Origin: Gemmatimonadales bacterium
Lineage (GTDB): Bacteria; Gemmatimonadota; Gemmatimonadetes; Gemmatimonadales; GWC2-71-9
Assembly (NCBI GenBank): GCA_035559715.1
Contig: DATMAW010000044.1
Coordinates: 1-59,270, forward strand
Direction of reading: 5' to 3'
Length of the DNA: 59,270 bases
Under the pieces are notes generated by a model. The model was not told where the DNA came from and ran no database searches. It saw nothing but the letters and a program-made list of their open reading frames with translations. Positions 1 to 59,270 of this stretch are shown here, in pieces. Numbering within the stretch: position 1 is the stretch's first letter; every line of letters starts with the position of its first letter. The position numbers were made by a program, and so were the translations under genes.

Positions 1-1
1 G

Positions 2-187
2 CAGATCCACTTGTTCATTGCCTCCGGTATCAAGGCCGGGGAACCGAAACCGGAGGTGGATGAATTCATGGAGGTTGAGGGTCGGCCGATGTCGCGTGTT
101 CTGGAGATGATCCGAGACGGGGAGATTCGCGACGGTAAATCAATCGCGGCGCTGCTTTTTGCGGCTGGCTTTAGGCTCGGACTGTAG
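2..187 (+). CDS. NUDIX hydrolase (ADP-ribose pyrophosphatase-like), 3' end only; 5' part lies outside the window
   Basis: Frame-2 translation QIHLFIASGIKAGEPKPEVDEFMEVEGRPMSRVLEMIRDGEIRDGKSIAALLFAAGFRLGL stops at TAG 185-187. The EF-x-EV...IRDG-x-I-x-D-x-K-S tail resembles NudF-type C termini (from memory). It is not in the track because no start lies in the window. Confidence 0.5.
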   Translation, partial: QIHLFIASGIKAGEPKPEVDEFMEVEGRPMSRVLEMIRDGEIRDGKSIAALLFAAGFRLGL

Positions 188-424
188 GCAGCGGTGTCCC
201 TTGGGGAGGACGGGCCAGCGAGCCCGTACTGATGACGGCGATCTTACATAACCGAAGCCGAAACAATGACTTAGCAACCCATGACAAATCTGTCCGCGGT
301 CGGTACGGATTATGCCCGCATGACGCTCGAACATAGGAGGCAAGGGAAGTGCACGTCCCACACCTGGTCTGAGGATCGGACCCCGGCTGTGCCACAGCAG
401 CCGAGGGCCTGGGGAGCAACAAAC

Positions 425-1057
425 ATGACGATCGGAACACAGGTCGGAGGCCAGCACAAGCTGGCCACCGTACGGGCTCCACTGCCGGCAGATGACTCCA
501 GTCTGGTGGCAGCCTATCTCGGGGGGGAAACGGCGGCGTTCGGCGAGCTCGTCGAGCGTTATCAGAAGCGCCTGCTCAATTTCGTCTACCGGAGCATCGG
601 AGACCGGGAGCGCGCGCAGGACCTCGTGCAGGAAGTGTTCATCCGCGTACACCGGCACCTGCACCGCTTCGACCAGACCAAGAAGTTCTCCACCTGGATC
701 TACACGATTGCGTCGAACCTGGCCAAGAACGAGTTGCGCAATCGCAGTCGCAGCCCCCTCGTGCTATTCCAGGCCATCAAGCGGAACCCAGAGCCGCACG
801 ATAGGCCGTTGCAGTTCGAGGACCCGAACCAGCGACCTGACGACCTGTATCGTCGTCGTCACCTCAAGGAACTTGTGGAGTGGACTGTGGCTCAGCTCCC
901 GCCGCACCACCGCGAGGCGTTCGTGCTGCGCGAACTGGACGGGAAGTCATACGAAGAGATTGCCGAAATCACCGGCTGCAACCTCGGCACGGTCAAGAGC
1001 CGGCTCAACCGTGCCCGGAACCGATTCGCGCAACTCATCGCCCCCCATTTAGACTAA
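425..1057 (+). CDS. ECF-type RNA polymerase sigma-70 family factor
   Basis: Track ORF 281..1057. Region 2 (DLVQEVFIRVHRHLHRF, FSTWIYTIASNLAKN) and region 4 HTH (SYEEIAEITGCNLGTVKSRLNRAR) are present. Start placed at in-frame ATG 425; 281 remains possible. Confidence 0.85.
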   Translation: MTIGTQVGGQHKLATVRAPLPADDSSLVAAYLGGETAAFGELVERYQKRLLNFVYRSIGDRERAQDLVQEVFIRVHRHLHRFDQTKKFSTWIYTIASNLAKNELRNRSRSPLVLFQAIKRNPEPHDRPLQFEDPNQRPDDLYRRRHLKELVEWTVAQLPPHHREAFVLRELDGKSYEEIAEITGCNLGTVKSRLNRARNRFAQLIAPHLD

Positions 1058-1067
1058 ATAGCGGCAG

Positions 1068-1607
1068 TTGACCCCGCCGCCGGAGGAACCTCCGGCGGCG
1101 GCCGAAGTACTACAGGCGAACAGCCAGAGCCTCATGCATTGCGCGGAGTTCCAAGAACTGTATTCGGAGTACCGGGACGGGCGGCTCCACGACCTTCCTC
1201 TCCTGAGGGAGGTCGAGCGCCACCTGGGTGAGTGCCCGCGATGCGCGAGGCAAGATCTCGCCGTTCGCCGGGGCGTGGAATTGCTTCGCTCGATGCCCGG
1301 GCTCGAGCCAACTCCGGCATTTCGCCGGCAACTCCACCGTCGGCTCGAGCTGGTCCGCGCGGGCGATGGCGTGTTCGCACCGGGGGGGCTCGTGGCATCG
1401 TTGCTGGTCGCCGCGGCCGTTGCCCTGGTGCTGGTTGAGGGCGTGACGCGCTCGCGCGAGGGTCGGCATATCGCGCCAGCGCCGCGGGTGGTGGCGAACC
1501 CCGGGCCACCGTTTGTGGGTTTTGCCCAGGCGGTGCAGCCAGAGCCTGCCGTGGCGGACACGCTCCAGGAAGTGGACCCGGCACTCATACCGGCCGTGGC
1601 GCCGTAG
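1068..1607 (+). CDS. Putative anti-sigma factor (zf-HC2 type) with one TM helix
   Basis: Lies directly downstream of the ECF sigma gene. Has an H-x3-C-x2-C motif (HLGECPRCARQ) and a hydrophobic segment LVASLLVAAAVALVLV. Alternative start ATG 1134. Confidence 0.6.
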   Translation: MTPPPEEPPAAAEVLQANSQSLMHCAEFQELYSEYRDGRLHDLPLLREVERHLGECPRCARQDLAVRRGVELLRSMPGLEPTPAFRRQLHRRLELVRAGDGVFAPGGLVASLLVAAAVALVLVEGVTRSREGRHIAPAPRVVANPGPPFVGFAQAVQPEPAVADTLQEVDPALIPAVAP

Positions 1608-1657
1608 CGCCAATCCACCTTCCTTCGGTTTTTCGCGGCGGGTAACTTCCGCCCGTT

Positions 1658-2710
1658 ATGCCCGGCCTTTCGTATCAAGCCGCCCGGCGCGAGCTGGGCC
1701 GGAAGACGCTAGCCCCCGTCTACTACGTCACTGGATCCGAAGACGTCCTGAAGGACGACCTTGTGGCCGCCATCATTGACGCTAGCCTCGATGATCCGCA
1801 GGACCGGAGCTTCAATCTCGACGTGCGGAGCGCTGGAGACCTGGACGGCGAGTCCCTGCACGCGCTCGTCGAGACGGTGCCCATGCTCGCCGCGCGGCGC
1901 GTCGTGGTGATTCGGAATCTCGAGCAATGGCGAACGGGGGCGAAGGTGTGGGAGGTCCTGGCGCGCTACCTCCAACGCCCGTCCGAGACGACCGTGCTGG
2001 TGTTGCTGCACGGCACCGAGGAGCCCGACGCCGACATCGTCGCCGCCTCCACCCACATCTCCCTCGGGCCACTGACCGGTGACGATCTGCGGACTTGGGC
2101 CAGCGCGCGCGCCGCGGCCGCCGGCCTCAGGCTCGACCCGGACGCCCTGACCCACCTGCTCCGAGCCGTGGGTGACGATCTCGGGCACGTGCAGACCGAA
2201 ATCGAGAAGCTCGCCAGCGCCCTCGGCTCGGATCGGTTGGTAACGGAGGACGATGTTGCCCAGTTCGTTGGAGTTCGGCGCGGCGAAACGCTCGACGATT
2301 GGGTCGCGGCGGCGCTGCAACGAGACGTCGTTCGAGCCACGAAGCTCGTGGACGTCGTACTGCCGCAGGCGGGTATCACTGGCGTCCGAATGGTGATGGC
2401 GCTGGGGACCGAGCTGATCGGGGTGCGACTCGCGCGAGCCCTGGCCGATCAAGGCGTTCAGGGAAAGCGCCTGGAGCAAGCGCTGTTCGCCGAGCTGCGA
2501 CAGTCGCGGCCGCCTGGCGTGCGCTCATGGTCGGACCTCGCCTCGCGCTGGGCCGTGACGGCGCCATTGTGGACCGGGCCCGAGCTGGATCGCGCCATCG
2601 AGGCCGCGCTCGAAACGGACGTGGCGCTCAAGTCCACCACGGTTACCGACGAGAGCGGGCTGCTGCGGGGTTTGGTCCTCGGGCTGCGCCGGAAGGACCA
2701 GGCCGCGTGA
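1658..2710 (+). CDS. holA: DNA polymerase III delta subunit
   Basis: 350 aa. N-terminal APVYYVTGSEDVLKDD, RRVVVIRNLEQW, and a LRLDPDAL..L...VG.DL pattern are typical of HolA. Confidence 0.8.
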   Translation: MPGLSYQAARRELGRKTLAPVYYVTGSEDVLKDDLVAAIIDASLDDPQDRSFNLDVRSAGDLDGESLHALVETVPMLAARRVVVIRNLEQWRTGAKVWEVLARYLQRPSETTVLVLLHGTEEPDADIVAASTHISLGPLTGDDLRTWASARAAAAGLRLDPDALTHLLRAVGDDLGHVQTEIEKLASALGSDRLVTEDDVAQFVGVRRGETLDDWVAAALQRDVVRATKLVDVVLPQAGITGVRMVMALGTELIGVRLARALADQGVQGKRLEQALFAELRQSRPPGVRSWSDLASRWAVTAPLWTGPELDRAIEAALETDVALKSTTVTDESGLLRGLVLGLRRKDQAA

Positions 2711-3540
2711 GGGTTGCCATCCTGACTTTCGCGCTCCTTGCCGCCGGGGGCAGCCCCACCCGGGCGCAGCAGCACGATCCACCGCTTCCGGACTCCACGC
2801 TGCAAACCGCGGTGCGTCTCGCCACCGAGGGGCGTGGGGACTCCGCGCGCACGCTTGTGCGAGCCCGCTTGAGAGTCACGCCCGCCGGTGACACCCTCCT
2901 CCCGGCGGTGTTGTTCGCGGCCGGCGTCGTGGCTGCGGAGCAAGACAGCGCGGCCGCATACTTTCGCCGCGTGAGCGTTGAGTTCTCCAACAGCGCCTGG
3001 GCGCCCGCGGCCCTGGTGCGGCTGGCGCAGTTTGCCTTTGCCGCCCGCGATTATGGCGCCGTGCTTCGAACCACCGATCGAGCCCGACTCGACTACCCCC
3101 CCAGCGTGCAACGAGCCGCAGCCGTGTTTTGGGGTGCGCGCGCACGTCTGGAGTTGGGGGAGACCGGCCCGGGATGCTCGCTGCTCCGCCAGGCGGAATC
3201 CGAGGCGGGCGACGATGTCGAGCTGGCCAATCGCGCGAGGTTTTATCTCCTGCGATGTGCGTCGCTCGCGGACACTACGACGCGGGCGGACACCACGGGT
3301 CACTCGGCAACCGTGGTCTTCACGGTGCAGGTGGCGGCGGTGCGCAGTCCGCTCGCGGCCGATGCGCTGATGCGAGACCTGCGCGCGGCCGGGTACGACC
3401 CGCGTGTGATGCGGGAGCCCGACGGCATGCTCAAGGTACGCGTAGGTCGGTTCGCCACGCGGGCGGAGGCCCAGCGCCTCATCGAGCCGCTGCGACGCCG
3501 ATTCGGCGGCAGCCCGTTCGTGGTGGAGGAGCAGCGGTGA
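2707..3540 (+). CDS. Secreted SPOR-domain protein with TPR-like repeats
   Basis: In frame with track ORF 2299..3540. GTG 2707 overlaps the holA stop (GTGA). Signal-like VRVAILTFALLAAGGSPTRAQQ. C-terminal SPOR-like FTVQVAAVRSPLAADALMRDLRAAGYDPRVM..VRVGRFATRAEAQRL. Confidence 0.65.
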   Translation: MRVAILTFALLAAGGSPTRAQQHDPPLPDSTLQTAVRLATEGRGDSARTLVRARLRVTPAGDTLLPAVLFAAGVVAAEQDSAAAYFRRVSVEFSNSAWAPAALVRLAQFAFAARDYGAVLRTTDRARLDYPPSVQRAAAVFWGARARLELGETGPGCSLLRQAESEAGDDVELANRARFYLLRCASLADTTTRADTTGHSATVVFTVQVAAVRSPLAADALMRDLRAAGYDPRVMREPDGMLKVRVGRFATRAEAQRLIEPLRRRFGGSPFVVEEQR

Positions 3541-6119
3541 GACGCGCCGACACCCCGCTCATGCAGCAGTACCGCGAGATCAAGGCGCGACATCAGAACG
3601 CCATCCTGATGTTTCGCATGGGCGACTTCTACGAGATGTTCTTCGACGACGCCGAGATTGCGTCGCGGGAGCTGGGCCTCACGCTCACGACCCGCAACAA
3701 CGGCGCGGCGGCGGAAGTGCCGCTCGCCGGCGTACCGGTCAAGGCCGTGAGCGGCTACTTGCGCCGGTTGGTCGAACGCGGCTTCCGCGTCGCCATCTGC
3801 GAGCAGGTCGAAGACCCCAGGCTGGCGAAGGGAATTGTTCGCCGCGAAGTGGTGGAAACGGTCACGCCGGGTGCGGCGCTCGAGGAGGATCTCCTCGAAA
3901 CGACGCGCAACAACTTCCTCGTGGCCGCAGAACCCGGGCCCGGCACGGTGGGCATCGCCGCCCTGGACCTCTCGACAGGCGAGCTGGCGCTCGAGGTGGT
4001 GGCAACCGCGGATGTGGCGGCGGCGCTGGAGCGCTATGGGCCACGCGAGATCGTGCTTCCGTCGAACGCCACGCTGGCCGCCGACCTGACCGGCGTGCTC
4101 CACACGGAGCGCGAGCCCTGGGAGTTCGACGCCGGCTGGGCGGCGGAAGAGATCATGCGCCGATTCAATATCGCCACGCTGGACGGACTGGGGCTCGAGG
4201 CCGCGGATCGTCCGGCACTCGCCGCCGCTGCCGCACTGCTGCGCTACGCCGCCGAACTCAAACCGGGTGGGCTCCCGCAACTCGCCCGCCCGCGGGTGAT
4301 CCGAAGCGGCGATCTCATGCCGCTCGACGAAATGACCCGCCGGAACCTCGAACTGGTGGAGTTGCTGCGCCCGGACGCCGCGGGTCTCACGCTGCTCGCC
4401 GTCCTAGACCGCACCGTGACGCCGATGGGTGCGCGCCTCCTGCGGCGCTGGCTCCTGGCCCCCCTGCGCGTGCCAGCGGCCATCCGCGACCGCCTCGACG
4501 CGGTGGACGTCTTGTTCCAGGACACCAGGGGCCGCGGGCGGTTGCGCGAGGCGGCAGACGGCGTCCGGGACGTGGAGCGGCTGGTCGGTCGCGCGGTCAC
4601 CGGGCGCGCGACCCCGCGAGACCTCGGTGCCCTGCGCGATTCTTTGGGGCGCCTCCCCGACCTGCGCGGAGCGCTCGACGGCCTCGCGCGCCGCGAAACG
4701 TCCGCGGAGCTCGAGCGGCTGGCGCGCGAACTCGATTTGCTCACCGACCTGGCGGAGGTGTTGCGCCATTCCCTTGCAGAGCGCCCGCCGACGTCAGCCG
4801 GCGACGGAGAGGCCATTCGCCCCGGAGCGGACCCGGAACTGGACGAGTGGCGAGAGCTGCGCGACGGAGGCAAGCGGATCATCGCCAGCATCCAGGCCCG
4901 CGAGCGCGAGCGAACCGGCATCGCGTCGCTCAAGGTCGGCTATAACAAGGTGTTCGGTTACTACATCGAGGTCACGCGCGCTCACCGGGCCTCCATTCCC
5001 GCGGACTACGAGCGCCGCCAGACCCTCTCCGGCGCCGAACGGTACGTCACGCCGGAGCTGAAGGAACTGGAAGCCCGCGTCCTGGGGGCCGAGGACCGGA
5101 TCGCCGAGCGCGAGCGGGAACTGCTGGCACGGATCTGCCGTGCCATCGGGGACCGACTAGAGCGATTGCAGCGCACGGCTCGCGCCGTCGCAGAGCTGGA
5201 CGTCTACGCGTCCCTGGCAGAGGTCGCAGCCCGCGAGGGCTACGTGCGTCCGAGCGTGACCGACGAGTTCCGGATCGAGCTGCTTCGCTCCCGCCATCCC
5301 GTGGTCGAGCGCATGCTGCCCCGCGGGAACTTCATCCCCAACGACATCCTGCTCGACGAGCATCAACGCGTCATTCTGCTCACGGGGCCGAACATGGCCG
5401 GGAAGTCCACCGTCTTGCGCCAGGTGGGCCTGCTGGTCGTCATGGCCCAGATGGGATCCTTCGTCCCGGCGGAGCGCGCCACCGTTGGCGTGGTGGACCG
5501 CGTATTCACGCGGGTGGGCGCGAGCGACAACCTCGGTCGAGGGCAGTCCACGTTCATGGTGGAAATGGCTGAGACCAGCGCGATCCTCCACAGTTCCACG
5601 GCGCAGAGTCTCGTCCTGCTGGACGAAATCGGCAGGGGAACGTCCACCTATGACGGGGTGGCAATCGCGTGGGCCGTGACCGAGCACCTGCATGATCGGG
5701 TCGGGTGCAAGACCATCTTCGCAACACACTACCACGAACTCACACAGCTCACCGAAGAGCTGGCGCACGCCCGCAATTTCAACGTGGCCGTGCGCGAATC
5801 CGGGGATGAGGTCGTGTTCCTGCATCGGGTGGAGCCGGGGGGCGCCGACCGATCCTACGGCATTCACGTTGCGAGATTGGCCGGGCTCCCCGCGGGGGTC
5901 GTGTCCCGCGCCCGGCAGATTCTGGCGCTGCTCGAGTCGGGGCATCATGTGGCTGGCGCCGCACCGCCGCCAGCACCTGACGCGAGCCAGCTCGCGCTGT
6001 TCGACGCCGGACATCCGGTTCTCGAAGACCTGCGCGCCATCGATCCGGACAGTCTCACCCCGCTCGAGGCTCTCAATCGCCTTGCGGAGTTGCGACGGCG
6101 GGCCCGGGAGCTCGGGTGA
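3537..6119 (+). CDS. mutS: DNA mismatch repair protein MutS
   Basis: In frame with track ORF 3129..6119. GTG 3537 overlaps the preceding stop (GTGA). TPLMQQYREIKARHQNAILMFRMGDFYEMFFDDA at the N-terminus; Walker A TGPNMAGKST; DEIGRGTSTYDG. Confidence 0.95.
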   Translation: MRRADTPLMQQYREIKARHQNAILMFRMGDFYEMFFDDAEIASRELGLTLTTRNNGAAAEVPLAGVPVKAVSGYLRRLVERGFRVAICEQVEDPRLAKGIVRREVVETVTPGAALEEDLLETTRNNFLVAAEPGPGTVGIAALDLSTGELALEVVATADVAAALERYGPREIVLPSNATLAADLTGVLHTEREPWEFDAGWAAEEIMRRFNIATLDGLGLEAADRPALAAAAALLRYAAELKPGGLPQLARPRVIRSGDLMPLDEMTRRNLELVELLRPDAAGLTLLAVLDRTVTPMGARLLRRWLLAPLRVPAAIRDRLDAVDVLFQDTRGRGRLREAADGVRDVERLVGRAVTGRATPRDLGALRDSLGRLPDLRGALDGLARRETSAELERLARELDLLTDLAEVLRHSLAERPPTSAGDGEAIRPGADPELDEWRELRDGGKRIIASIQARERERTGIASLKVGYNKVFGYYIEVTRAHRASIPADYERRQTLSGAERYVTPELKELEARVLGAEDRIAERERELLARICRAIGDRLERLQRTARAVAELDVYASLAEVAAREGYVRPSVTDEFRIELLRSRHPVVERMLPRGNFIPNDILLDEHQRVILLTGPNMAGKSTVLRQVGLLVVMAQMGSFVPAERATVGVVDRVFTRVGASDNLGRGQSTFMVEMAETSAILHSSTAQSLVLLDEIGRGTSTYDGVAIAWAVTEHLHDRVGCKTIFATHYHELTQLTEELAHARNFNVAVRESGDEVVFLHRVEPGGADRSYGIHVARLAGLPAGVVSRARQILALLESGHHVAGAAPPPAPDASQLALFDAGHPVLEDLRAIDPDSLTPLEALNRLAELRRRARELG

Positions 6120-6505
6120 GGAGCGCGCCGGTCGTCGCGCTCGGGTTGGCCGCCTGTGCGGGCGGGGCGGCGCCGGGCACTACCGCAGACTCACCGCCCC
6201 GGTTCGAAGTGCCGGTCATGGTCAATCCGGAGTCCCCGGTGAGCTACCCGGAGGACATGTTCGCCCAGCGCGTGGAGGGGACCGTGCTCCTTCGCCTGTT
6301 CGTGGACGCCCGCGGAGTCGTGGTCCCGGAGTCAACCCGTCTTGCCGAGAGCAGCGGGTTTCCCGCTCTCGACTCGGCCGCCGTGGCGGGCGTACCGCGC
6401 ATGCGCTTCGCACCCGGACGGCGTGACGGCGAACCCGTCGCCACGGCCTTCGTTCAACCCGTGCAGTTCCGTCACCCAGAACGGTCCACGACAGGCGCGC
6501 CGTGA
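6116..6505 (+). CDS. TonB C-terminal-domain lipoprotein
   Basis: GTG 6116 overlaps the mutS stop. Lipobox-like LGLAACAG. TonB_C-like YPEDMFAQRVEGTVLLRLFVDARGVV...SSGFPALDSAAVAGVPRMRFAPGRRDGEPV. Confidence 0.65.
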   Translation: MRSAPVVALGLAACAGGAAPGTTADSPPRFEVPVMVNPESPVSYPEDMFAQRVEGTVLLRLFVDARGVVVPESTRLAESSGFPALDSAAVAGVPRMRFAPGRRDGEPVATAFVQPVQFRHPERSTTGAP

Positions 6506-7899
6506 CACACCACGCCAGGAGGCACCTGCGACCGTACGCGCACGTGCTCGAGACCATCGGCTGGACGCCGATGATCAAGCTCAACCGCGTCACGGCGGGG
6601 ATTCGGACGCCGGTGTACGCCAAGGCCGAGTTCTTCAACCCCGGCGGTTCCGTGAAGGACCGAATCGGCCTCGCGATGATCGAAGCCGCCGAACGAGAAG
6701 GGCGCCTGAAGCCGGGCGGACTGATCGTTGAGGCCACGTCGGGAAACACCGGCGTGGGGCTCGCCCTGGCAGCCGCCGTGAAGGGCTACCGCTGCGTGTT
6801 CACAATGCCGGACAAGATGTCGCAGGAGAAATCGCGGTTACTTCGCGCGCTCGGCGCAGAGGTCATCATCACACCCACGGCCGTGCCACCCGATCATCCC
6901 GACAACTACATCATGAAAGGGCGGGCGATCGCCGCCGCGCATCCCAATGCGATCTTCGCCGATCAGCACTTCAACCCGGTCAATCCCGAAGCTCACTATC
7001 GGACGACGGGTCCCGAGATCTGGGAGCAGACCGAGGGAAAGGTGACGCACTTCGTGTGTTCGCCGGGGACCGGCGGGACGGTGACCGGAGCGGGCCGGTA
7101 CCTGAAAGAACAAAACCCCGGGATCCGCGTAATCGCCGGTGATCCCGTCGGGTCCATCTACACCGAGTACGCCAAGACGCACAGGAAGTCCGAGGGCCAA
7201 CCGTACAAGGTGGAGGGCATCGGCGGCGACAAGATCCCCACGTCGCTCGATTTCGAGGTGGTTGACGAATGGATCTTCGTGACGGACCGAGACGCCATGT
7301 TGATGGCGAGGCGCCTGGCGCGCGAGGAAGGCCTCCTGGCGGGCGGATCAACCGGAGTCAACCTGGTCGCAGCACTCGACGTCGCCCGGCGACTCGACAG
7401 CCCCGATGCCCTGGTCGTCACGATCCTGTGTGATACCGGGGAGCGCTATCTGTCCAAGGTGTACAGCGACGAGTGGATGCGAGAGAATCAGATGCTCGAG
7501 ACCGAGCCGGTGACTGCGGCGCGGATCATCGGGGCAAAGCGGAGCGGCGCGCCCGAGTTGGTCACCGTGGCGCCCAGCGCGACCGCGCGACAGGCGCTGA
7601 ACCTCATGAGCACGTACGACGTTTCGCAATTGCCGGTGGTCGAATCAGGCGATTGTGTCGGTGCCGTGACCGAGGCGACCCTGACGGCGACTGCGCTGGC
7701 GGACCCGCGTGTGCTCGAGCAGCCCGTTCGGGAGTTGATGGAGGCGCCGTTGCCGGTGGTGGACGCCGCGCTGCCACTCGAGCAGATCACGCCCTTGTTG
7801 CTGCACGATCGGCCGGCAGTGTTGGTCCGACGCGACGGACGCCTGGCCGGCATCATCACCCGACACGACGTGCTGCAACACGTGGCCGGAATCCAATGA
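6502..7899 (+). CDS. Cystathionine beta-synthase-like PLP enzyme with C-terminal CBS-domain pair
   Basis: 465 aa. CysK/CBS fold motifs (NPGGSVKDRIGLAMI, TSGNTGVGLA, GTGGTVTG) plus a roughly 130-aa tandem CBS region. GTG 6502 overlaps the preceding stop. Confidence 0.85.
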   Translation: MTHHARRHLRPYAHVLETIGWTPMIKLNRVTAGIRTPVYAKAEFFNPGGSVKDRIGLAMIEAAEREGRLKPGGLIVEATSGNTGVGLALAAAVKGYRCVFTMPDKMSQEKSRLLRALGAEVIITPTAVPPDHPDNYIMKGRAIAAAHPNAIFADQHFNPVNPEAHYRTTGPEIWEQTEGKVTHFVCSPGTGGTVTGAGRYLKEQNPGIRVIAGDPVGSIYTEYAKTHRKSEGQPYKVEGIGGDKIPTSLDFEVVDEWIFVTDRDAMLMARRLAREEGLLAGGSTGVNLVAALDVARRLDSPDALVVTILCDTGERYLSKVYSDEWMRENQMLETEPVTAARIIGAKRSGAPELVTVAPSATARQALNLMSTYDVSQLPVVESGDCVGAVTEATLTATALADPRVLEQPVRELMEAPLPVVDAALPLEQITPLLLHDRPAVLVRRDGRLAGIITRHDVLQHVAGIQ

Positions 7900-8285
7900 G
7901 CCAACCCCATTTCCTCCTCTCCGCGGAGACGAGCTTCTCGGCGGCGCACACGCTGCCGGGCGTGGAGAAATGCGACCGAATGCACGGTCACGATTGGCGC
8001 GTCCGTTTGACCGTGCAGGTCGAGCGCCGTGCCGTAGGACCGTCGGACCTCGCCGTGGACTTCCGCGTGATCGAGCGCGTCGCCGCCGATGCCGTGGCCG
8101 ATTTGGACCACCGCTATCTGAACGATCTTCCCGATTTCCGCGGGCGCGGTGCCACTGCCGAGCGCGTCGCCGAACTGGTGAGCGGGCGCGCGGCCGCGCA
8201 GCTGGCCGACCGCGCGCCTCACGCTAGGCTGGTCGAGGTCGCGGTGTGGGAGACACCCCAGTACCAAGTCGTGTACCGCCCCTGA
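7896..8285 (+). CDS. queD: 6-carboxy-5,6,7,8-tetrahydropterin synthase
   Basis: In frame with track ORF 7473..8285. ATG 7896 overlaps the cbs stop (ATGA). FSAAHTLPG, CDRMHGHDW and a LNDL pattern are typical of QueD/PTPS. Confidence 0.85.
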   Translation: MSQPHFLLSAETSFSAAHTLPGVEKCDRMHGHDWRVRLTVQVERRAVGPSDLAVDFRVIERVAADAVADLDHRYLNDLPDFRGRGATAERVAELVSGRAAAQLADRAPHARLVEVAVWETPQYQVVYRP

Positions 8286-9322
8286 TGCGTGTTACGGTCC
8301 TTACCGGCGGATCCACGCCGGAGCGAGAGGTCGCCTTCGCCGGCGCGGCACAGGTGGTCGCCGCCCTCCGCGCGCGAGGGCATCGAGTCGCCGTTGTAGA
8401 CACCGTGGATGGGCCGCTCGACGCCGCGGCAGAAGCGCGCCTCCTCGTTCCATCAGTCGGCCGCGAGCCTCCGGATGCCGCTGCCTTGCGTTCCATGGAA
8501 GAGCGAGAGCTGGGGGCGCGCGTTGCGGACCTGCGCGAAATCGAAGACGCGGACGTGGTGTTCCTGGTGTTGCACGGCAGATCCGGCGAAGGCGGCGGTC
8601 TCCAGGCCGTGTTGGACCTCGCCCACGTACCGTACACCGGCTCCGGCCCGCTCGGGAGCGCGCTGGCAATGGACAAGGACGTGGCGAAACGTCTCTTTCG
8701 GTGGGCGGGCGTCCCCACGCCGGACTGGCTCGTCTGGCCCGCGGCGAGTTCCCAGGTCGCAGGGCTCGGGCTTCCCCTCATCGTTAAGCCGTCCAAGGTT
8801 GGATCGACCGTGGGCCTCACGGTCGTCAGCGACTTAGCGGAGCTGGACTCGGCGGTGGAAACCGCCCAGCAGTACGACGACGAAGTCTTGCTCGAACGTT
8901 GGGTACCCGGACGCGAACTCACCGTCGGGGTTCTGGGAGACCGGGCGCTCGCCGTGGGAGAGATCGTGCCACGTCACGACATCTTCGACTACGAGTGCAA
9001 GTACACCCCCGGCATGTCGCGGGAGGTTTTTCCGGCAGATCTCCCTGCCGCGCTGACAGCCCGGATGCAGGACCTGGCACTGACCGTGCACAAGGTTCTC
9101 AAACTGCGTGACTTCTCACGGGTCGATTTCCGTCTAAGCGCGGACGGAACCCCGCAATGCCTGGAAGCAAACACGCTTCCCGGCCTCGCCCCGACGAGTC
9201 TGCTGCCGCAGTCGGCCGCAGCCGTCGGCGTGGACTTTGCAACCCTGTGCGAGACCATTTGTGAGATGGCCTTGCGCCGCGCGCGCCAGCGGAACAAAGT
9301 CGGAGCGTCGGGGAAGTACTGA
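8285..9322 (+). CDS. ddl: D-alanine--D-alanine ligase
   Basis: In frame with track ORF 8246..9322. ATG 8285 shares one nt with the queD stop (TGATG). MRVTVLTGGSTPEREVAF, FLVLHGRSGEGGGLQ, LIVKPSKVGSTVG, LEANTLPG. Confidence 0.9.
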   Translation: MRVTVLTGGSTPEREVAFAGAAQVVAALRARGHRVAVVDTVDGPLDAAAEARLLVPSVGREPPDAAALRSMEERELGARVADLREIEDADVVFLVLHGRSGEGGGLQAVLDLAHVPYTGSGPLGSALAMDKDVAKRLFRWAGVPTPDWLVWPAASSQVAGLGLPLIVKPSKVGSTVGLTVVSDLAELDSAVETAQQYDDEVLLERWVPGRELTVGVLGDRALAVGEIVPRHDIFDYECKYTPGMSREVFPADLPAALTARMQDLALTVHKVLKLRDFSRVDFRLSADGTPQCLEANTLPGLAPTSLLPQSAAAVGVDFATLCETICEMALRRARQRNKVGASGKY

Positions 9323-9339
9323 GGGAACCGAGGACGACC

Positions 9340-10197
9340 GTGAACCCCTGGGACCGGGACCAGTCGCGACCAGCATTCTCACTCACGCCGGGCGTGAAGC
9401 GGCTCATTGCCGCCAACGCTCTCGTGTACCTGCTCGCCATCACCGTCTTCACGGGGCCGTGGTTCCTGCGGACGTTTGCGTTTTCGCCAGCCACCGCCTT
9501 GATGCGTCCCTGGACTTTCCTCACGTACATGTTCGTTCACGGGGGCGTTCTCCATCTCGCCTTCAACATGCTCATGCTGTTCTTCTTCGGACCCGCCGTC
9601 GAAGACCGGATGGGGACGCGAGCCTTCCTGGGTTACTACATCCTCTCGGGACTGGGCGGGGCGGCCCTGTCGTTTCTCATCGCCCTGTTTGGCCCAGTCG
9701 CACCGTTCGTTGGCGCATCAGGGGCGGTCTTCGGCGTCGCACTGGCGTTCGCCATGGCGTGGCCCAACGCGCCGATCCTCGTGTTCCCGCTCCCCGTGCC
9801 CATCAAGGCGAAGTGGCTCGTCGCCATCCTCGCGACGCTGGATCTGGCGCTCGCCGTGAGCGGCGCGAACGACGGCGTGGCGCACCTGGCGCACCTTGGG
9901 GGCTTCATTGCCGGGTTCCTGTACCTGCGCGCCGAGACGTGGCTGCGAGGGCGTCCGGAGCCCGTGCGTCCTGAGCACCGTCGCTCACTGACGCCGGCGC
10001 TCATGCATCCGCGAGACCGGGGCGAGCGGACGGCCCAGCGGCCCGGGCGCGCGCGGGCGGGAATATCGGCCGACGCACGCCGGTCCAGTGAAATGGACCG
10101 GTTGCTGGACAAGATCTCGGCCGGCGGAATCGAGAGCCTGACGCCGGAGGAACGGCGCCTCCTGGACGAGATGAGTCGCGATCTGAGACAACACTGA
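9340..10197 (+). CDS. Rhomboid-family intramembrane serine protease
   Basis: Multi-TM protein. Catalytic GASGAVFGV and HLAHLGGFIAGF motifs. Confidence 0.85.
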   Translation: MNPWDRDQSRPAFSLTPGVKRLIAANALVYLLAITVFTGPWFLRTFAFSPATALMRPWTFLTYMFVHGGVLHLAFNMLMLFFFGPAVEDRMGTRAFLGYYILSGLGGAALSFLIALFGPVAPFVGASGAVFGVALAFAMAWPNAPILVFPLPVPIKAKWLVAILATLDLALAVSGANDGVAHLAHLGGFIAGFLYLRAETWLRGRPEPVRPEHRRSLTPALMHPRDRGERTAQRPGRARAGISADARRSSEMDRLLDKISAGGIESLTPEERRLLDEMSRDLRQH

Positions 10198-10335
10198 AGG
10201 GCAGACCGTGCGCGCGGCGCCGGAAAGCGGGAGTCTGGACGAGATCCTCTCCTACGAACTCACGGCCGAGCACGCCGCTCAACGCCGGGACATCTTGTCG
10301 GACGAATAGGGGGCGCCCAAATTGGGGGCGCCTCG

Positions 10336-11280
10336 ATGCTTGTGAATCTCGTCCCGGAGTTCTTCGCGGCCCTCGACGCCCGCGACCCGGTGGACGCGTA
10401 TCACCATTACCTGGCGGCGCACGCGCCAGTGCTCTCCGCATACTGGCACAACTACGTCATCGATCTCGACAGCCCACACGCCGCCGACGTGGTGCGGCGG
10501 ACCGTTACCGCCGACCGACGCGATCTGCGCGCCCTGCTCGACAGTGTTGACGTTGTCGCGGCGGTGGAGGAAACCGCCTCGAGGTGCGCCGAGCTGTTCG
10601 ATGCCGACCGTCCCTTCGATGTGTACGTGATGGTCGGCGTAGGCGCCGCCAACGCGGGCGAACTGGTGGTGGCCGGACGCGGCATCGCATTCGTTTGCCT
10701 GGAGCACTTCACGGGCAAACCAAACCCCGAGACGTACGGACTCGGCCTATCCCCAGCGCTGCTCCCGCTGTGGGTCGCGCATGAAGTGGCGCACACGGTC
10801 CGCTACACATCGCCGGTGAGCAAGAGCGATCTCGCCCGAGTCATCGCCGAGGCTGATGGCCGCTATGACTACTGGGAGAGCGGCAGCCGCACGACCTTGC
10901 GAGAACTCCTGATCAACGAAGGGCTTGCGGTGACGGCGTCGCAGGCCGCCGTCCCGGGCTTTAAGCCGTGGGACTACCTGGGCTATGGCCGACGACAGTA
11001 CCGCCGGCTTCGAGAGCTGGATGCGTTCCTGCGTCGAGCGGTGGCTCCGGAGCTGGACCAAATGGGACTGGGGTTTCGCCTGCGTTACCTCGCGGGGGGC
11101 ACCAGTCCCAATACCAGGTTGGTGAGTGGCAAGGTCATCCCGGAGCGCGCCGGGTATTACATCGGCACCCGGATGGCCGAGGCCATCGTGGCAGACGTCG
11201 GGATCGCGGCGGCGCTGCGCACCTCGGCGGAGGAAGCCGGCGCGGCGGACGAGCGGGCCACCGGGATGCAAACGGCCTGA
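10336..11280 (+). CDS. Hypothetical Zn-metalloprotease-like protein (DUF2268-like)
   Basis: 314 aa with an HExxH motif (WVAHEVAHTVRY). The overall pattern recalls DUF2268 predicted proteases. Family assignment is from memory only. Confidence 0.5.
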   Translation: MLVNLVPEFFAALDARDPVDAYHHYLAAHAPVLSAYWHNYVIDLDSPHAADVVRRTVTADRRDLRALLDSVDVVAAVEETASRCAELFDADRPFDVYVMVGVGAANAGELVVAGRGIAFVCLEHFTGKPNPETYGLGLSPALLPLWVAHEVAHTVRYTSPVSKSDLARVIAEADGRYDYWESGSRTTLRELLINEGLAVTASQAAVPGFKPWDYLGYGRRQYRRLRELDAFLRRAVAPELDQMGLGFRLRYLAGGTSPNTRLVSGKVIPERAGYYIGTRMAEAIVADVGIAAALRTSAEEAGAADERATGMQTA

Positions 11281-11295
11281 ACAGTTGTCCCTTCG

Positions 11296-12657
11296 CTACT
11301 TTCCCACACAGAACCTGGAGAACAACCGGTCCAGCACGTCGTCGCGCGTGACCACTCCGATCAGGTCTTCGAGCGACGACACCGCGCCCCGCAGGTGTGT
11401 GGCTGCCACCACAGCCTCCAGACCGGCCCGCCGCGCCGCGCCGAACGCCCGAACCTCCGCCAGCGCGCGCTCGAGCGCGATCCGTTGTCGTTCCCTCGTC
11501 ACGATCGGTGCGATGTCCGCCCGACCTGCCAGCGTGGTAAACGCCGCACGCGCGAGGCGTTCTCGCAGCTCCACAAGGCCGGCCCCCGTGTGCGCCGACA
11601 CTCGGAGATCGCCTCCCCCCTCCGTTGCCCGCCCGCGCTCATCGGGCGCCGCATCCGCCTTGGTACGGACGACCACGGCCCGCGGCTCGATCTCCCCAAG
11701 GAACCGCCGCTCGTCCTCTCCCATCGTGGTCCCGGCTTCGACGCAGTAGAGCACCAGGTCGGCTGCCGCCAGATACCGCCGGCTCACCTCGATGCCGAGC
11801 CGCTCGATGCGATCGGCGTCGTCGCGCAGTCCAGCCGTGTCCACCAAACGGAAAGGGAACCCGTCACACGTCGCTGGCGCCTCAATGGCGTCTCGCGTGG
11901 TTCCGGGCACCTCGGTAACGATCGCTCGCTCGACTCCGAGGAGCGCGTTGAACAGTGACGACTTCCCGGCATTGGGCCGGCCGGCGATGACGACCAACGC
12001 GCCTTCCCGCAGCCGCTCTCCCTCTCGCGCCGTGCCGAGGAGCCGTTCGAGGGCCGCATCGAGCACCGAGAGCGCGCGCTCCACCCGTTCGGGGGCCACC
12101 GGTCCGCTGTCCTCTTCGGGGAAATCGATGTCGTAGCTCACCAGCGCTTCGAGCTCGATCACCTGTTCGCGCAGTTGCGCGACTTGCCGTGACAGCCCCC
12201 GATCCCATGCGTGCAGGGCCGCCCGACGCTGCGCCGGGGCCGTGGCGTCCACGAGATCGGCCACCGCTTCGGCTTGAAGCAGGTCCATCTTGCCGTTGGC
12301 GACGGCGCGCCGGGTGAACTCCCCGGGGGCCGCCTGTCTCGCCCCGGCCGCGAGCAACGCGGCGAGCGTCTCCGCGGGGACCAAGAGCCCGCCGTGTGTT
12401 GCGATTTCCACCGCGTCCTCGCCGGTGTACGAGGCCGGCGCGCGGTAGGCGGTGTACAGGGCCTGATCAATGCGCTCTCCGGTGAGCGGATGGAGGACAT
12501 ACGCGAGCCGGGCCGCCCGCGGTGGATCCACCACGAACGGGTGGAGCACGGACGCCGCCACGTCGTGCGCGCCTCGTCCCGAAAGGCGCACCACGGCGAT
12601 CGCCGAGCGCCCGGCGGGCGTGGCGAGCGCGGCAATGACATCCGAGAGCATGGCCAC
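11296..12657 (-). CDS. mnmE: tRNA uridine-5-carboxymethylaminomethyl modification GTPase MnmE
   Basis: 453 aa. G1 GRPNAGKSSLFNALL, DTAGLRD, and a C-terminal CVGK tetrapeptide (CxGK). Confidence 0.95.
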   Translation of the reverse strand: MAMLSDVIAALATPAGRSAIAVVRLSGRGAHDVAASVLHPFVVDPPRAARLAYVLHPLTGERIDQALYTAYRAPASYTGEDAVEIATHGGLLVPAETLAALLAAGARQAAPGEFTRRAVANGKMDLLQAEAVADLVDATAPAQRRAALHAWDRGLSRQVAQLREQVIELEALVSYDIDFPEEDSGPVAPERVERALSVLDAALERLLGTAREGERLREGALVVIAGRPNAGKSSLFNALLGVERAIVTEVPGTTRDAIEAPATCDGFPFRLVDTAGLRDDADRIERLGIEVSRRYLAAADLVLYCVEAGTTMGEDERRFLGEIEPRAVVVRTKADAAPDERGRATEGGGDLRVSAHTGAGLVELRERLARAAFTTLAGRADIAPIVTRERQRIALERALAEVRAFGAARRAGLEAVVAATHLRGAVSSLEDLIGVVTRDDVLDRLFSRFCVGK

Positions 12658-12669
12658 GCCCGCCGCTGC

Positions 12670-14325
12670 CTATCGAGAGGGTAGCCTGCCCGCGCGCTTC
12701 AGGCGCTCCCGCGCGATGAGCCACTGCTGCGGAATGCTCGCAATGTTGCTCACCGCGTAGTACAGGTTGAGGCCGGAGGAGAAGTTGAGGAACAACACCG
12801 TGAACATCACCGGCATGATGTACAGCATCATCTTGGCCTGGGGATTCGGCGGCACGCCGATCTGTCCCACCTTTGAGACCCCGTACATGGAGAGGCCCAT
12901 GACGATCGGAATAATGTAGAGCGGATCCGCACGCGATAGATCCGGCAGCCACAGGAACGGCACGCCGCGGAACTCGATCGTGTTGGCGAACACAAAGAAC
13001 AGGGCGAACAGCACCGGCATCGGGATCAGCATCGGGAGGCATCCGCCGAGCGGGTTCACTCCGTGCTGCTTGTACAGCTTCATCATTTCCTGCTGCATCT
13101 TCTGCGGATCGCTCTTGTAGCGGTCCTGGAGCGCTTTCACTTCCGGCTGAATCGCCTGTAGCGCCGTGCTCGAGCGCATGGCCACCTGATTGAGCGGCCA
13201 CAGGACCGCGCGAACCGCCAGGCCGAACAACACGAGCACCCAGCCATACTCCAGCCGAAGGGTCTCGTGCATCCACAGGAGCACCTGGACGATCAGGATC
13301 GCGAACGGCCGGATGATCGGCCGGAAGATCCAGCCGTATGGATTCACGTCTTCGAACTCGTAGCCGATCCGTGAGAGGCGACGGTATTCCTGCGGCCCCA
13401 CATACACGGCGTGCTCGAAGCTCCCGGCGGGTACGGCGAGCGAGACGGTGACGTGCACCTCGCTCGCCTGCTTCCCGGTGCGCGCTCCCCCAATCGCCAC
13501 GGCGCCCCCGAAGCGAGGCGCGGCTTGGTCCGGCACAAGCACGGCGGCGACGAAGTATTTGGACTTCAGCGCCACCCACTCGAACGGGCCGGCCAGCTCA
13601 CGCCGCTCACCGGGGTCGAGCGAGCCAAAGCCCAGGTTCTCCGTGGAGCGTGCCTTGGTTACGATGCCGTACGACCGGATGTCACCGACGCTGTCGGCCT
13701 CGACCAACCGGACTCTCGGGCCCATGCCGATCAACAGCAGTCCGCCAACGGGAAGTCCCGAGAGCGTTCCATGCACCGTGAACAGGTAGTCGGTGGGCGT
13801 GAACTGGTACGCCAGCCGCACCGATACCGGACCCTTCGCCGCCGTCCACTCGAGCGTGGCACCCGCGCTTCCCACCTCCAAACTGTCAGCGGACGGCTCG
13901 AACTCCCAATCGGACAGGGCCACCGTGTCTCGCCCAATCACGAGGCGATAGCTCTGGAACTCTGAGTTGACGGGAATCAGCTCCGCAGCACCAGAGTCTC
14001 CCGGGGCAAATGATCGATAGCCCTTCGGTCGCGCGCCGACCAGGCGACCGCCGCGAGATGAGAACGCGTAGCGGTAGAGTGGGCTGCTCACGACCACCGT
14101 TCGACTCCCCTTGCTGTCGGCACGCTGCGGGGGAAGTGCGGTGACGGTGTCAGGACGGAGGACCGCCGGAGCCGGGGGGCGCAGCGATGCTGACTCGGCG
14201 GCAGCGGGGCCGCGGGGGCCGGGGGGGCCGGGCTGCGGTGACGGCCGTTTCGGTGGAAACAGGATGCTGGGCAGCAGTGCCACGAGCATCGCGAGCGCGA
14301 TGGCGAGCAGTGTGCGTCGTTCCAC
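12670..14325 (-). CDS. yidC: Membrane protein insertase YidC
   Basis: 551 aa. N-terminal TM, large periplasmic domain, and conserved C-terminal core (NPLGGCLPMLIPMPVLFALF, GLNLYYAVSN). Confidence 0.9.
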   Translation of the reverse strand: MERRTLLAIALAMLVALLPSILFPPKRPSPQPGPPGPRGPAAAESASLRPPAPAVLRPDTVTALPPQRADSKGSRTVVVSSPLYRYAFSSRGGRLVGARPKGYRSFAPGDSGAAELIPVNSEFQSYRLVIGRDTVALSDWEFEPSADSLEVGSAGATLEWTAAKGPVSVRLAYQFTPTDYLFTVHGTLSGLPVGGLLLIGMGPRVRLVEADSVGDIRSYGIVTKARSTENLGFGSLDPGERRELAGPFEWVALKSKYFVAAVLVPDQAAPRFGGAVAIGGARTGKQASEVHVTVSLAVPAGSFEHAVYVGPQEYRRLSRIGYEFEDVNPYGWIFRPIIRPFAILIVQVLLWMHETLRLEYGWVLVLFGLAVRAVLWPLNQVAMRSSTALQAIQPEVKALQDRYKSDPQKMQQEMMKLYKQHGVNPLGGCLPMLIPMPVLFALFFVFANTIEFRGVPFLWLPDLSRADPLYIIPIVMGLSMYGVSKVGQIGVPPNPQAKMMLYIMPVMFTVLFLNFSSGLNLYYAVSNIASIPQQWLIARERLKRAGRLPSR

Positions 14326-14337
14326 GATCGCGTCAGC

Positions 14338-14577
14338 TCACGGGACGGGATCGTATCCGCTGCCACCGAACGGGTGGCAGCGGAAGATCCGCCGCAATCC
14401 CAGCCAGCCGCCGCGCAACACCCCGTACCGTTCCACCGCTTCGAGTGCATACGAGGAACACGTGGGAGTGAAGCGGCAGGGCGAAGGAATCGCCGCCGCC
14501 GCCCACTGGTAGGTCCGGATCAGGACCTCCACGACGCGTCGCGGCAGCGTGTTCAGCGTGAGAGTCCGCTCAGGCAC
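14338..14577 (-). CDS. yidD: Membrane protein insertion efficiency factor YidD
   Basis: 79 aa. [19 protein letters not shown], with GGxGxDPVP at the C-terminus. Confidence 0.85.
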
Positions 14578-14837
14578 CGGCCAAGGTCCTCAAGTAGCTC
14601 GCGCCACGACGAACCATACGCGCTCGGTCGGGCTCGCACCACTACGTCAACGGCGTCAAGCCGCGCGAGCCACTGGCGACGCATCGCCTCGCGCAAGCGG
14701 CGGCGTAACCGATTACGGCTCACCGCCGTGTCCCCATGGAGCGGAACGACAACTCCCAGGCGTGGATGTCCCAGGTTATTGGCAAACCAGAACACGTCGA
14801 GTCGGAGAGTGCGGGAGCGGCGACCCTGATCCATCAC
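14553..14837 (-). CDS. rnpA: Ribonuclease P protein component
   Basis: Lies between rpmH and yid[27 protein letters not shown] matches the RNR motif region. The start may lie a little further upstream at a non-ATG codon. Confidence 0.75.
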
Positions 14838-14893
14838 CGTCCGGACACTGGACGCGCCCGTGAGACGCCGTGCCCGGGGCAGCCGTTCAGTCG

Positions 14894-15058
14894 TCAGGCC
14901 GCTCCGTGCTTCGAGGGCGGGCGCACAGACAGGCGCTTGCGTCCCTTCTTGCGGCGGCGACTCAAGACGGCGCGGCCCCAGCGCGTCCGCATGCGCGCGC
15001 GAAATCCGTGCTTTCTCACGCGCTTGCGGTTGCGCGGCCGGTACGTCGGTTTGCCCAT
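14894..15058 (-). CDS. rpmH: 50S ribosomal protein L34
   Basis: Hand-translated minus strand: [54 protein letters not shown], stop TGA (plus tca 14894-14896). Absent from the track because it is under 60 aa. Canonical position upstream of rnpA. Confidence 0.9.
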
Positions 15059-15114
15059 GAGATTCGTCCGTTGCGGGCGCGAAAACTACCTGCGCCGAGG
15101 TTCAAGGGTCAAGG

Positions 15115-15141
15115 TTGACTTTTCCACAAACGACCTATAGG
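15115..15141 (+). promoter_or_regulatory. Candidate dnaA promoter (TTGACT-N15-TATAGG) overlapping a DnaA-box-like 9-mer TTTTCCACA (15120-15128)
   Basis: Read directly. The -35 is 6/6-like, the -10 is 4/6, and the spacer is short (15). The 9-mer is 8/9 to the TTATCCACA consensus. Confidence 0.35.
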
Positions 15142-15185
15142 TTCGGGCGCCCTGTCGGACCCCCTACCTTTCAAGTCAGCTGCGG

Positions 15186-16571
15186 ATGGAGTTGTCAGCG
15201 AAAGAGGCATGGTCACGCGTGCTCGAGCGGGCGCGGCGTGAATTGCCGGATGCCACCGTGCGAACGTGGCTGGAGCCGGCGGAGGCGTTGAGGTTGAACG
15301 AAGGGCGGCTGGTCCTGGCCGCCCCGGATCAGTTCGCCGCGGAGTGGAACGCCACCAAGCACGCGCCGCTGCTCTCCCGCCTCGCCGGCGAGGCGCTCGG
15401 GAGTCCGGTGGACGTGGTGTTTCAGGTACAGGAGGAACGTACGCGGCGAGCGCAAATGGACTTCTTCGTTGCCCCGCCCAGTACCGCCGAGGCCGCCGCC
15501 GAGCCGGCCCGTCATTCCACGCCGCTGAACGAGCGGTACACGTTCCGGACGTTCGTCATCGGGAAGTCCAACGAGCTGGCGGCGGCGGCAGCCCACGCCG
15601 TGGCCGAGGCGCCTGGCCGCACGTACAACCCGTTGTTCATCTACGGTGCCACTGGGCTTGGCAAGACGCACCTCATGCAGGCCATCGCCCACGCGGTCCT
15701 CGCTCACAAGAACGGATACCGCGCGGTGTACATGGGGGCGGAGCAATTCATCAACGACGTGATTGAGAGCATCCACTCTCGAACCATGTCGGAGTTCCGC
15801 CGGCGCTACCGCGCTGACGTGGACATGTTCCTCGTGGACGACGTGCATTTCCTGGAAGGCAAGGAAATGACGCAGGAGGAGTTCTTCCACACGTTCAACG
15901 CGCTCCACGAGGCCGGTAAACAGATCGTGCTCACGTCCGACCGGCCGCCAAAAGAGATCCCTGGCCTGGAATCCCGACTGGTGAGCCGCTTCGAATGGGG
16001 GATGGTGGCCGACATCGGCCAGCCTGACCTGGAGCACCGCATCGCGATCCTGCGCAAGAAGGCGGAGCAGGATCACCTGGAGCTCACCATTCCGGATGAC
16101 GTGCTTCGGTTCATCGCCGAGCACGTCCGCAGCTCGGTGCGCGAGCTCGAAGGCTGCATCATCAAGCTTCTGTTGTTCGCGTCGCTCAAACACCGCGAGA
16201 TATCGATCGACCTCGCCCGTGACGCGCTGTCTGACAAGATCCGCCAGAGCGAGGCCGCGGCTGCGACCGGGTCGAGGACCTTGCCCAGCGTCGATCGCGT
16301 CCAGGAGGTGGTCGCTCGGCGGTGGGGTGTGACACCGGAGGGCCTGCGGTCAAAAGCTCGCACCAAGACGCTCACCGTTCCGCGCCAGGTTGCGATGTTC
16401 CTCGCGCGCGACTTACTGGGCATGCAGCTGGTCGAGATTGGGCAGGCGTTCGGCGGGCGCGACCACTCGACAGTGATTCACAGTGTCGCGAAGGTGCAGT
16501 CGCAGCTGTCCGAGGATCGGCAGTTCCGGGATCGCGTGGATTCAGCGCGGCGGGAATTGTCCGCACCGTAG
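15186..16571 (+). CDS. dnaA: Chromosomal replication initiator protein DnaA
   Basis: 461 aa. AAA+ Walker A GATGLGKTHLMQAI, VDDVHFL, and a C-terminal DNA-binding domain (AMFLARDL...GGRDHSTVIHSVAKV). Confidence 0.97.
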   Translation: MELSAKEAWSRVLERARRELPDATVRTWLEPAEALRLNEGRLVLAAPDQFAAEWNATKHAPLLSRLAGEALGSPVDVVFQVQEERTRRAQMDFFVAPPSTAEAAAEPARHSTPLNERYTFRTFVIGKSNELAAAAAHAVAEAPGRTYNPLFIYGATGLGKTHLMQAIAHAVLAHKNGYRAVYMGAEQFINDVIESIHSRTMSEFRRRYRADVDMFLVDDVHFLEGKEMTQEEFFHTFNALHEAGKQIVLTSDRPPKEIPGLESRLVSRFEWGMVADIGQPDLEHRIAILRKKAEQDHLELTIPDDVLRFIAEHVRSSVRELEGCIIKLLLFASLKHREISIDLARDALSDKIRQSEAAAATGSRTLPSVDRVQEVVARRWGVTPEGLRSKARTKTLTVPRQVAMFLARDLLGMQLVEIGQAFGGRDHSTVIHSVAKVQSQLSEDRQFRDRVDSARRELSAP

Positions 16572-16743
16572 CAACATCCGGCGCTTGCGACGCGGATACT
16601 GTTGGCAGTCGGGGGAAAAATCAGAGGTGGTCCTCCCTCTCACTGCCGGTAGCCGACAACATACGAACAGTCGTAAGTGACCGAAGTGCTGTCTCCCGAT
16701 CAGCTTCGAGGGTTTGTCCAGATTTCCAGAGAGCCTACTAGGT

Positions 16744-16778
16744 CTACTACAGATATACTATTAGAATTGCAGTAGTAG
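16744..16778. repeat. AT-rich inverted repeat CTACTAC-N21-GTAGTAG in the dnaA-dnaN spacer
   Basis: Arms at 16744-16750 and 16772-16778 flank atatactattagaattgca. A partial third copy, cctactagg, lies at 16734-16742. It stands out against the GC-rich background. Confidence 0.6.
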
Positions 16779-16817
16779 TTTCTCTCCACAGCCCGTTGAA
16801 TCTGTGCGGGGAGCCTG

Positions 16818-17927
16818 ATGAAACTGACGGTAGCACGGGAACGACTGCAGGAAGGTCTTGTCGCGGTTGCCGCAAGCGTGCCGGCAAAGACTACGCTGCC
16901 TGTCCTCGCCAACCTGCTCGTTGAGGCCACCAAGGACGGCGTACGCCTGTCCGGGACGGACCTGGACGTGGCCGTGAGCATGGTCATCCCAGCCGATGTC
17001 GACGCCGATGGCGCCGTGACCCTCCCCGCAAAGAAGCTCGTGGAGATCGTTCGCGAGCTGCCGAGTGCCGGGATTCGGATCACGGCGGCAGGTGAGCAGC
17101 GGGTGAACCTGGAGTGTGGCCGCTCCAAGTTCAAACTACTTGGAATCCCCAAGGATGAGTTCCCTCGGTTTCCACCCGTCAAGTTCGACAAGGGGTGGAA
17201 GGTTACCTCCACTGACCTCCAGAAGCTGATTCAACACGTGTCGTTTGCGGCCTCTACGGAGGAAAGCCGGCCCATTCTCAACGGTGTGCTCTGGGAGCTG
17301 CGAGCCGACCGGATGCGAATGGTGGCGACGAACGGGCACCGGCTGGCCCGTCTCGAGGTACCTGTGTCCGGCGGCAAGGAAAGCGCCGAGCTCATCGTGC
17401 CGCCCAAGGCCCTGGAGCAGGTGCGCCGGCTGTTCGGACCGAAAGATGAGATCGAGGTGTCGCGGTCGGAGAACCACCTGGGTTTCCGGAGCGGACAAAC
17501 GCTCGTGTTCAGCCGCCTGATTGAGGGCCCTTATCCCAACTATGAGCAGGTCATTCCGCGTGAGAACGATCGCGTGGCCACGGTGGACCGCCAGACGCTC
17601 TCTGCGGCACTGCGCCGCGTTGGCGTTGTTGCGAGCGACCAGACACACCGCGTGCGGCTGGCGTTCAGCGCGGGCACATTGCGGTTTTCCGTGAACACGC
17701 CGGATCTCGGTGAAGCGCACGACGAAATCGCCGTGATGTACGAAGGGGACCCGCTGGAGATCGGCTTCAATGCGAGCTACCTGCTCGAGATTCTGAAGTA
17801 CATGCCTACGGACGAGGTGAGGATCACGTTCAAGGCGCCTGAGCGGGCGGCCACGGTGGAGCCCGTCGGGTGGGACGACAGCGCCTCGTACCTCTGCCTG
17901 GTAATGCCGCTGCGTCTGGTAGACTGA
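16818..17927 (+). CDS. dnaN: DNA polymerase III beta sliding clamp
   Basis: 369 aa. Position after dnaA, three-domain length, and typical N-terminus (MKLTVARERLQEGL) and C-terminus (YLCLVMPLRLVD). Confidence 0.95.
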   Translation: MKLTVARERLQEGLVAVAASVPAKTTLPVLANLLVEATKDGVRLSGTDLDVAVSMVIPADVDADGAVTLPAKKLVEIVRELPSAGIRITAAGEQRVNLECGRSKFKLLGIPKDEFPRFPPVKFDKGWKVTSTDLQKLIQHVSFAASTEESRPILNGVLWELRADRMRMVATNGHRLARLEVPVSGGKESAELIVPPKALEQVRRLFGPKDEIEVSRSENHLGFRSGQTLVFSRLIEGPYPNYEQVIPRENDRVATVDRQTLSAALRRVGVVASDQTHRVRLAFSAGTLRFSVNTPDLGEAHDEIAVMYEGDPLEIGFNASYLLEILKYMPTDEVRITFKAPERAATVEPVGWDDSASYLCLVMPLRLVD

Positions 17928-17939
17928 GGGGTCGCAGCC

Positions 17940-18791
17940 TCAGCGGACGGCGCCCGGCGCCCGCCGGCTTGCGACTGCTGTGAGGCTGAACCGGTCTGGG
18001 CGGTCCAGGTCCGCCGCGCGCGAGCCGCCGCCAAGAACGCCAAGCCAGTCCGCGCCGCCGAGCGCCAGCCCAACGATCCAGCGCTCGACCTTCTGGTCCA
18101 TGAAATCGGCGCCGGACAGGAAGTGAAAGCGCCGGCGTCCCCCGCCAACGCTCACGCGAACCATCGCTCGATAACGCAGGTCCGTGAAGCCGCCGGGCCC
18201 GGAGTCCGACGCTCCGGCCTCCCCTTCCAGTGACAGGTAGCCGGGCACGGGGAACCAGCGGGCACCGACCAGAGCCGTGACCGGCAGTTGGACTTGTCGG
18301 ACTATTGGGCGATTGATGTGGCGCACGCTTGCGCCAAGGTCGAGGGACCTCGATGGGCGGTAGGCAAGCCCGACATCCCATGCCTCGGCTGGGGGGCTTC
18401 CGCCGCCGCGGAACATCGTGAACGCGGCGCCGACGGAGCCGCCCGCAAACGGCAAGGCCAGCGCGAACCGCGTGAGGCCCACAGCGGCCGTGCCGACCGT
18501 CCGATCGCGCGCGTATGTAATCGCGAAGCCCCTGGAGTTGAGACCCAGCGTGTACTGGGATAGGGCCAACCCCTCGCCCGGTGGCCGATCCACGACCCCC
18601 TCCGCCATCACGGACGCTTCGAGCACGCGCGCAAGCCCCGCCGGATTGACCCATGCCGCACGCACGTCGTCTGGACCGGCCACGGTTAGATAGTCGGCCG
18701 TGCGGGGCCGCGGCACTTGCGCGGCCGCCTCCCGAGGCGGGACGCCGCAGAGCGCAACAGCGACAGCAAAGGGGAAAGCCGAGAGCCGCAT
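17940..18791 (-). CDS. Hypothetical secreted protein, probable outer-membrane beta-barrel
   Basis: In frame with track ORF 17940..19067, trimmed to ATG 18791 (MRLSAFPFAVAVALCGVPPREAAAQ signal). Has alternating-hydrophobic strands and a WVNPAGLA motif recalling PorV/PorQ-like barrels (weak, from memory). Confidence 0.5.
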   Translation of the reverse strand: MRLSAFPFAVAVALCGVPPREAAAQVPRPRTADYLTVAGPDDVRAAWVNPAGLARVLEASVMAEGVVDRPPGEGLALSQYTLGLNSRGFAITYARDRTVGTAAVGLTRFALALPFAGGSVGAAFTMFRGGGSPPAEAWDVGLAYRPSRSLDLGASVRHINRPIVRQVQLPVTALVGARWFPVPGYLSLEGEAGASDSGPGGFTDLRYRAMVRVSVGGGRRRFHFLSGADFMDQKVERWIVGLALGGADWLGVLGGGSRAADLDRPDRFSLTAVASRRAPGAVR

Positions 18792-18798
18792 CTTGCCC

Positions 18799-19617
18799 TT
18801 ACGGCACAACCGACACCGTGTCGGCCCGAGTCTGCCGGCCCGGGATCTCCAGGCTGGCGACACCAAGGGTGATCGTAAACGTGGACGTGTCGGCGGTGAC
18901 CAGTCCCAGGTAACGACCCTCGACCGACAGGAACTCGACGGTGCTCCGGCGCCCCGATCCTGCAACCTGGAACTCCTGCCCGCCCTGGGTTCCCGTGCCG
19001 CCAAACGTGTATGTCGTGCGGCGTCGGATCGGGAACGTGAGTGCACCTTCACGGGCCTCGGGATCACCCACGCGGTGTTCCGTGATCTGTCGAATGCTCA
19101 GTGGAATCCCGCTCGACGTGGATCGCTGTTCCGTCGTATCCACCCACGTCGTGCCGGGTGACGCGCCACCCGGAGGGAGGCGCGGGAAGAATAGCCGGAG
19201 TTCGTCGGTGAGTTCCCGAAGAAAGCGGACCGTGGAGTCTCCGCCGGACAACTCCGCGAGATCGCCAGTGGGACTGAGACGGCCAGAGAATCTCGAGCCG
19301 TGGGCTCTGCGGAAGTCAGTGGCGGTGGCGGCGTTGCCTTCGAATCGGGTGACGGAGTCGAGCACCAGCGATGCGATCATTGCGCCAGCGGTGTCCGACG
19401 CCAGGTCTGCGCTCACGAAGTATGCGAGATCCAGCCGGCTCTCCTGGATCCGCCCGCCGACGTCCTGCTCCACGTAGAGGTGGGACCGGACCTGGTAGCG
19501 CGCTGCACCGGGAGCCAGCACGGCGCGTACCTCCCTCGTCGGCGGCTGGACCGGGGCCGGCGGGCTCGGCGCTCCGCATGCGAGAACAACGCTGGCCGCC
19601 AACGTGTGAACCCTCAT
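18799..19617 (-). CDS. Hypothetical lipoprotein
   Basis: 272 aa. Signal plus lipobox (ASVVLACG). No family recognised. Confidence 0.55.
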   Translation of the reverse strand: MRVHTLAASVVLACGAPSPPAPVQPPTREVRAVLAPGAARYQVRSHLYVEQDVGGRIQESRLDLAYFVSADLASDTAGAMIASLVLDSVTRFEGNAATATDFRRAHGSRFSGRLSPTGDLAELSGGDSTVRFLRELTDELRLFFPRLPPGGASPGTTWVDTTEQRSTSSGIPLSIRQITEHRVGDPEAREGALTFPIRRRTTYTFGGTGTQGGQEFQVAGSGRRSTVEFLSVEGRYLGLVTADTSTFTITLGVASLEIPGRQTRADTVSVVP

Positions 19618-19919
19618 GGTTCCCGACTCCTCTTCACAAGCAGTTCGTCCTTCGTTCGCCCGAACACGGCCACCACCTCGCCTCGGTCCGTGCCCACGCG
19701 GAGCAGGGTCCAGCCCTTCTTCCTCATGTCTCGACGCCAGTCAATCAGGCTCGCCCAGCGAGCGGCCGTGGCTCGGAACACGCGCAGCTCTGCCACGCTC
19801 TCCCAGGAAACCGGGTACGGGCGGGATTCTTGGTCCGGCGGCGGCGTGCCTGCCATGCAGTCGAGGGGTTCGAGGTGGTGACTTCTGCCGATCAGTCGGC
19901 CAGTCGCCCCGATGTCCAT
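19614..19919 (-). CDS. Small hypothetical protein (possibly DUF4177-like)
   Basis: Track ORF 19614..20018 trimmed to ATG 19919 so that it does not overlap rnpB. The tail KKGWTLLRVGTDRGEVVAVFGR loosely resembles DUF4177. ATG 19856 is an alternative start. The stop overlaps the next gene's start (ATGA). Confidence 0.4.
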   Translation of the reverse strand: MDIGATGRLIGRSHHLEPLDCMAGTPPPDQESRPYPVSWESVAELRVFRATAARWASLIDWRRDMRKKGWTLLRVGTDRGEVVAVFGRTKDELLVKRSREP

Positions 19920-19974
19920 CCGCCGCGTCGATGCGGTCCGAAGCGGTGCGAGCGGAGCCCCGAGCGGTGGAGCG

Positions 19975-20350
19975 GGAAAGCAGGCGGGGCCGTAAGCCGA
20001 GTTCTGTTCGACCCACAAGGGATCGGACGGTCATCTCTCTTGGGTGGCGGTCACCCGCCACCTCACGCGGCCTACCCGCGGCTCATAACGGTCCGGGCCA
20101 GACCTTGCCGCCTATTTGGCCTTGCTCCGGCTGGGGGTTGCCGTGCCACGACCGTTACCGATCGCGCGGTGGGCTCTTACCCCACCTTTTCACCCTTACC
20201 CACCATGGGGTGGGCGGTCCGTTCTCTGTGGCCCTCTCCGTCGCCTTGCGGCGCCCAGGAATTACCTGGCAGCCTGCCCTGTGGAGCTCGGACTTTCCTC
20301 AGCCCGCCACGGATGGCGGACCGCGACCGTCACGCCCCACCGACTTCCCC
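19975..20350 (-). ncRNA. rnpB: RNase P RNA, bacterial type A
   Basis: The minus-strand read contains GAGGAAAGUCCGAGCUCCACAGGGCAGGCUGCCAGGUAA, GGUAAGGGUGAAAAGGUGGGGUAAGAGCCCACCGCGCG, CGGAGCAAGGCCAAAUAGG and ACAGAACUCGGCUUAC. These are near-identical to E. coli M1 RNA universally conserved blocks. P1 pairing of GGGGAAGUCGG with CCGCCUGCUUUCCC sets the ends, to about +/-5 nt. Confidence 0.92.
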
Positions 20351-20504
20351 ATCCAAAAGATAGCTGTCTCGTCGCGCTGGGGCAGTCTGTTGTAACCGGG
20401 GGAATCCGCTGTCGCCGGCACCGCCCCGTCGGTTGCGAGCGTGCCGCCAGGGGTTGAACCGGGGTTGAGCGGGACTCACTAGGTTCTCGCGCGGTGACTG
20501 ACTG

Positions 20505-21353
20505 GTGGCAGCCGTCTCGATGCCGCAGCCAAGCGCAACCGTTGCCACACTTCTCGAACCGTCCGTGCGGCTCCGGGTGGACGCAGCGTCCGGAGGGTAT
20601 TTCGCCACGGTTCACACGCAGACCCTGCCTGAAGCTCTGCAGGCGGTTCGTGAGCGACCCGTGCAAGCAGTGCTGGTCTCTCCCGGGCTCGTGGCGCAAG
20701 ACGAGCTCGCCACGGTGAGCTCACTCGTGAAGGGGTTCCCTGGGGTGGCCACGATTGCCGTTGTGGCCGGTCAGGATCAGCGAGCGTCGGCTCGTCTTCT
20801 CGAACTCGGTGCCTGCGGGGTGCGGCGACTGGTCGACCTCAGCGCGCGCGAGGGCTGGCGGCAGCTGCGCGACTTGGTGTCGCAGCCCTGCTCGCCAGTT
20901 GCCGCCATGATTCTGGGAACGGTGGTGCCGGCGCTCGGCGACATCCCGCCCGACTGTCGCCAGTTCTTCGAGGTACTGTCACGGTACGCGCCCCAGATGC
21001 CAACGGTTCGCTCGCTTGCACAGGAACTCAACGTTCGCCCGAGCACGTTCATGTCGCGTTTCTTTCGTACCGGGCTTCCCTCGCCCAAACGATATCTGGC
21101 GGCCATGCGGCTCGTTCATGCGGCTGGCCTGCTCGAACTTGGCGGCCTCTCCGTGGCCGACGTGGCATACAGGTTGGATTACTCTTCGCCGCAGAGCTTT
21201 GGTCGTCACATGCGGACCGCGCTTGGCCTCACGGCGGGGGAGTTTCGGCGCCGCTACTCGCTGCGCGTTGCAACAGATGACTTCGTCACGCGGCTGATCG
21301 TCCCCTTCCGGGACGTGCTCAGCACGTTCCATCCAATTGACTACTGGGTGTGA
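20505..21353 (+). CDS. AraC-family transcriptional regulator with N-terminal receiver-like domain
   Basis: C-terminal dual HTH (VRSLAQELNVRPSTFMSRFF..., VADVAYRLDYSSPQSFGRHMRTALGLTAGEFRRR). The N-terminal roughly 120 aa have a CheY-like alternation. Confidence 0.8.
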   Translation: MAAVSMPQPSATVATLLEPSVRLRVDAASGGYFATVHTQTLPEALQAVRERPVQAVLVSPGLVAQDELATVSSLVKGFPGVATIAVVAGQDQRASARLLELGACGVRRLVDLSAREGWRQLRDLVSQPCSPVAAMILGTVVPALGDIPPDCRQFFEVLSRYAPQMPTVRSLAQELNVRPSTFMSRFFRTGLPSPKRYLAAMRLVHAAGLLELGGLSVADVAYRLDYSSPQSFGRHMRTALGLTAGEFRRRYSLRVATDDFVTRLIVPFRDVLSTFHPIDYWV

Positions 21354-21403
21354 GAGACCGGACGCTCATGCGTGCGAGCCGGCCCCGGGAGGGGACTTCT
21401 TCC

Positions 21404-21964
21404 TCAGGTGGGAGCGAGGAGCCGGGACACCGTCGTAAGTGCGATGACCGGAACTCCACTCCGTTCGATCGCTGCGCGGCCACCTTCCTCCCGATCCACA
21501 ACCGCCAGCACGCCACAGATCCGCCCTCCGGCTTGCCTCACGGCCTCGATGGCCATGAGGGCCGAGCCGCCCGTCGTTATCACGTCCTCTACCACCACGG
21601 CTGCCACCCCCGAGCGGAAACATCCTTCGATCCGCTGACCCATTCCGTGCGGCTTCGCCTCCCGGCGCACCGAAAACGCATCCACAGTTGGTGGCGAGGA
21701 ACGGCTTGCCAGGGCTATCGCGTACGCAATGGGATCGGCGCCCATCGTCAGGCCGCCAACGACTTCCGCAGGCCACTCCATGCGTCGGATCTCGTCGAGC
21801 CCTAACTGCCCAATCACCTCGAGACCCTCGGCACTCATGCTGGTTTTCCGGGCATCGATGTAATAGGAGGAAGCTCGCCCCGAAGCCAACGTGAACTGGC
21901 CCATGCGGAGCGATCGCTCGCGGAGCAGGGCGAGCAGCCGGAGATTGAGATCTTGTGAGTGCAC
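21404..21964 (-). CDS. pyrE: Orotate phosphoribosyltransferase
   Basis: GQFTLASGRASSYYID and a PRPP loop VVVEDVITTGGS. The start is GTG 21964, immediately after the inverted repeat. Confidence 0.9.
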   Translation of the reverse strand: MHSQDLNLRLLALLRERSLRMGQFTLASGRASSYYIDARKTSMSAEGLEVIGQLGLDEIRRMEWPAEVVGGLTMGADPIAYAIALASRSSPPTVDAFSVRREAKPHGMGQRIEGCFRSGVAAVVVEDVITTGGSALMAIEAVRQAGGRICGVLAVVDREEGGRAAIERSGVPVIALTTVSRLLAPT

Positions 21965-21965
21965 T

Positions 21966-21988
21966 GTAGTAGTTGTACTCGCTACTAC
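21966..21988. repeat. Inverted repeat GTAGTAG-N9-CTACTAC filling the kinase-pyrE spacer
   Basis: Arms at 21966-21972 and 21982-21988. On the coding (minus) strand it reads TGA TAG TAG TAG cgagtacaa CTACTAC A GTG. Confidence 0.6.
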
Positions 21989-21990
21989 TA

Positions 21991-22944
21991 TCAGTTCTCT
22001 GGCTTTGGCTTCTGCCCCAGGAGCGAGCGGATTGCCCCAAAGAAACCGCCAGACTGGCTCTGATCAGCGACCGGGGTTTCGTCCCGCTTCACCGCGGGTT
22101 CTCCTATGGCGCTGCAGAACTCATCAGCGAAGGCGGTCACAGAGGACTGGCGCTGGCCGGGGTCACGAGCCAGGCCTCGCATCACCGCGGCTTCCAGGGC
22201 TGGCGGGAACCTCCCATGCTTACCCTCAGCCTGATTCAGTGGAGTGGGGCTCCCGGTCAGGAGCTGCTGAAACAGCTCCCGTGGTGTACGACCGGGATAG
22301 GGGTGCGTACCAGTCAGCAGATAGTAGGCGATCGTGGCCAGACTGTAGATGTCGGCGGCTTCGCCAACCAGCTCACCGGAGAGCGCCTCCGGCGAGACGT
22401 ACTGCAACGAGCCGACGAAAAACCCGGCACGAGTCAGGCGTTCTGCGGGTGCTTCCTGTGCGTCACGAGCAATGCCGAAATCCAGCAGTTTCACGCGTCC
22501 CGTGCGCGGAGCATAAACAATGTTCTCGGGCTTGAGGTCCCGATGAATGATGCCCACGGCGTGCGTGGCCGCGAGTGCGTCCGCGAGCTGGCGCACGATC
22601 GAAGCGACCTCGGCGGGCGGGAGCGAGCCGCGCTCACGGACCGCATCGGCCAGAGGCACCCCGTCTACCCACTCCATGGCCAGGTAGTGGATACCCTCTT
22701 CTTCTCCATGATCGTGCGTGCGAACGACGCCGTCATGCCGGACGCGGGTGCCGTACTCAGCCTCGCGCAGGAAGCGCTTCACAGCCGTGGGATCCGATCG
22801 CAGACGTCTGCGCAACGTCTTGAAGGCGCACTGGCCGTGGGAGGGATGCTCGGCCCGATACACGGTCGCCGTCCCGCCTTCACCCACCCGTTCCAGCAAT
22901 CGGTAACCGGCGATCGTGCGTCCAGCGAGGTTCTCGTCTTGCAT
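21991..22944 (-). CDS. Serine/threonine protein kinase (kinase domain only)
   Basis: 317 aa. GEGGTATVYRA, HRDLKPENI, DFGIA, and an SPE motif. There is no TM or sensor extension. Confidence 0.85.
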   Translation of the reverse strand: MQDENLAGRTIAGYRLLERVGEGGTATVYRAEHPSHGQCAFKTLRRRLRSDPTAVKRFLREAEYGTRVRHDGVVRTHDHGEEEGIHYLAMEWVDGVPLADAVRERGSLPPAEVASIVRQLADALAATHAVGIIHRDLKPENIVYAPRTGRVKLLDFGIARDAQEAPAERLTRAGFFVGSLQYVSPEALSGELVGEAADIYSLATIAYYLLTGTHPYPGRTPRELFQQLLTGSPTPLNQAEGKHGRFPPALEAAVMRGLARDPGQRQSSVTAFADEFCSAIGEPAVKRDETPVADQSQSGGFFGAIRSLLGQKPKPEN

Positions 22945-23006
22945 TCCGGTTGGCCAAGCTACGTACGGTCTTGTACGCGAGCAAGCGGATCTCTATGGTA
23001 GGGAGT

Positions 23007-25214
23007 ATGCGAGTTCGTGACGTTACGTTCACCTTGCTGCTGTGTGGGAGTGTCCCGGCGTGGGGCGCCGGGAGCGGCCCGGGAAGGGACCCTGGCACCG
23101 TGCGGGGAGCGTGGCATACGGCGATCGAGTCGCGGGGCCCCGCGCCGTCGGAAGACGTAGCTCGGGCGCTGGACATCGCGCGCGCCAAGATCGCTATTGG
23201 GGCATTTGAACAGGCCGGCGCGCTGCTGGCCGGTCTACCGCGGCGTGGCGATCGGTCTGACGCGATCGTTCTCCGCCTTCGCGCTGTGACGGAGTTCGCC
23301 CAGGGACGCTACGCCCCCGCGGCTGTGTTGTTCGCGGCCGCTGCAGACCGGGCCGTGGGGAAGGCGGCTGGCGTGCTCGATGCCCGGGCTGGACATGCGT
23401 TCGAGCTGGCGGGCGCAACCCGCTTGGCTCGGGTCCATTACCGCCGGGCGGCTCGCCGACTCCCGGAAATCCGCGGGTGGCTCGCCGTTCGGGAAGCACG
23501 GCTGCTCACGGATACCGCGGCGATCGGTCGCCTGCTGGGGCGGACGGGACCGGCCGGGCGTGCCCTCGCTGCGAGCGTCTGGGCGGACGCACTGCTACGG
23601 GCCGGTGACACCGCTGGCGCGGTGGCGTACCGCGCTCGGGCCGGCCGGCCAGCCGCCGCGGCATCTCTAGCGTTGGCCATGGGTGATCGTAGCACGGGCC
23701 GGCGCCTGTTGTATCAGGCGCTGCGCGCGGGCGCAACAGAGAATCTCGTGCCGGCCCTTGAGGCTGCGATGGCGCGCGTTCCTCCCGTGAACCCCGATGA
23801 GGTCATCGCGCTCGCGGGGGCGCTGCGACGAGTCGGTCGGCTGCCGGACGCCGCCCGGATGCTGCGCGACGCAGTCTCGCGAACCGGGAACGCCTGGTTG
23901 CTCATCGCGGCAGCGGAGGCACAGGCGGACGCCGGGGATCGAGCGGCCGCGCTTGCCACGCTCGAGCTGGCAGTCAGCCAGTCGGGTCGCGCCGCGGGTG
24001 ATGCCGCGTACGCCAGAGCGCGGATGTTGCTGCGCGTGCGTGGTGAGCAGGCCGGCGTTCCGGCGCTGTTGTCGTTCGCGCGCCGCTTCCCGGAGCATCC
24101 CGCCGTCCCGACGGCCCTGTTCCTCTTGGCCGACGCGCGTGAGCGGGCTGGCGACCGCCGTTCCGCGGATAGCCTGTATCACCTCGTTGGCTCGCGCTTC
24201 CCCCATCACAGCACTGCGAGCCAATCGTTCTTGAGACTGGCGGCCAATGCCGAGCGGGCGCGTCAATTCGATCGCGCGCGCCGGCTGCTTGCCTCAGTCC
24301 GCGACGGACGCGGCCCCGATGCCGATGCCGCCCGGTATCTTCTCGGGCGTGTGGCCCTGCAGGCCGGTGATACCGCCGCGGCAGTGGCCGAGTGGACGGC
24401 GTTAGCCAGCGGAGATTCGCTGGGGTACTACGCCCTGCTGGCGCGCGACGCGCTGGCGCTGCCATCGCTAAGAATTGAGCGGCCAACCTGGCCAGATGCG
24501 GGTCCGCTACTGAGAAGGGCGGCTGACCAGCTCGCGCTGCTGAAGGCAGCCGGGTTTTCGGACGAAGCGGATGCGCTTGTGGATTGGGCCAGCCATCAAC
24601 TCGCCGATGACGCCGAACAGCTGGTCGCCTTCGGACGCTGGCTGCTCGATGCGGGATACACCGAACCGGCCGTCAACCTCGGCTGGCGCGCCTCGCGACG
24701 GCTAGGCTTGCACGATGCCCGTGTTCTGCGGTTGGTCTTTCCCTGGCCGCTGCGTGACCTGGTCGAGTCGGAAGCCCAGAAGTTCAACTTGGACCCGTAC
24801 TTGCTGGCCGGCTTGATCCGCCAGGAATCGTTGTTCCGTTCCGGCGTGGTCTCGCGGGCCGGCGCCGTTGGTCTCATGCAGCTTATGCCCGGCACCGCGC
24901 TGCAGGTAGCTCGGCGGCTGGGCCTCGAGTGGCAAGAGGACCTCCTTGCCGTGGCGGACGCCAACCTCCATGTGGGAGCGGCGCACCTCTCGTCCCTGCT
25001 GCGGCGGTACCGGGGCAATGAGATCTTTGCGCTGGCCGCGTACAACGCCGGAGGTCGTCCCGTGGACCAGTGGCGACAGCGATGGACTCCGGCGCACGAC
25101 TGGGTGCAATTCGTCGAGCGCATCCCGTATCCGGAAACCCGGGCGTATGTGCGCACCGTCGTGAGAAACCGCACATTGTACAGGGCGCTCTACCCGGCTA
25201 CGGATCCCCCCTGA
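23007..25214 (+). CDS. Soluble lytic murein transglycosylase (Slt family)
   Basis: Track ORF 22950..25214. Start placed at ATG 23007, preceded by GGGAG. Long superhelical Ala/Leu-rich N-terminal region. C-terminal SLT domain GLIRQESLFRS...GLMQLMPGTA...AAYNAG. Confidence 0.85.
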   Translation: MRVRDVTFTLLLCGSVPAWGAGSGPGRDPGTVRGAWHTAIESRGPAPSEDVARALDIARAKIAIGAFEQAGALLAGLPRRGDRSDAIVLRLRAVTEFAQGRYAPAAVLFAAAADRAVGKAAGVLDARAGHAFELAGATRLARVHYRRAARRLPEIRGWLAVREARLLTDTAAIGRLLGRTGPAGRALAASVWADALLRAGDTAGAVAYRARAGRPAAAASLALAMGDRSTGRRLLYQALRAGATENLVPALEAAMARVPPVNPDEVIALAGALRRVGRLPDAARMLRDAVSRTGNAWLLIAAAEAQADAGDRAAALATLELAVSQSGRAAGDAAYARARMLLRVRGEQAGVPALLSFARRFPEHPAVPTALFLLADARERAGDRRSADSLYHLVGSRFPHHSTASQSFLRLAANAERARQFDRARRLLASVRDGRGPDADAARYLLGRVALQAGDTAAAVAEWTALASGDSLGYYALLARDALALPSLRIERPTWPDAGPLLRRAADQLALLKAAGFSDEADALVDWASHQLADDAEQLVAFGRWLLDAGYTEPAVNLGWRASRRLGLHDARVLRLVFPWPLRDLVESEAQKFNLDPYLLAGLIRQESLFRSGVVSRAGAVGLMQLMPGTALQVARRLGLEWQEDLLAVADANLHVGAAHLSSLLRRYRGNEIFALAAYNAGGRPVDQWRQRWTPAHDWVQFVERIPYPETRAYVRTVVRNRTLYRALYPATDPP

Positions 25215-25275
25215 ACGGATCGCAGTCCGGCAGCCTTGCCCCTCGCTCCCAGAACGAGGTAAGGTTCGGCGACGC

Positions 25276-26700
25276 ATGATCTCCGCTCGCCGCCCCCGGG
25301 GCATTCTTCTGATCCTTGCGGCCGGCGTCGCGGCCGGTTGCTCGGGCGCACGTGGTCCAGGTCGGCAACCGACGCCCGATCCCAACGTCCTTGTGCCACG
25401 CTTGTCCGATCCAACCGCGGTGTACCGTCAGCTCGGCTTTCTGGCCAAGGGCGAGCCGCTGCCGTTCGTTGCCTCTGTGAACTTCCTGGCTGGGCCGCGG
25501 CCGGACTCGACACTCGGGTTATTCGGCTTGTCCATGACCGGCGCCGCTCTGTCGTTTCGCCGGGTTGGGGCGGCGTTTGAGGCGCGCTACCGCGTGGAAG
25601 CTGTGTTCCGGAGGGGCACGGAGATCGTCACCCAGTTCGGCTCCGATCAAGTCGTCCGGGTTGCGGACATCGCCGAGACGCGCCGCACCGACGAGAGCGT
25701 CATCTTCCAGCACTTCGTCTATTTGCCACCCGGCGAGCTGAGCGTCACCGTGGTGGTGCGCGACCGGAACGGTCTTACCTCCACGCGGGACGACGGCCTG
25801 CTCCGAGTGCCGCGGTTCGACGCTGCCGGACCGGCCCTCTCGTCACTTATTCCAATCCACCAAGGTGTGCCGCGGACCAGCCGGACCGTGCTGCCCACGG
25901 TGTTGGTGAACCCGCGTGCCACCTCACCCCAGGGCGCGGACACCCTGCACTTCTACGTCGAAGCATACCGGGCCGGATCCGGCGCGCGGCTGTACGTGCG
26001 AGCAGTGCGCCGGGACAGTGGCGTGGCATGGGTGGACACGGTGACGGTGGCGCCCCCCGAGGTTGCCGTGGCGGTGGGGGCGGACACGGTGGCGCCCGAT
26101 ATCGCGGCGACCATCGTGCAAATCGCCCCACCGCAGCTGCAGCTCGGGGAACTCCGGTTCGAGGCGACGCTGGGCGGCCCCGACACGGTCCGGACCCTGG
26201 CACTGGTGACGTTCTCGGAGCAGTGGGCGGTTACCAACCTCGACGACGTGCTCTCGCTCCTCCGCTACTTCGGCCACGACGAAAAGGTCCGGGAAATCCA
26301 GGCCGCGTCCGGTCAGGAGCGCACGGCGCTGTGGCAGGCGTTTTGGCGGGCGACGGACCCCGACCCCATGACGCCTGAAAACGAAGCGATGACCGCGTAT
26401 TTCCGTCGTCTCCTGGTGGCGAACATCCGATTCCGCGAGGAGCCCGAGGCGGGCTGGTTGACCGACCGTGGTGAAGTCTACGTCACCGTGGGCGAGCCGG
26501 ATCGCGAGGAGCGCTACGATGACCTCCGCACGGGGCGAACCGTGATCCGCTGGACGTACTTCGTTGGCGGAGACACGGTGATTCTCTACTTCCTCAACGA
26601 GATGTCACCCACGTCCTTTCGACTGACGTTTTCGTCTCGCGTGGAGTATCAGCGGCTGCTGAACCGCGTCCGGCAACTCGGCCAGCCTCTGCGGAACTGA
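25276..26700 (+). CDS. GWxTD-domain lipoprotein
   Basis: Lipobox LAAGVAAGCSG. The GWxTD motif is present (AGWLTDRGEVYVTVGEPD). Confidence 0.75.
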   Translation: MISARRPRGILLILAAGVAAGCSGARGPGRQPTPDPNVLVPRLSDPTAVYRQLGFLAKGEPLPFVASVNFLAGPRPDSTLGLFGLSMTGAALSFRRVGAAFEARYRVEAVFRRGTEIVTQFGSDQVVRVADIAETRRTDESVIFQHFVYLPPGELSVTVVVRDRNGLTSTRDDGLLRVPRFDAAGPALSSLIPIHQGVPRTSRTVLPTVLVNPRATSPQGADTLHFYVEAYRAGSGARLYVRAVRRDSGVAWVDTVTVAPPEVAVAVGADTVAPDIAATIVQIAPPQLQLGELRFEATLGGPDTVRTLALVTFSEQWAVTNLDDVLSLLRYFGHDEKVREIQAASGQERTALWQAFWRATDPDPMTPENEAMTAYFRRLLVANIRFREEPEAGWLTDRGEVYVTVGEPDREERYDDLRTGRTVIRWTYFVGGDTVILYFLNEMSPTSFRLTFSSRVEYQRLLNRVRQLGQPLRN

Positions 26701-26721
26701 CGATCCGGCCGCGCGGCGCGG

Positions 26722-29475
26722 ATGCCCGTGATGCAACCAACCGAACGGCGCTTATTCCTCATTGACGGCTACGGGCTCATTTACCGCGCGTTCTACGCGA
26801 TGATGAACCGCCCGCTGCGGACGAGCCGTGGAGAGAACACGTCGGCGGTATTCGGTGTCACCCAGTTCCTTCTCCGGCTGCTCGAGCGCCAGCACCCGGC
26901 GTACGTCGGCTGGGTGCATGACGCAGGTACGTCAGGTCGGGTCGAGACGTTCCCCGACTATAAGGCCACCCGCGAGCGACTGGCACCAGAACTCCAGGCG
27001 GATTTCGATCGCTCCGTGGAGCGCGTGAAGCAGCTTCTGGCGGCGCTCCGCGTACCCCTCATCGCGGTTGACGGATACGAGGCCGACGACGTGATGGGCA
27101 CCCTGGCGACCAAGGCTGCGGCGATGGGCGTGCCGACTGTGTTGGTCTCGGGCGACAAGGATCTCTATCAGCTGGTGTCGGATGGGATTTCGCTGCTCAA
27201 CCCTGGCCGGCGTGGGCCCGCGGCGGTGGAAGAACAGTGGGTGGACACGCGCAACGCGGCTGAACGCCTCGGGGTCAGGCCCGAACGCGTGGTGGACTTC
27301 CTCGCGCTTGTGGGAGACAGCTCGGACAACGTGCCCGGAGTCCGTGGCGTTGGTGAGAAAACCGCGCGGGCCTTGATCGAGCGTTGGGGTGATCTCGAGA
27401 CCATTTTGTCTCATGCGAGCGAAGCGCCCGGCCGCCGGGTGCAGGAAGCGCTTCGCACGTATGCGGAAGACGCACGGTTAAGCCGGCGGCTGGTGACGAT
27501 TCGTCGCGACGTTCCGGTCGAGCTCGACCTGCCGGCGCTGGCGGCGCGCGAGCCCGACCGAGAAGCCCTGCGGCAGCTGCTCGCGGAACTGGAGTTTCAC
27601 GAACTGCTCCAGCGACTCGAGCCCCAGCGGCCCCCTGAAGCGCCGGCCGGCATGCGGGCGCGTAGCGTCACGGATCCCGACGAGATCCCCGCGATTGCCG
27701 GAGCGCTGAGCGGGGCCACGGTCGTACTGCGAGCGCTTGCCTCCGACGATCACCCGCGGCCCGCCGCTCTGGTGGGCCTGGCGCTCGCGCGCGCGGACGG
27801 CGGCGATGGTTGGTACCTCCCGTTCGGCCATCGGCCGATGCAAACGGACTTGATGGGCGATGACGCGCGGGCCAACCTCCCGCCGCTCCACGATCCGAGG
27901 CTTCGTCCCATCGCCGACCTCCTGGAGAACGCGTCCGTGCCCAAGATGGGCCACGACGTGAAGCGCGATCTCCTTGCCTTGCGGCGGGCGGGGGTGCGTT
28001 TCGCTGGAGTGGTTTGGGACGGGAGCGTTGCGAGCTTCGTACTCGACCCCGGTCGGCGCTCCCACGCCCTGCGCGTTCTGTCCCTCGAGCTCGAGCAACT
28101 TCCGCTGGACGACGCTGCCGCACCGGCGGGCGGATCCCGCCAGCCGACCGAACAGTCGCCTGAGCGCACGGCGGCTCGCCTCGCGCTGGAACTCGAGGCG
28201 ATCGTTCGGCTCCAGCGCCGGTTCGCTTCGGAAATTCAGGCGCATCGCCTGGAGTCCCTGCTGACCGAGATCGAGCTGCCGCTCATCACCGTGCTGGCAG
28301 ATATGGAGTGGCGCGGGATTGCCGTCGACCTGGAGCGGCTCCGGGCGCTGGGCAGCGAGTTCGGGTCAGAACTCGAGCGCCTCGAGCGCGCCATTTACCG
28401 CGAGGCGGGCACCGAATTCAACATTCACAGTACCCCGCAGCTTCGCCACGTGTTGTTTGAGAAACTGCAGTTGCCCGTTCTGAAACGGACCAAGACGGGC
28501 CCGTCCACGGATGCCGATGTGCTGGAGCAACTTGCGGCCATGCAGTTCACCGTCCCGGCCCTGCTCCTCGAATTCCGCGAGCTGTCGAAGCTCAAGTCCA
28601 CGTACGTGGACGTCCTGCCGGCCTGGGTGCATCCCGACACGGGTCGCATTCATACCCGATTTCACCAGACCGGTGCGGCGACCGGCCGGCTCTCCTCATC
28701 CGACCCCAACCTCCAGAACATCCCGGTTCGCACGGAGCGGGGTGAGCGAATCCGTCAATGCTTCATTCCAGGGCCGGGATGTCAGCTCGTCGTGGCCGAT
28801 TACTCGCAGATCGAGCTGCGAGTGCTCGCGCACCTGTCGCAGGACCCGGCGTTCGTGCAGGCGTTCGAGCGCGGCGGGGACGTGCATCGCGAGACCGCGG
28901 CCGTGATCTTCGGCGTGGCACCCGAGGCCGTCACGCCGGACATGCGGGCTCGCGCCAAGACGATCAATTTCGCCACGATCTACGGGCAGGGTCCGTTTGC
29001 GCTGAGTCGCCAGCTCGGCATTTCGCAGGACGACGCAAAGGCGTTCATTCGGCTCTACTTCGAGCGGTTCGCCGGCGTGCGGCGCTGGCTCGACGAGACC
29101 GTCGCGCAGGCGCGGGAGCGGGGCTACACGGAGACGCTGTTCGGACGGCGACGGTACATTCCCGAATTGCACGACCGAAACCACTCGATCCGGTCCTTTG
29201 GAGAACGAACGGCGATGAACTCGCCGCTCCAGGGATCGGCAGCCGACCTGATCAAGGTGGCGATGATCCGGCTCCATCGCGAACTTGCGCGCCACGCCCC
29301 CGGGAGCGGCATTCTGCTACAGGTTCACGACGAGCTGGTGCTCGAAGCCCCCCAAGCGGAGGTGCCGGTGGTCGTGGAGATCGTCCGGCGCGAGATGGAA
29401 GGCGCCGCCCAGCTTCGAGTTCCTTTGGTGGTGGCCGTGGGTGTCGGCGCCAATTGGCTGGAGGCCAAGGGATGA
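26722..29475 (+). CDS. polA: DNA polymerase I
   Basis: 917 aa. 5'-nuclease N-terminus (LFLIDGYGLIYRAFYA), and polymerase motifs DYSQIELRVLAHLS, RRxAKxxNFG-like RARAKTINFATIYG, and QVHDELVLE. Confidence 0.97.
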   Translation: MPVMQPTERRLFLIDGYGLIYRAFYAMMNRPLRTSRGENTSAVFGVTQFLLRLLERQHPAYVGWVHDAGTSGRVETFPDYKATRERLAPELQADFDRSVERVKQLLAALRVPLIAVDGYEADDVMGTLATKAAAMGVPTVLVSGDKDLYQLVSDGISLLNPGRRGPAAVEEQWVDTRNAAERLGVRPERVVDFLALVGDSSDNVPGVRGVGEKTARALIERWGDLETILSHASEAPGRRVQEALRTYAEDARLSRRLVTIRRDVPVELDLPALAAREPDREALRQLLAELEFHELLQRLEPQRPPEAPAGMRARSVTDPDEIPAIAGALSGATVVLRALASDDHPRPAALVGLALARADGGDGWYLPFGHRPMQTDLMGDDARANLPPLHDPRLRPIADLLENASVPKMGHDVKRDLLALRRAGVRFAGVVWDGSVASFVLDPGRRSHALRVLSLELEQLPLDDAAAPAGGSRQPTEQSPERTAARLALELEAIVRLQRRFASEIQAHRLESLLTEIELPLITVLADMEWRGIAVDLERLRALGSEFGSELERLERAIYREAGTEFNIHSTPQLRHVLFEKLQLPVLKRTKTGPSTDADVLEQLAAMQFTVPALLLEFRELSKLKSTYVDVLPAWVHPDTGRIHTRFHQTGAATGRLSSSDPNLQNIPVRTERGERIRQCFIPGPGCQLVVADYSQIELRVLAHLSQDPAFVQAFERGGDVHRETAAVIFGVAPEAVTPDMRARAKTINFATIYGQGPFALSRQLGISQDDAKAFIRLYFERFAGVRRWLDETVAQARERGYTETLFGRRRYIPELHDRNHSIRSFGERTAMNSPLQGSAADLIKVAMIRLHRELARHAPGSGILLQVHDELVLEAPQAEVPVVVEIVRREMEGAAQLRVPLVVAVGVGANWLEAKG

Positions 29476-29882
29476 TGGTCGGCGCGAAGCGGCGAAGACC
29501 CGGTGCGGCAGGGTTGGCGGCAGTGGAGTTAGCGATCGTGATCGTGGCGCTGGGGCTGCTCTTGGTCGTGGCGGTTCCGGCAGTGGCTGCAATCCGCGAG
29601 CGCCCGCTCATTGGAGCACTCCGCGCCAACCTGCTCAATCTCGCTGCTGCTCAGGAATCGCATTTCTATGACTACCGTGCATACGCGGGCGACATCGAGG
29701 CCCTGCGACGCGCGGGTTTCGCACCCGGCTCAGGCGTGCGCGTGACGATTCGCGAGGCGACGCGAGCCGGCTGGTCGGCGACAGCGTCGCACCCGGGGAC
29801 TCGGGTGCAGTGCTTCCTGTTCGTTCGGGACGCGGCACCGGTGGGATCCGCGACAGTCGCGGGGGCGGTGCACTGTAGCTGA
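29472..29882 (+). CDS. Type IV pilin-like (prepilin-type N-terminus) hypothetical protein
   Basis: In frame with track ORF 28758..29882. ATG 29472 overlaps the polA stop (ATGA). N-terminus MMVGAKRRRPGAAG/LAAVELAIVIVALGLLLVVAVPAV has Gly then Glu at +5 and a hydrophobic helix. Confidence 0.45.
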   Translation: MMVGAKRRRPGAAGLAAVELAIVIVALGLLLVVAVPAVAAIRERPLIGALRANLLNLAAAQESHFYDYRAYAGDIEALRRAGFAPGSGVRVTIREATRAGWSATASHPGTRVQCFLFVRDAAPVGSATVAGAVHCS

Positions 29883-29919
29883 CCCGGTCTGGCGGCTATT
29901 CGCCCGTCGGCGCGACGGG

Positions 29920-30174
29920 ATGGCGCACGCGTTGTCCGGCGGCCTCTGGCTTCACCCGCACGTGTTGCGCGGCGAGCCCATGGCGCACCTGGTCTCCAGC
30001 GATCGAGACCTGCTATTGGAGGCCGGGCGGCGGCTAAGCCTCGATCCGGCCTGGCTGCAGTTCAAACCACTGAAACGGCTCGAGGACGGCGTTCTGGTGA
30101 ACGCCTGGCACTGGGATCTGAGGGGCTCCGTGCTGCGCCGGGCGCTCGAACTGGCGCAGCGGGACCCGGCTTAG
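29920..30174 (+). CDS. DUF4031-like small protein
   Basis: 84 aa. AHLVSSDRDLLLEAGRRLSLDPAWLQ...WHWDL..SVLRRAL resembles the DUF4031 pattern (from memory). Confidence 0.4.
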   Translation: MAHALSGGLWLHPHVLRGEPMAHLVSSDRDLLLEAGRRLSLDPAWLQFKPLKRLEDGVLVNAWHWDLRGSVLRRALELAQRDPA

Positions 30175-30178
30175 GCGA

Positions 30179-31345
30179 TCAGGCCGCCACCATCAGTCCG
30201 GTACCGTACATCACCAGCAAGCCAGCCACGACGCCGCCAGCCGTGTACGGCGTCCAGACCGTGCCGCCGGTTTCGCGCGCCACCATGCGGTACAACGCGA
30301 TCACCACCTGAGCGATGGCGCCCACGCCGATGCTCAAGAACAGCGTGGCGTACAGGGGTGAATACGCCAGCCCGCCGAGCCACGCGCCGGCCACGGTAGG
30401 GATCCCTGCCAGTGCTCCCAGCGACGCCAGGGTCCCGAGCGGTGGTCGGTCCTGCGCGAGCGGAGCAACGATCCCCAGGCCTTCCGTGGCGTTGTGCAGC
30501 ATGAAACCGATGATGAGGAACGCGCCCAACGTCGCCTCGCCCAGGGAGTACGCCGCTCCGATGGCCAAGCCCTCTCCGAGATTGTGCAGCCCGATGCCCA
30601 GGGCGATGAGATAGGCCACCGCACGGCGTCCCGCCTCGCCCTCGCTGCCAAGCCGGCGTTGGGACGCCACTTGGAGTCCCAGTAGCGCGCCCAGGGCGCC
30701 CAACACTACGAGAGCATCTCCCTGGAATGCTCCGGCCACCAGGTCGGCGGACTCGAACGCCTCCCGCAGCGCGTCCGCGCCGAGGAACACGAGCAGTCCG
30801 GCCGTGAGGGCCAGCGCGAAGTGGAACCAGCGGCGCTCGAGGCGGCGCAGGAACGGAAACCACAGCAGCCCCACCGCGACTGGAATCACGCCGACCACGA
30901 GTCCCACCAAGCCAAAGGCGGCGAAGAAGTAGCCCCCCGGCTCGGGGGTCTCCGCGGCGACGTCTATCGTGTGTGTGAACGTGAGGCCCGTGGAGGTCAG
31001 CACCTTGATCTCGTGCGCCTCCCCTCGGACCCAGGGATACGGGACCTCGACCACGGCCCGGCCGAGCCGGGGAAGTGTTGGGGATGGCCGGACGGTGAAC
31101 GTCCAGAAAGCGTCGTCCACCATGATCTGAGCGACGGTCGCTGGACTGGGGCCTCCGTTCACCAGCTCGACCCGAATGGAGTTCGGCGAGAGTGTGACAC
31201 GGTCGAACGTCAGTTGCTCCACCGGGGGCACGCCGCGGCGGAGGAACTCGACCAGGCCACCCCGCGCCACGATGAGCGCGAACGCGCCGATCAACCCCAG
31301 CGGCAGCAGGCCCAGGATCCACGTCCGCAGTCGCTTGGCCGTCAC
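30179..31345 (-). CDS. ZIP-family divalent metal transporter with N-terminal periplasmic domain
   Basis: Track ORF 30179..31474 trimmed to GTG 31345, which overlaps the upstream gene's stop (GTGA). ZIP signatures HNLGEGLAIG and HNATEGLG. Confidence 0.8.
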   Translation of the reverse strand: MTAKRLRTWILGLLPLGLIGAFALIVARGGLVEFLRRGVPPVEQLTFDRVTLSPNSIRVELVNGGPSPATVAQIMVDDAFWTFTVRPSPTLPRLGRAVVEVPYPWVRGEAHEIKVLTSTGLTFTHTIDVAAETPEPGGYFFAAFGLVGLVVGVIPVAVGLLWFPFLRRLERRWFHFALALTAGLLVFLGADALREAFESADLVAGAFQGDALVVLGALGALLGLQVASQRRLGSEGEAGRRAVAYLIALGIGLHNLGEGLAIGAAYSLGEATLGAFLIIGFMLHNATEGLGIVAPLAQDRPPLGTLASLGALAGIPTVAGAWLGGLAYSPLYATLFLSIGVGAIAQVVIALYRMVARETGGTVWTPYTAGGVVAGLLVMYGTGLMVAA

Positions 31346-32331
31346 GCCACCGCCTCGACCACGTTGAACATGCCCATCCACCCCAACTCCGTGAATTCCG
31401 ACTGGTGCGCGTGGAACATGAACATGCCGGGTTCGTCGTACGTGAACTCGATGATGTGCCGCTCTCCCTGACACATCATGACCGTGTCCGTGAACTCGTG
31501 GGGCTGCAGCGACGTCCCAGTCTTGTAGACGTGAAACATGTTCCCGTGCAGGTGCATCGAGTTGATCAGGTCGAACTCCAACACATTGACCATGTAGATC
31601 CGCTGAAGCTCGCCGGCACGCACCGTGACGGGTTTCTTCTGATACGCGAACGCCACGGTGTTGGCCGCGTACACCTCGTTTTCGGCGTCGAAGTTCGTGT
31701 CGAAGCCATTCAAGACCATCACCATCTCACGCGCCGGTGGCCGCGGCACGCGCGGGTCAACGATGAACGTGCCATACAGCCCCTTGGCGATGTGTTTCTT
31801 CAATGGAACGGAATGGCAGTGGTAGAGGTGCAGGCCAAACGGGCGCGCTTCGAACTCGTAGACAAAGGATTCGCCCGGGCCGACCACCTCGAACACCCCG
31901 TCCATGCGCGCCGGGTGAATCCCGTGGAAGTGAATCGTGTGTGGATGCGTGCCGAGGTTCTGGAAGTTCACGCGCACGATATCGCCTTCCGTGGCTCGTA
32001 GCGTGGGTCCGGGCACCTGTCCGTTGTAAGTCCAGGCCGGGTAGAACACGCCGGGTGCGACTTCGATGTCCCGGTCAATGGCGTGGAGGTTGTAGGTGCG
32101 CAGGACCTTGCCGCCGGGCAGTCGGGAAACGGTGCCGTAGTCGAAGGCCGTGAGAAAGGCGTGTGGGTCAATCCCGGCATTGGTCACCTCGCCTACCGCG
32201 CCAGCAATGTTGGGGTTGTGTGCCGGGTGCGCGGGGGGCGCGATGTCTCCGCGCAAGGCCCGCGTCCCTGCGGCGATTCCCGCCACGCCCAACGCCCCCC
32301 GCTTGATCGCCTCACGTCGGTTGAGGGACAT
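31342..32331 (-). CDS. Tat-exported two-domain multicopper oxidase family protein
   Basis: Twin-arginine signal MSLNRREAIKRGALGVAGIAAG. Copper-ligand motifs HTIHFHG, LYHCH, MHLHG, FMFHAH. Confidence 0.8.
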   Translation of the reverse strand: MSLNRREAIKRGALGVAGIAAGTRALRGDIAPPAHPAHNPNIAGAVGEVTNAGIDPHAFLTAFDYGTVSRLPGGKVLRTYNLHAIDRDIEVAPGVFYPAWTYNGQVPGPTLRATEGDIVRVNFQNLGTHPHTIHFHGIHPARMDGVFEVVGPGESFVYEFEARPFGLHLYHCHSVPLKKHIAKGLYGTFIVDPRVPRPPAREMVMVLNGFDTNFDAENEVYAANTVAFAYQKKPVTVRAGELQRIYMVNVLEFDLINSMHLHGNMFHVYKTGTSLQPHEFTDTVMMCQGERHIIEFTYDEPGMFMFHAHQSEFTELGWMGMFNVVEAVA

Positions 32332-33026
32332 CAGCCTGCCTCCTTCCCGAGGACGGCGCAGAACAGTCCGCGTGCCAGCTCGTAACCGATCACCTGATCT
32401 CTGGGCACGTGGCCGGAGATCCTGACCGCAACCGGCCCGCGAAACGGCTGCCGCGCCATGACCTCAAACGCCACGCCGGGTCTGAGGCCAAGCGACGCCA
32501 CGAAGCGGAGCAGCTCCGGGTCACGATCGGAGACCTGGCGCAACTCCGCGACCGCGCCCACGGGAAGCTCGGCCAGCGGCACGTGCTCCGGTATTTCCAC
32601 CTCTCCAGACGGAGTCGGGATCGGTGCGCCGTGCGGGTCGTATCGGGGGTTGCCGAGCGCCATCGCCATGCGTTCCACCATTTCGTCCGAAACCGCATGC
32701 TCCAGACGCTCCGCCTCCTCGTGGACGGAGTCCCAACCGTAGCCCAGCTTCGTGGTGAGGTAGGTCTCCAAGATCCGGTGCCGCCGAACCATCCGGAGGG
32801 CGGCACGACGACCGGTGGGCGTGAGCTGAACGCCGCGATAGGGCGTGTGCTCCAGGAGTCCGGACTCCGACAGGCGCTTGACCATCCCCGTCACCGACGG
32901 AGGAGCAATGGCCAATTCATCGGCGATGGCGCTCGTATGAGCGGCGCCGCCGCGCACCTCGAGTTGGTAGATGGCCTTGAGATAGTCCTCAGTGGAGCGA
33001 GACAGCTGTGTGCGTGGGCTGGTCAT
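32331..33026 (-). CDS. DtxR/IdeR/TroR-family metal-dependent transcriptional repressor
   Basis: TEDYLKAIYQLE, HTH region, metal-binding core and a C-terminal FeoA/SH3-like domain. Start at ATG 33026 (track start 33050 is possible). The stop shares one nt with the oxidase start. Confidence 0.85.
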   Translation of the reverse strand: MTSPRTQLSRSTEDYLKAIYQLEVRGGAAHTSAIADELAIAPPSVTGMVKRLSESGLLEHTPYRGVQLTPTGRRAALRMVRRHRILETYLTTKLGYGWDSVHEEAERLEHAVSDEMVERMAMALGNPRYDPHGAPIPTPSGEVEIPEHVPLAELPVGAVAELRQVSDRDPELLRFVASLGLRPGVAFEVMARQPFRGPVAVRISGHVPRDQVIGYELARGLFCAVLGKEAG

Positions 33027-33065
33027 TGCAACTCCGGAGACCCCCGGCAACCCGAGGGATAGAAG

Positions 33066-33085
33066 AATTTACGTGCACCTAAATT
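33066..33085. promoter_or_regulatory. Candidate DtxR-family operator: 18/20 palindrome AATTTACGTGCACCTAAATT
   Basis: Read directly. It lies 40 nt (or 16 nt) upstream of the repressor start and is AT-rich in a GC-rich genome. It contains a TTAGG/CCTAA half-site like DtxR/IdeR boxes (from memory). Confidence 0.4.
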
Positions 33086-33132
33086 TTAGACCGTGTCACC
33101 ACGAAACGCAACCAAGCCGTGCGCGTGAACGA

Positions 33133-33735
33133 TTAATCAGGCAGGTGTTCTGATGTTGCTAAGTGTAGGAACGGCGTGATGATACGCTCTGTCAGACCCC
33201 ACACCAAATAGTCTCCGAGGCGGTACGCCGGGAACTCCCGTCCGACCAGTGGGATGACCTCGTTCCCGTAAACCCCAGCCGCCAGAAGATCTTCCAGACC
33301 AACCCAGCGATGTGATGCCACCTCGCTCGATAGCCTGACCGCCGGTTGCCCTCGCAGACCGAAGACAAACGGTCGGATTACCAGCGGGGGCAAAGTGGGG
33401 GTTCTCGGGTGGACGTCATCCAGCTCGCCGAGCAGCATGGACTCTGCGAGCGACACTCCGACCTCTTCCTCGGTCTCCCGAATGGCGGTTCGGAGCAGCG
33501 TCTCGTCTGCGGGGTCGCGCCGCCCGCCCGGGAACGCGACCTGTCCCGACCAGGGGTCCCCCGAGCGAGTCGCGCGCTCGATGAGCAGCACCTCGAGGCC
33601 CTCGGTTGGTCGCGTTGCCAGAACGATGGCGACAGCCGCCTGACCTGCGCTCGGATCGTCCGCGATCCGAAGGGGAGACCGATTGTGCAACCGCTGGCGC
33701 ACAAGGTCGAGCGTGGTTCCCGACACCTGCGTCAC
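33133..33735 (-). CDS. NUDIX hydrolase (CoA pyrophosphatase-like)
   Basis: Nudix box GGRRDPADETLLRTAIRETEEEVGV. Confidence 0.8.
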   Translation of the reverse strand: MTQVSGTTLDLVRQRLHNRSPLRIADDPSAGQAAVAIVLATRPTEGLEVLLIERATRSGDPWSGQVAFPGGRRDPADETLLRTAIRETEEEVGVSLAESMLLGELDDVHPRTPTLPPLVIRPFVFGLRGQPAVRLSSEVASHRWVGLEDLLAAGVYGNEVIPLVGREFPAYRLGDYLVWGLTERIITPFLHLATSEHLPD

Positions 33736-33831
33736 GGCACCAGACGCTTGAGGCGAGTCATGGTCGTTGCCCCCTTGCGCGGGTAGCTACTTTTGTGATG
33801 GGGAAATTTCTTTTGGCCACAGGCACAGGGG

Positions 33832-33981
33832 GTGCGTATTCGGACGTTTGGTGTCGGGCTCATTGCCTTGGCGGCGCTTGCCGCTGTTGGGCTCCTGCTG
33901 ACTCGCCGCTCGCGGATGGTTCCTGCCACCGCGGGGCGGCGTCCCGGTCCGGTGGATGATATCTATGCCGCTGGCCTGTGA
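33832..33981 (+). CDS. Possible 49-aa single-TM membrane peptide
   Basis: Hand-translated: VRIRTFGVGLIALAALAAVGLLLTRRSRMVPATAGRRPGPVDDIYAAGL. GTG is preceded by acaggggg. A strong terminator hairpin follows 26 nt downstream. Below the track's size cutoff. Confidence 0.3.
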   Translation: MRIRTFGVGLIALAALAAVGLLLTRRSRMVPATAGRRPGPVDDIYAAGL

Positions 33982-34006
33982 GGGTGTAGGGCAGGGTTGA
34001 CTCGGA

Positions 34007-34040
34007 GCGGGTGAGCGCCGCACGGTGCTCACCCGCTTTC
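34007..34040 (+). terminator. Rho-independent terminator-like hairpin
   Basis: A perfect 10-bp stem, GCGGGTGAGC (34007-34016) with GCTCACCCGC (34027-34036), a 10-nt loop, then TTTCACTGTT. Confidence 0.5.
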
Positions 34041-34113
34041 ACTGTTGGTTGGGCGCTTTGACGCCCGACGGTGCCCCAGGTACATTGCCCCGGTTTCTCC
34101 AGGGGGTTCGCGG

Positions 34114-34686
34114 ATGGGTCTGACGATTCGACCGTCCAATCCCGCCCTGGCCAACGTGGGCCGCGTGCTCGCGGCCAACCGGGATCAGCTGGTGGCACGC
34201 TGGGCCAGCTGGATCGGTGAGCGTTTGGCGCAGGCTCCCCACATCAGGCGACCCACCGTCGAGCGACAGCTCGCTCTGTTGATCGATATCCTCATCGAGA
34301 TGGCCGGTCCCCTCCGGCGTCAGGTGGCTCAGCTGTGGTTCGACGCGTGTCAGTTCTACGGCGAGGTGGCGGCAGCGAGGGCGCTGGCGGCTGGAGAGGT
34401 CGTCGAGGAGATCCAGCACCTTCGTGAGCTGTTGATCCGAGATCTGTCGGAAGTGATTGCCGCGCTGCCGGCCCGGCATTCCATGGCCACCGTGCTTCGG
34501 CTCAACCGGCAGGTAGATAAGGGAATTGCCCATGCCGTGGTGGGCTATACCGATGCGCTGGTCCAAACGCTGTTTGCCGAACGCGGCGCTCCGGTTGCGT
34601 TCGGGGGCCCAGAAGAAGACGCGATCGTGAAGCGGCTGGAGCAGTTCGAGGGCGAGCTGGCGCGCCTACGCGAGAAGGCCCACTGA
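34114..34686 (+). CDS. Hypothetical protein, RsbRD-N-like helical domain plus C-terminal coiled coil
   Basis: Track ORF 34045..34686 trimmed to ATG 34114. NRDQLVARWASWIGERL...LIDILIEM resembles the RsbR N-terminal non-haem globin-like domain (weak, from memory). Confidence 0.45.
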   Translation: MGLTIRPSNPALANVGRVLAANRDQLVARWASWIGERLAQAPHIRRPTVERQLALLIDILIEMAGPLRRQVAQLWFDACQFYGEVAAARALAAGEVVEEIQHLRELLIRDLSEVIAALPARHSMATVLRLNRQVDKGIAHAVVGYTDALVQTLFAERGAPVAFGGPEEDAIVKRLEQFEGELARLREKAH

Positions 34687-34698
34687 TCACGGCGGGCC

Positions 34699-35496
34699 TC
34701 AGCCGGTGACTTCTTCTCCCCCATCGACATTGACGACGTTGCCGGTGATCCAGTCCGTTCCCGGATTGCACAGCGCGACCACGGCCTGGGCCACGTCTTC
34801 GGGTGTTGTCAGTCGCTTGTGCGGATTGCGCCGCGCAGCCTGCTCGAACAGTTCCGCGCTTCCGGGGATCTTCTCGGCGGCCGGAGTTCGGGTGACCCCG
34901 CCGCGGAGCGCGTTCACCGTGATACCATAGGGCGCCAGTTCCATCGCCAGTTGCCGAGTGTGCGACTCGAGGGCGCACTTGGCGGCCGACACCGCGCCGT
35001 ACGACGGGATCACCCGGGTTGACCCGGACGAGGTCATCGAGAAGATCCGGCCACCGCGGCCCATCAGCTGTCGTTTCATCAAGTCCTGGGTCCAATACAC
35101 CAGCGAATGAGCCATGACGTCGAGCGTCATCTCGATGTTGGCCCGCGTCAACGCATCTCCGGCCACGTACGGCTTGAGGGTGCCGAAGGCTAGGGAGTGC
35201 ATCAGGACCGCGACGCGCGCACCGGTTTCGGCACACGCGGCCTCGAGCGCATCGAGCACCTCCCGGCGTTTTCCGTCGTCCGCCGCGTTTACATTGAAGA
35301 ACAAGGCACGCCGGCCCAGCGCCATGACCGCGGTCTTGATCTCCTCCACGTGTGCGATCCCGGCCTTGCGGTCCAGATGCACGCCGGCTATGTCGTATCC
35401 CGCCCGGGCGAGCGCGCGTGAGCAGGCCTCGCCGAAGCCGCTCGATGCGCCGAGCACGAGGGCCCAGCGTGGAGTGGCGGTTTGAGCGTGCATCAC
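34699..35496 (-). CDS. SDR-family oxidoreductase (FabL-like enoyl-ACP reductase candidate)
   Basis: LVLGASSGFG cofactor motif and catalytic YGAVSAAK. Confidence 0.8.
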   Translation of the reverse strand: MMHAQTATPRWALVLGASSGFGEACSRALARAGYDIAGVHLDRKAGIAHVEEIKTAVMALGRRALFFNVNAADDGKRREVLDALEAACAETGARVAVLMHSLAFGTLKPYVAGDALTRANIEMTLDVMAHSLVYWTQDLMKRQLMGRGGRIFSMTSSGSTRVIPSYGAVSAAKCALESHTRQLAMELAPYGITVNALRGGVTRTPAAEKIPGSAELFEQAARRNPHKRLTTPEDVAQAVVALCNPGTDWITGNVVNVDGGEEVTG

Positions 35497-35533
35497 CGAA
35501 CCCTCATGCAGTTGGGACGGCGGAACTTAGCGG

Positions 35534-36751
35534 ATGCGATTACACGTCGCTATCGCGGTGGGTCTGACGGGCGGGCTGCTGTTTGGACTTGCGGTGTCCG
35601 TCTCGGGATCCCCCACACTCCTCGCCTTTGTGAACGCACTCGAGCCCCTTGGCCGCGGGTTTGTGAACCTGTTGCGGATGGTGGTCATCCCGCTCGTCGC
35701 GACGACGCTGTTCGTGGGCGTGGCCGGGATGGGAGACCTGAAGAAGCTGGGGCGGCTCGGCGCGCTCACCGTAGGGTTCGTGGTCGTTTCAACCTTCGTC
35801 GCCGTACCGATCGGGATGGGAGTGATGCACGCCCTCCTCCCATTGGCGAGCGATGCGGCTGCGCAGGCTGTGACGGGTGCCGCCGCCGAGGCGCCCAAGC
35901 TCCCGACGATGGTGGACTTCCTCGTGGACCTGATCCCGAGCAATCCGTTTCAGGCGGCAGCGCAGGGTGCGTTGCTGCCCATGATCGTGTTCACTCTCCT
36001 CATGGGAGCGGCGACGGGCTCGCTCCCCGAGGCGGACCGCGAGCGGCTGCTCGCCGTCGCGCGTCCGGTCAGCGACGCGCTTATCAAGCTGGTGTACTGG
36101 GCGCTCTGGGTGGCGCCCTTTGGCGTGTTCGCCCTCGCGGCGCAGGTGACGGCGCGTGCGGGGTGGGCGCTCCTCCAGAGTCTGGGCGTTTTCATCCTCG
36201 CCGTGTTGATCGGACTCGTGATCTTCACCGGGGCGGTGTACGTCGGGGCGGCGCGCTGGTGGGGCGGTGTTGCGGTCGGCCGATTCCTCCGGGCCTGTGT
36301 CGGTCCCCAGCTCATCGGCTTCACCACCACGAGTTCGGCGGCAACACTGCCGGCAATCCTGCAGGCCGCAGATCGCGAGCTGGGCCTGGACAAGGGAATC
36401 GCGAGTTTCGTCCTCCCGCTCTCGGCGTCGATCAACCGCGCCGGCAGCGGCTTGTTCCAGGGCGCCGGCGTTGTGTTTCTGGCCTGGCTCTACTCCGTCC
36501 CACTGCCCGCCGCGGCGATCGGTGGCGCGATCCTCTCCACGGCGCTCGTGTCGTTCACCGTGGCTGCCGTGCCGTCAGCCGCCGTGGTGACCCTCGCCCC
36601 GGCGCTAGGACACGTGGGCGTCCCGCTTGACGGCATGGGCGTGCTCCTCGGGGTGGATCGAATCCCGGACATGCTGCGAACCGCGGCAAACGTCACCGGG
36701 CACATGGCCATCGGGACCGTGGCGGAGCGAATCGGCAGCAACAAGGTGTGA
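35534..36751 (+). CDS. Dicarboxylate/amino acid:cation symporter (DAACS/GltP family)
   Basis: 405 aa, multi-TM. The TTSSAATLPAIL hairpin motif and overall glycine/hydrophobic pattern fit the family. Confidence 0.9.
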   Translation: MRLHVAIAVGLTGGLLFGLAVSVSGSPTLLAFVNALEPLGRGFVNLLRMVVIPLVATTLFVGVAGMGDLKKLGRLGALTVGFVVVSTFVAVPIGMGVMHALLPLASDAAAQAVTGAAAEAPKLPTMVDFLVDLIPSNPFQAAAQGALLPMIVFTLLMGAATGSLPEADRERLLAVARPVSDALIKLVYWALWVAPFGVFALAAQVTARAGWALLQSLGVFILAVLIGLVIFTGAVYVGAARWWGGVAVGRFLRACVGPQLIGFTTTSSAATLPAILQAADRELGLDKGIASFVLPLSASINRAGSGLFQGAGVVFLAWLYSVPLPAAAIGGAILSTALVSFTVAAVPSAAVVTLAPALGHVGVPLDGMGVLLGVDRIPDMLRTAANVTGHMAIGTVAERIGSNKV

Positions 36752-36776
36752 GGGTGAGGGACAGGAAGGGAGCGGT

Positions 36777-37184
36777 GTGCTGTTCCGTCTCGTCGCTGAC
36801 GCGCTCGTCGTCCTTCACTTCGCGTTCATCCTCTTCGTCGTTGCGGGGGGATTGCTGGCGTGGCGATGGCCGCGGCTGGCCTGGATCCACGCGCCCGCCG
36901 CGGTCTGGGGAGCGCTCATCGAGTTCCGGGGGTGGACCTGTCCGCTCACGCCGCTCGAGAACCAGTTCCGACGCATGGCGGGAGACGCAGGCTATGCCGG
37001 CGGGTTCATCGAGCACTACGTGATTCCCGTCATCTATCCCTCCGGCCTGACGCAGAGCGTGCAGATTATGCTGGGGCTCTTGGTGATTGCGGTGAACGTC
37101 GCCGTATACGCAGGGCTGTTCGTTCGCCGTCGGGCCAAGAGAGCGTCGGCAGAGAACGTCGGCCCCGTAACCCCCGCGCGCTGA
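36777..37184 (+). CDS. DUF2784-like membrane protein
   Basis: In frame with track ORF 36627..37184. GTG 36777. HFAFILFVVAGGLL..WRWPRLAWIHAPAAVWGALIEFRGWTCPLTPLEN. Confidence 0.6.
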   Translation: MLFRLVADALVVLHFAFILFVVAGGLLAWRWPRLAWIHAPAAVWGALIEFRGWTCPLTPLENQFRRMAGDAGYAGGFIEHYVIPVIYPSGLTQSVQIMLGLLVIAVNVAVYAGLFVRRRAKRASAENVGPVTPAR

Positions 37185-37234
37185 GCAGCGACCGCCGTCC
37201 ACCGATCGTCCCTCGCTGTCCGGTATCTTCCATC

Positions 37235-39073
37235 ATGTCCCTTCCACCGCTGATCCCGCGCACCGTCCTCTTCGGCAACCCCGAGCGCGCCACGCCGCAC
37301 GTTTCCCCGGATGGTCGGCGGCTCTCGTACCTCGCCCCCGTGGACGGTGTGCTCAACGTGTGGGCCGGAGACCGGAGGGCACGGGCCTTCCGTCCGGTGA
37401 CGGAGGACCGCGATCGGGGTGTGCGAGTGCATTACTGGGCCCACGACGCACGGCACATTCTTTATCTCCAGGACGTGGGCGGGGATGAGAACTGGCGCCT
37501 GTTCGCTGTGGACGTGGAGACGCTGGAGCAACGGGCCCTGACGCCGTTCGAGGGAGTGCAGGTACAGATCATCGAGCACGTCAAGCACTTTCCTGACGAC
37601 GTCCTCCTCGGAATCAACCGCGACGATCCGCGCCTGCACGATGTCTATCGGCTTCATCTCCCGACGGGCCGTCTCGACTTGCTGGACAAGAACCCGGGCA
37701 ACGTGGTGGGCTGGCTTCCCGACGCCGACCTCCGCGTCCGCGCGGCTGTTGCCGCGAGTGACGATGCCGGCCTCGACCTGCTCGTTCGCGCCGATCCTGG
37801 AAGTCCCTGGACGCGTGCCGTCCACTGGAGCCCGGAGGACGCCATGACGAGCGGGCCGGTCGCGTTTGCACGAGATGGTCGCTCGATGGTGTTGCGGGAC
37901 TCCCGTGACGCCAACGCCGCCCGACTAGTCCGGCTGGACCTGGGGACGGGCGCCACGACGGTACTGGCGGAGGACCCGGTCCACGATGCCTCCGAGGTCC
38001 TGGTGCATCCGGACACGTACGACGTGCAGGCGGTCTCGTTCGTTCGGGCGCGCCGCGAATGGCGGGTGGTCGATCAGGCGATCCATGACGACCTGGCGGC
38101 GATCGCCCGGATACGGGACGGCGACTTCGTGATCTACGGGCGCACGGATGCGGACGACCTGTGGATGGTGGGCTTCACCGAGGACACCACCGCGGCAACG
38201 TATTATCTGTTCGACCGCGAGACCCGCACTGCCGAGTTCTTGTTCACCGCCCGACCTGCCCTTGAGCAATACACGCTGGCCGAGATGGAACCGGTGTCCA
38301 TTCCGTCGCGGGATGGACTCACCCTGCACGGGTACGTGACCTATCCGCCCGGCGTGTCCCGCCAGCGGCTACCGCTCGTTCTCAACGTGCATGGGGGCCC
38401 GTGGCATCGGGACGTGTGGGGCTTCGATCCCGAGGCACAGTGGTTGGCCAACCGCGGGTATGCGTGTCTTCAGGTCAACTTCCGCGGTTCGACCGGGTAC
38501 GGCAAGCAATTCCTGAATGCCGGCGACCGCGAGTGGGGCGGGAAGATGCACGACGACCTTGTGGACGCGGTGGCGTGGGCGGTGTCGCGCGGGATCGCGG
38601 ACCCGGCCCGCGTGGCGATCTTCGGCGGATCGTATGGAGGGTACGCGGCGCTCGTTGGGGCCACGATGACCCCTGACCTATTCCGCTGCGCAGTCTCGGT
38701 CGTCGGTCCCAGCAATCTGATCACGTTCATTCAGAGTATCCCGCCGTACTGGTCCTCATATCTGTCCATGTTGCACCGTCGCGTGGGCCATCCGGAGGCG
38801 GACGCTGACTTCCTCTTGTCCCGGTCGCCCCTCTCTCACGTTGACCGCATTCGCATTCCCCTCTTGATCGCGCAGGGTGCGAACGACCCGCGGGTGAAGC
38901 GCGCCGAATCGGAGCAGATCGTGGCTGCGCTGCGAGAGAAGGGGATCGAGCACGAGTACCTGCTGTTTGAGGACGAGGGGCATGGTTTCGCCAGGCCCGA
39001 GAACCGCCTAGCCTTTTATGCAGTGGCAGAGCGGTTTCTGGCACGACACCTCGGAGGGCGAAGCGAGGGGTAG
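37235..39073 (+). CDS. S9-family serine peptidase (prolyl oligopeptidase / dipeptidyl aminopeptidase type)
   Basis: In frame with track ORF 36860..39073. ATG 37235. Beta-propeller N-terminal half. Catalytic GGSYGGY, with QGANDPRV and EGHGF contexts for Asp/His. Confidence 0.9.
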   Translation: MSLPPLIPRTVLFGNPERATPHVSPDGRRLSYLAPVDGVLNVWAGDRRARAFRPVTEDRDRGVRVHYWAHDARHILYLQDVGGDENWRLFAVDVETLEQRALTPFEGVQVQIIEHVKHFPDDVLLGINRDDPRLHDVYRLHLPTGRLDLLDKNPGNVVGWLPDADLRVRAAVAASDDAGLDLLVRADPGSPWTRAVHWSPEDAMTSGPVAFARDGRSMVLRDSRDANAARLVRLDLGTGATTVLAEDPVHDASEVLVHPDTYDVQAVSFVRARREWRVVDQAIHDDLAAIARIRDGDFVIYGRTDADDLWMVGFTEDTTAATYYLFDRETRTAEFLFTARPALEQYTLAEMEPVSIPSRDGLTLHGYVTYPPGVSRQRLPLVLNVHGGPWHRDVWGFDPEAQWLANRGYACLQVNFRGSTGYGKQFLNAGDREWGGKMHDDLVDAVAWAVSRGIADPARVAIFGGSYGGYAALVGATMTPDLFRCAVSVVGPSNLITFIQSIPPYWSSYLSMLHRRVGHPEADADFLLSRSPLSHVDRIRIPLLIAQGANDPRVKRAESEQIVAALREKGIEHEYLLFEDEGHGFARPENRLAFYAVAERFLARHLGGRSEG

Positions 39074-39172
39074 GACGGAGCGAGCTTGTGAGACGCCAGG
39101 CGCGGGGGATTTCGATGCACACCATTAGGGTACGCACTGCGCTGCAGGTATTGACCGCCGCCGCGATAGATC

Positions 39173-39649
39173 GTGTTCACCGTGATTTCCATCTATCCCT
39201 ACCTCCCGGGATCGGAGACCGCAGCGTTTCGCGGGATCTCCATCTTCCTCGGGGTTCTCGTGTCCTTCAGTTCGGCCTCGGCCGTCGGCAACATCATCGC
39301 CGGCGTGGTGATGACGTACATGCGTCCATTCCAAGTCGGGGATCGCGTGAAGATCGCTGACACGGTGGGTGACGTCGTGCGGAAGACGTTGCTCGTGACG
39401 CGCGTGCGCACGACCAAGAACGTGGAGGTCACTATCCCGAACTCCATGGTCCTGTCGAGCCATATCATCGACTTCAGCTCGGCGGTCGCACAGGCGAGCG
39501 TGGAGATCATGTCGCCTCACTACAGCGCGCTCCGCGACGGGAATCAGACGACGGTCCCGGCGGAGTACTTGTCGAAGTCGTATCGGCCTCCCGCGTTTCG
39601 GCTGCTTCAGACGGACCAGGTGGCGGAGCCCCGCTCGGGGGCGACGTGA
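39173..39649 (+). pseudogene. MscS-family mechanosensitive channel remnant (N-terminal TMs and most of the alpha/beta domain missing)
   Basis: The 158-aa ORF keeps only TM3 plus the beta domain (GISIFLGVLVSFSSASAVGNIIAGVVMTYMRPFQVGDRVKI...TIPNSMVLSSHIIDFSS). It then jumps to a family C-terminal tail (VEIMSPHYSALRDGNQTTVPAEYL). No TM1/TM2 coding is visible upstream in any frame. Confidence 0.5.
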
Positions 39650-41904
39650 CCGTGGACCGACGACCGGCCTCGGATCAGGTTTCCCGTGCCCGGACTGGGC
39701 AGGGCCGGCTCGTCGTGGTGAGCAACCGGTTGCCGTTTCACACGGTCCGGCGGCGGGAGCGCCTCATCATGGCACCGGCACCGGGCGGACTCGTGTCAGC
39801 CCTGGAGGGGGTGCTGGGTCACTACGAGGGCGTGTGGATCGGCTGGTCCGGGGTGGAGCGTGATGCCCCCGCCGCAGCCAACCTCCGGCTGCCACGCGGA
39901 GAGCGGATGCGATATCGAGCCGTGCCGCTCTCCGGTCATGAGGTGGATCTCTACTACGGCGAGTTCGCCAACCGGACGCTGTGGCCGCTGTTTCATTACT
40001 TCGTGGGGCGCACTCGCATTGAGGGCCGCAGTTGGCGCGTGTACGAGCGGGTGAACCAGCGCTTCGCAGAGGTGGCATTCGCCGAGGCGCAGGAGGCCCA
40101 GCTTGTGTGGGTCCACGACTATCAATTGCTGCGGGTACCACACCACTTGCGACGGCTCCGTCCCCGCTGTGCCATCGGGTTTTTCCTGCACATCCCCTTT
40201 CCGGATGTCGAGGTGTTTCGCGTCTTACCGTGGGCGCCGGAACTGCTCCGTGGCTTGCTGGCGGCGGACCTCGTCGGCTTTCAGGTGCCAAAGTACGCCA
40301 CGCACTTTCTGGCGTGCGTGGAGGAGTTGCTGGGCCTCGAAGTGGACCGAGCAGCTGGTGTGGCGCACTTCGAAGGGCGGGACGTGGCCGTCCAGGCGCA
40401 CCCAATCAGCATTGACGTCGAACGCATTGCGCGGATGGCGGCTCTCGCTCCCGCCGCCAGCCGCGACCCGGATGAACCGAAGACCGTGCTCGGGGTGGAC
40501 CGACTGGATTACACCAAGGGGATTCCCGAGCGGCTGCTCGCCGTCGAGCGGTTCTTCGAGCGATATCCTGCGTGGCGAGGGCGCGTGCGGTTCACGCAGA
40601 TCCTGGTGCCGAGCCGCGAGCGCGTGGCTGAGTACCGGGACCTGAAACGGCAGATAGACGAGATGATCGGCCGAATCAACGGTCGTCTGTCCGACGGGGG
40701 TTGGAGTCCCATCCGGTACCTGGTTCGCTCGCTGCCGACTGAGGAGCTTGTGACCCTGTATCGGCTGGCTGATGTGGCACTGGTAACGCCGCTCAGGGAC
40801 GGGATGAACCTTGTCGCCAAGGAGTACGTCGCGGCGAATGCAGGGGGCAACGGCGTGCTGATCCTCTCGGAACTCGCCGGGGCCGCGCACGAGCTTCCTG
40901 AGGCTCTCATTGTCAATCCGTTCAACATTGATGCCGTCGCGGAGGCGCTGCACGATGCGCTGTCCATGCCCGATGCCGAACGTCGAGCGCGCATGACGGC
41001 GCTGGCTGACCGGGTGCGGCGCAATGACGTGCATTGCTGGACGCGACGATTCCTCGACGCGGCCCGGGAGGCCACGGAGCCGCGGCGTCGGCCGCGGCCG
41101 TCGCCGGCCGACCAGGTGGTCCGACGCCTGGCGCCGTGGCTGGTGCAGCGGCCGGTGCTGGCGCTGTTCCTCGACTACGACGGGACCTTGACGCCCATTG
41201 TGGACCGGCCGGAGGATGCGGTGTTGGCTCCGGAGGCCCGAGAGATTCTGGCGCAAGCCGATCGCGCCGGTCACGTCGAGACGGTGGTGGTATCAGGTCG
41301 GTCGTTGGAGGATATCCGCGCGCGTGTGGGCCTTCCGGAATTGACCTACGTTGGCAATCACGGGCTGGAAATCGAGGGTCCTGGAATCGCTTTTCGGCAT
41401 CCCGACGCCATGCGTTACGAGGACGTCGTGGCGCGCGCTGCGGAAGCTCTCGAGGCGCTGCCGGTGCGCGGCGGTCGGGTCGAGCGCAAGGGTTTGACCC
41501 TGAGCTGGCACGTGCGCGACATCCCCCCCCGCGAGCGCCCCCTCGCCGAGCAGTCCGCGGCAGCCGTCCTGCGACGCGCGGGGCTGGTAGTCACTACGGG
41601 CATCGACGTCATCGAGGGGCGACCGCCGATCGACTGGCACAAAGGCAGTGCGGTGCTCCACGTGTTGGTTCATCGGCATGGTCCGGCGTGGCCCACGCGC
41701 GTGCGGGCCCTGTATGTGGGGGATGACCGGACCGACGAAGACGCGTTCCGCTCGCTGCGCGGATTGGGCCGGTCGATTCGCGTGGGTGGCGTGGCGTCGG
41801 TCGGCGGCGACCGTGGCGCCGTCCTGGCTCTCCCGGATCCCGCCAGTGTGCTGCAGATGGTGCGCCGGCTCGCGTCGCGCGCGCTGCTGGAGGCCGCGGG
41901 ATGA
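39646..41904 (+). CDS. otsA: Bifunctional trehalose-6-phosphate synthase / trehalose-6-phosphate phosphatase (OtsA-OtsB fusion)
   Basis: 752 aa. GT20 part (VVVSNRLPF, VWVHDYQLLRVP, GVDRLDYTKGI, DGMNLVAKEY). HAD phosphatase part (LFLDYDGTLTPIV, YVGDDRTDEDAF). Confidence 0.9.
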   Translation: MTVDRRPASDQVSRARTGQGRLVVVSNRLPFHTVRRRERLIMAPAPGGLVSALEGVLGHYEGVWIGWSGVERDAPAAANLRLPRGERMRYRAVPLSGHEVDLYYGEFANRTLWPLFHYFVGRTRIEGRSWRVYERVNQRFAEVAFAEAQEAQLVWVHDYQLLRVPHHLRRLRPRCAIGFFLHIPFPDVEVFRVLPWAPELLRGLLAADLVGFQVPKYATHFLACVEELLGLEVDRAAGVAHFEGRDVAVQAHPISIDVERIARMAALAPAASRDPDEPKTVLGVDRLDYTKGIPERLLAVERFFERYPAWRGRVRFTQILVPSRERVAEYRDLKRQIDEMIGRINGRLSDGGWSPIRYLVRSLPTEELVTLYRLADVALVTPLRDGMNLVAKEYVAANAGGNGVLILSELAGAAHELPEALIVNPFNIDAVAEALHDALSMPDAERRARMTALADRVRRNDVHCWTRRFLDAAREATEPRRRPRPSPADQVVRRLAPWLVQRPVLALFLDYDGTLTPIVDRPEDAVLAPEAREILAQADRAGHVETVVVSGRSLEDIRARVGLPELTYVGNHGLEIEGPGIAFRHPDAMRYEDVVARAAEALEALPVRGGRVERKGLTLSWHVRDIPPRERPLAEQSAAAVLRRAGLVVTTGIDVIEGRPPIDWHKGSAVLHVLVHRHGPAWPTRVRALYVGDDRTDEDAFRSLRGLGRSIRVGGVASVGGDRGAVLALPDPASVLQMVRRLASRALLEAAG

Positions 41905-43748
41905 CTTACCAGCCCATCGGCGATTACGGGATCATCGGCGACCTGCACACGGCCGTGCTGGTCGGCCGCAACGGATCGATCGATTGGTGTTGTGCCCCGC
42001 GCTTCGATTCGCCCAGCGTGTTCGCAGCGATTCTGGACGACGGACGCGGGGGGCGATGGTCGATCGCGCCGCTCGGCAAGTGGACGTCGGAACAGCGCTA
42101 TCTGCCGGCCACCAACATCCTCGAGACCGCGTTTCACGCGGACGGGGGCGGCGTGATTCAGGTGACCGATTTCATGCCGGTAGGTCCGGCCCGGCAGGGA
42201 CGGAGCGAGATCCATCGGCGCGTGCACTGCCCGCGGGGCGCCGTGACGCTGGCGTCGGTGTTCGAACCGCGTTTCGACTACGCGACCCGGGAGGCGATCT
42301 TCACACGACGCGCGTCCGGGCTCCTCGCCACGGATCATGAAGACGACGTGGCGACGCTCGCGTGGACGGGCGATGTGGAGTGGCGCCACGAGCCCGGACG
42401 GGCCATCGGACGGGTGTCGGTACGCGAGGGCGAGACGGTCTGGTTCGTCATGCGGTTCGACGACGACGAAGTCCATCACATTGATGCCTACGAGTCACAG
42501 AACAAGCTCGATGCAACTGCGCGGTGGTGGGACGCCTGGTCTTCCCGCATGTGCTATGATGGCCCCTATCGCTTGGAAGTGCAGCGCAGCGCCCTGGCGT
42601 TGAAGCTCTGCTGTTACGAACCAACCGGGGCGATCGTCGCGGCTCCCACGATGTCCCTCCCGGAAGAAGCGGGGGGCAGCCGCAACTGGGACTACCGCTA
42701 CACGTGGCTCCGCGATTCGTCGTTCGTGTTGCACGCGCTCAACGTGTTGGGGTACAACGACGAAGCCAACGCGTTCATGCGGTTTCTCAAGCGGGTGTGC
42801 CGTCGCAAGGACGGACGCCACCTGCAGATCATGTTCGCGGTTGATGGCCAGCGAGACATCGCGGAACGGCATTTGGAGCACCTGGAGGGATACCGCGGCG
42901 CCAGGCCGGTGCTGGCCGGGAACGGCGCCGCCGGCCAGTTCCAGCTCGACGTGTACGGGGAGGTGTTGGACACCGCGGCCATCTGGGCGAGGCATCACCA
43001 GATGACCGAAGGGCTGTGGAAGGTGGTGCGTGACCTGGCTGACTGGACGGCCGCGCAGTGGCGCCAACCGGACTGGAGCATCTGGGAGGCCCGCCAGGAG
43101 CCCAAGCACTACGTGTTCAGCAAGGTGATGGCCTGGGTGGCGCTCGACCGCGCGACGCGACTGGCAGAGCGTCTCAAGTTGCCGGGCGATGTGGCACGAT
43201 GGCGGCGGGAGGCGGACGAGCTCCATGCCGAGGTGCAACGCCGTGGTTGGGACCCGGTGCGTGAGACGTTCGTCCAAGCGTACGACGAGCCCCAGGTCGA
43301 CGCCGCGCTCCTCGTCATTCCCAAAGTCCGGTTCTTGCCGCGAAGCGACCCGCGCGTCCGGTCCACGCTCGCCGCCATCCGCCGTGAGCTGGCGTCGGCG
43401 TGCGAAGACCTGATTTACCGCTATCGCGCGGCCGACGGCCTCACCGGCGGCGAAGGAGCATTCGTCGCGTGCAGTTTCTGGATGGTGCAGAACCTCGCCA
43501 TGGTAGGCGAGTTCGCGGAGGCCGAGCGGCTGTTTCGTAATCTGCTGCGGCGCGCGAATCATGTGGGACTGCTGGCCGAGGAGATCGATCCCGCAACCGG
43601 TGAACAGCTGGGGAACTTCCCGCTGGCGCTGTCCCACGCGGCGGCGATCAACACCGCCTACATCCTGGAGCATCTGCGCGGAGATGCCGCGCCGCACGGG
43701 ACCGCGCATTCCAAACCGACTGCCATGGAAAGCTGGCCACTAGCGTAG
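41901..43748 (+). CDS. Glycoside hydrolase family 15 (glucoamylase/trehalase-like)
   Basis: 615 aa. IGDYGIIGDLHTAVLVGRNGSIDWCC, NWDYRYTWLRDSSF. ATG overlaps the otsA-otsB stop (ATGA). Confidence 0.9.
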   Translation: MTYQPIGDYGIIGDLHTAVLVGRNGSIDWCCAPRFDSPSVFAAILDDGRGGRWSIAPLGKWTSEQRYLPATNILETAFHADGGGVIQVTDFMPVGPARQGRSEIHRRVHCPRGAVTLASVFEPRFDYATREAIFTRRASGLLATDHEDDVATLAWTGDVEWRHEPGRAIGRVSVREGETVWFVMRFDDDEVHHIDAYESQNKLDATARWWDAWSSRMCYDGPYRLEVQRSALALKLCCYEPTGAIVAAPTMSLPEEAGGSRNWDYRYTWLRDSSFVLHALNVLGYNDEANAFMRFLKRVCRRKDGRHLQIMFAVDGQRDIAERHLEHLEGYRGARPVLAGNGAAGQFQLDVYGEVLDTAAIWARHHQMTEGLWKVVRDLADWTAAQWRQPDWSIWEARQEPKHYVFSKVMAWVALDRATRLAERLKLPGDVARWRREADELHAEVQRRGWDPVRETFVQAYDEPQVDAALLVIPKVRFLPRSDPRVRSTLAAIRRELASACEDLIYRYRAADGLTGGEGAFVACSFWMVQNLAMVGEFAEAERLFRNLLRRANHVGLLAEEIDPATGEQLGNFPLALSHAAAINTAYILEHLRGDAAPHGTAHSKPTAMESWPLA

Positions 43749-43856
43749 CCCGGCCCCGCGGTGCGCACTCTGGTGCCGAATTTCGGTGGAGCCCTATGAC
43801 CGTACTGCGGCCCGATGGGCTTCTCGGGGTCCACGGGTTTGTGAGGCTGTAGTGGC

Positions 43857-44384
43857 GTGGCCGTGACGCGCGTCCGCTATACCTACCATCGGCCGGGAAA
43901 GCCTTCGGCGATCTATGACGAGTGGCTTGTCCTTGACCGACCGGACGTGAAGGTCCTGCTCCAGGACCAGTACCGCGGGCCCGGGTTGCTTGCCGGCGAC
44001 GAGCGGATTCAGGAATCCGGCGCTCCCATGGTTTGGTTCGTGTTTCCGGAGCGCTGGTACGACATCGCCCGATTCCACTTGCTGGACGGCACCTTCACTG
44101 GCTGGTACACGAACCTGACGACCCCCGTCCGGATCTCTGGCGATTCGTGGTCCGCAACGGATCTGTTTCTCGACCTCTGGACACCCATGACCGGTGGGTC
44201 CATGTGGCTCGATGAGACCGATCTCGAAACCGCCACGCGGGCGGGGACCATCGACCGCGTCACGCGCCAGCGCATCGACAACGAGCGCGCCCTGATTGAG
44301 CTACAGTTGAAGCTTGGCGCCTGGCCGCCCCCGATCACGAGGGACATTGACCTGGCTCAGGCGCTGCGCTTGCGCGGCGCTTGA
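43857..44384 (+). CDS. DUF402-domain protein
   Basis: WYDIARFHLLDGTFTGWYTNLTTP...DLFLDLW...LDETDLE pattern. Confidence 0.65.
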   Translation: MAVTRVRYTYHRPGKPSAIYDEWLVLDRPDVKVLLQDQYRGPGLLAGDERIQESGAPMVWFVFPERWYDIARFHLLDGTFTGWYTNLTTPVRISGDSWSATDLFLDLWTPMTGGSMWLDETDLETATRAGTIDRVTRQRIDNERALIELQLKLGAWPPPITRDIDLAQALRLRGA

Positions 44385-44453
44385 GCGTTTTGCACCACTC
44401 TGCAATGAAATGATGACGGCGCGACACGGACGCGGCCTTACCCTGGGCCCGCC

Positions 44454-47400
44454 ATGGATCGCGCCGCGCTTCTCTCATCACTCCGCCGGGTAAGATCGGC
44501 GAGAGATCTCGGGCCCGTCTTCGGCGTGCTGGGATACGCCCTGACAGACGAGCCGTTCGAAGGTGACGCCGTTGTCGTGGCCCGGTGGCGGGGCTTTCGG
44601 GTCATCGCCTCTCCCGGCGATCCGGCCCGCGACCGTGTGCGACAGCTCGCTGCCGCGCTCGCCCGTGCCGGCGAGCGGGCGCTGGCAGTTGGCATCGAGA
44701 GCCAGGCGCTGGTGATTGCCGCGCCCCGGATCGGGGCCGGTGGCTCGACGCGGCTGTTGGTCGTCCCGTGCCGCGAGCCATCACCGCTCGCCGTGCAGCA
44801 ACTCGAGGATCTCGCCCCCCGAGCACGCGAATCGGCACTGGCGCACGCACTGCGCGTGGTGGAGGTGCTGTCCAGCGAGGCAGCCGGCCAGCGGTTCTTC
44901 ACCGCGTTCCTCTCCATACTCGAGCGCATGACGGTCTCCCTGACCGTCCAGGGGCCGAAAGCCGACCGGCGGATGGCCGTCCTGTTACAGCTGTCGCGGG
45001 TCTTGTTCCTCTATTTCGTGCAGGCAAAGGGGTGGCTCGACGGGCGGACCGACTATCTCCGCAGCGAACTCGACGACGCGCTGAGACGGGGCAAGAACTT
45101 CCATCGCACGCGCTTGCAGCCCCTGTTCTTCGGTACGCTGAATCGGCGAGTCGAGGAGCGATCCCGCCGCACGCGCGGGGCAATCCCGTACTTGAACGGA
45201 GGGCTGTTCGAGCCCCACGCGGTGGAGCGCCGGCTCGGCCCGATCTCGATATCGAACGCGCTGTGGCGTGAGGCGTTTGACGAGGTCTTCGAGCGATTCC
45301 GCTTCTGTGTGCGGGAGTCGGAAGAGGTGAACGCGATCGCGCCTGACATGCTCGGCCACGTGTTCGAGCGGGTCATGGATGAGGATGAGCGACACGCCAG
45401 CGGCGCATTCTACACGCCGGAAGCCGTGGTCCGAGACATCGTGAGCGCCACAGTCGAGACCGCGCTCGTGGGCCGCCGTGCCATCTCGGCGGACCTGGCC
45501 CGTCGCGCGCTCGCCGGCGAATCCGTGGGCCCAGACGAGGCCGCGCGCGTGAGTCGAGCCTTGGCAGAGCTGCGCATCCTGGATCCGGCGGTTGGGTCGG
45601 GCGCGTTCCTGCTCGGAGCGCTCGAATGGCTCACCCAGCTCAGGGTCAGGCTCGATGGCAGTGGCGCAGACGAGCCCGACGCTCGACGGCGAATCCGCCT
45701 CCAGGTATTGCGGAACAACCTGTTCGGCGTGGACCAGTCCCCCGTCGCCGTCCGCCTGGCCGAGTTGAGGCTCTGGCTGGCCGTCATCGCGGACGATCCC
45801 ACGACGGACATCGGTCGCGTTGCACCGTTGCCCAATCTGGACGGCGTCGTGCGACAAGGCGACTCGCTGCTGGATGCGATTGCTGCGCTTGGCACATTGG
45901 TACCGGACGGCGTGGCTCGGGTGGCCGTGCGGCCGCCGACGATACGGGGCATTGCCGAGGCTCGCGCGGCGGTGTTCGAGGCGCGTGGGAAGGCGCGTGG
46001 CGCGGCCATGCGACGTTTGCGAGACGCGGAACTTGCCTGGGCGGAGCAGGCCATCACCGCGAGCATCATGGCCGTCGATCGAGCGAAGCGAGAGCTGGCG
46101 GTCCTGGCCGGCGGCCGCGATCTGTTCGGTCGTCGCAGCGGCCTCACCCGTGAACAGCGGGCCCGGTATGATGTGCTCGACCAGCATCGTGCCGCCCTCG
46201 CACAAGCCGCCCAGGCAGTGGCGGACGGCTCAGTACCGTTTTTCGCCTTTGAGGTCCACGCGCCCGACGTGATCGCGGCCGGAGGATTCGACGCCGTGGT
46301 CGGAAACCCGCCGTGGGTGCGCGCCGAGCGGTTGCCGGCGGCAATGCGGCGCGCGCTGGCAGCCAGGTTTCGCTGGTGGAGGGCCACGCCCGCTCGCGGC
46401 TTCGGTCATCTGCCAGACCTCTCGGTGGCGTTCTTCGAGCGAGCCCTGGAGCTGACCTCACCCGGAGGGGCTGTGGGTCTTCTTGTCCCCAGCAAGGTCG
46501 TGACGGCGGCGTACGGGCAGGCCTTACGGTCCCACCTCGTGCGCGAAACGACGATCAGCTACTTGCACCGCGTGCCGGATCGAGATGCCCGGTCGTTTGG
46601 CGCCACGACCTATCCGCTGGTCGCGATCGTCAAGAAACGGCCGCCCGAACCCAGTCACCACGTGTACCTCGGCTTCGACAGGACGGCGTGTGTAACGCAA
46701 CGATCGCTCGGTGGCGTCTGGGTGCTGGTTCCCGATCGGGAACGGGACGCGCTCGTGCAGTTCCACGCCGCTGGCGTTCCGCTCGCGCGGCTCGCGCCGC
46801 CATCCCTCGGTGCCAAGAGCGGGGCGGACCGGCTGTTCGTTGGCGAACTCGAGCAAGTCGACGGCACCGTGGCCAGGGTGAAGCTCGACAGCGCCAGGGT
46901 GTCGCTGGAGGCGAGCCTGCTCCGGCCGGCGCTGCGCGGTCGAAACCTGCGGCCGTTCGAGGCAGCCGCGACTCGCGTGCTATTCTGCCCCCATCGGCCA
47001 GGCGGCGACTGCCTCACGCGACTGCCCCCGAGGGCTGCGGCATACGTCGCAGCCCGCGAGCGTCGCTTCGCGAGCAGGGCCGACTTCCGCTCCGGTCCCG
47101 TGTGGACACTGTTCCGCATCCGCGCAGCGCTGAGCGCCAACCGTGTGGTCTGGCCGGACATCGCGCGGCGCCCGGTGGCCGTGGCGCTGGATGAAACGCC
47201 GCTGGCCAACGCGGTGCCACTCAACACGTGTTACGTGGCGGTGGCGCCGGACCGAGACACGGCGCTCGCGATCACGGGCGTGTTCAACTCTACCTGGGCG
47301 GCAGCATCCGCCCTGGCCACTGCCGATGAGGCGCGAGGCGGATACCGCCGAATCAACGCGCGGGTGTCGGGGGCGTTCCCGGTGCCGGCACGGGGACCGG

Positions 47401-47549
47401 CGACCGCCGCCCTGTGCGCGCTCAGCGCGGCTGCTCACGATGGAAACCACCCGGGTCAGGACGATCTCGACGACGCCGTGGCAGAAGCGCTCGGGCTTCC
47501 TTCTGCCGTCCGCGCCGCCCTCCGCCGTCTGGCCGCGTATCGGCGCTGA
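44454..47549 (+). CDS. Eco57I/PglX/YeeA-style gamma-class N6-adenine DNA methyltransferase with large N- and C-terminal regions; no recognisable nuclease
   Basis: 1031 aa. [10 protein letters not shown] and [11 protein letters not shown]-terminal signatures, [10 protein letters not shown], motif [12 protein letters not shown] (45576-45608), motif IV NPPW (46305-46316), and a roughly 400-aa TRD-like tail. Confidence 0.85.
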
Positions 47550-49794
47550 GGCGCTGCAGCAGGTGCGAGAGCCCGTGGCGTGGTGCCTCGGGCCCGGCAC
47601 GCGTGTCCTTCCGGACGCCGTGCGGGACGTGATCCGCAGCGCGTTGCCGGGGCCTGCCGATCAAACCTGGGATCCGCCCGGCTGGTTGCTTCCCCATCAG
47701 CGACCCGCCGCGCAACGGCTTGCGGCGCGCCTGGAGATCTTCGGCGGAGCGCTACTGGCCGATGCGGTCGGCCTGGGCAAGACCTACGTGGCGCTCGCGC
47801 TGGCCAGCCGCGCGGAGCGGCCGGTCGCGACGGTTCCCGCGGCGCTCCTGGCGCAATGGGAACGGACCGCCCGGCGCGCACGTGTCCCCCTTGCCCTCGT
47901 GACCCACGAAGCGCTGAGCCGAGGCGCTGCGCTGCCCCGAGGCGACCTGGTCATTGCGGACGAAGCACACCGGTTCCGCAATCCCGAAACGCGGCGCTAT
48001 GACGCGCTGGCACGCGGCACGCTCGACGCGAGAGTACTCCTGCTCACGGCAACGCCGTTGGTCAACCAGGCGGCGGACGTGATCCACCTCCTGCGCCTGT
48101 TCCTGGTAGATCACGCGCTCGCCCTGTATGGCGTCCCTTCGTTGGAGCGGGCGGCGGCGGGGAACCGACACGACGAACTGGCGCACGCGCTGAGCGTGGT
48201 GGCCGTGGCTCGGACGCCGCTCGCGGCGCGCGTCGAAGAGCGCGTGCCGGCGGTGCAAGATGGGGCAACGTACGACGATGCCTGCCTCCCGCTGCCCGCG
48301 CTGCGAGATCTCGTGCGCCGAATCGACAACCTGGCGTTCCCGACGCTCGGGGAGCCCAACGCTGCCCAGCTCCTGCGGCTTCATCTCCTGAGTCGGCTCG
48401 CCTCATCCGCGCCGGCACTCGCGGGGACGCTGCGGCGCCATCGGAACTACCTGGAACGAGCCATCGCCGCGGCCAGGCGCGGCGAACGAATCCGGCGGCG
48501 GGTTCTGATGGAACTGCTCGACGACGAGGACGGCGCACAGCTGCTCCTGGAATTCGGTGCGGAGGTGCCGGAAGCCGTAGCGCCGCACCCGTCAGCGCTG
48601 CTCGCCGAGCTTGAGCGCGTCCAGGAGTTGCGGGATCTGGTCCGCAATCACTGCACACATGGTGGCGCAGGCGACCTGAAGGCCGGCCGGCTCCGGGACG
48701 TCCTCGCGAGACGTAACGGAAGCAAGACCATTGTGTTTACCACAGCCGTCGCGACCGCGCGCCACCTGGCGCGACTCCTTGCCTGGCAGCGTATCGTGGT
48801 CGTGACGGGGCACGGCGCGCAGATTGCCTCAGGACCACTAGCGCTCGCGGAGGCGTTAGAGCTATTCGCGCCCAGTGGCCAGGGCGCACGCGCCCCGGCA
48901 CGAGCGGCGGTGGCGGACGTGCTGGTCGCCACCGACCTCGCGAGTGAGGGCTTGAACCTTCAGGACGCCAATGCCGTGGTGCACTACGACCTGCCGTGGT
49001 CGCCGCTCAGGCTCACGCAGCGACTGGGGCGTATCGCGCGCCTCGGCTCGCTTCACCGTGCCGTGGACGTCGTGTGGTTCATGCCTGCGCCGCCGTTGGC
49101 GGAGCGTCTTGCCGTCTCGGCGCGCCTGGCGGTGAAGGCACGGGCGCAAGTCGCCGTCGGCACTCCCGCCACGAGCACCGTGGGGCAGGCACTTCTCGCC
49201 GGTGGCCTGTTCGATTGGCGGGAGCCGTGCAGCCGGGCCGGCGGCTTCCGTGTGGGCGCCCCCTGCTTCGCGGTCGTGTCCGGGCCGCGCGCCGCCCTTT
49301 TCGTTCTTGCGTGGCAGGTTGGAACGAGAGTCGTGCCCGAGGTCTTGGCGATGGAAGGGGATCCTCCCGAGGTCGTGCTGGAGGAGCGCCGCGTGCAACA
49401 GCTGGCGCAGGCCCTCATGTGCGCACCCGTTCTCCGGGGCGCCCCCCCAAGCCTTTACATGGACACGCTCCGCCGGGTCGTGCGCCACCGACTGGCCTCC
49501 GCGCAGACCGGCCCGCGGGACGCCGAGACCCGTCGTCTGGTTCGGCGAATCGTCCGATACGCGAGAGTGGCGGCCAGGAAGCGATCCATCGGGACGCTTG
49601 GCGCCTTAGACCAATGGCTCGATGCCCTGTTTGGCGGGCTGCGGGTCGGCGCCTTGCGTGAACTCGCTGCCGGGTTGGACCACCGTGGCGTACCGCCTGC
49701 AGCCGCGGGAGCCGGCGCATCGGGATGCATGCCGGCGGTCACACTGGCTGCCGCGTTGTTCGGTGATCGGCCCGAGTCGCCAAATCGCTCATAG
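47440..49794 (+). CDS. SNF2-family (SF2) helicase with uncharacterised ~270-aa C-terminal extension
   Basis: In frame with track ORF 47143..49794. LLPHQ, Walker A GLGKT (47770-47784), DEAH (47959-47970), [22 protein letters not shown], and [11 protein letters not shown]. The start is ambiguous: ATG 47440 (110-nt overlap with the methyltransferase) or GTG 47563 (14 nt after its stop). Confidence 0.8.
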
Positions 49795-49848
49795 ATCCTA
49801 TATTGGTTCGGACGGACGTTCCACGGCACGGGTGACCACTCCGCTTCG

Positions 49849-50547
49849 ATGGGAGCCCCCATGAACCTGAGCCACCTGTTCTCGAAGTTCGCCGGATTCT
49901 CCCCCATGTCCCACCACCCGAAACTCGAGCCACGATTCTGGGTGTATTCCACGGCGGCGTACATCATCCCCGTGGTCTCGCAGGTCGTGTTCCCGAGCGA
50001 GGAGGCGGGACTGTACGACGAATTGGTGTGGCTGATCACGCTGGCGCCCGCGTTTCTTCTCTCGCTGCACTTCGGCCTTCGGGGGGCGTTGGCCGGTCTC
50101 TTGATGGGGACTGCTCTGTTCATCGCCGTACAACTGTCGGTCTCGCTCAACTATACGCCGGACGACTGGCGCATCACTGTGCCGATCTACGTGGCATACG
50201 GCGTCCTGGCGATCAGCGTCGGGTGGCTGTCAGAGCAGTTGCACGAGCATTACAACCGGGCGCTGGAGAACGAGCGCCTCGCGGGCGTGGGGCAGGTGGC
50301 CGTCACCCTGCGGCACGAAGTGAACAATGCGCTCACCGCGATCGTGGCCGAGAGTCATCTGCTCGCGTCTGCGCCGGACGGACTCACGGAGCAGCAAAAA
50401 CTCTCTGCCACGGCGATCCGGGACGCGGCCATGCGGATCGCCACAGACCTGGCGAAGCTGACGGATCTCTCGAATGCGCCGACCAAGGAGTACATCCCGG
50501 GCGGCACCCGGATGATCGACCTGCAGTCCGCGCGGTCACGTTCGTAA
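49849..50547 (+). CDS. Membrane protein with histidine-kinase DHp (HisKA-like) domain but no ATPase domain
   Basis: About 4 TM helices, then GQVAVTLRHEVNNALTAIVAESHLL (H-box). The ORF ends about 75 aa later with no N/G1/G2 boxes. The next gene is convergent. Confidence 0.55.
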   Translation: MGAPMNLSHLFSKFAGFSPMSHHPKLEPRFWVYSTAAYIIPVVSQVVFPSEEAGLYDELVWLITLAPAFLLSLHFGLRGALAGLLMGTALFIAVQLSVSLNYTPDDWRITVPIYVAYGVLAISVGWLSEQLHEHYNRALENERLAGVGQVAVTLRHEVNNALTAIVAESHLLASAPDGLTEQQKLSATAIRDAAMRIATDLAKLTDLSNAPTKEYIPGGTRMIDLQSARSRS

Positions 50548-50590
50548 GGCGTCGGCCTGTGCAGGACGCGGTGCGGGAAGGCGGGCCGTG

Positions 50591-51625
50591 TTAGCGAACC
50601 AGCCCGTGCAAGATGAGATAGCTCACGCCGGCAATGCCGGCGGAGGCCGGGATGGTGAGCACCCACGCGACGAGGATTCGGCCGGCCACCACCCAGCGCA
50701 CGGATGACACGCGATTCGCGGCTCCCACGCCGGCGATAGCACCCGTGATTGTGTGGGTCGTACTGACGGGAATGCCGTAAGTCGAAGAGACAAAGAGCGT
50801 CGCCGCGCCGCTGGTTTCGGCACAGAAGCCGCCGAAAGGCCGAAGCTTGGTGATTCGCTGACCCATCGTCTTCACGATGCGCCAGCCGCCAGCCATCGTC
50901 CCCAGGGCAATCGCCGCATGGGCGGAAAGAATAACCCATGTGGGGACCGTGTCCGCCGTTGTTAAGTGGAAGGCGCGAAGCGGGAACGTTTCGAACAGGC
51001 CCTGACTTGCCACAAGCAGCGCCACAATAATTCCCATGGTTTTCTGCGCGTCATTGGTGCCGTGGCCCAGCGAGTAGAGCGCCGCCGAGATGAGCTGCAG
51101 CGCTCGAAACACGCGGTCCACACGGCGTGGCGTGGTCCGCCTCAGCGCCCAGGAAAGCCCCACGGTCAGTGCCAGCGCGAGCGCGAGGCCCATGACAGGT
51201 GCCACGACGATGAAGACCAGGGTCTTGATCCAGCCTTGCGGAATGAGGGCGGAAAACCCTGCCTTGGCCAACGCCGCTCCGGCGTAGCCTCCCACAAGCG
51301 CGTGTGACGAAGAGGTTGGCAGTCCCCACCACCACGTCATGAGATCCCACGTGATGGCCCCGAGGAGACCACCCAACACCACGATGGGATCCACTACGCT
51401 GAGGTCTATCATGCCCTTGCCGACGGTTCGGGCGATGGCCGTTCCGAACGTGAAAGCGGCCACGAAGTTCCAGAAAGCCGCCCAAAACACCGCGGCAAAC
51501 GGCGATAACACCCGAGTGGAAACCACCGTGGCGACGGAGTTGGCCGCGTCGTGGAACCCGTTGACGAAGTCGAAGATCAGCGCGACCAGAACGATCGCAA
51601 GCACAAACCAAACGGTGTCCGCCAT
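50591..51625 (-). CDS. pit: Inorganic phosphate transporter, PiT family
   Basis: GFHDAANSVATVV and GHGTNDAQKTMGII repeat signatures. Confidence 0.9.
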   Translation of the reverse strand: MADTVWFVLAIVLVALIFDFVNGFHDAANSVATVVSTRVLSPFAAVFWAAFWNFVAAFTFGTAIARTVGKGMIDLSVVDPIVVLGGLLGAITWDLMTWWWGLPTSSSHALVGGYAGAALAKAGFSALIPQGWIKTLVFIVVAPVMGLALALALTVGLSWALRRTTPRRVDRVFRALQLISAALYSLGHGTNDAQKTMGIIVALLVASQGLFETFPLRAFHLTTADTVPTWVILSAHAAIALGTMAGGWRIVKTMGQRITKLRPFGGFCAETSGAATLFVSSTYGIPVSTTHTITGAIAGVGAANRVSSVRWVVAGRILVAWVLTIPASAGIAGVSYLILHGLVR

Positions 51626-52236
51626 CAGGCGTGCTTCAGGACGATGGACTCGATGTCGTTGGCGACATCCTCACCCTCGTCAATCGTGGTCTCGAGGATG
51701 TCGTAGATCTCCTTCCACTTAATGATCTGGATCGCATCCTTCTCCGTGTCGAACAGCTTGCCCAGCATTTGGTGGTACAGGGCGTCTCCTTCCTCCTCCA
51801 GTCGCTTGGCCTCGACACAATGCTGCATCACGTCGTTCTTGCCACGGAGCTTCCGTACCGCTTGGCCGATCTCGGCCGTCATCCGTCGGATGATCTGACA
51901 CAGTTCTGCAATGCCGGGGGGCGCCGCGCCCAGGCGGAAGATCTGCGCTCGCCGCGCGGTACCGTCGATCCGGTCGATCACGTCGTCGAGGTCGGTTGCC
52001 AAGAGATGGATATCCTCGCGATCGATCGGCGTGATGAACGTACGGTCCAATCGATTCACCACTTCGTGCGTGATGCCGTCGGCCTCATTCTCCAGTCGCT
52101 TGATGGCCTCCGCGCAATAGGTGGCGCGCTCCGGCTCAGTGAACATCTGCTGCAGAAACTCGGCGGCCTTCTCGCTGCGGGTTGCGGCCTCAACGAACAG
52201 ATCGAAAAACTCTTCTTCTTTGGGCAGGAGCCGCAC
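51625..52236 (-). CDS. DUF47 (PhoU-like) Pit accessory protein
   Basis: Track ORF 51625..52410 trimmed to GTG 52236, with GGAGGG 7 nt upstream. VRLLPKEEEFFDLF N-terminus. ENEADGITHEV and EEEGDALYHQ repeats. Confidence 0.8.
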   Translation of the reverse strand: MRLLPKEEEFFDLFVEAATRSEKAAEFLQQMFTEPERATYCAEAIKRLENEADGITHEVVNRLDRTFITPIDREDIHLLATDLDDVIDRIDGTARRAQIFRLGAAPPGIAELCQIIRRMTAEIGQAVRKLRGKNDVMQHCVEAKRLEEEGDALYHQMLGKLFDTEKDAIQIIKWKEIYDILETTIDEGEDVANDIESIVLKHA

Positions 52237-52330
52237 AGGTACCCTCCGGGGACGAGTTGAAAAAGGGGGTCGCGGCGCTGCGAAAGCTGGCCTGCGGTAC
52301 TGGTTGTAACAAGTCTCGTTTCTCGGGCTC

Positions 52331-52385
52331 TTGCACCGCCACCGGTTCGGTATATATTCGGCAGCGTGACCGAACAAACACCGAA
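52331..52385. promoter_or_regulatory. Divergent promoter region with two opposed TTCGG-N6-TTCGG repeats
   Basis: The plus strand has TTGCAC (52331-36), N16, TATATT (52353-58). Box 1 TTCGGTATATATTCGG is at 52346-52361. Box 2 at 52370-52385 reads TTCGGTGTTTGTTCGG on the minus strand. Confidence 0.35.
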
Positions 52386-52462
52386 GCTGTCGCAGATCGA
52401 AGGCCAGCAACTCGTGCGTGATACCGTCATTGACGCCGAATCACTAAGCAGTTGCCCTGAGT

Positions 52463-53608
52463 GTGGTTATAAGACCAGACATGGCTCAGGATGCCGCTAC
52501 TGTCCTGACTGCGGTTGGTCCGCCTGCTCCTGAGAGACCGCCCGTAAGCCTCAGAGGGCGGCGGCCAGCACCCGAGCGGAGCGGCCAGGGCCAGCTTGTG
52601 GTCCTGGACGAGCGCGCAAGGGGTACTCGGTTCATCGCCCAGCAAGTGCGCTCGGCGCTCAATCCGCCCGAGTCCACCGGGATCGGCTGCTGGTCGCTGA
52701 ACCCGTATGTCGGGTGCGAATTCGGGTGCGCGTACTGCTACGCGCGGTTCGCCCACCGATACGTGCTCGAGCGTGCCCGGGACGAGGGCAAGGTGAGCCA
52801 GGAGGAATTCGCGCGGCTCCGCGGGCCAGGCGGATGGGAAGGGTTCGAGCATCACATCTTCGTGAAGCAGCGGGAGGCGGTGCTGCAGGCGCTCGATCGA
52901 GACCTGCCGCGCATTCTGGCGCGCAGCCGCTCGGGCGATGGCGAAACGCTGCTCATCGGCACGGCCACGGATCCATATCAGCCGGCGGAGCGCCGCTTCC
53001 ACGTGACGCGGGCGGTGCTCGAGCGGCTGCTCCGTGAGCGGGGGCTCACGATCAGCCTCATCACGAAGAGCTCGCTGGTCTGCCGTGACGCGGAGCTGCT
53101 CGCGGCGCTGGGGCAGCGCCACCGTGTGCTGGTGAACATTTCGCTCATTTCTGCGGACCCAAAACTCATCGCGTGGTTGGAAGCCCGCTCGCCCGCGCCG
53201 CACGCGCGTTTGCGTGCCGTGCGGCGTCTCACGGAGCGCGGTGTGGCCGCCGGCGTGCTGGTGGCTCCAATCCTTCCGGGGATCACGGACTCGGTGGAGA
53301 ACATCCGAACGGTGCTCGAGGCAGCCAGAGCGCACGGCGCGCAGTTTGCGCATCCGAGCCCGTTGCGGTTGTATCCCGCCGTTCGACCCCTGCTGCTGCC
53401 GCTGATCGGGCGGCGGTTCCCTTCGCTGGCCGCGCGATACCGCGAAGTGTACCAGGGGGTGGGGCGGGCGCCGAAAGACTACCATCTCGCCCTCACACGG
53501 CGGTTCGAGCGCGTGGCGCGCGTCGTGGGGATTCCCGTGGAAAGCGAGCGCCGCGCGGTCGCCGGCGTCGAGCGACAACTCAACTTCTGGCCGGAGCAAC
53601 GCCCGTGA
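52463..53608 (+). CDS. Radical SAM protein, SplB/DNA-repair-photolyase-like (COG1533-type)
   Basis: CEFGCAYCY cluster motif (CxxxCxxC) in the NPYVGCEFGCAYCYARF context. Length about 380 aa. ATG 52481 is an alternative start. Confidence 0.8.
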   Translation: MVIRPDMAQDAATVLTAVGPPAPERPPVSLRGRRPAPERSGQGQLVVLDERARGTRFIAQQVRSALNPPESTGIGCWSLNPYVGCEFGCAYCYARFAHRYVLERARDEGKVSQEEFARLRGPGGWEGFEHHIFVKQREAVLQALDRDLPRILARSRSGDGETLLIGTATDPYQPAERRFHVTRAVLERLLRERGLTISLITKSSLVCRDAELLAALGQRHRVLVNISLISADPKLIAWLEARSPAPHARLRAVRRLTERGVAAGVLVAPILPGITDSVENIRTVLEAARAHGAQFAHPSPLRLYPAVRPLLLPLIGRRFPSLAARYREVYQGVGRAPKDYHLALTRRFERVARVVGIPVESERRAVAGVERQLNFWPEQRP

Positions 53609-53988
53609 AGAAGATGACGCCGATTCTCTATGTAGAGGCCATCGAGCCCTGTCTCGGCTTCTGGGTCGATCGGCTGGGGTTCGCCAAGACGGTGGAAGTA
53701 CCGCACGGAGACCGGCTTGGGTTCGTGATCCTCGTGAAGGGTCAGTGGGAACTCATGTACCAGACGTGGGATAGCGCGGACGCGGATCTGAAGGGTGCCG
53801 TGCCACGGACCACTGGGCGATCCGCTGCGCTCTACATCGAGGTGGAAGACATTGACGCCGTCGAGCGTGCCATGGTGGGCGCCGCGATCGTGCACGCGCG
53901 CCGCAAGGCGTTCTACGGGGCCACGGAGATCTTCGTCCGCGAGCCCGGTGGGCACGTTGTCGGGTTTGGACAGATGGAGGCGGCGTGA
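53605..53988 (+). CDS. VOC/glyoxalase-bleomycin-resistance family protein
   Basis: In frame with track ORF 53173..53988. GTG 53605 overlaps the preceding stop (ATG 53614 is an alternative). ILYVEAIEPCLGFWVDRLGF...EIFVREPGGHVVGF. Confidence 0.7.
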   Translation: MKKMTPILYVEAIEPCLGFWVDRLGFAKTVEVPHGDRLGFVILVKGQWELMYQTWDSADADLKGAVPRTTGRSAALYIEVEDIDAVERAMVGAAIVHARRKAFYGATEIFVREPGGHVVGFGQMEAA

Positions 53989-54019
53989 CCGACTTGGCCA
54001 GGAGGGGCGTCGCCCGCCG

Positions 54020-54910
54020 TCAGAGCGGCAACCGCGGCGTCTCGGGTGCGGTGGACCGGATTCCCAGGGGCGCCAGGACGGAGCGATACGTCTCTTCCAG
54101 CTCGGGCGGCACCTCCACGTCTCCGCCGAAGTACAGCTTCCGTAGCATTGCCGCGTTGGCCGCTCCCTGGCCGAGGTAGTGATTGTTGGTGATCACGTAG
54201 GTCTCCCGCGCTCGCTCCGCCACTTCACGAATCCGATCAAGCCAGGGCTTCAATTCGTCGGCGGAATAGAGGTAGTCGTACCGCTCGTGCGGCGCGGCAT
54301 CTTCGGCGAACCAGTGCTCATAGTTCCGCCCGTGCAGCCGCACGTAGCCCACATCGGCCGTCACCTGGGCCCCGGGCTTGATCGAATGGCGAAACACGGG
54401 TTGGTCAATGTTCACCACGCCCACGCGTCGCTCGGCGAGCCCGGCGTAGAATTCCGGCACGTTCCACGACGCATGACGTACCTCCACGGTCAGCGGGTAC
54501 GACGAAAACGCGTTGATGACGTCCTCGAGCCACTCGCGTGATTCCGGCGATCGCTTGAACGACCACGGGAACTGGATCAGCACGCAGCCCAGCGAGCCGG
54601 ACTCCGCCAGCGGGTCGAACCCCTGACGCACGGCGCCTACGTCGTCAGGCGTCCACGCGGTTTCGCGCTCGTGCGTGAAGCGCTGCCACAGCTTTGCGGT
54701 GAAACGGAAGTTCTTATTGTGCGCCACGCGGCGGGCCCAGCGTCGTGCCGACGTCGCCGTGGCTGGACGGTAGAACGTTGAGTTGATTTCGATGGTGTCG
54801 AAGTAGCGTGAGAGGTAGGCGAGAGGGTCGAAACCGCGAGGGCGTGTGATCGGGTACACCGGCCCCCACCAGTCTTTGTAGTCCCAGCCAGCGATGCCGA
54901 ATCGGACCAT
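54020..54910 (-). CDS. DUF72 (UPF0759) family protein
   Basis: MVRFGIAGWDYKDWWGPVYP, INSTFYR, VEVRHASW. Confidence 0.85.
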   Translation of the reverse strand: MVRFGIAGWDYKDWWGPVYPITRPRGFDPLAYLSRYFDTIEINSTFYRPATATSARRWARRVAHNKNFRFTAKLWQRFTHERETAWTPDDVGAVRQGFDPLAESGSLGCVLIQFPWSFKRSPESREWLEDVINAFSSYPLTVEVRHASWNVPEFYAGLAERRVGVVNIDQPVFRHSIKPGAQVTADVGYVRLHGRNYEHWFAEDAAPHERYDYLYSADELKPWLDRIREVAERARETYVITNNHYLGQGAANAAMLRKLYFGGDVEVPPELEETYRSVLAPLGIRSTAPETPRLPL

Positions 54911-55041
54911 CGAACACTAAAGATGGCGCGGCGTGCGCAGTCGCGCTCGCGATGGACGTGGAGGTGATGGGGACCGATAGTGGCAGGATTTTAACAGTAA
55001 GTCGTTGTGTAGCAATCTGTTACAGCCAGTCACGCCTCATC

Positions 55042-55073
55042 TTGTCCAGTACGGATTTTCGGGATATATTCGG
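55042..55073 (+). promoter_or_regulatory. Candidate imuB-dnaE2 promoter TTGTCC-N17-TATATT overlapped by TTCGGGATATATTCGG
   Basis: -35 at 55042-47, -10 at 55065-70, and the 16-mer at 55058-73. The 16-mer is 15/16 identical to 52346-52361. Confidence 0.4.
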
Positions 55074-55099
55074 GGTTCATTTTGCCCTCGGTTTTTCCC

Positions 55100-56377
55100 A
55101 TGACCAGGGTTCTTCAGAGCGATCTCGCCTGCTGTGTCTGGGTATCGCTTTTCGCCTTTCGCTGCGAAGCCGCAAGGCGGCCCGAGCTGGCAGGCCGACC
55201 CGTTGCGTTGCTCGCGCCTGAAGACACCAAGCGCATCTGGCAGATCTCCCCCGTCGCGAAACGATATGGCGTGAAACCGGGCATGACCGTGAGCCAGGCC
55301 ATCGGTCTTTGTCCTGCGCTCACGCTGTGCGAGCCGGATCCGGTCCACTACGACGAGCGGTTCGCCCACTTGCTGCTTGCGCTATCCAGTGTGAGTCCGG
55401 TCATTGAGCCCGCGGAGTTGGGGCGGGTGTACGTTGGGGTGGACGGATTAGAGGGGTTGTTTGGATTACCGGAGCGACAGGTCGAGGCTATTGCCTCGGC
55501 GGTTCGGCGGTTGGGCGGTTTGGTGGATGAGGCTGCCGGTGGCTCCCCGATCTGCCGATCTGCCGATCCGCCGATCCGCCTTGGGTGGAGCCGGGGGAAA
55601 TTCGTTGCCTGGGTTGCCGCGACTCGTGCCGAACCCGATGGCGCCGTCATCGTCCGCGATGAGGAGCGAGTGGCGTTCCTCGCCTCTCAGCCCATCGCCG
55701 TGCTGCCGTTGGATTCCGACACGCATCGCAGGCTCTGGCAACTTGGCCTGAAAACGCTGGGCGATCTGGTGGCGCTTCCCGAGTCGGCGGTGGTGTCGCA
55801 GTTCGGGAGCCCCGGTCGAACGCTGTGGCGGCTCGCGGCCGGTGCGCTCAATGAGCCGGTCATCGGTCGCGAGATGCCGGAGCCCATTGTGGTGGCGGTG
55901 GATTTTCCCACCCCCGTGGCGGACCGCGCCGTGCTGGCCCTCGCGCTGGAGCAGTTGATCGAGCGTGCGCTCGGGCATCCTCGCCGCTCGGGGTTCCGCG
56001 TGCACGTGGCGCGCGCGCGCGCCACGCTCGAGCAGGGCGCCTCCTGGATGACCGAGGTGACGCTCAAAGATCCCTCGGCGGATCGGGACCGCATTGCGGC
56101 GCCGCTCAAGGTGCGGCTCGAGCAGGATCCGCCCACGGGCGCCGTGGAACAGCTGACGCTGGAATTCACCGCCTTCGCCCCTGGCACCACCGAGCTTCAG
56201 CTGTTCGCCCAGGACGCTCAAGCCGCCGCCCGTGCTGGCCGCCGTCGTGCCCTCCAGGCTGCCGTCGAAGAAATCAAGACACGGCTCAAGCGCCCCCTGT
56301 TGCATCACATCATCGAGGTCCAGCCATGGTCTCGCATTCCCGAGCGCCGGTTCGCGTTGATCGATTACGAAGCCTGA
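55100..56377 (+). CDS. imuB: ImuB-like Y-family polymerase homologue (N-terminal ~80 percent)
   Basis: Track ORF 55082 (TTG)..56377; ATG 55100 preferred. Has VWVSLFAFRCEAARRPEL, ISPVAKRYGVKPGMTVSQA, and LEGLFG. Sits directly upstream of dnaE2. Confidence 0.8.
   Translation: MTRVLQSDLACCVWVSLFAFRCEAARRPELAGRPVALLAPEDTKRIWQISPVAKRYGVKPGMTVSQAIGLCPALTLCEPDPVHYDERFAHLLLALSSVSPVIEPAELGRVYVGVDGLEGLFGLPERQVEAIASAVRRLGGLVDEAAGGSPICRSADPPIRLGWSRGKFVAWVAATRAEPDGAVIVRDEERVAFLASQPIAVLPLDSDTHRRLWQLGLKTLGDLVALPESAVVSQFGSPGRTLWRLAAGALNEPVIGREMPEPIVVAVDFPTPVADRAVLALALEQLIERALGHPRRSGFRVHVARARATLEQGASWMTEVTLKDPSADRDRIAAPLKVRLEQDPPTGAVEQLTLEFTAFAPGTTELQLFAQDAQAAARAGRRRALQAAVEEIKTRLKRPLLHHIIEVQPWSRIPERRFALIDYEA
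55549..55580. repeat. Tandem octamer repeat GATCTGCC x2 + GATCCGCC x2 inside imuB
   Basis: Read directly: ga tctgcc ga tctgcc ga tccgcc ga tccgcc. Confidence 0.9.
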
Positions 56378-56706
56378 ATCTCCCCCGGCGGGTGGTCGTC
56401 GAGGTGGATGGGCGTGGGTTTCCCTGCCTAGTAAAAGGCGTGGGCGATGTAACGACAGGCGATGAGGGGCGATGGCAGGCGATGACAGGCGATGGGGTCA
56501 CGGGCGACGAAGGGCGACGCCGCATGACAGGGAGGGACGTTGGTTTCCGGCAGGTAGAGGCCATAGGCGAAGTGTGGCGGGTGGATGATGAGTGGTGGAG
56601 GAGACCGATCGCGCGTCGCTATGTAGAGGTTCTGGTAGAAGGGGGTGCCCACGTCACGCTGTACGAGGATCTCACCACCGGAGAGTGGTTCGTGCAACGG
56701 ATCTGA
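56326..56706 (+). CDS. ImuB C-terminal domain encoded as a separate, frame-shifted ORF
   Basis: Overlaps the imuB 3' end in another frame. LPRRVVVEVDGRGFP ... WRVDDEWWRRPIARRYVEVLVEGGAHVTLYEDLTTGEWFVQRI matches the usual ImuB tail (RP..L, WW...R.Y, G.W pattern, from memory). Possible own start at GTG 56392. Confidence 0.5.
   Translation: MVSHSRAPVRVDRLRSLNLPRRVVVEVDGRGFPCLVKGVGDVTTGDEGRWQAMTGDGVTGDEGRRRMTGRDVGFRQVEAIGEVWRVDDEWWRRPIARRYVEVLVEGGAHVTLYEDLTTGEWFVQRI
56443..56519. repeat. Seven GGCGA(T/C)G cores phased at 10 or 15 bp
   Basis: Cores at 56443, 56458, 56468, 56478, 56488, 56503 and 56513. The tract encodes GDVTTGDEGRWQAMTGDGVTGDEGRR. Confidence 0.8.
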
Positions 56707-56738
56707 CATCGTCCATCATCGCCTGTCATTGCCCGACG

Positions 56739-59270
56739 ATGTACATCGAACTGCATTGCCACTCGGCATTCTCTTTTTTGGACGGTGCCACGCTTCCCGA
56801 GCATCTCGTGCTCGAGGCGCTATCACTGGGCTACCCCGCGCTCGCCCTCACCGACCACAACGGCCTGTACGGCTCCATGGCCTTCGCGCAGGCGGCGACG
56901 CAGATGGGCCTTCAGGCCATCACCGGCTCGGAGATCACGCTGCTCGACGGTTCGCACGTCACGCTGCTGGCCGAGACGCCGCGCGGTTATGCCAACCTGT
57001 GCCGGCTCATCACCGAGGCGCATCTGGGTCGGGCGGATCGGCGCGATCCGCGGCTCGACTTCGCTTCACTCGAGCGCCGTCACGAAGGACTCATCGTTCT
57101 CTCCGGCTGCCGTGGCGGGCTCCTGCCTCGAATCCTCATCGCCGAAGGGCACACGGCCGCCCGGCGCTTCGCCGAGCGCTGTCGCGCCGTGTTCGGTCCC
57201 GAGCGCTTCTTCGTGGAAGTCCAGCGGAACTTCGTGCGCGGCGATCGCGATCTCACCCGCGCGCTGTGCGACATTGCCGATGCCGTGGGGCTTTCGGTGG
57301 TTGCCACGGGCGACGTGCACTACCACCGCCGCGAGCGGCACCGGCTGCACGACGTGCTGGTCGCCATTCGTCATCGCACCACGCTGGACGCGTCACACTC
57401 CGTGCGCCGGGCCAATAGCGAGTTCTTCCTCAGACCGCCGAACGACGTGGCTGCACTGTTCCCCGACCGGCCGGACGCCGTGGCCAACACCGTGGCGATT
57501 GCCGAGCGTTGTACGGCGTTCGACCTCACCAGGGATTTGGGCTACACCTTCCCGGATTTCCGCGGGGCCGATCGGCTCCCCGCTCCGCAGGCGCTGCACG
57601 AGTTCTGCCGCGTGAAGCTGGACGAGCTATACCCGCCGGGCTCCGAGCTGCGCGGGGAAGCCGAGGCACGGCTGGCCGAGGAGCTGCGGCTCATCGAGCA
57701 CCACAAACTGTGCGGGTTTTTCTTGGTCTATCACGATCTGTTCGAGTTGGCGCGCGAAGTGGGGCGGGATGTGCGGCACGGCAGCCGGCGCGCTCATGCG
57801 AACTTGCTGCCGGGACGCGGGCGGGGGTCGTCCGTGTCATCCATCGTGTGCTATTTCCTGGGCCTGTCGCACATCGATCCGGTGAAGAACCGGCTGTTCC
57901 TGGGCCGCTTCTTGAATGAGACACTCGCCTCGGTGCCGGACATTGACCTCGATTTTCCGCGCGAGATCCGTGAGGAGTTGATTCGGCGCGTCTATCAGCG
58001 TTATGGGGCCGAGCACGTGGGGCTCGTCTGCTCCTTCCCCACCTATCGCATGCGCTCGGCCGTGCGCGAGATCGGCAAGGCGCTGGACCTCCCGCCCGGC
58101 GAGATCGAGCAAGTGGCGCGGCTCGCCGATCACTCCTTCTCCCCCGCGGCATTGCGGGAGGAGTTGCGGCTGCTCCCCGGATTCGCCGAGCGCGTGGATG
58201 GCCCGCTGTGGCGCGACCTGTGCGACCTGGCCGTGGAGATCGCGGGGCTCCCCCGTCACATCTCCCAGCACGTGGGTGGGATGATCATCTCGAGCCGGCC
58301 GCTGGTGGAGCTGGTGCCGCTGGAGCGCTCAGCCATGCCGGATCGGGTGATCTGTCAGTGGGACAAGGACTCGTGCGACGACGCGCGGTTCATCAAGATC
58401 GACTTCCTGGCACTCGGCATGTTGTCGCTGGTGGAGGAATGTGTCGAGCTGGTTGCCGAGCGCGAAGGCATGCCGCCCGATCTGTCGCGCATCGATTTCA
58501 ACGACCAGGCCGTGTACGACCGCATCTGTGCCGGCGACACCGTGGGTCTGTTCCAGATCGAGAGCCGGGCGCAGATCCAGATGATCCGCCGCACCCGGCC
58601 GCGGAACCTGGAAGACCTCGCAGTCGAGGTCGCCATCGTGCGGCCGGGGCCCATCGTCGGTGGGGCGGTGAATCCCTACGTGCGCCGGCGCGAAGCTCAG
58701 CGCGCGGCCACGCAACGGGGTCAGGGGTACGACCCGCCGGTGGATCACCCGCTGCTCAAAGAGTGCCTGAGCGAGACGCTCGGCGTGATCCTGTATCAGG
58801 ATCAGGTGCTCCAGGTGTGTCAGGCACTCGCGGGCTTCACCGCTGGTCAGGCCGAAGCGCTGCGCCGGGCCATGAGCCGGCGGCGGAGCCGCGAGCTGAT
58901 GGAAGGGTTCTGGGAGGAGTTTCGCCGCGGCGCGCTCGAGCGTGGCGTCTCCGAAGCCACCGCGCAGCGGGTGTTCGAGCAGGTGACCGCATTCTCCGAG
59001 TTCGGATTCCCCAAGTCGCACGCCGCGGCGTTCGGGTTGCTCGCCTATCAGTCCGCGTGGCTCCGGCACTATCACCCGGTGGAGTACTACACCGCGTTAT
59101 TCAACAACCAGCCCATGGGCTTTTACTCGCTCGATGCGTTGGGCCGGGATGCGGCGCGGCATGGGATCGAGATTCGGTTGCCGGATGTGAATCGAAGTGA
59201 GGTGTGGTGTACGGTGGAGCGTGACCCGGACAGCGGCGGATCGGCGGATCGGCGGATCGCCGGACCGCCG
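56739..59270 (+). CDS. dnaE2: Error-prone DNA polymerase III alpha (DnaE2), 5' part; runs off the window end
   Basis: Hand-translated frame (codon starts at positions divisible by 3). It is not in the track because no stop lies in the window. MYIELHCHSAFSFLDGATLPEHLV (PHP), PRHISQHVGGMIISSRPLVELVPLE, FIKIDFLALGML, ARHGIEIRLPDVNRSEVWCTVE. Confidence 0.92.
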   Translation, partial: MYIELHCHSAFSFLDGATLPEHLVLEALSLGYPALALTDHNGLYGSMAFAQAATQMGLQAITGSEITLLDGSHVTLLAETPRGYANLCRLITEAHLGRADRRDPRLDFASLERRHEGLIVLSGCRGGLLPRILIAEGHTAARRFAERCRAVFGPERFFVEVQRNFVRGDRDLTRALCDIADAVGLSVVATGDVHYHRRERHRLHDVLVAIRHRTTLDASHSVRRANSEFFLRPPNDVAALFPDRPDAVANTVAIAERCTAFDLTRDLGYTFPDFRGADRLPAPQALHEFCRVKLDELYPPGSELRGEAEARLAEELRLIEHHKLCGFFLVYHDLFELAREVGRDVRHGSRRAHANLLPGRGRGSSVSSIVCYFLGLSHIDPVKNRLFLGRFLNETLASVPDIDLDFPREIREELIRRVYQRYGAEHVGLVCSFPTYRMRSAVREIGKALDLPPGEIEQVARLADHSFSPAALREELRLLPGFAERVDGPLWRDLCDLAVEIAGLPRHISQHVGGMIISSRPLVELVPLERSAMPDRVICQWDKDSCDDARFIKIDFLALGMLSLVEECVELVAEREGMPPDLSRIDFNDQAVYDRICAGDTVGLFQIESRAQIQMIRRTRPRNLEDLAVEVAIVRPGPIVGGAVNPYVRRREAQRAATQRGQGYDPPVDHPLLKECLSETLGVILYQDQVLQVCQALAGFTAGQAEALRRAMSRRRSRELMEGFWEEFRRGALERGVSEATAQRVFEQVTAFSEFGFPKSHAAAFGLLAYQSAWLRHYHPVEYYTALFNNQPMGFYSLDALGRDAARHGIEIRLPDVNRSEVWCTVERDPDSGGSADRRIAGPP
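59235..59258. repeat. Tandem octamer GGCGGATC x3 (reverse complement of GATCCGCC) inside dnaE2
   Basis: Read directly. A degenerate fourth unit, gccggacc, follows. The window ends 12 nt later, so the array may continue. Confidence 0.9.

Follow-up and report, generated by a model that had tools for sequence, protein, structure and literature searches.

The window, that is the whole stretch of 59,270 nucleotides of Gemmatimonadales DNA analysed here, carries a gene for an N6-adenine DNA methyltransferase (MTase) and, directly behind it, one for a compact SNF2-family ATPase (the helicase), which together are a vertically inherited core locus and one conserved unit. The pair has the look of a restriction-type system that was converted into a housekeeping DNA-marking machine, not of a mobile phage-defence island, and it is read in this way because the two-gene unit is free of a nuclease and inherited vertically across the Gemmatimonadota. 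Specifically, we lean, with a confidence a little better than even, towards a domesticated system without a nuclease that descends from, or is a sister of, the restriction-like systems composed of a IIG-MTase and an HKD-SNF2 protein and that would write a lineage-wide m6A mark.

The pair had been described in an earlier note, made from the sequence alone, as an Eco57I/PglX-like MTase with a compact SNF2 helicase, and open reading frames, motifs and Pfam agree with this. The MTase gene and its parts are:

44454..47549, + strand: MTase gene, encoding a 1031-aa PglX/MmeI-type (gamma-class) N6-adenine DNA methyltransferase (open reading frame and translation)
44454..44831, + strand: N-terminal small alpha/beta domain, aa 1-126 (AF2 model topology)
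44832..45353, + strand: N-terminal helical bundle, aa 127-300 (weak Pfam MmeI_hel and DUF7814)
45576..45608, + strand: SAM-binding motif, aa 375-385
45879..46238, + strand: coiled-coil insert of 120 aa inside the MTase domain, aa 476-595 (Pfam span and model)
46305..46316, + strand: catalytic motif IV, NPPW, aa 618-621, invariant residues
46659..47408, + strand: target-recognition domain (TRD), aa 736-985, beta-rich in the AF2 model

A profile search with the MTase finds Pfam Eco57I (1.9e-20), N6_Mtase (6e-10) and also MmeI_Mtase, and full-length orthologues are 51-99% identical. The nearest PDB folds to the AF2 model (pLDDT 85, pTM 0.81) are BREX PglX/BrxX, CamA, M.BseCI and MmeI; PglX/BrxX is the best overall structural match, which extends over the N-terminal region, the MTase domain with its insert, the TRD and the C-terminal helices. 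Invariant in 20 orthologues are D377, P378, A379, G381, S382, G383, A384 and F385 of the SAM-binding motif and N618, P619, P620 and W621 of motif IV.

The first ~150 aa of the MTase had been called unrecognisable. This holds for sequence searches, in which aa 1-126 match no Pfam family at E<=10 and nothing significant among PDB sequences, but not for the AF2 model, which shows an alpha/beta domain with the topology H-H-E-E-E-H-E-E-E-H. No D, E or K is conserved in this domain in 20 orthologues and no column is invariant in 25 wider relatives, and the PADLOC IIG model PDLC03601 aligns to the MTase from aa 127 onward only. Judged from model and alignments, the domain occupies the place of the nuclease of type IIG enzymes and is predicted to be non-catalytic. 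The helical bundle that follows (helices 128-279 in the AF2 model) carries ten-residue motifs at aa 188-197 and aa 245-254, is with 64% mean pairwise identity among the best-conserved segments, and is equivalent to the "helicase spacer" of MmeI and to the N-terminal bundle of BrxX. The least conserved segment (37%) is the insert, which is evident from a Pfam Eco57I match stretching over aa 421-706 for just 164 profile positions and is modelled as long helices (494-509, 513-553 and 566-590). It is a candidate partner-docking or regulatory element; BrxX has an analogous insert in its MTD, which has been proposed to be cis-inhibitory (PMC11842806). The TRD, with a mean pairwise identity of 47-60% versus 61-65% for the catalytic lobes and an invariant DEA-GGYRR-N block at aa 958-968 (20 orthologues), is conserved across the lineage and under purifying selection (dN/dS 0.22 and 0.075 versus an 84%-identical orthologue); it is neither swapped nor diversifying.

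The helicase gene and its parts are:

47563..49794, + strand: helicase gene, encoding a 743-aa compact SNF2-family ATPase, start GTG 47563 (translation)
47770..47784, + strand: Walker A, GLGKT, aa 70-74
47959..47970, + strand: Walker B / motif II, DEAH, aa 133-136
49018..49050, + strand: helicase motif, aa 486-496
49078..49791, + strand: C-terminal region, aa 506-743, a sheet of five strands, in which a long helical insert separates strand 4 from strand 5

For the start of this gene both ATG 47440 and GTG 47563 had been offered. Since the N-termini of orthologous helicases read (M/V)REPLxW, the start is GTG 47563, 14 nt past the MTase stop; ATG 47440, as well as a long open reading frame from 47143, is rejected as upstream read-through in the 3' end of the MTase gene. 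The protein matches Pfam SNF2-rel_dom and Helicase_C, and its AF2 model has a pLDDT of 83 and a pTM of 0.83. In 22 orthologues G70, G72 and K73, D133, E134, A135 and H136, and Q486, R487, G489, R490, R493, L494, G495 and S496 are invariant; LLLTATP is found at aa 159-165. The last ~270 aa, too, had been regarded as unrecognisable, and indeed the C-terminal region has no Pfam match at E<=10 and no nuclease motif; by sequence, the C-terminal domain (CTD) finds only 97 representatives, every one of them an orthologue-sized protein. By fold it can be recognised. RapA provides the top PDB structures for the helicase, matched along its entire length (~980-1000 aligned columns in Foldseek versus ~570 for other SNF2 cores) and is also its best PDB sequence match. 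The elements of the CTD in the AF2 model (strands 568-575, 577-586, 589-598 and 603-605, helices 608-706 and strand 725-736) agree with the topology described for RapA/BrxHII-type CTDs (PMC12839542), and by alignment span and matching topology the modelled region is assigned to this type of CTD.

Neither protein contains a nuclease family according to Pfam, NCBIfam and PADLOC, in agreement with the earlier statement that a nuclease motif is missing from both. When the PLD domain of distant relatives is used as a tblastn query, no PLD is found anywhere in the window, and there is none in the Gemmatimonadota and Thermoanaerobaculia loci of the pair. Among the matches listed, PLDc_2 on the helicase is confined to the most distant relatives, from Nostoc (L082) and Fraserbacteria (L081), which branch as the outgroup in the MTase tree as well as in the helicase tree and whose pairs strongly match the PADLOC models "HKD+Snf2" and REase_MTase_IIG. 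Pairs of a IIG-like MTase and an HKD(PLD)-SNF2 protein (PADLOC C3a139 "HKD+Snf2" with REase_MTase_IIG; NCBIfam NF042964, "phospholipase D-like domain-containing anti-phage protein") are homologous to the window pair in both proteins and have the same gene order. However, their helicases have ~1090-1100 aa with an N-terminal PLDc_2, whereas the window helicase has 743 aa and starts ~45 residues before RecA lobe 1; their MTases reach 435-447 bits on IIG models including the TRD, whereas the window MTase reaches 154 bits over aa 127-704 only; and their hosts are taxonomically scattered, whereas the window family is lineage-wide and syntenic. As far as sequence comparison can tell, the link of the pair to restriction-modification (RM)-like systems is real but evolutionary; it is judged from the two outgroup loci, on which loss versus gain of the PLD also rests.

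The flanks of the pair are:

43857..44384, + strand: DUF402 gene, directly upstream of the MTase gene (Pfam DUF402, 1.6e-12)
49849-50547: weak HisKA-like protein, downstream (22.8 bits, under the Pfam cut-off)

They had been named earlier as a DUF402 gene and a DHp-only protein, with which Pfam is in accord, in the second case by a sub-cut-off match. The window is a dnaA/oriC region (MutS, YidC, MnmE, DnaA, PolA), in which the pair lies ~29 kb from dnaA amid housekeeping genes and has the native GC3 of its neighbours (0.79-0.80). At every locus with enough downstream DNA among at least ~80 species-representative genomes (Gemmatimonadota, then Thermoanaerobaculia), the MTase gene is followed by an adjacent and co-directional helicase gene, and at three loci (L084, L066, L034) the two overlap. 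MTase and helicase distances correlate with r = 0.87, and both trees show the same clades and follow taxonomy. The block S9 peptidase - DUF402 - MTase - helicase (- PHO4/PhoU_div) recurs at MTase identities of 47-84%, even a Gemmatimonadaceae genome of ~35% identity has trehalose genes upstream of the pair, and the Thermoanaerobaculia pair has its own conserved flank. DUF402 stands within 1-3 kb upstream of the MTase gene, mostly directly upstream, at thirteen loci (L001-L005, L007, L009, L010, L016, L026, L046, L076, L128), but neither in the Gemmatimonadales clade of 38-45% identity nor in Thermoanaerobaculia was it found beside the pair; it is a clade-specific neighbour outside the conserved core. 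No named cultured strain is among the matches listed, and in 2.9 million viral contigs searched the pair is essentially absent (a single close match).

The earlier note had proposed a minimal methylation-dependent self/non-self defence module, and had counted a vertically inherited core locus as evidence against it. Gene neighbourhoods place the pair in conserved housekeeping synteny, and the defence reading is not borne out because the pair is such a locus; synteny, native composition, congruent trees, the conserved TRD and the near-absence from viruses all oppose it. The alternative of the same note, an epigenetic or repair module, is in better agreement with the evidence. It is nevertheless conceivable, if unlikely, that the pair still acts against phages or plasmids: the MTase would mark self, and the complex would block unmethylated DNA uncut, or the effector would be encoded elsewhere in the genome. 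BREX-like exclusion or the stripping of replication or transcription proteins, as modes of uncut blocking, we likewise think improbable. Nuclease-free defence exists. The best PADLOC/NCBIfam models of both proteins are defence proteins (REase_MTase_IIG, 1.3e-45, and DrmMI, 4e-30, for the MTase; DrmD, DpdE and BrxHI for the helicase), the distant relatives are genuine RM-like pairs that carry a PLD nuclease, and the MTase fold most resembles BREX PglX. However, the family cut-offs are all missed widely, with 115 bits versus 610 for DrmD and 42-52 bits versus 400-900 for the NCBIfam PglX models. Moreover, the 44 kb upstream and the 9 kb downstream of the pair contain no defence partner gene, nor do the syntenic loci. 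The eight open reading frames of at least 600 aa in the 59-kb window (MutS, SLT, PolA, S9 peptidase, OtsAB, GH15, MTase and helicase) are all accounted for and include no candidate for BrxC, PglZ, DrmA, DUF499 or HsdR, which upholds the earlier remark that BREX, DISARM and type I partners do not adjoin the pair. Its place in the chromosome, amid housekeeping genes, is fixed phylum-wide, and phages would easily escape a specificity that is frozen in this way by a TRD under purifying rather than diversifying selection.

BREX resembles the pair in the PglX/BrxX fold, in the RapA-like C-terminal alpha+beta domain that BrxHII and the helicase have in common, and in that BrxX is inactive alone and needs BrxB, BrxC and BrxZ for methylation (PMC11842806). 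It differs in that the window pair is without PglZ, BrxC, BrxA, BrxB and BrxL, that BrxHII pairs with a different, BrxXI-type MTase, and that the Tudor and inactive REase domains of BrxHII are absent in the window helicase. In class 1 DISARM (DrmMI + DrmD) an Eco57I-type N6A MTase likewise adjoins an SNF2 helicase, both being among the best models mentioned above, but the window and the syntenic loci lack DrmA, DrmB (DUF1998) and DrmC (PLD). The yeeA-yeeB genes of B. subtilis are a further case of an Eco57I-type MTase beside an SNF2 helicase. BR / Hma, which consists of a DUF499 ATPase, an MTase and an SNF2 helicase-nuclease, also pairs its MTase with a RapA-like SNF2 helicase, and type 3 BR helicases are likewise nuclease-less (PMC12839542, PMC11232893). 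However, the defining components of BR are the DUF499 ATPase and an MTase of the DUF1156 type, whose TRD is inserted after strand 2; type 3 adds PglZ and iSTAND, and all four are absent at the window pair.

For a housekeeping DNA-marking machine we infer the following on complex formation, ATP-dependent methylation, target site and cellular role. MTase and helicase would be translated together from a single transcript and would associate in a complex; the single-TRD MTase would recognise a short, probably asymmetric site, the same lineage-wide; ATP hydrolysis by the SNF2 partner would load or activate the MTase, or move it along the chromosome, whereupon m6A would be written; and with no nuclease the output would be a genome-wide epigenetic mark (regulation, replication or repair bookkeeping), not the cleavage of foreign DNA. 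A Gemmatimonadota methylome was not found in the literature searched. Methylation by the MTase is probably dependent on the SNF2 motor, by analogy with BrxX, with MANTIS MtsC, which needs loading by an AAA+ ATPase (bioRxiv 10.64898/2026.09.23.753747), and with fungal Dnmt5, whose SNF2 domain is required for methylation (bioRxiv 10.1101/2020.01.05.895227). Dnmt5, and DDM1/HELLS with DNMTs, in which DNA methylation needs, or is licensed by, an SNF2 ATPase, would be functional analogues only: these are cytosine-5 MTases in a nucleosomal context, with no homology to the window MTase and of a separate family. In lacking a cognate nuclease and in being conserved with its specificity domain across the lineage, the window MTase resembles solitary MTases of the CamA/Dam/CcrM type. 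A precedent for a solitary enzyme conserved in this way is CamA, which shares the fold and is a solitary, species-wide enzyme of Clostridioides difficile. CamA, Dam and CcrM act alone, however, whereas the window MTase is strictly coupled to an SNF2 ATPase.

The leading part could also be played by the SNF2 protein, as a RapA-, Mfd- or RadA-like housekeeping factor that remodels transcription, replication or repair complexes; the MTase would then serve mainly to target it to specific DNA sequences, with methylation secondary. This we consider quite improbable. RapA is the best match of the helicase in structure and in PDB sequence, and the core locus lies near MutS, DnaA, PolA and a DinB-like polymerase; but the RapA family model gives 58 bits versus a cut-off of 576, the RNAP-binding Tudor N-terminus of RapA is absent, RecA lobe 1 being preceded by only ~45 residues, and the synteny of the pair in other genomes does not extend to the neighbouring repair genes. 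Furthermore, the catalytic motifs of the MTase are invariant in every orthologue, an argument that selection acts on methyl transfer itself. That the pair is a decaying, functionless RM-like remnant, or the adjacency of its genes coincidental, is scarcely credible, for although a nuclease domain would have been lost relative to the distant relatives, such a reading is contradicted by purifying selection (overall dN/dS 0.18) and strict pairing, the catalytic motifs of both proteins are all invariant, full-length orthologues make up thousands of clusters, and adjacency is held in three phylum-level groups with congruent trees.

The methyltransferase (MTase) and the SNF2 helicase encoded behind it in the window are intact enzymes that are strictly paired, co-evolve and are under purifying selection; their location is core, the specificity domain is frozen, and a nuclease is absent. 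We lean towards reading them as a paired MTase-motor unit that writes a lineage-wide m6A mark and has no effector. That they form a two-gene unit without a nuclease had been noticed from the sequence alone, and the ORFs, the motifs and the searches with Pfam, NCBIfam and PADLOC, none of which finds a nuclease family in either protein, agree with this. The features of the pair are the following.

Features of the pair (both genes on the + strand; domain positions in amino acids of the respective protein)
44454-47549, +: MTase ORF, 1031 aa, from translation
MTase aa 1-120 in the model (1-126 as delimited): N-terminal domain (NTD), small alpha/beta domain, AlphaFold2
MTase aa 128-300: helical bundle, AlphaFold2
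MTase aa 375-385, +: SAM-binding motif I, read in translation
MTase aa 476-595: 120-aa coiled-coil insert in the MTase fold, AlphaFold2
MTase aa 618-621, +: catalytic motif IV, NPPW, read in translation
MTase aa 736-985: target-recognition domain (TRD), beta-rich, AlphaFold2
MTase, after the TRD: C-terminal helices, AlphaFold2
47563-49794, +: helicase ORF, SNF2-family ATPase, beginning 14 nt past the MTase stop codon
Helicase aa 41-506: SNF2 core, model
Helicase aa 560-740: C-terminal domain (CTD) after a short linker, sheet of five strands, strands 4 and 5 being separated by four long helices, model

The MTase matches Eco57I (1.9e-20) and N6_Mtase in Pfam and, weakly, MmeI_Mtase and MmeI_hel; the N-terminal helical signatures named by the earlier note are present in the translation. 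A gamma-class N6-adenine MTase domain and a TRD thus lie within a single polypeptide (Pfam; the structural matches include MmeI, BpuSI and DrdV). The AlphaFold2 model, for which 20 orthologues were the input (pLDDT 85, pTM 0.81), has as its top Foldseek matches in the PDB the BREX proteins PglX/BrxX (8q56, 9ewz; E ~1e-16; ~1000–1070 aligned columns), followed in rank by CamA, M.BseCI, MmeI, BpuSI and DrdV. The NTD occupies the place of the PD-(D/E)xK nuclease in type IIG enzymes, and the best PADLOC IIG profile covers the MTase only from aa 127 on, to profile position 189. Since aa 1-126 contain no acidic or lysine residue conserved among the 20 orthologues and no invariant column among 25 wider relatives, and since the NTD has no Pfam match at E ≤ 10 and its profile gives only noise against PDB sequences, the NTD is non-catalytic. 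Judged by the strand order in the model, it is possibly a degenerate nuclease fold.

The helicase shows the motifs GLGKT, DEAH and LLLTATP and one further motif in translation. Its ORF, taken mechanically, extends upstream to 47143, and two starts, ATG 47440 and GTG 47563, had been considered before. Because 22 orthologues open with (M/V)REPLxW, GTG 47563 is the start, and ATG 47440 as well as GTG 47143 are ruled out. In the model (pLDDT 83, pTM 0.83) only ~45 residues lie ahead of RecA lobe 1, and neither a Tudor domain nor a separate REase-like domain is seen. The best PDB fold match is RapA, which alone is aligned over ~980–1000 columns versus ~570 for other SNF2 cores. A phmmer search with the helicase tail found only 97 proteins among 1.84 billion representatives, all of at most 805 aa and with the domain at the C-terminus; by sequence, the tail is unique to the window's helicase family. 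It contains no nuclease-like residues conserved across the orthologues. The CTD and the SNF2 insert have no Pfam match at E ≤ 10. The two regions that were not recognised in the earlier note, the MTase N-terminus and the helicase tail, have therefore remained without a Pfam family, but their folds are now described by the models (an alpha/beta NTD and a RapA-type tail).

The pair had also been taken for a candidate non-canonical system, and comparison with known ones places it outside type IIG, ISP, BREX, DISARM, BR/Hma, HKD-SNF2 and RapA. Type IIG/IIL enzymes (MmeI, BpuSI, Eco57I type) have MTase and TRD in one polypeptide, as has the window MTase, but they carry an N-terminal PD-(D/E)xK nuclease with the catalytic D...(D/E)xK, and the window MTase has neither. 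In type ISP enzymes (LlaGI/LlaBIII type) a single polypeptide combines an Mrr-like nuclease, an SF2 motor, the MTase and the TRD, whereas the window has two genes, separated by a stop codon and a 14-nt gap, and no Mrr or PD-(D/E)xK domain. In BREX, PglZ and a BrxC/PglY-type ATPase are encoded with PglX; neither is found in the window, in the retrieved loci L001 and L002, in the Gemmatimonadaceae locus L084 or in the closest relative, L128. PglX has the fold nearest to that of the window MTase, although the PglX family models are not passed (31–52 bits with NCBIfam BREX_1/2/5/6_MTaseX at cut-offs of 400–900). Class 1 DISARM has DrmA, DrmB (DUF1998) and DrmC (PLD) with DrmD and DrmMI; DrmABC are absent from the window and the syntenic loci, and the window helicase scores 115 bits with the DrmD model NF038317 (cut-off 610) and 77 bits with NF038318 (cut-off 950). 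BR/Hma systems are defined by a DUF499 AAA+ ATPase and a DUF1156-type MTase (PMC12839542). The window contains no DUF499 ATPase, and its MTase is of the Eco57I/MmeI type, which is built differently. The BR/Hma helicase consists of Tudor, SNF2, inactive REase and C-terminal alpha+beta domains, of which the model of the window helicase shows only the SNF2 core and a CTD with matching topology.

Systems with an HKD(PLD)-SNF2 helicase carry the nuclease on the helicase, whereas the window helicase has no PLDc match and reaches 86 bits with the PLD anti-phage model NF042964 (cut-off 1100). Such helicases are found in the two most distant relatives of the pair, from Nostoc (L082) and Fraserbacteria (L081): they are 1086–1103 aa long, have an N-terminal PLDc_2 nuclease domain and score 228–272 bits with PADLOC 'HKD+Snf2', and their partner MTases score 435–447 bits with IIG models over the whole length. 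When their PLD domains served as tblastn queries, neither the window nor any Gemmatimonadota or Thermoanaerobaculia locus gave a match. The sequences of these two loci suggest the origin of the pair, the nuclease having been either lost in the window family or gained in the outgroup. In the Nostoc locus (9039-10095), the IIG-like MTase and the PLD-SNF2 helicase are separated by two short ORFs (176 and 152 aa), of which the second has a weak zinc-ribbon match and neither has a PADLOC match; the version with the nuclease may include them as additional components. The window MTase and helicase stay below every curated cut-off compared (DrmD, PLD anti-phage, RapA, PglX). Because these cut-offs are missed and DUF499, PglZ/BrxC, DrmABC and PLD are all absent, the pair is a nuclease-free and effector-free variant of the theme 'IIG-type MTase plus SNF2'. 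It shares with solitary lineage-conserved MTases that there is no cognate nuclease and that the MTase is conserved across a lineage along with its specificity domain. A prior description of the pair was not found in the literature searched.

Full-length relatives of the MTase number more than 120, at 51–99% identity and all of ~1020–1045 aa, and those that are named are from Gemmatimonadota MAGs; the relatives of the helicase show the same pattern. With a Gemmatimonadaceae orthologue as the query another 4606 proteins were found at E ≤ 1e-30. When one genome of each GTDB species was scanned, at least 599 stretches matched, and the best 80 loci, ranked by identity to the window MTase, comprise ~65 from Gemmatimonadota (34–55%), 13 from Thermoanaerobaculia/Acidobacteriota (33–36%), one from a 'Deltaproteobacteria' MAG, one from Fraserbacteria (29%) and one from Nostoc (25%). 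The comparison of neighbourhoods called for earlier shows the pair kept as a unit with conserved flanks: the helicase lies 3' of the MTase on the same strand in every one of these 80 loci with enough downstream DNA, and overlap of the two ORFs is seen in some of them. At 47–84% MTase identity the block S9 peptidase - DUF402 - MTase - helicase is met again, many loci of 38–45% identity carry PHO4 and PhoU_div a few kb downstream, and in the Gemmatimonadaceae locus L084 (~35%) trehalose genes (GT20, trehalose phosphatase, GH15) are found just 5' of the pair, as in the window. Neighbour-joining trees of MTase and helicase have the same clades, which follow taxonomy, and the pairwise distances of the two proteins are correlated (r = 0.87, n = 66 loci). 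Among 2.9 million viral contigs there is only one close MTase relative (35%), with the helicase downstream.

In the window the pair lies between ordinary metabolic genes upstream (S9 peptidase, OtsA-OtsB fusion, GH15, DUF402) and genes for a HisKA-like protein, PHO4 and PhoU_div downstream. The GC3 values of MTase and helicase, 0.80 and 0.79, are inside the range of the neighbours (0.75–0.85). Absence of an adjoining BREX, DISARM, ISP or type I partner, as stated earlier, holds for the window and for the flanking genes, which have no match to PADLOC models; the only window ORFs of at least 600 aa are MutS, SLT, PolA, S9, OtsAB, GH15, MTase and helicase, so that none of sufficient size is left for BrxC, PglZ, DrmA, DUF499 or HsdR. 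The pair is a core locus and not an island. The earlier note preferred a defence module, and this interpretation is not supported because the locus is core and vertically inherited, as synteny and congruent trees show. Defence, either nuclease-free or with an effector in trans, for which the PLD-bearing relatives might speak, is thus unlikely. An epigenetic role, which the note had named together with repair as the alternative, fits better than defence.

Still less probable is a role centred on the remodeller, in repair or transcription. RapA is the best fold match of the helicase, but RapA has N-terminal Tudor-like domains for binding RNA polymerase that are missing in the window helicase, which reaches only 58 bits with the RapA model NF003426 (cut-off 576).

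Recognition modules of restriction, BREX and BR enzymes generally diversify. Among the MTase orthologues, mean pairwise identity is 61–65% in the catalytic lobes, 47–60% in the TRD, 43% in the NTD and 37% in the coiled-coil insert, and there is no sign of TRD replacement, also among close relatives. Against an 84%-identical orthologue dN/dS is 0.18 overall, with a minimum of 0.075 in the second half of the TRD. The TRD is conserved and under purifying selection, which is the opposite of the diversification described for such modules (PMC12839542). That the pair is a relic is, next to these values, extremely improbable.

With the anatomy of the pair resolved and the observation confirmed, a writer of a lineage-wide mark can be pictured as follows, the complex, the dependence on the motor and the mark being what we infer. 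MTase and helicase would form a complex, with the coiled-coil insert (aa 476-595) or the NTD of the MTase and the CTD of the helicase as candidate interfaces; like PglX, MmeI and CamA, the MTase, with its single TRD, would recognise one short and probably asymmetric site; the SNF2 ATPase would be needed for loading, activating or moving the MTase; and the product, there being no effector, would be a lineage-wide m6A mark with a role comparable to that of the CamA, Dam and CcrM marks. There are precedents for such a dependence. For example, BrxX binds its site and yet does not methylate without BrxB, BrxC and BrxZ, and cis-inhibition has been proposed for its NTD, CTD and MTase-domain insert (PMC11842806). 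Extra elements analogous to these are seen in the window MTase. MtsC of MANTIS requires an AAA+ ATPase for loading on DNA (bioRxiv 10.64898/2026.09.23.753747), and in fungal Dnmt5 the SNF2 domain is required for methylation (bioRxiv 10.1101/2020.01.05.895227). A Gemmatimonadota methylome was not found in the literature searched. More tentatively, Gemmatimonadota and, independently or anciently, Thermoanaerobaculia may possess a core-genome, ATP-driven methylation machine in which a PglX-type MTase can set a conserved, phylum-wide m6A mark only with the SNF2 motor.

To our knowledge, every MTase-plus-motor module described so far (type ISP, BREX, DISARM, BR/Hma, MANTIS) is a mobile defence system whose effector is a nuclease or PglZ. 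The pair consists of two genes and no effector; it is fixed in the core genome of a little-studied soil phylum, and its specificity domain is frozen. If the proposal is true, bacteria would have a parallel to the SNF2-coupled methylation of eukaryotes (Dnmt5, DDM1/HELLS), and a restriction- or BREX-like module would clearly have been domesticated for chromosome biology. Should methylation turn out to need the motor, the pair would be the simplest natural system for studying why PglX-type methylases need ATPases, a question that is open for BREX and has been addressed only recently for MANTIS, and the mark, a candidate for a phylum-wide one, would join those of Dam, CcrM and CamA as a lineage-wide bacterial epigenetic mark of a new type. 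The pair also shows that in these phyla housekeeping genes can be wrongly labelled as 'defence' by automated calls via DrmD, DrmMI or IIG models.

Some of the retrieved loci deserve separate mention. In Thermoanaerobaculia the MTase has its own conserved divergent neighbour upstream, of ~555 aa (in L060 at 3950-5614, - strand; at the same position in L061, L063, L064, L066-L068, L071, L073, L077, L078 and L080), with a weak Phosphodiest match (type I phosphodiesterase/alkaline-phosphatase clan). The idea that it is a PglZ-like effector, PglZ being of the same clan, was rejected because it has no PADLOC match at all. An apparent third gene 5' of the MTase in Thermoanaerobaculia and in locus L072 (+ strand ORFs of 568–662 aa) was rejected: the ORFs are R/D/E/G-rich antisense shadows without a Pfam match, in Thermoanaerobaculia over the divergent gene. 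The first 300 aa of the 1000-aa 'helicase' ORF in L072 are likewise spurious, an R/P-rich extension. In a Gemmatimonadaceae MAG (L083, 11219-12827) the helicase homology is broken up among several short gene calls (246 and 274 aa); if the assembly is long-read (nanopore), as the contig naming suggests, this is likelier to reflect frameshift errors than a true pseudogene. About 30 IMG/VR viral contigs (L086-L125) encode distant MTase relatives of 22–34% identity, and in most of them an SNF2 helicase (~700-3900) lies upstream of the MTase (from ~3800-5001), the order opposite to that of the window family; these pairs are possibly a phage-borne DrmD/DrmMI- or DarB-like module.

Directly 3' of the helicase, at 49849-50547 of the window, a 232-aa protein is encoded whose only match, to HisKA (DHp), stays below threshold (22.8 bits, cut-off 26.9) and which lacks an ATPase domain; it is kept at this position in L010, L026 and L046 (57–63% identity) and missing in L001 and L002. 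Between S9 peptidase and DUF402 (39646-43748) lie the OtsA-OtsB fusion (GT20 plus trehalose phosphatase) and a GH15 glycosidase with a trehalase-like N-terminal domain; the closest relative, L128, has no trehalose genes at the equivalent place. A scan of 43600-50700 for promoters and terminators gave nothing useful. The window as a whole has a G+C content of ~67% and is the chromosomal origin region, with the following genes.

Genes of the origin region in the window
3129-6119: MutS, ORF as listed
11296-12657, -: MnmE, facing DnaA
12670-14325, -: YidC, facing DnaA
15186-16571, +: DnaA
16818-17927: probable DnaN ORF (putative), following DnaA
26722-29475: PolA

Cumulative GC skew is lowest near 13-15 kb. 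One DnaA-box-like TTTTCCACA is present at 15120, 58 nt 5' of the dnaA start, which is not significant alone, as 33 of 100 shuffles also match. The MutS ORF as listed opens at a TTG 141 codons ahead of MutS domain I, and the true start therefore probably lies further downstream.
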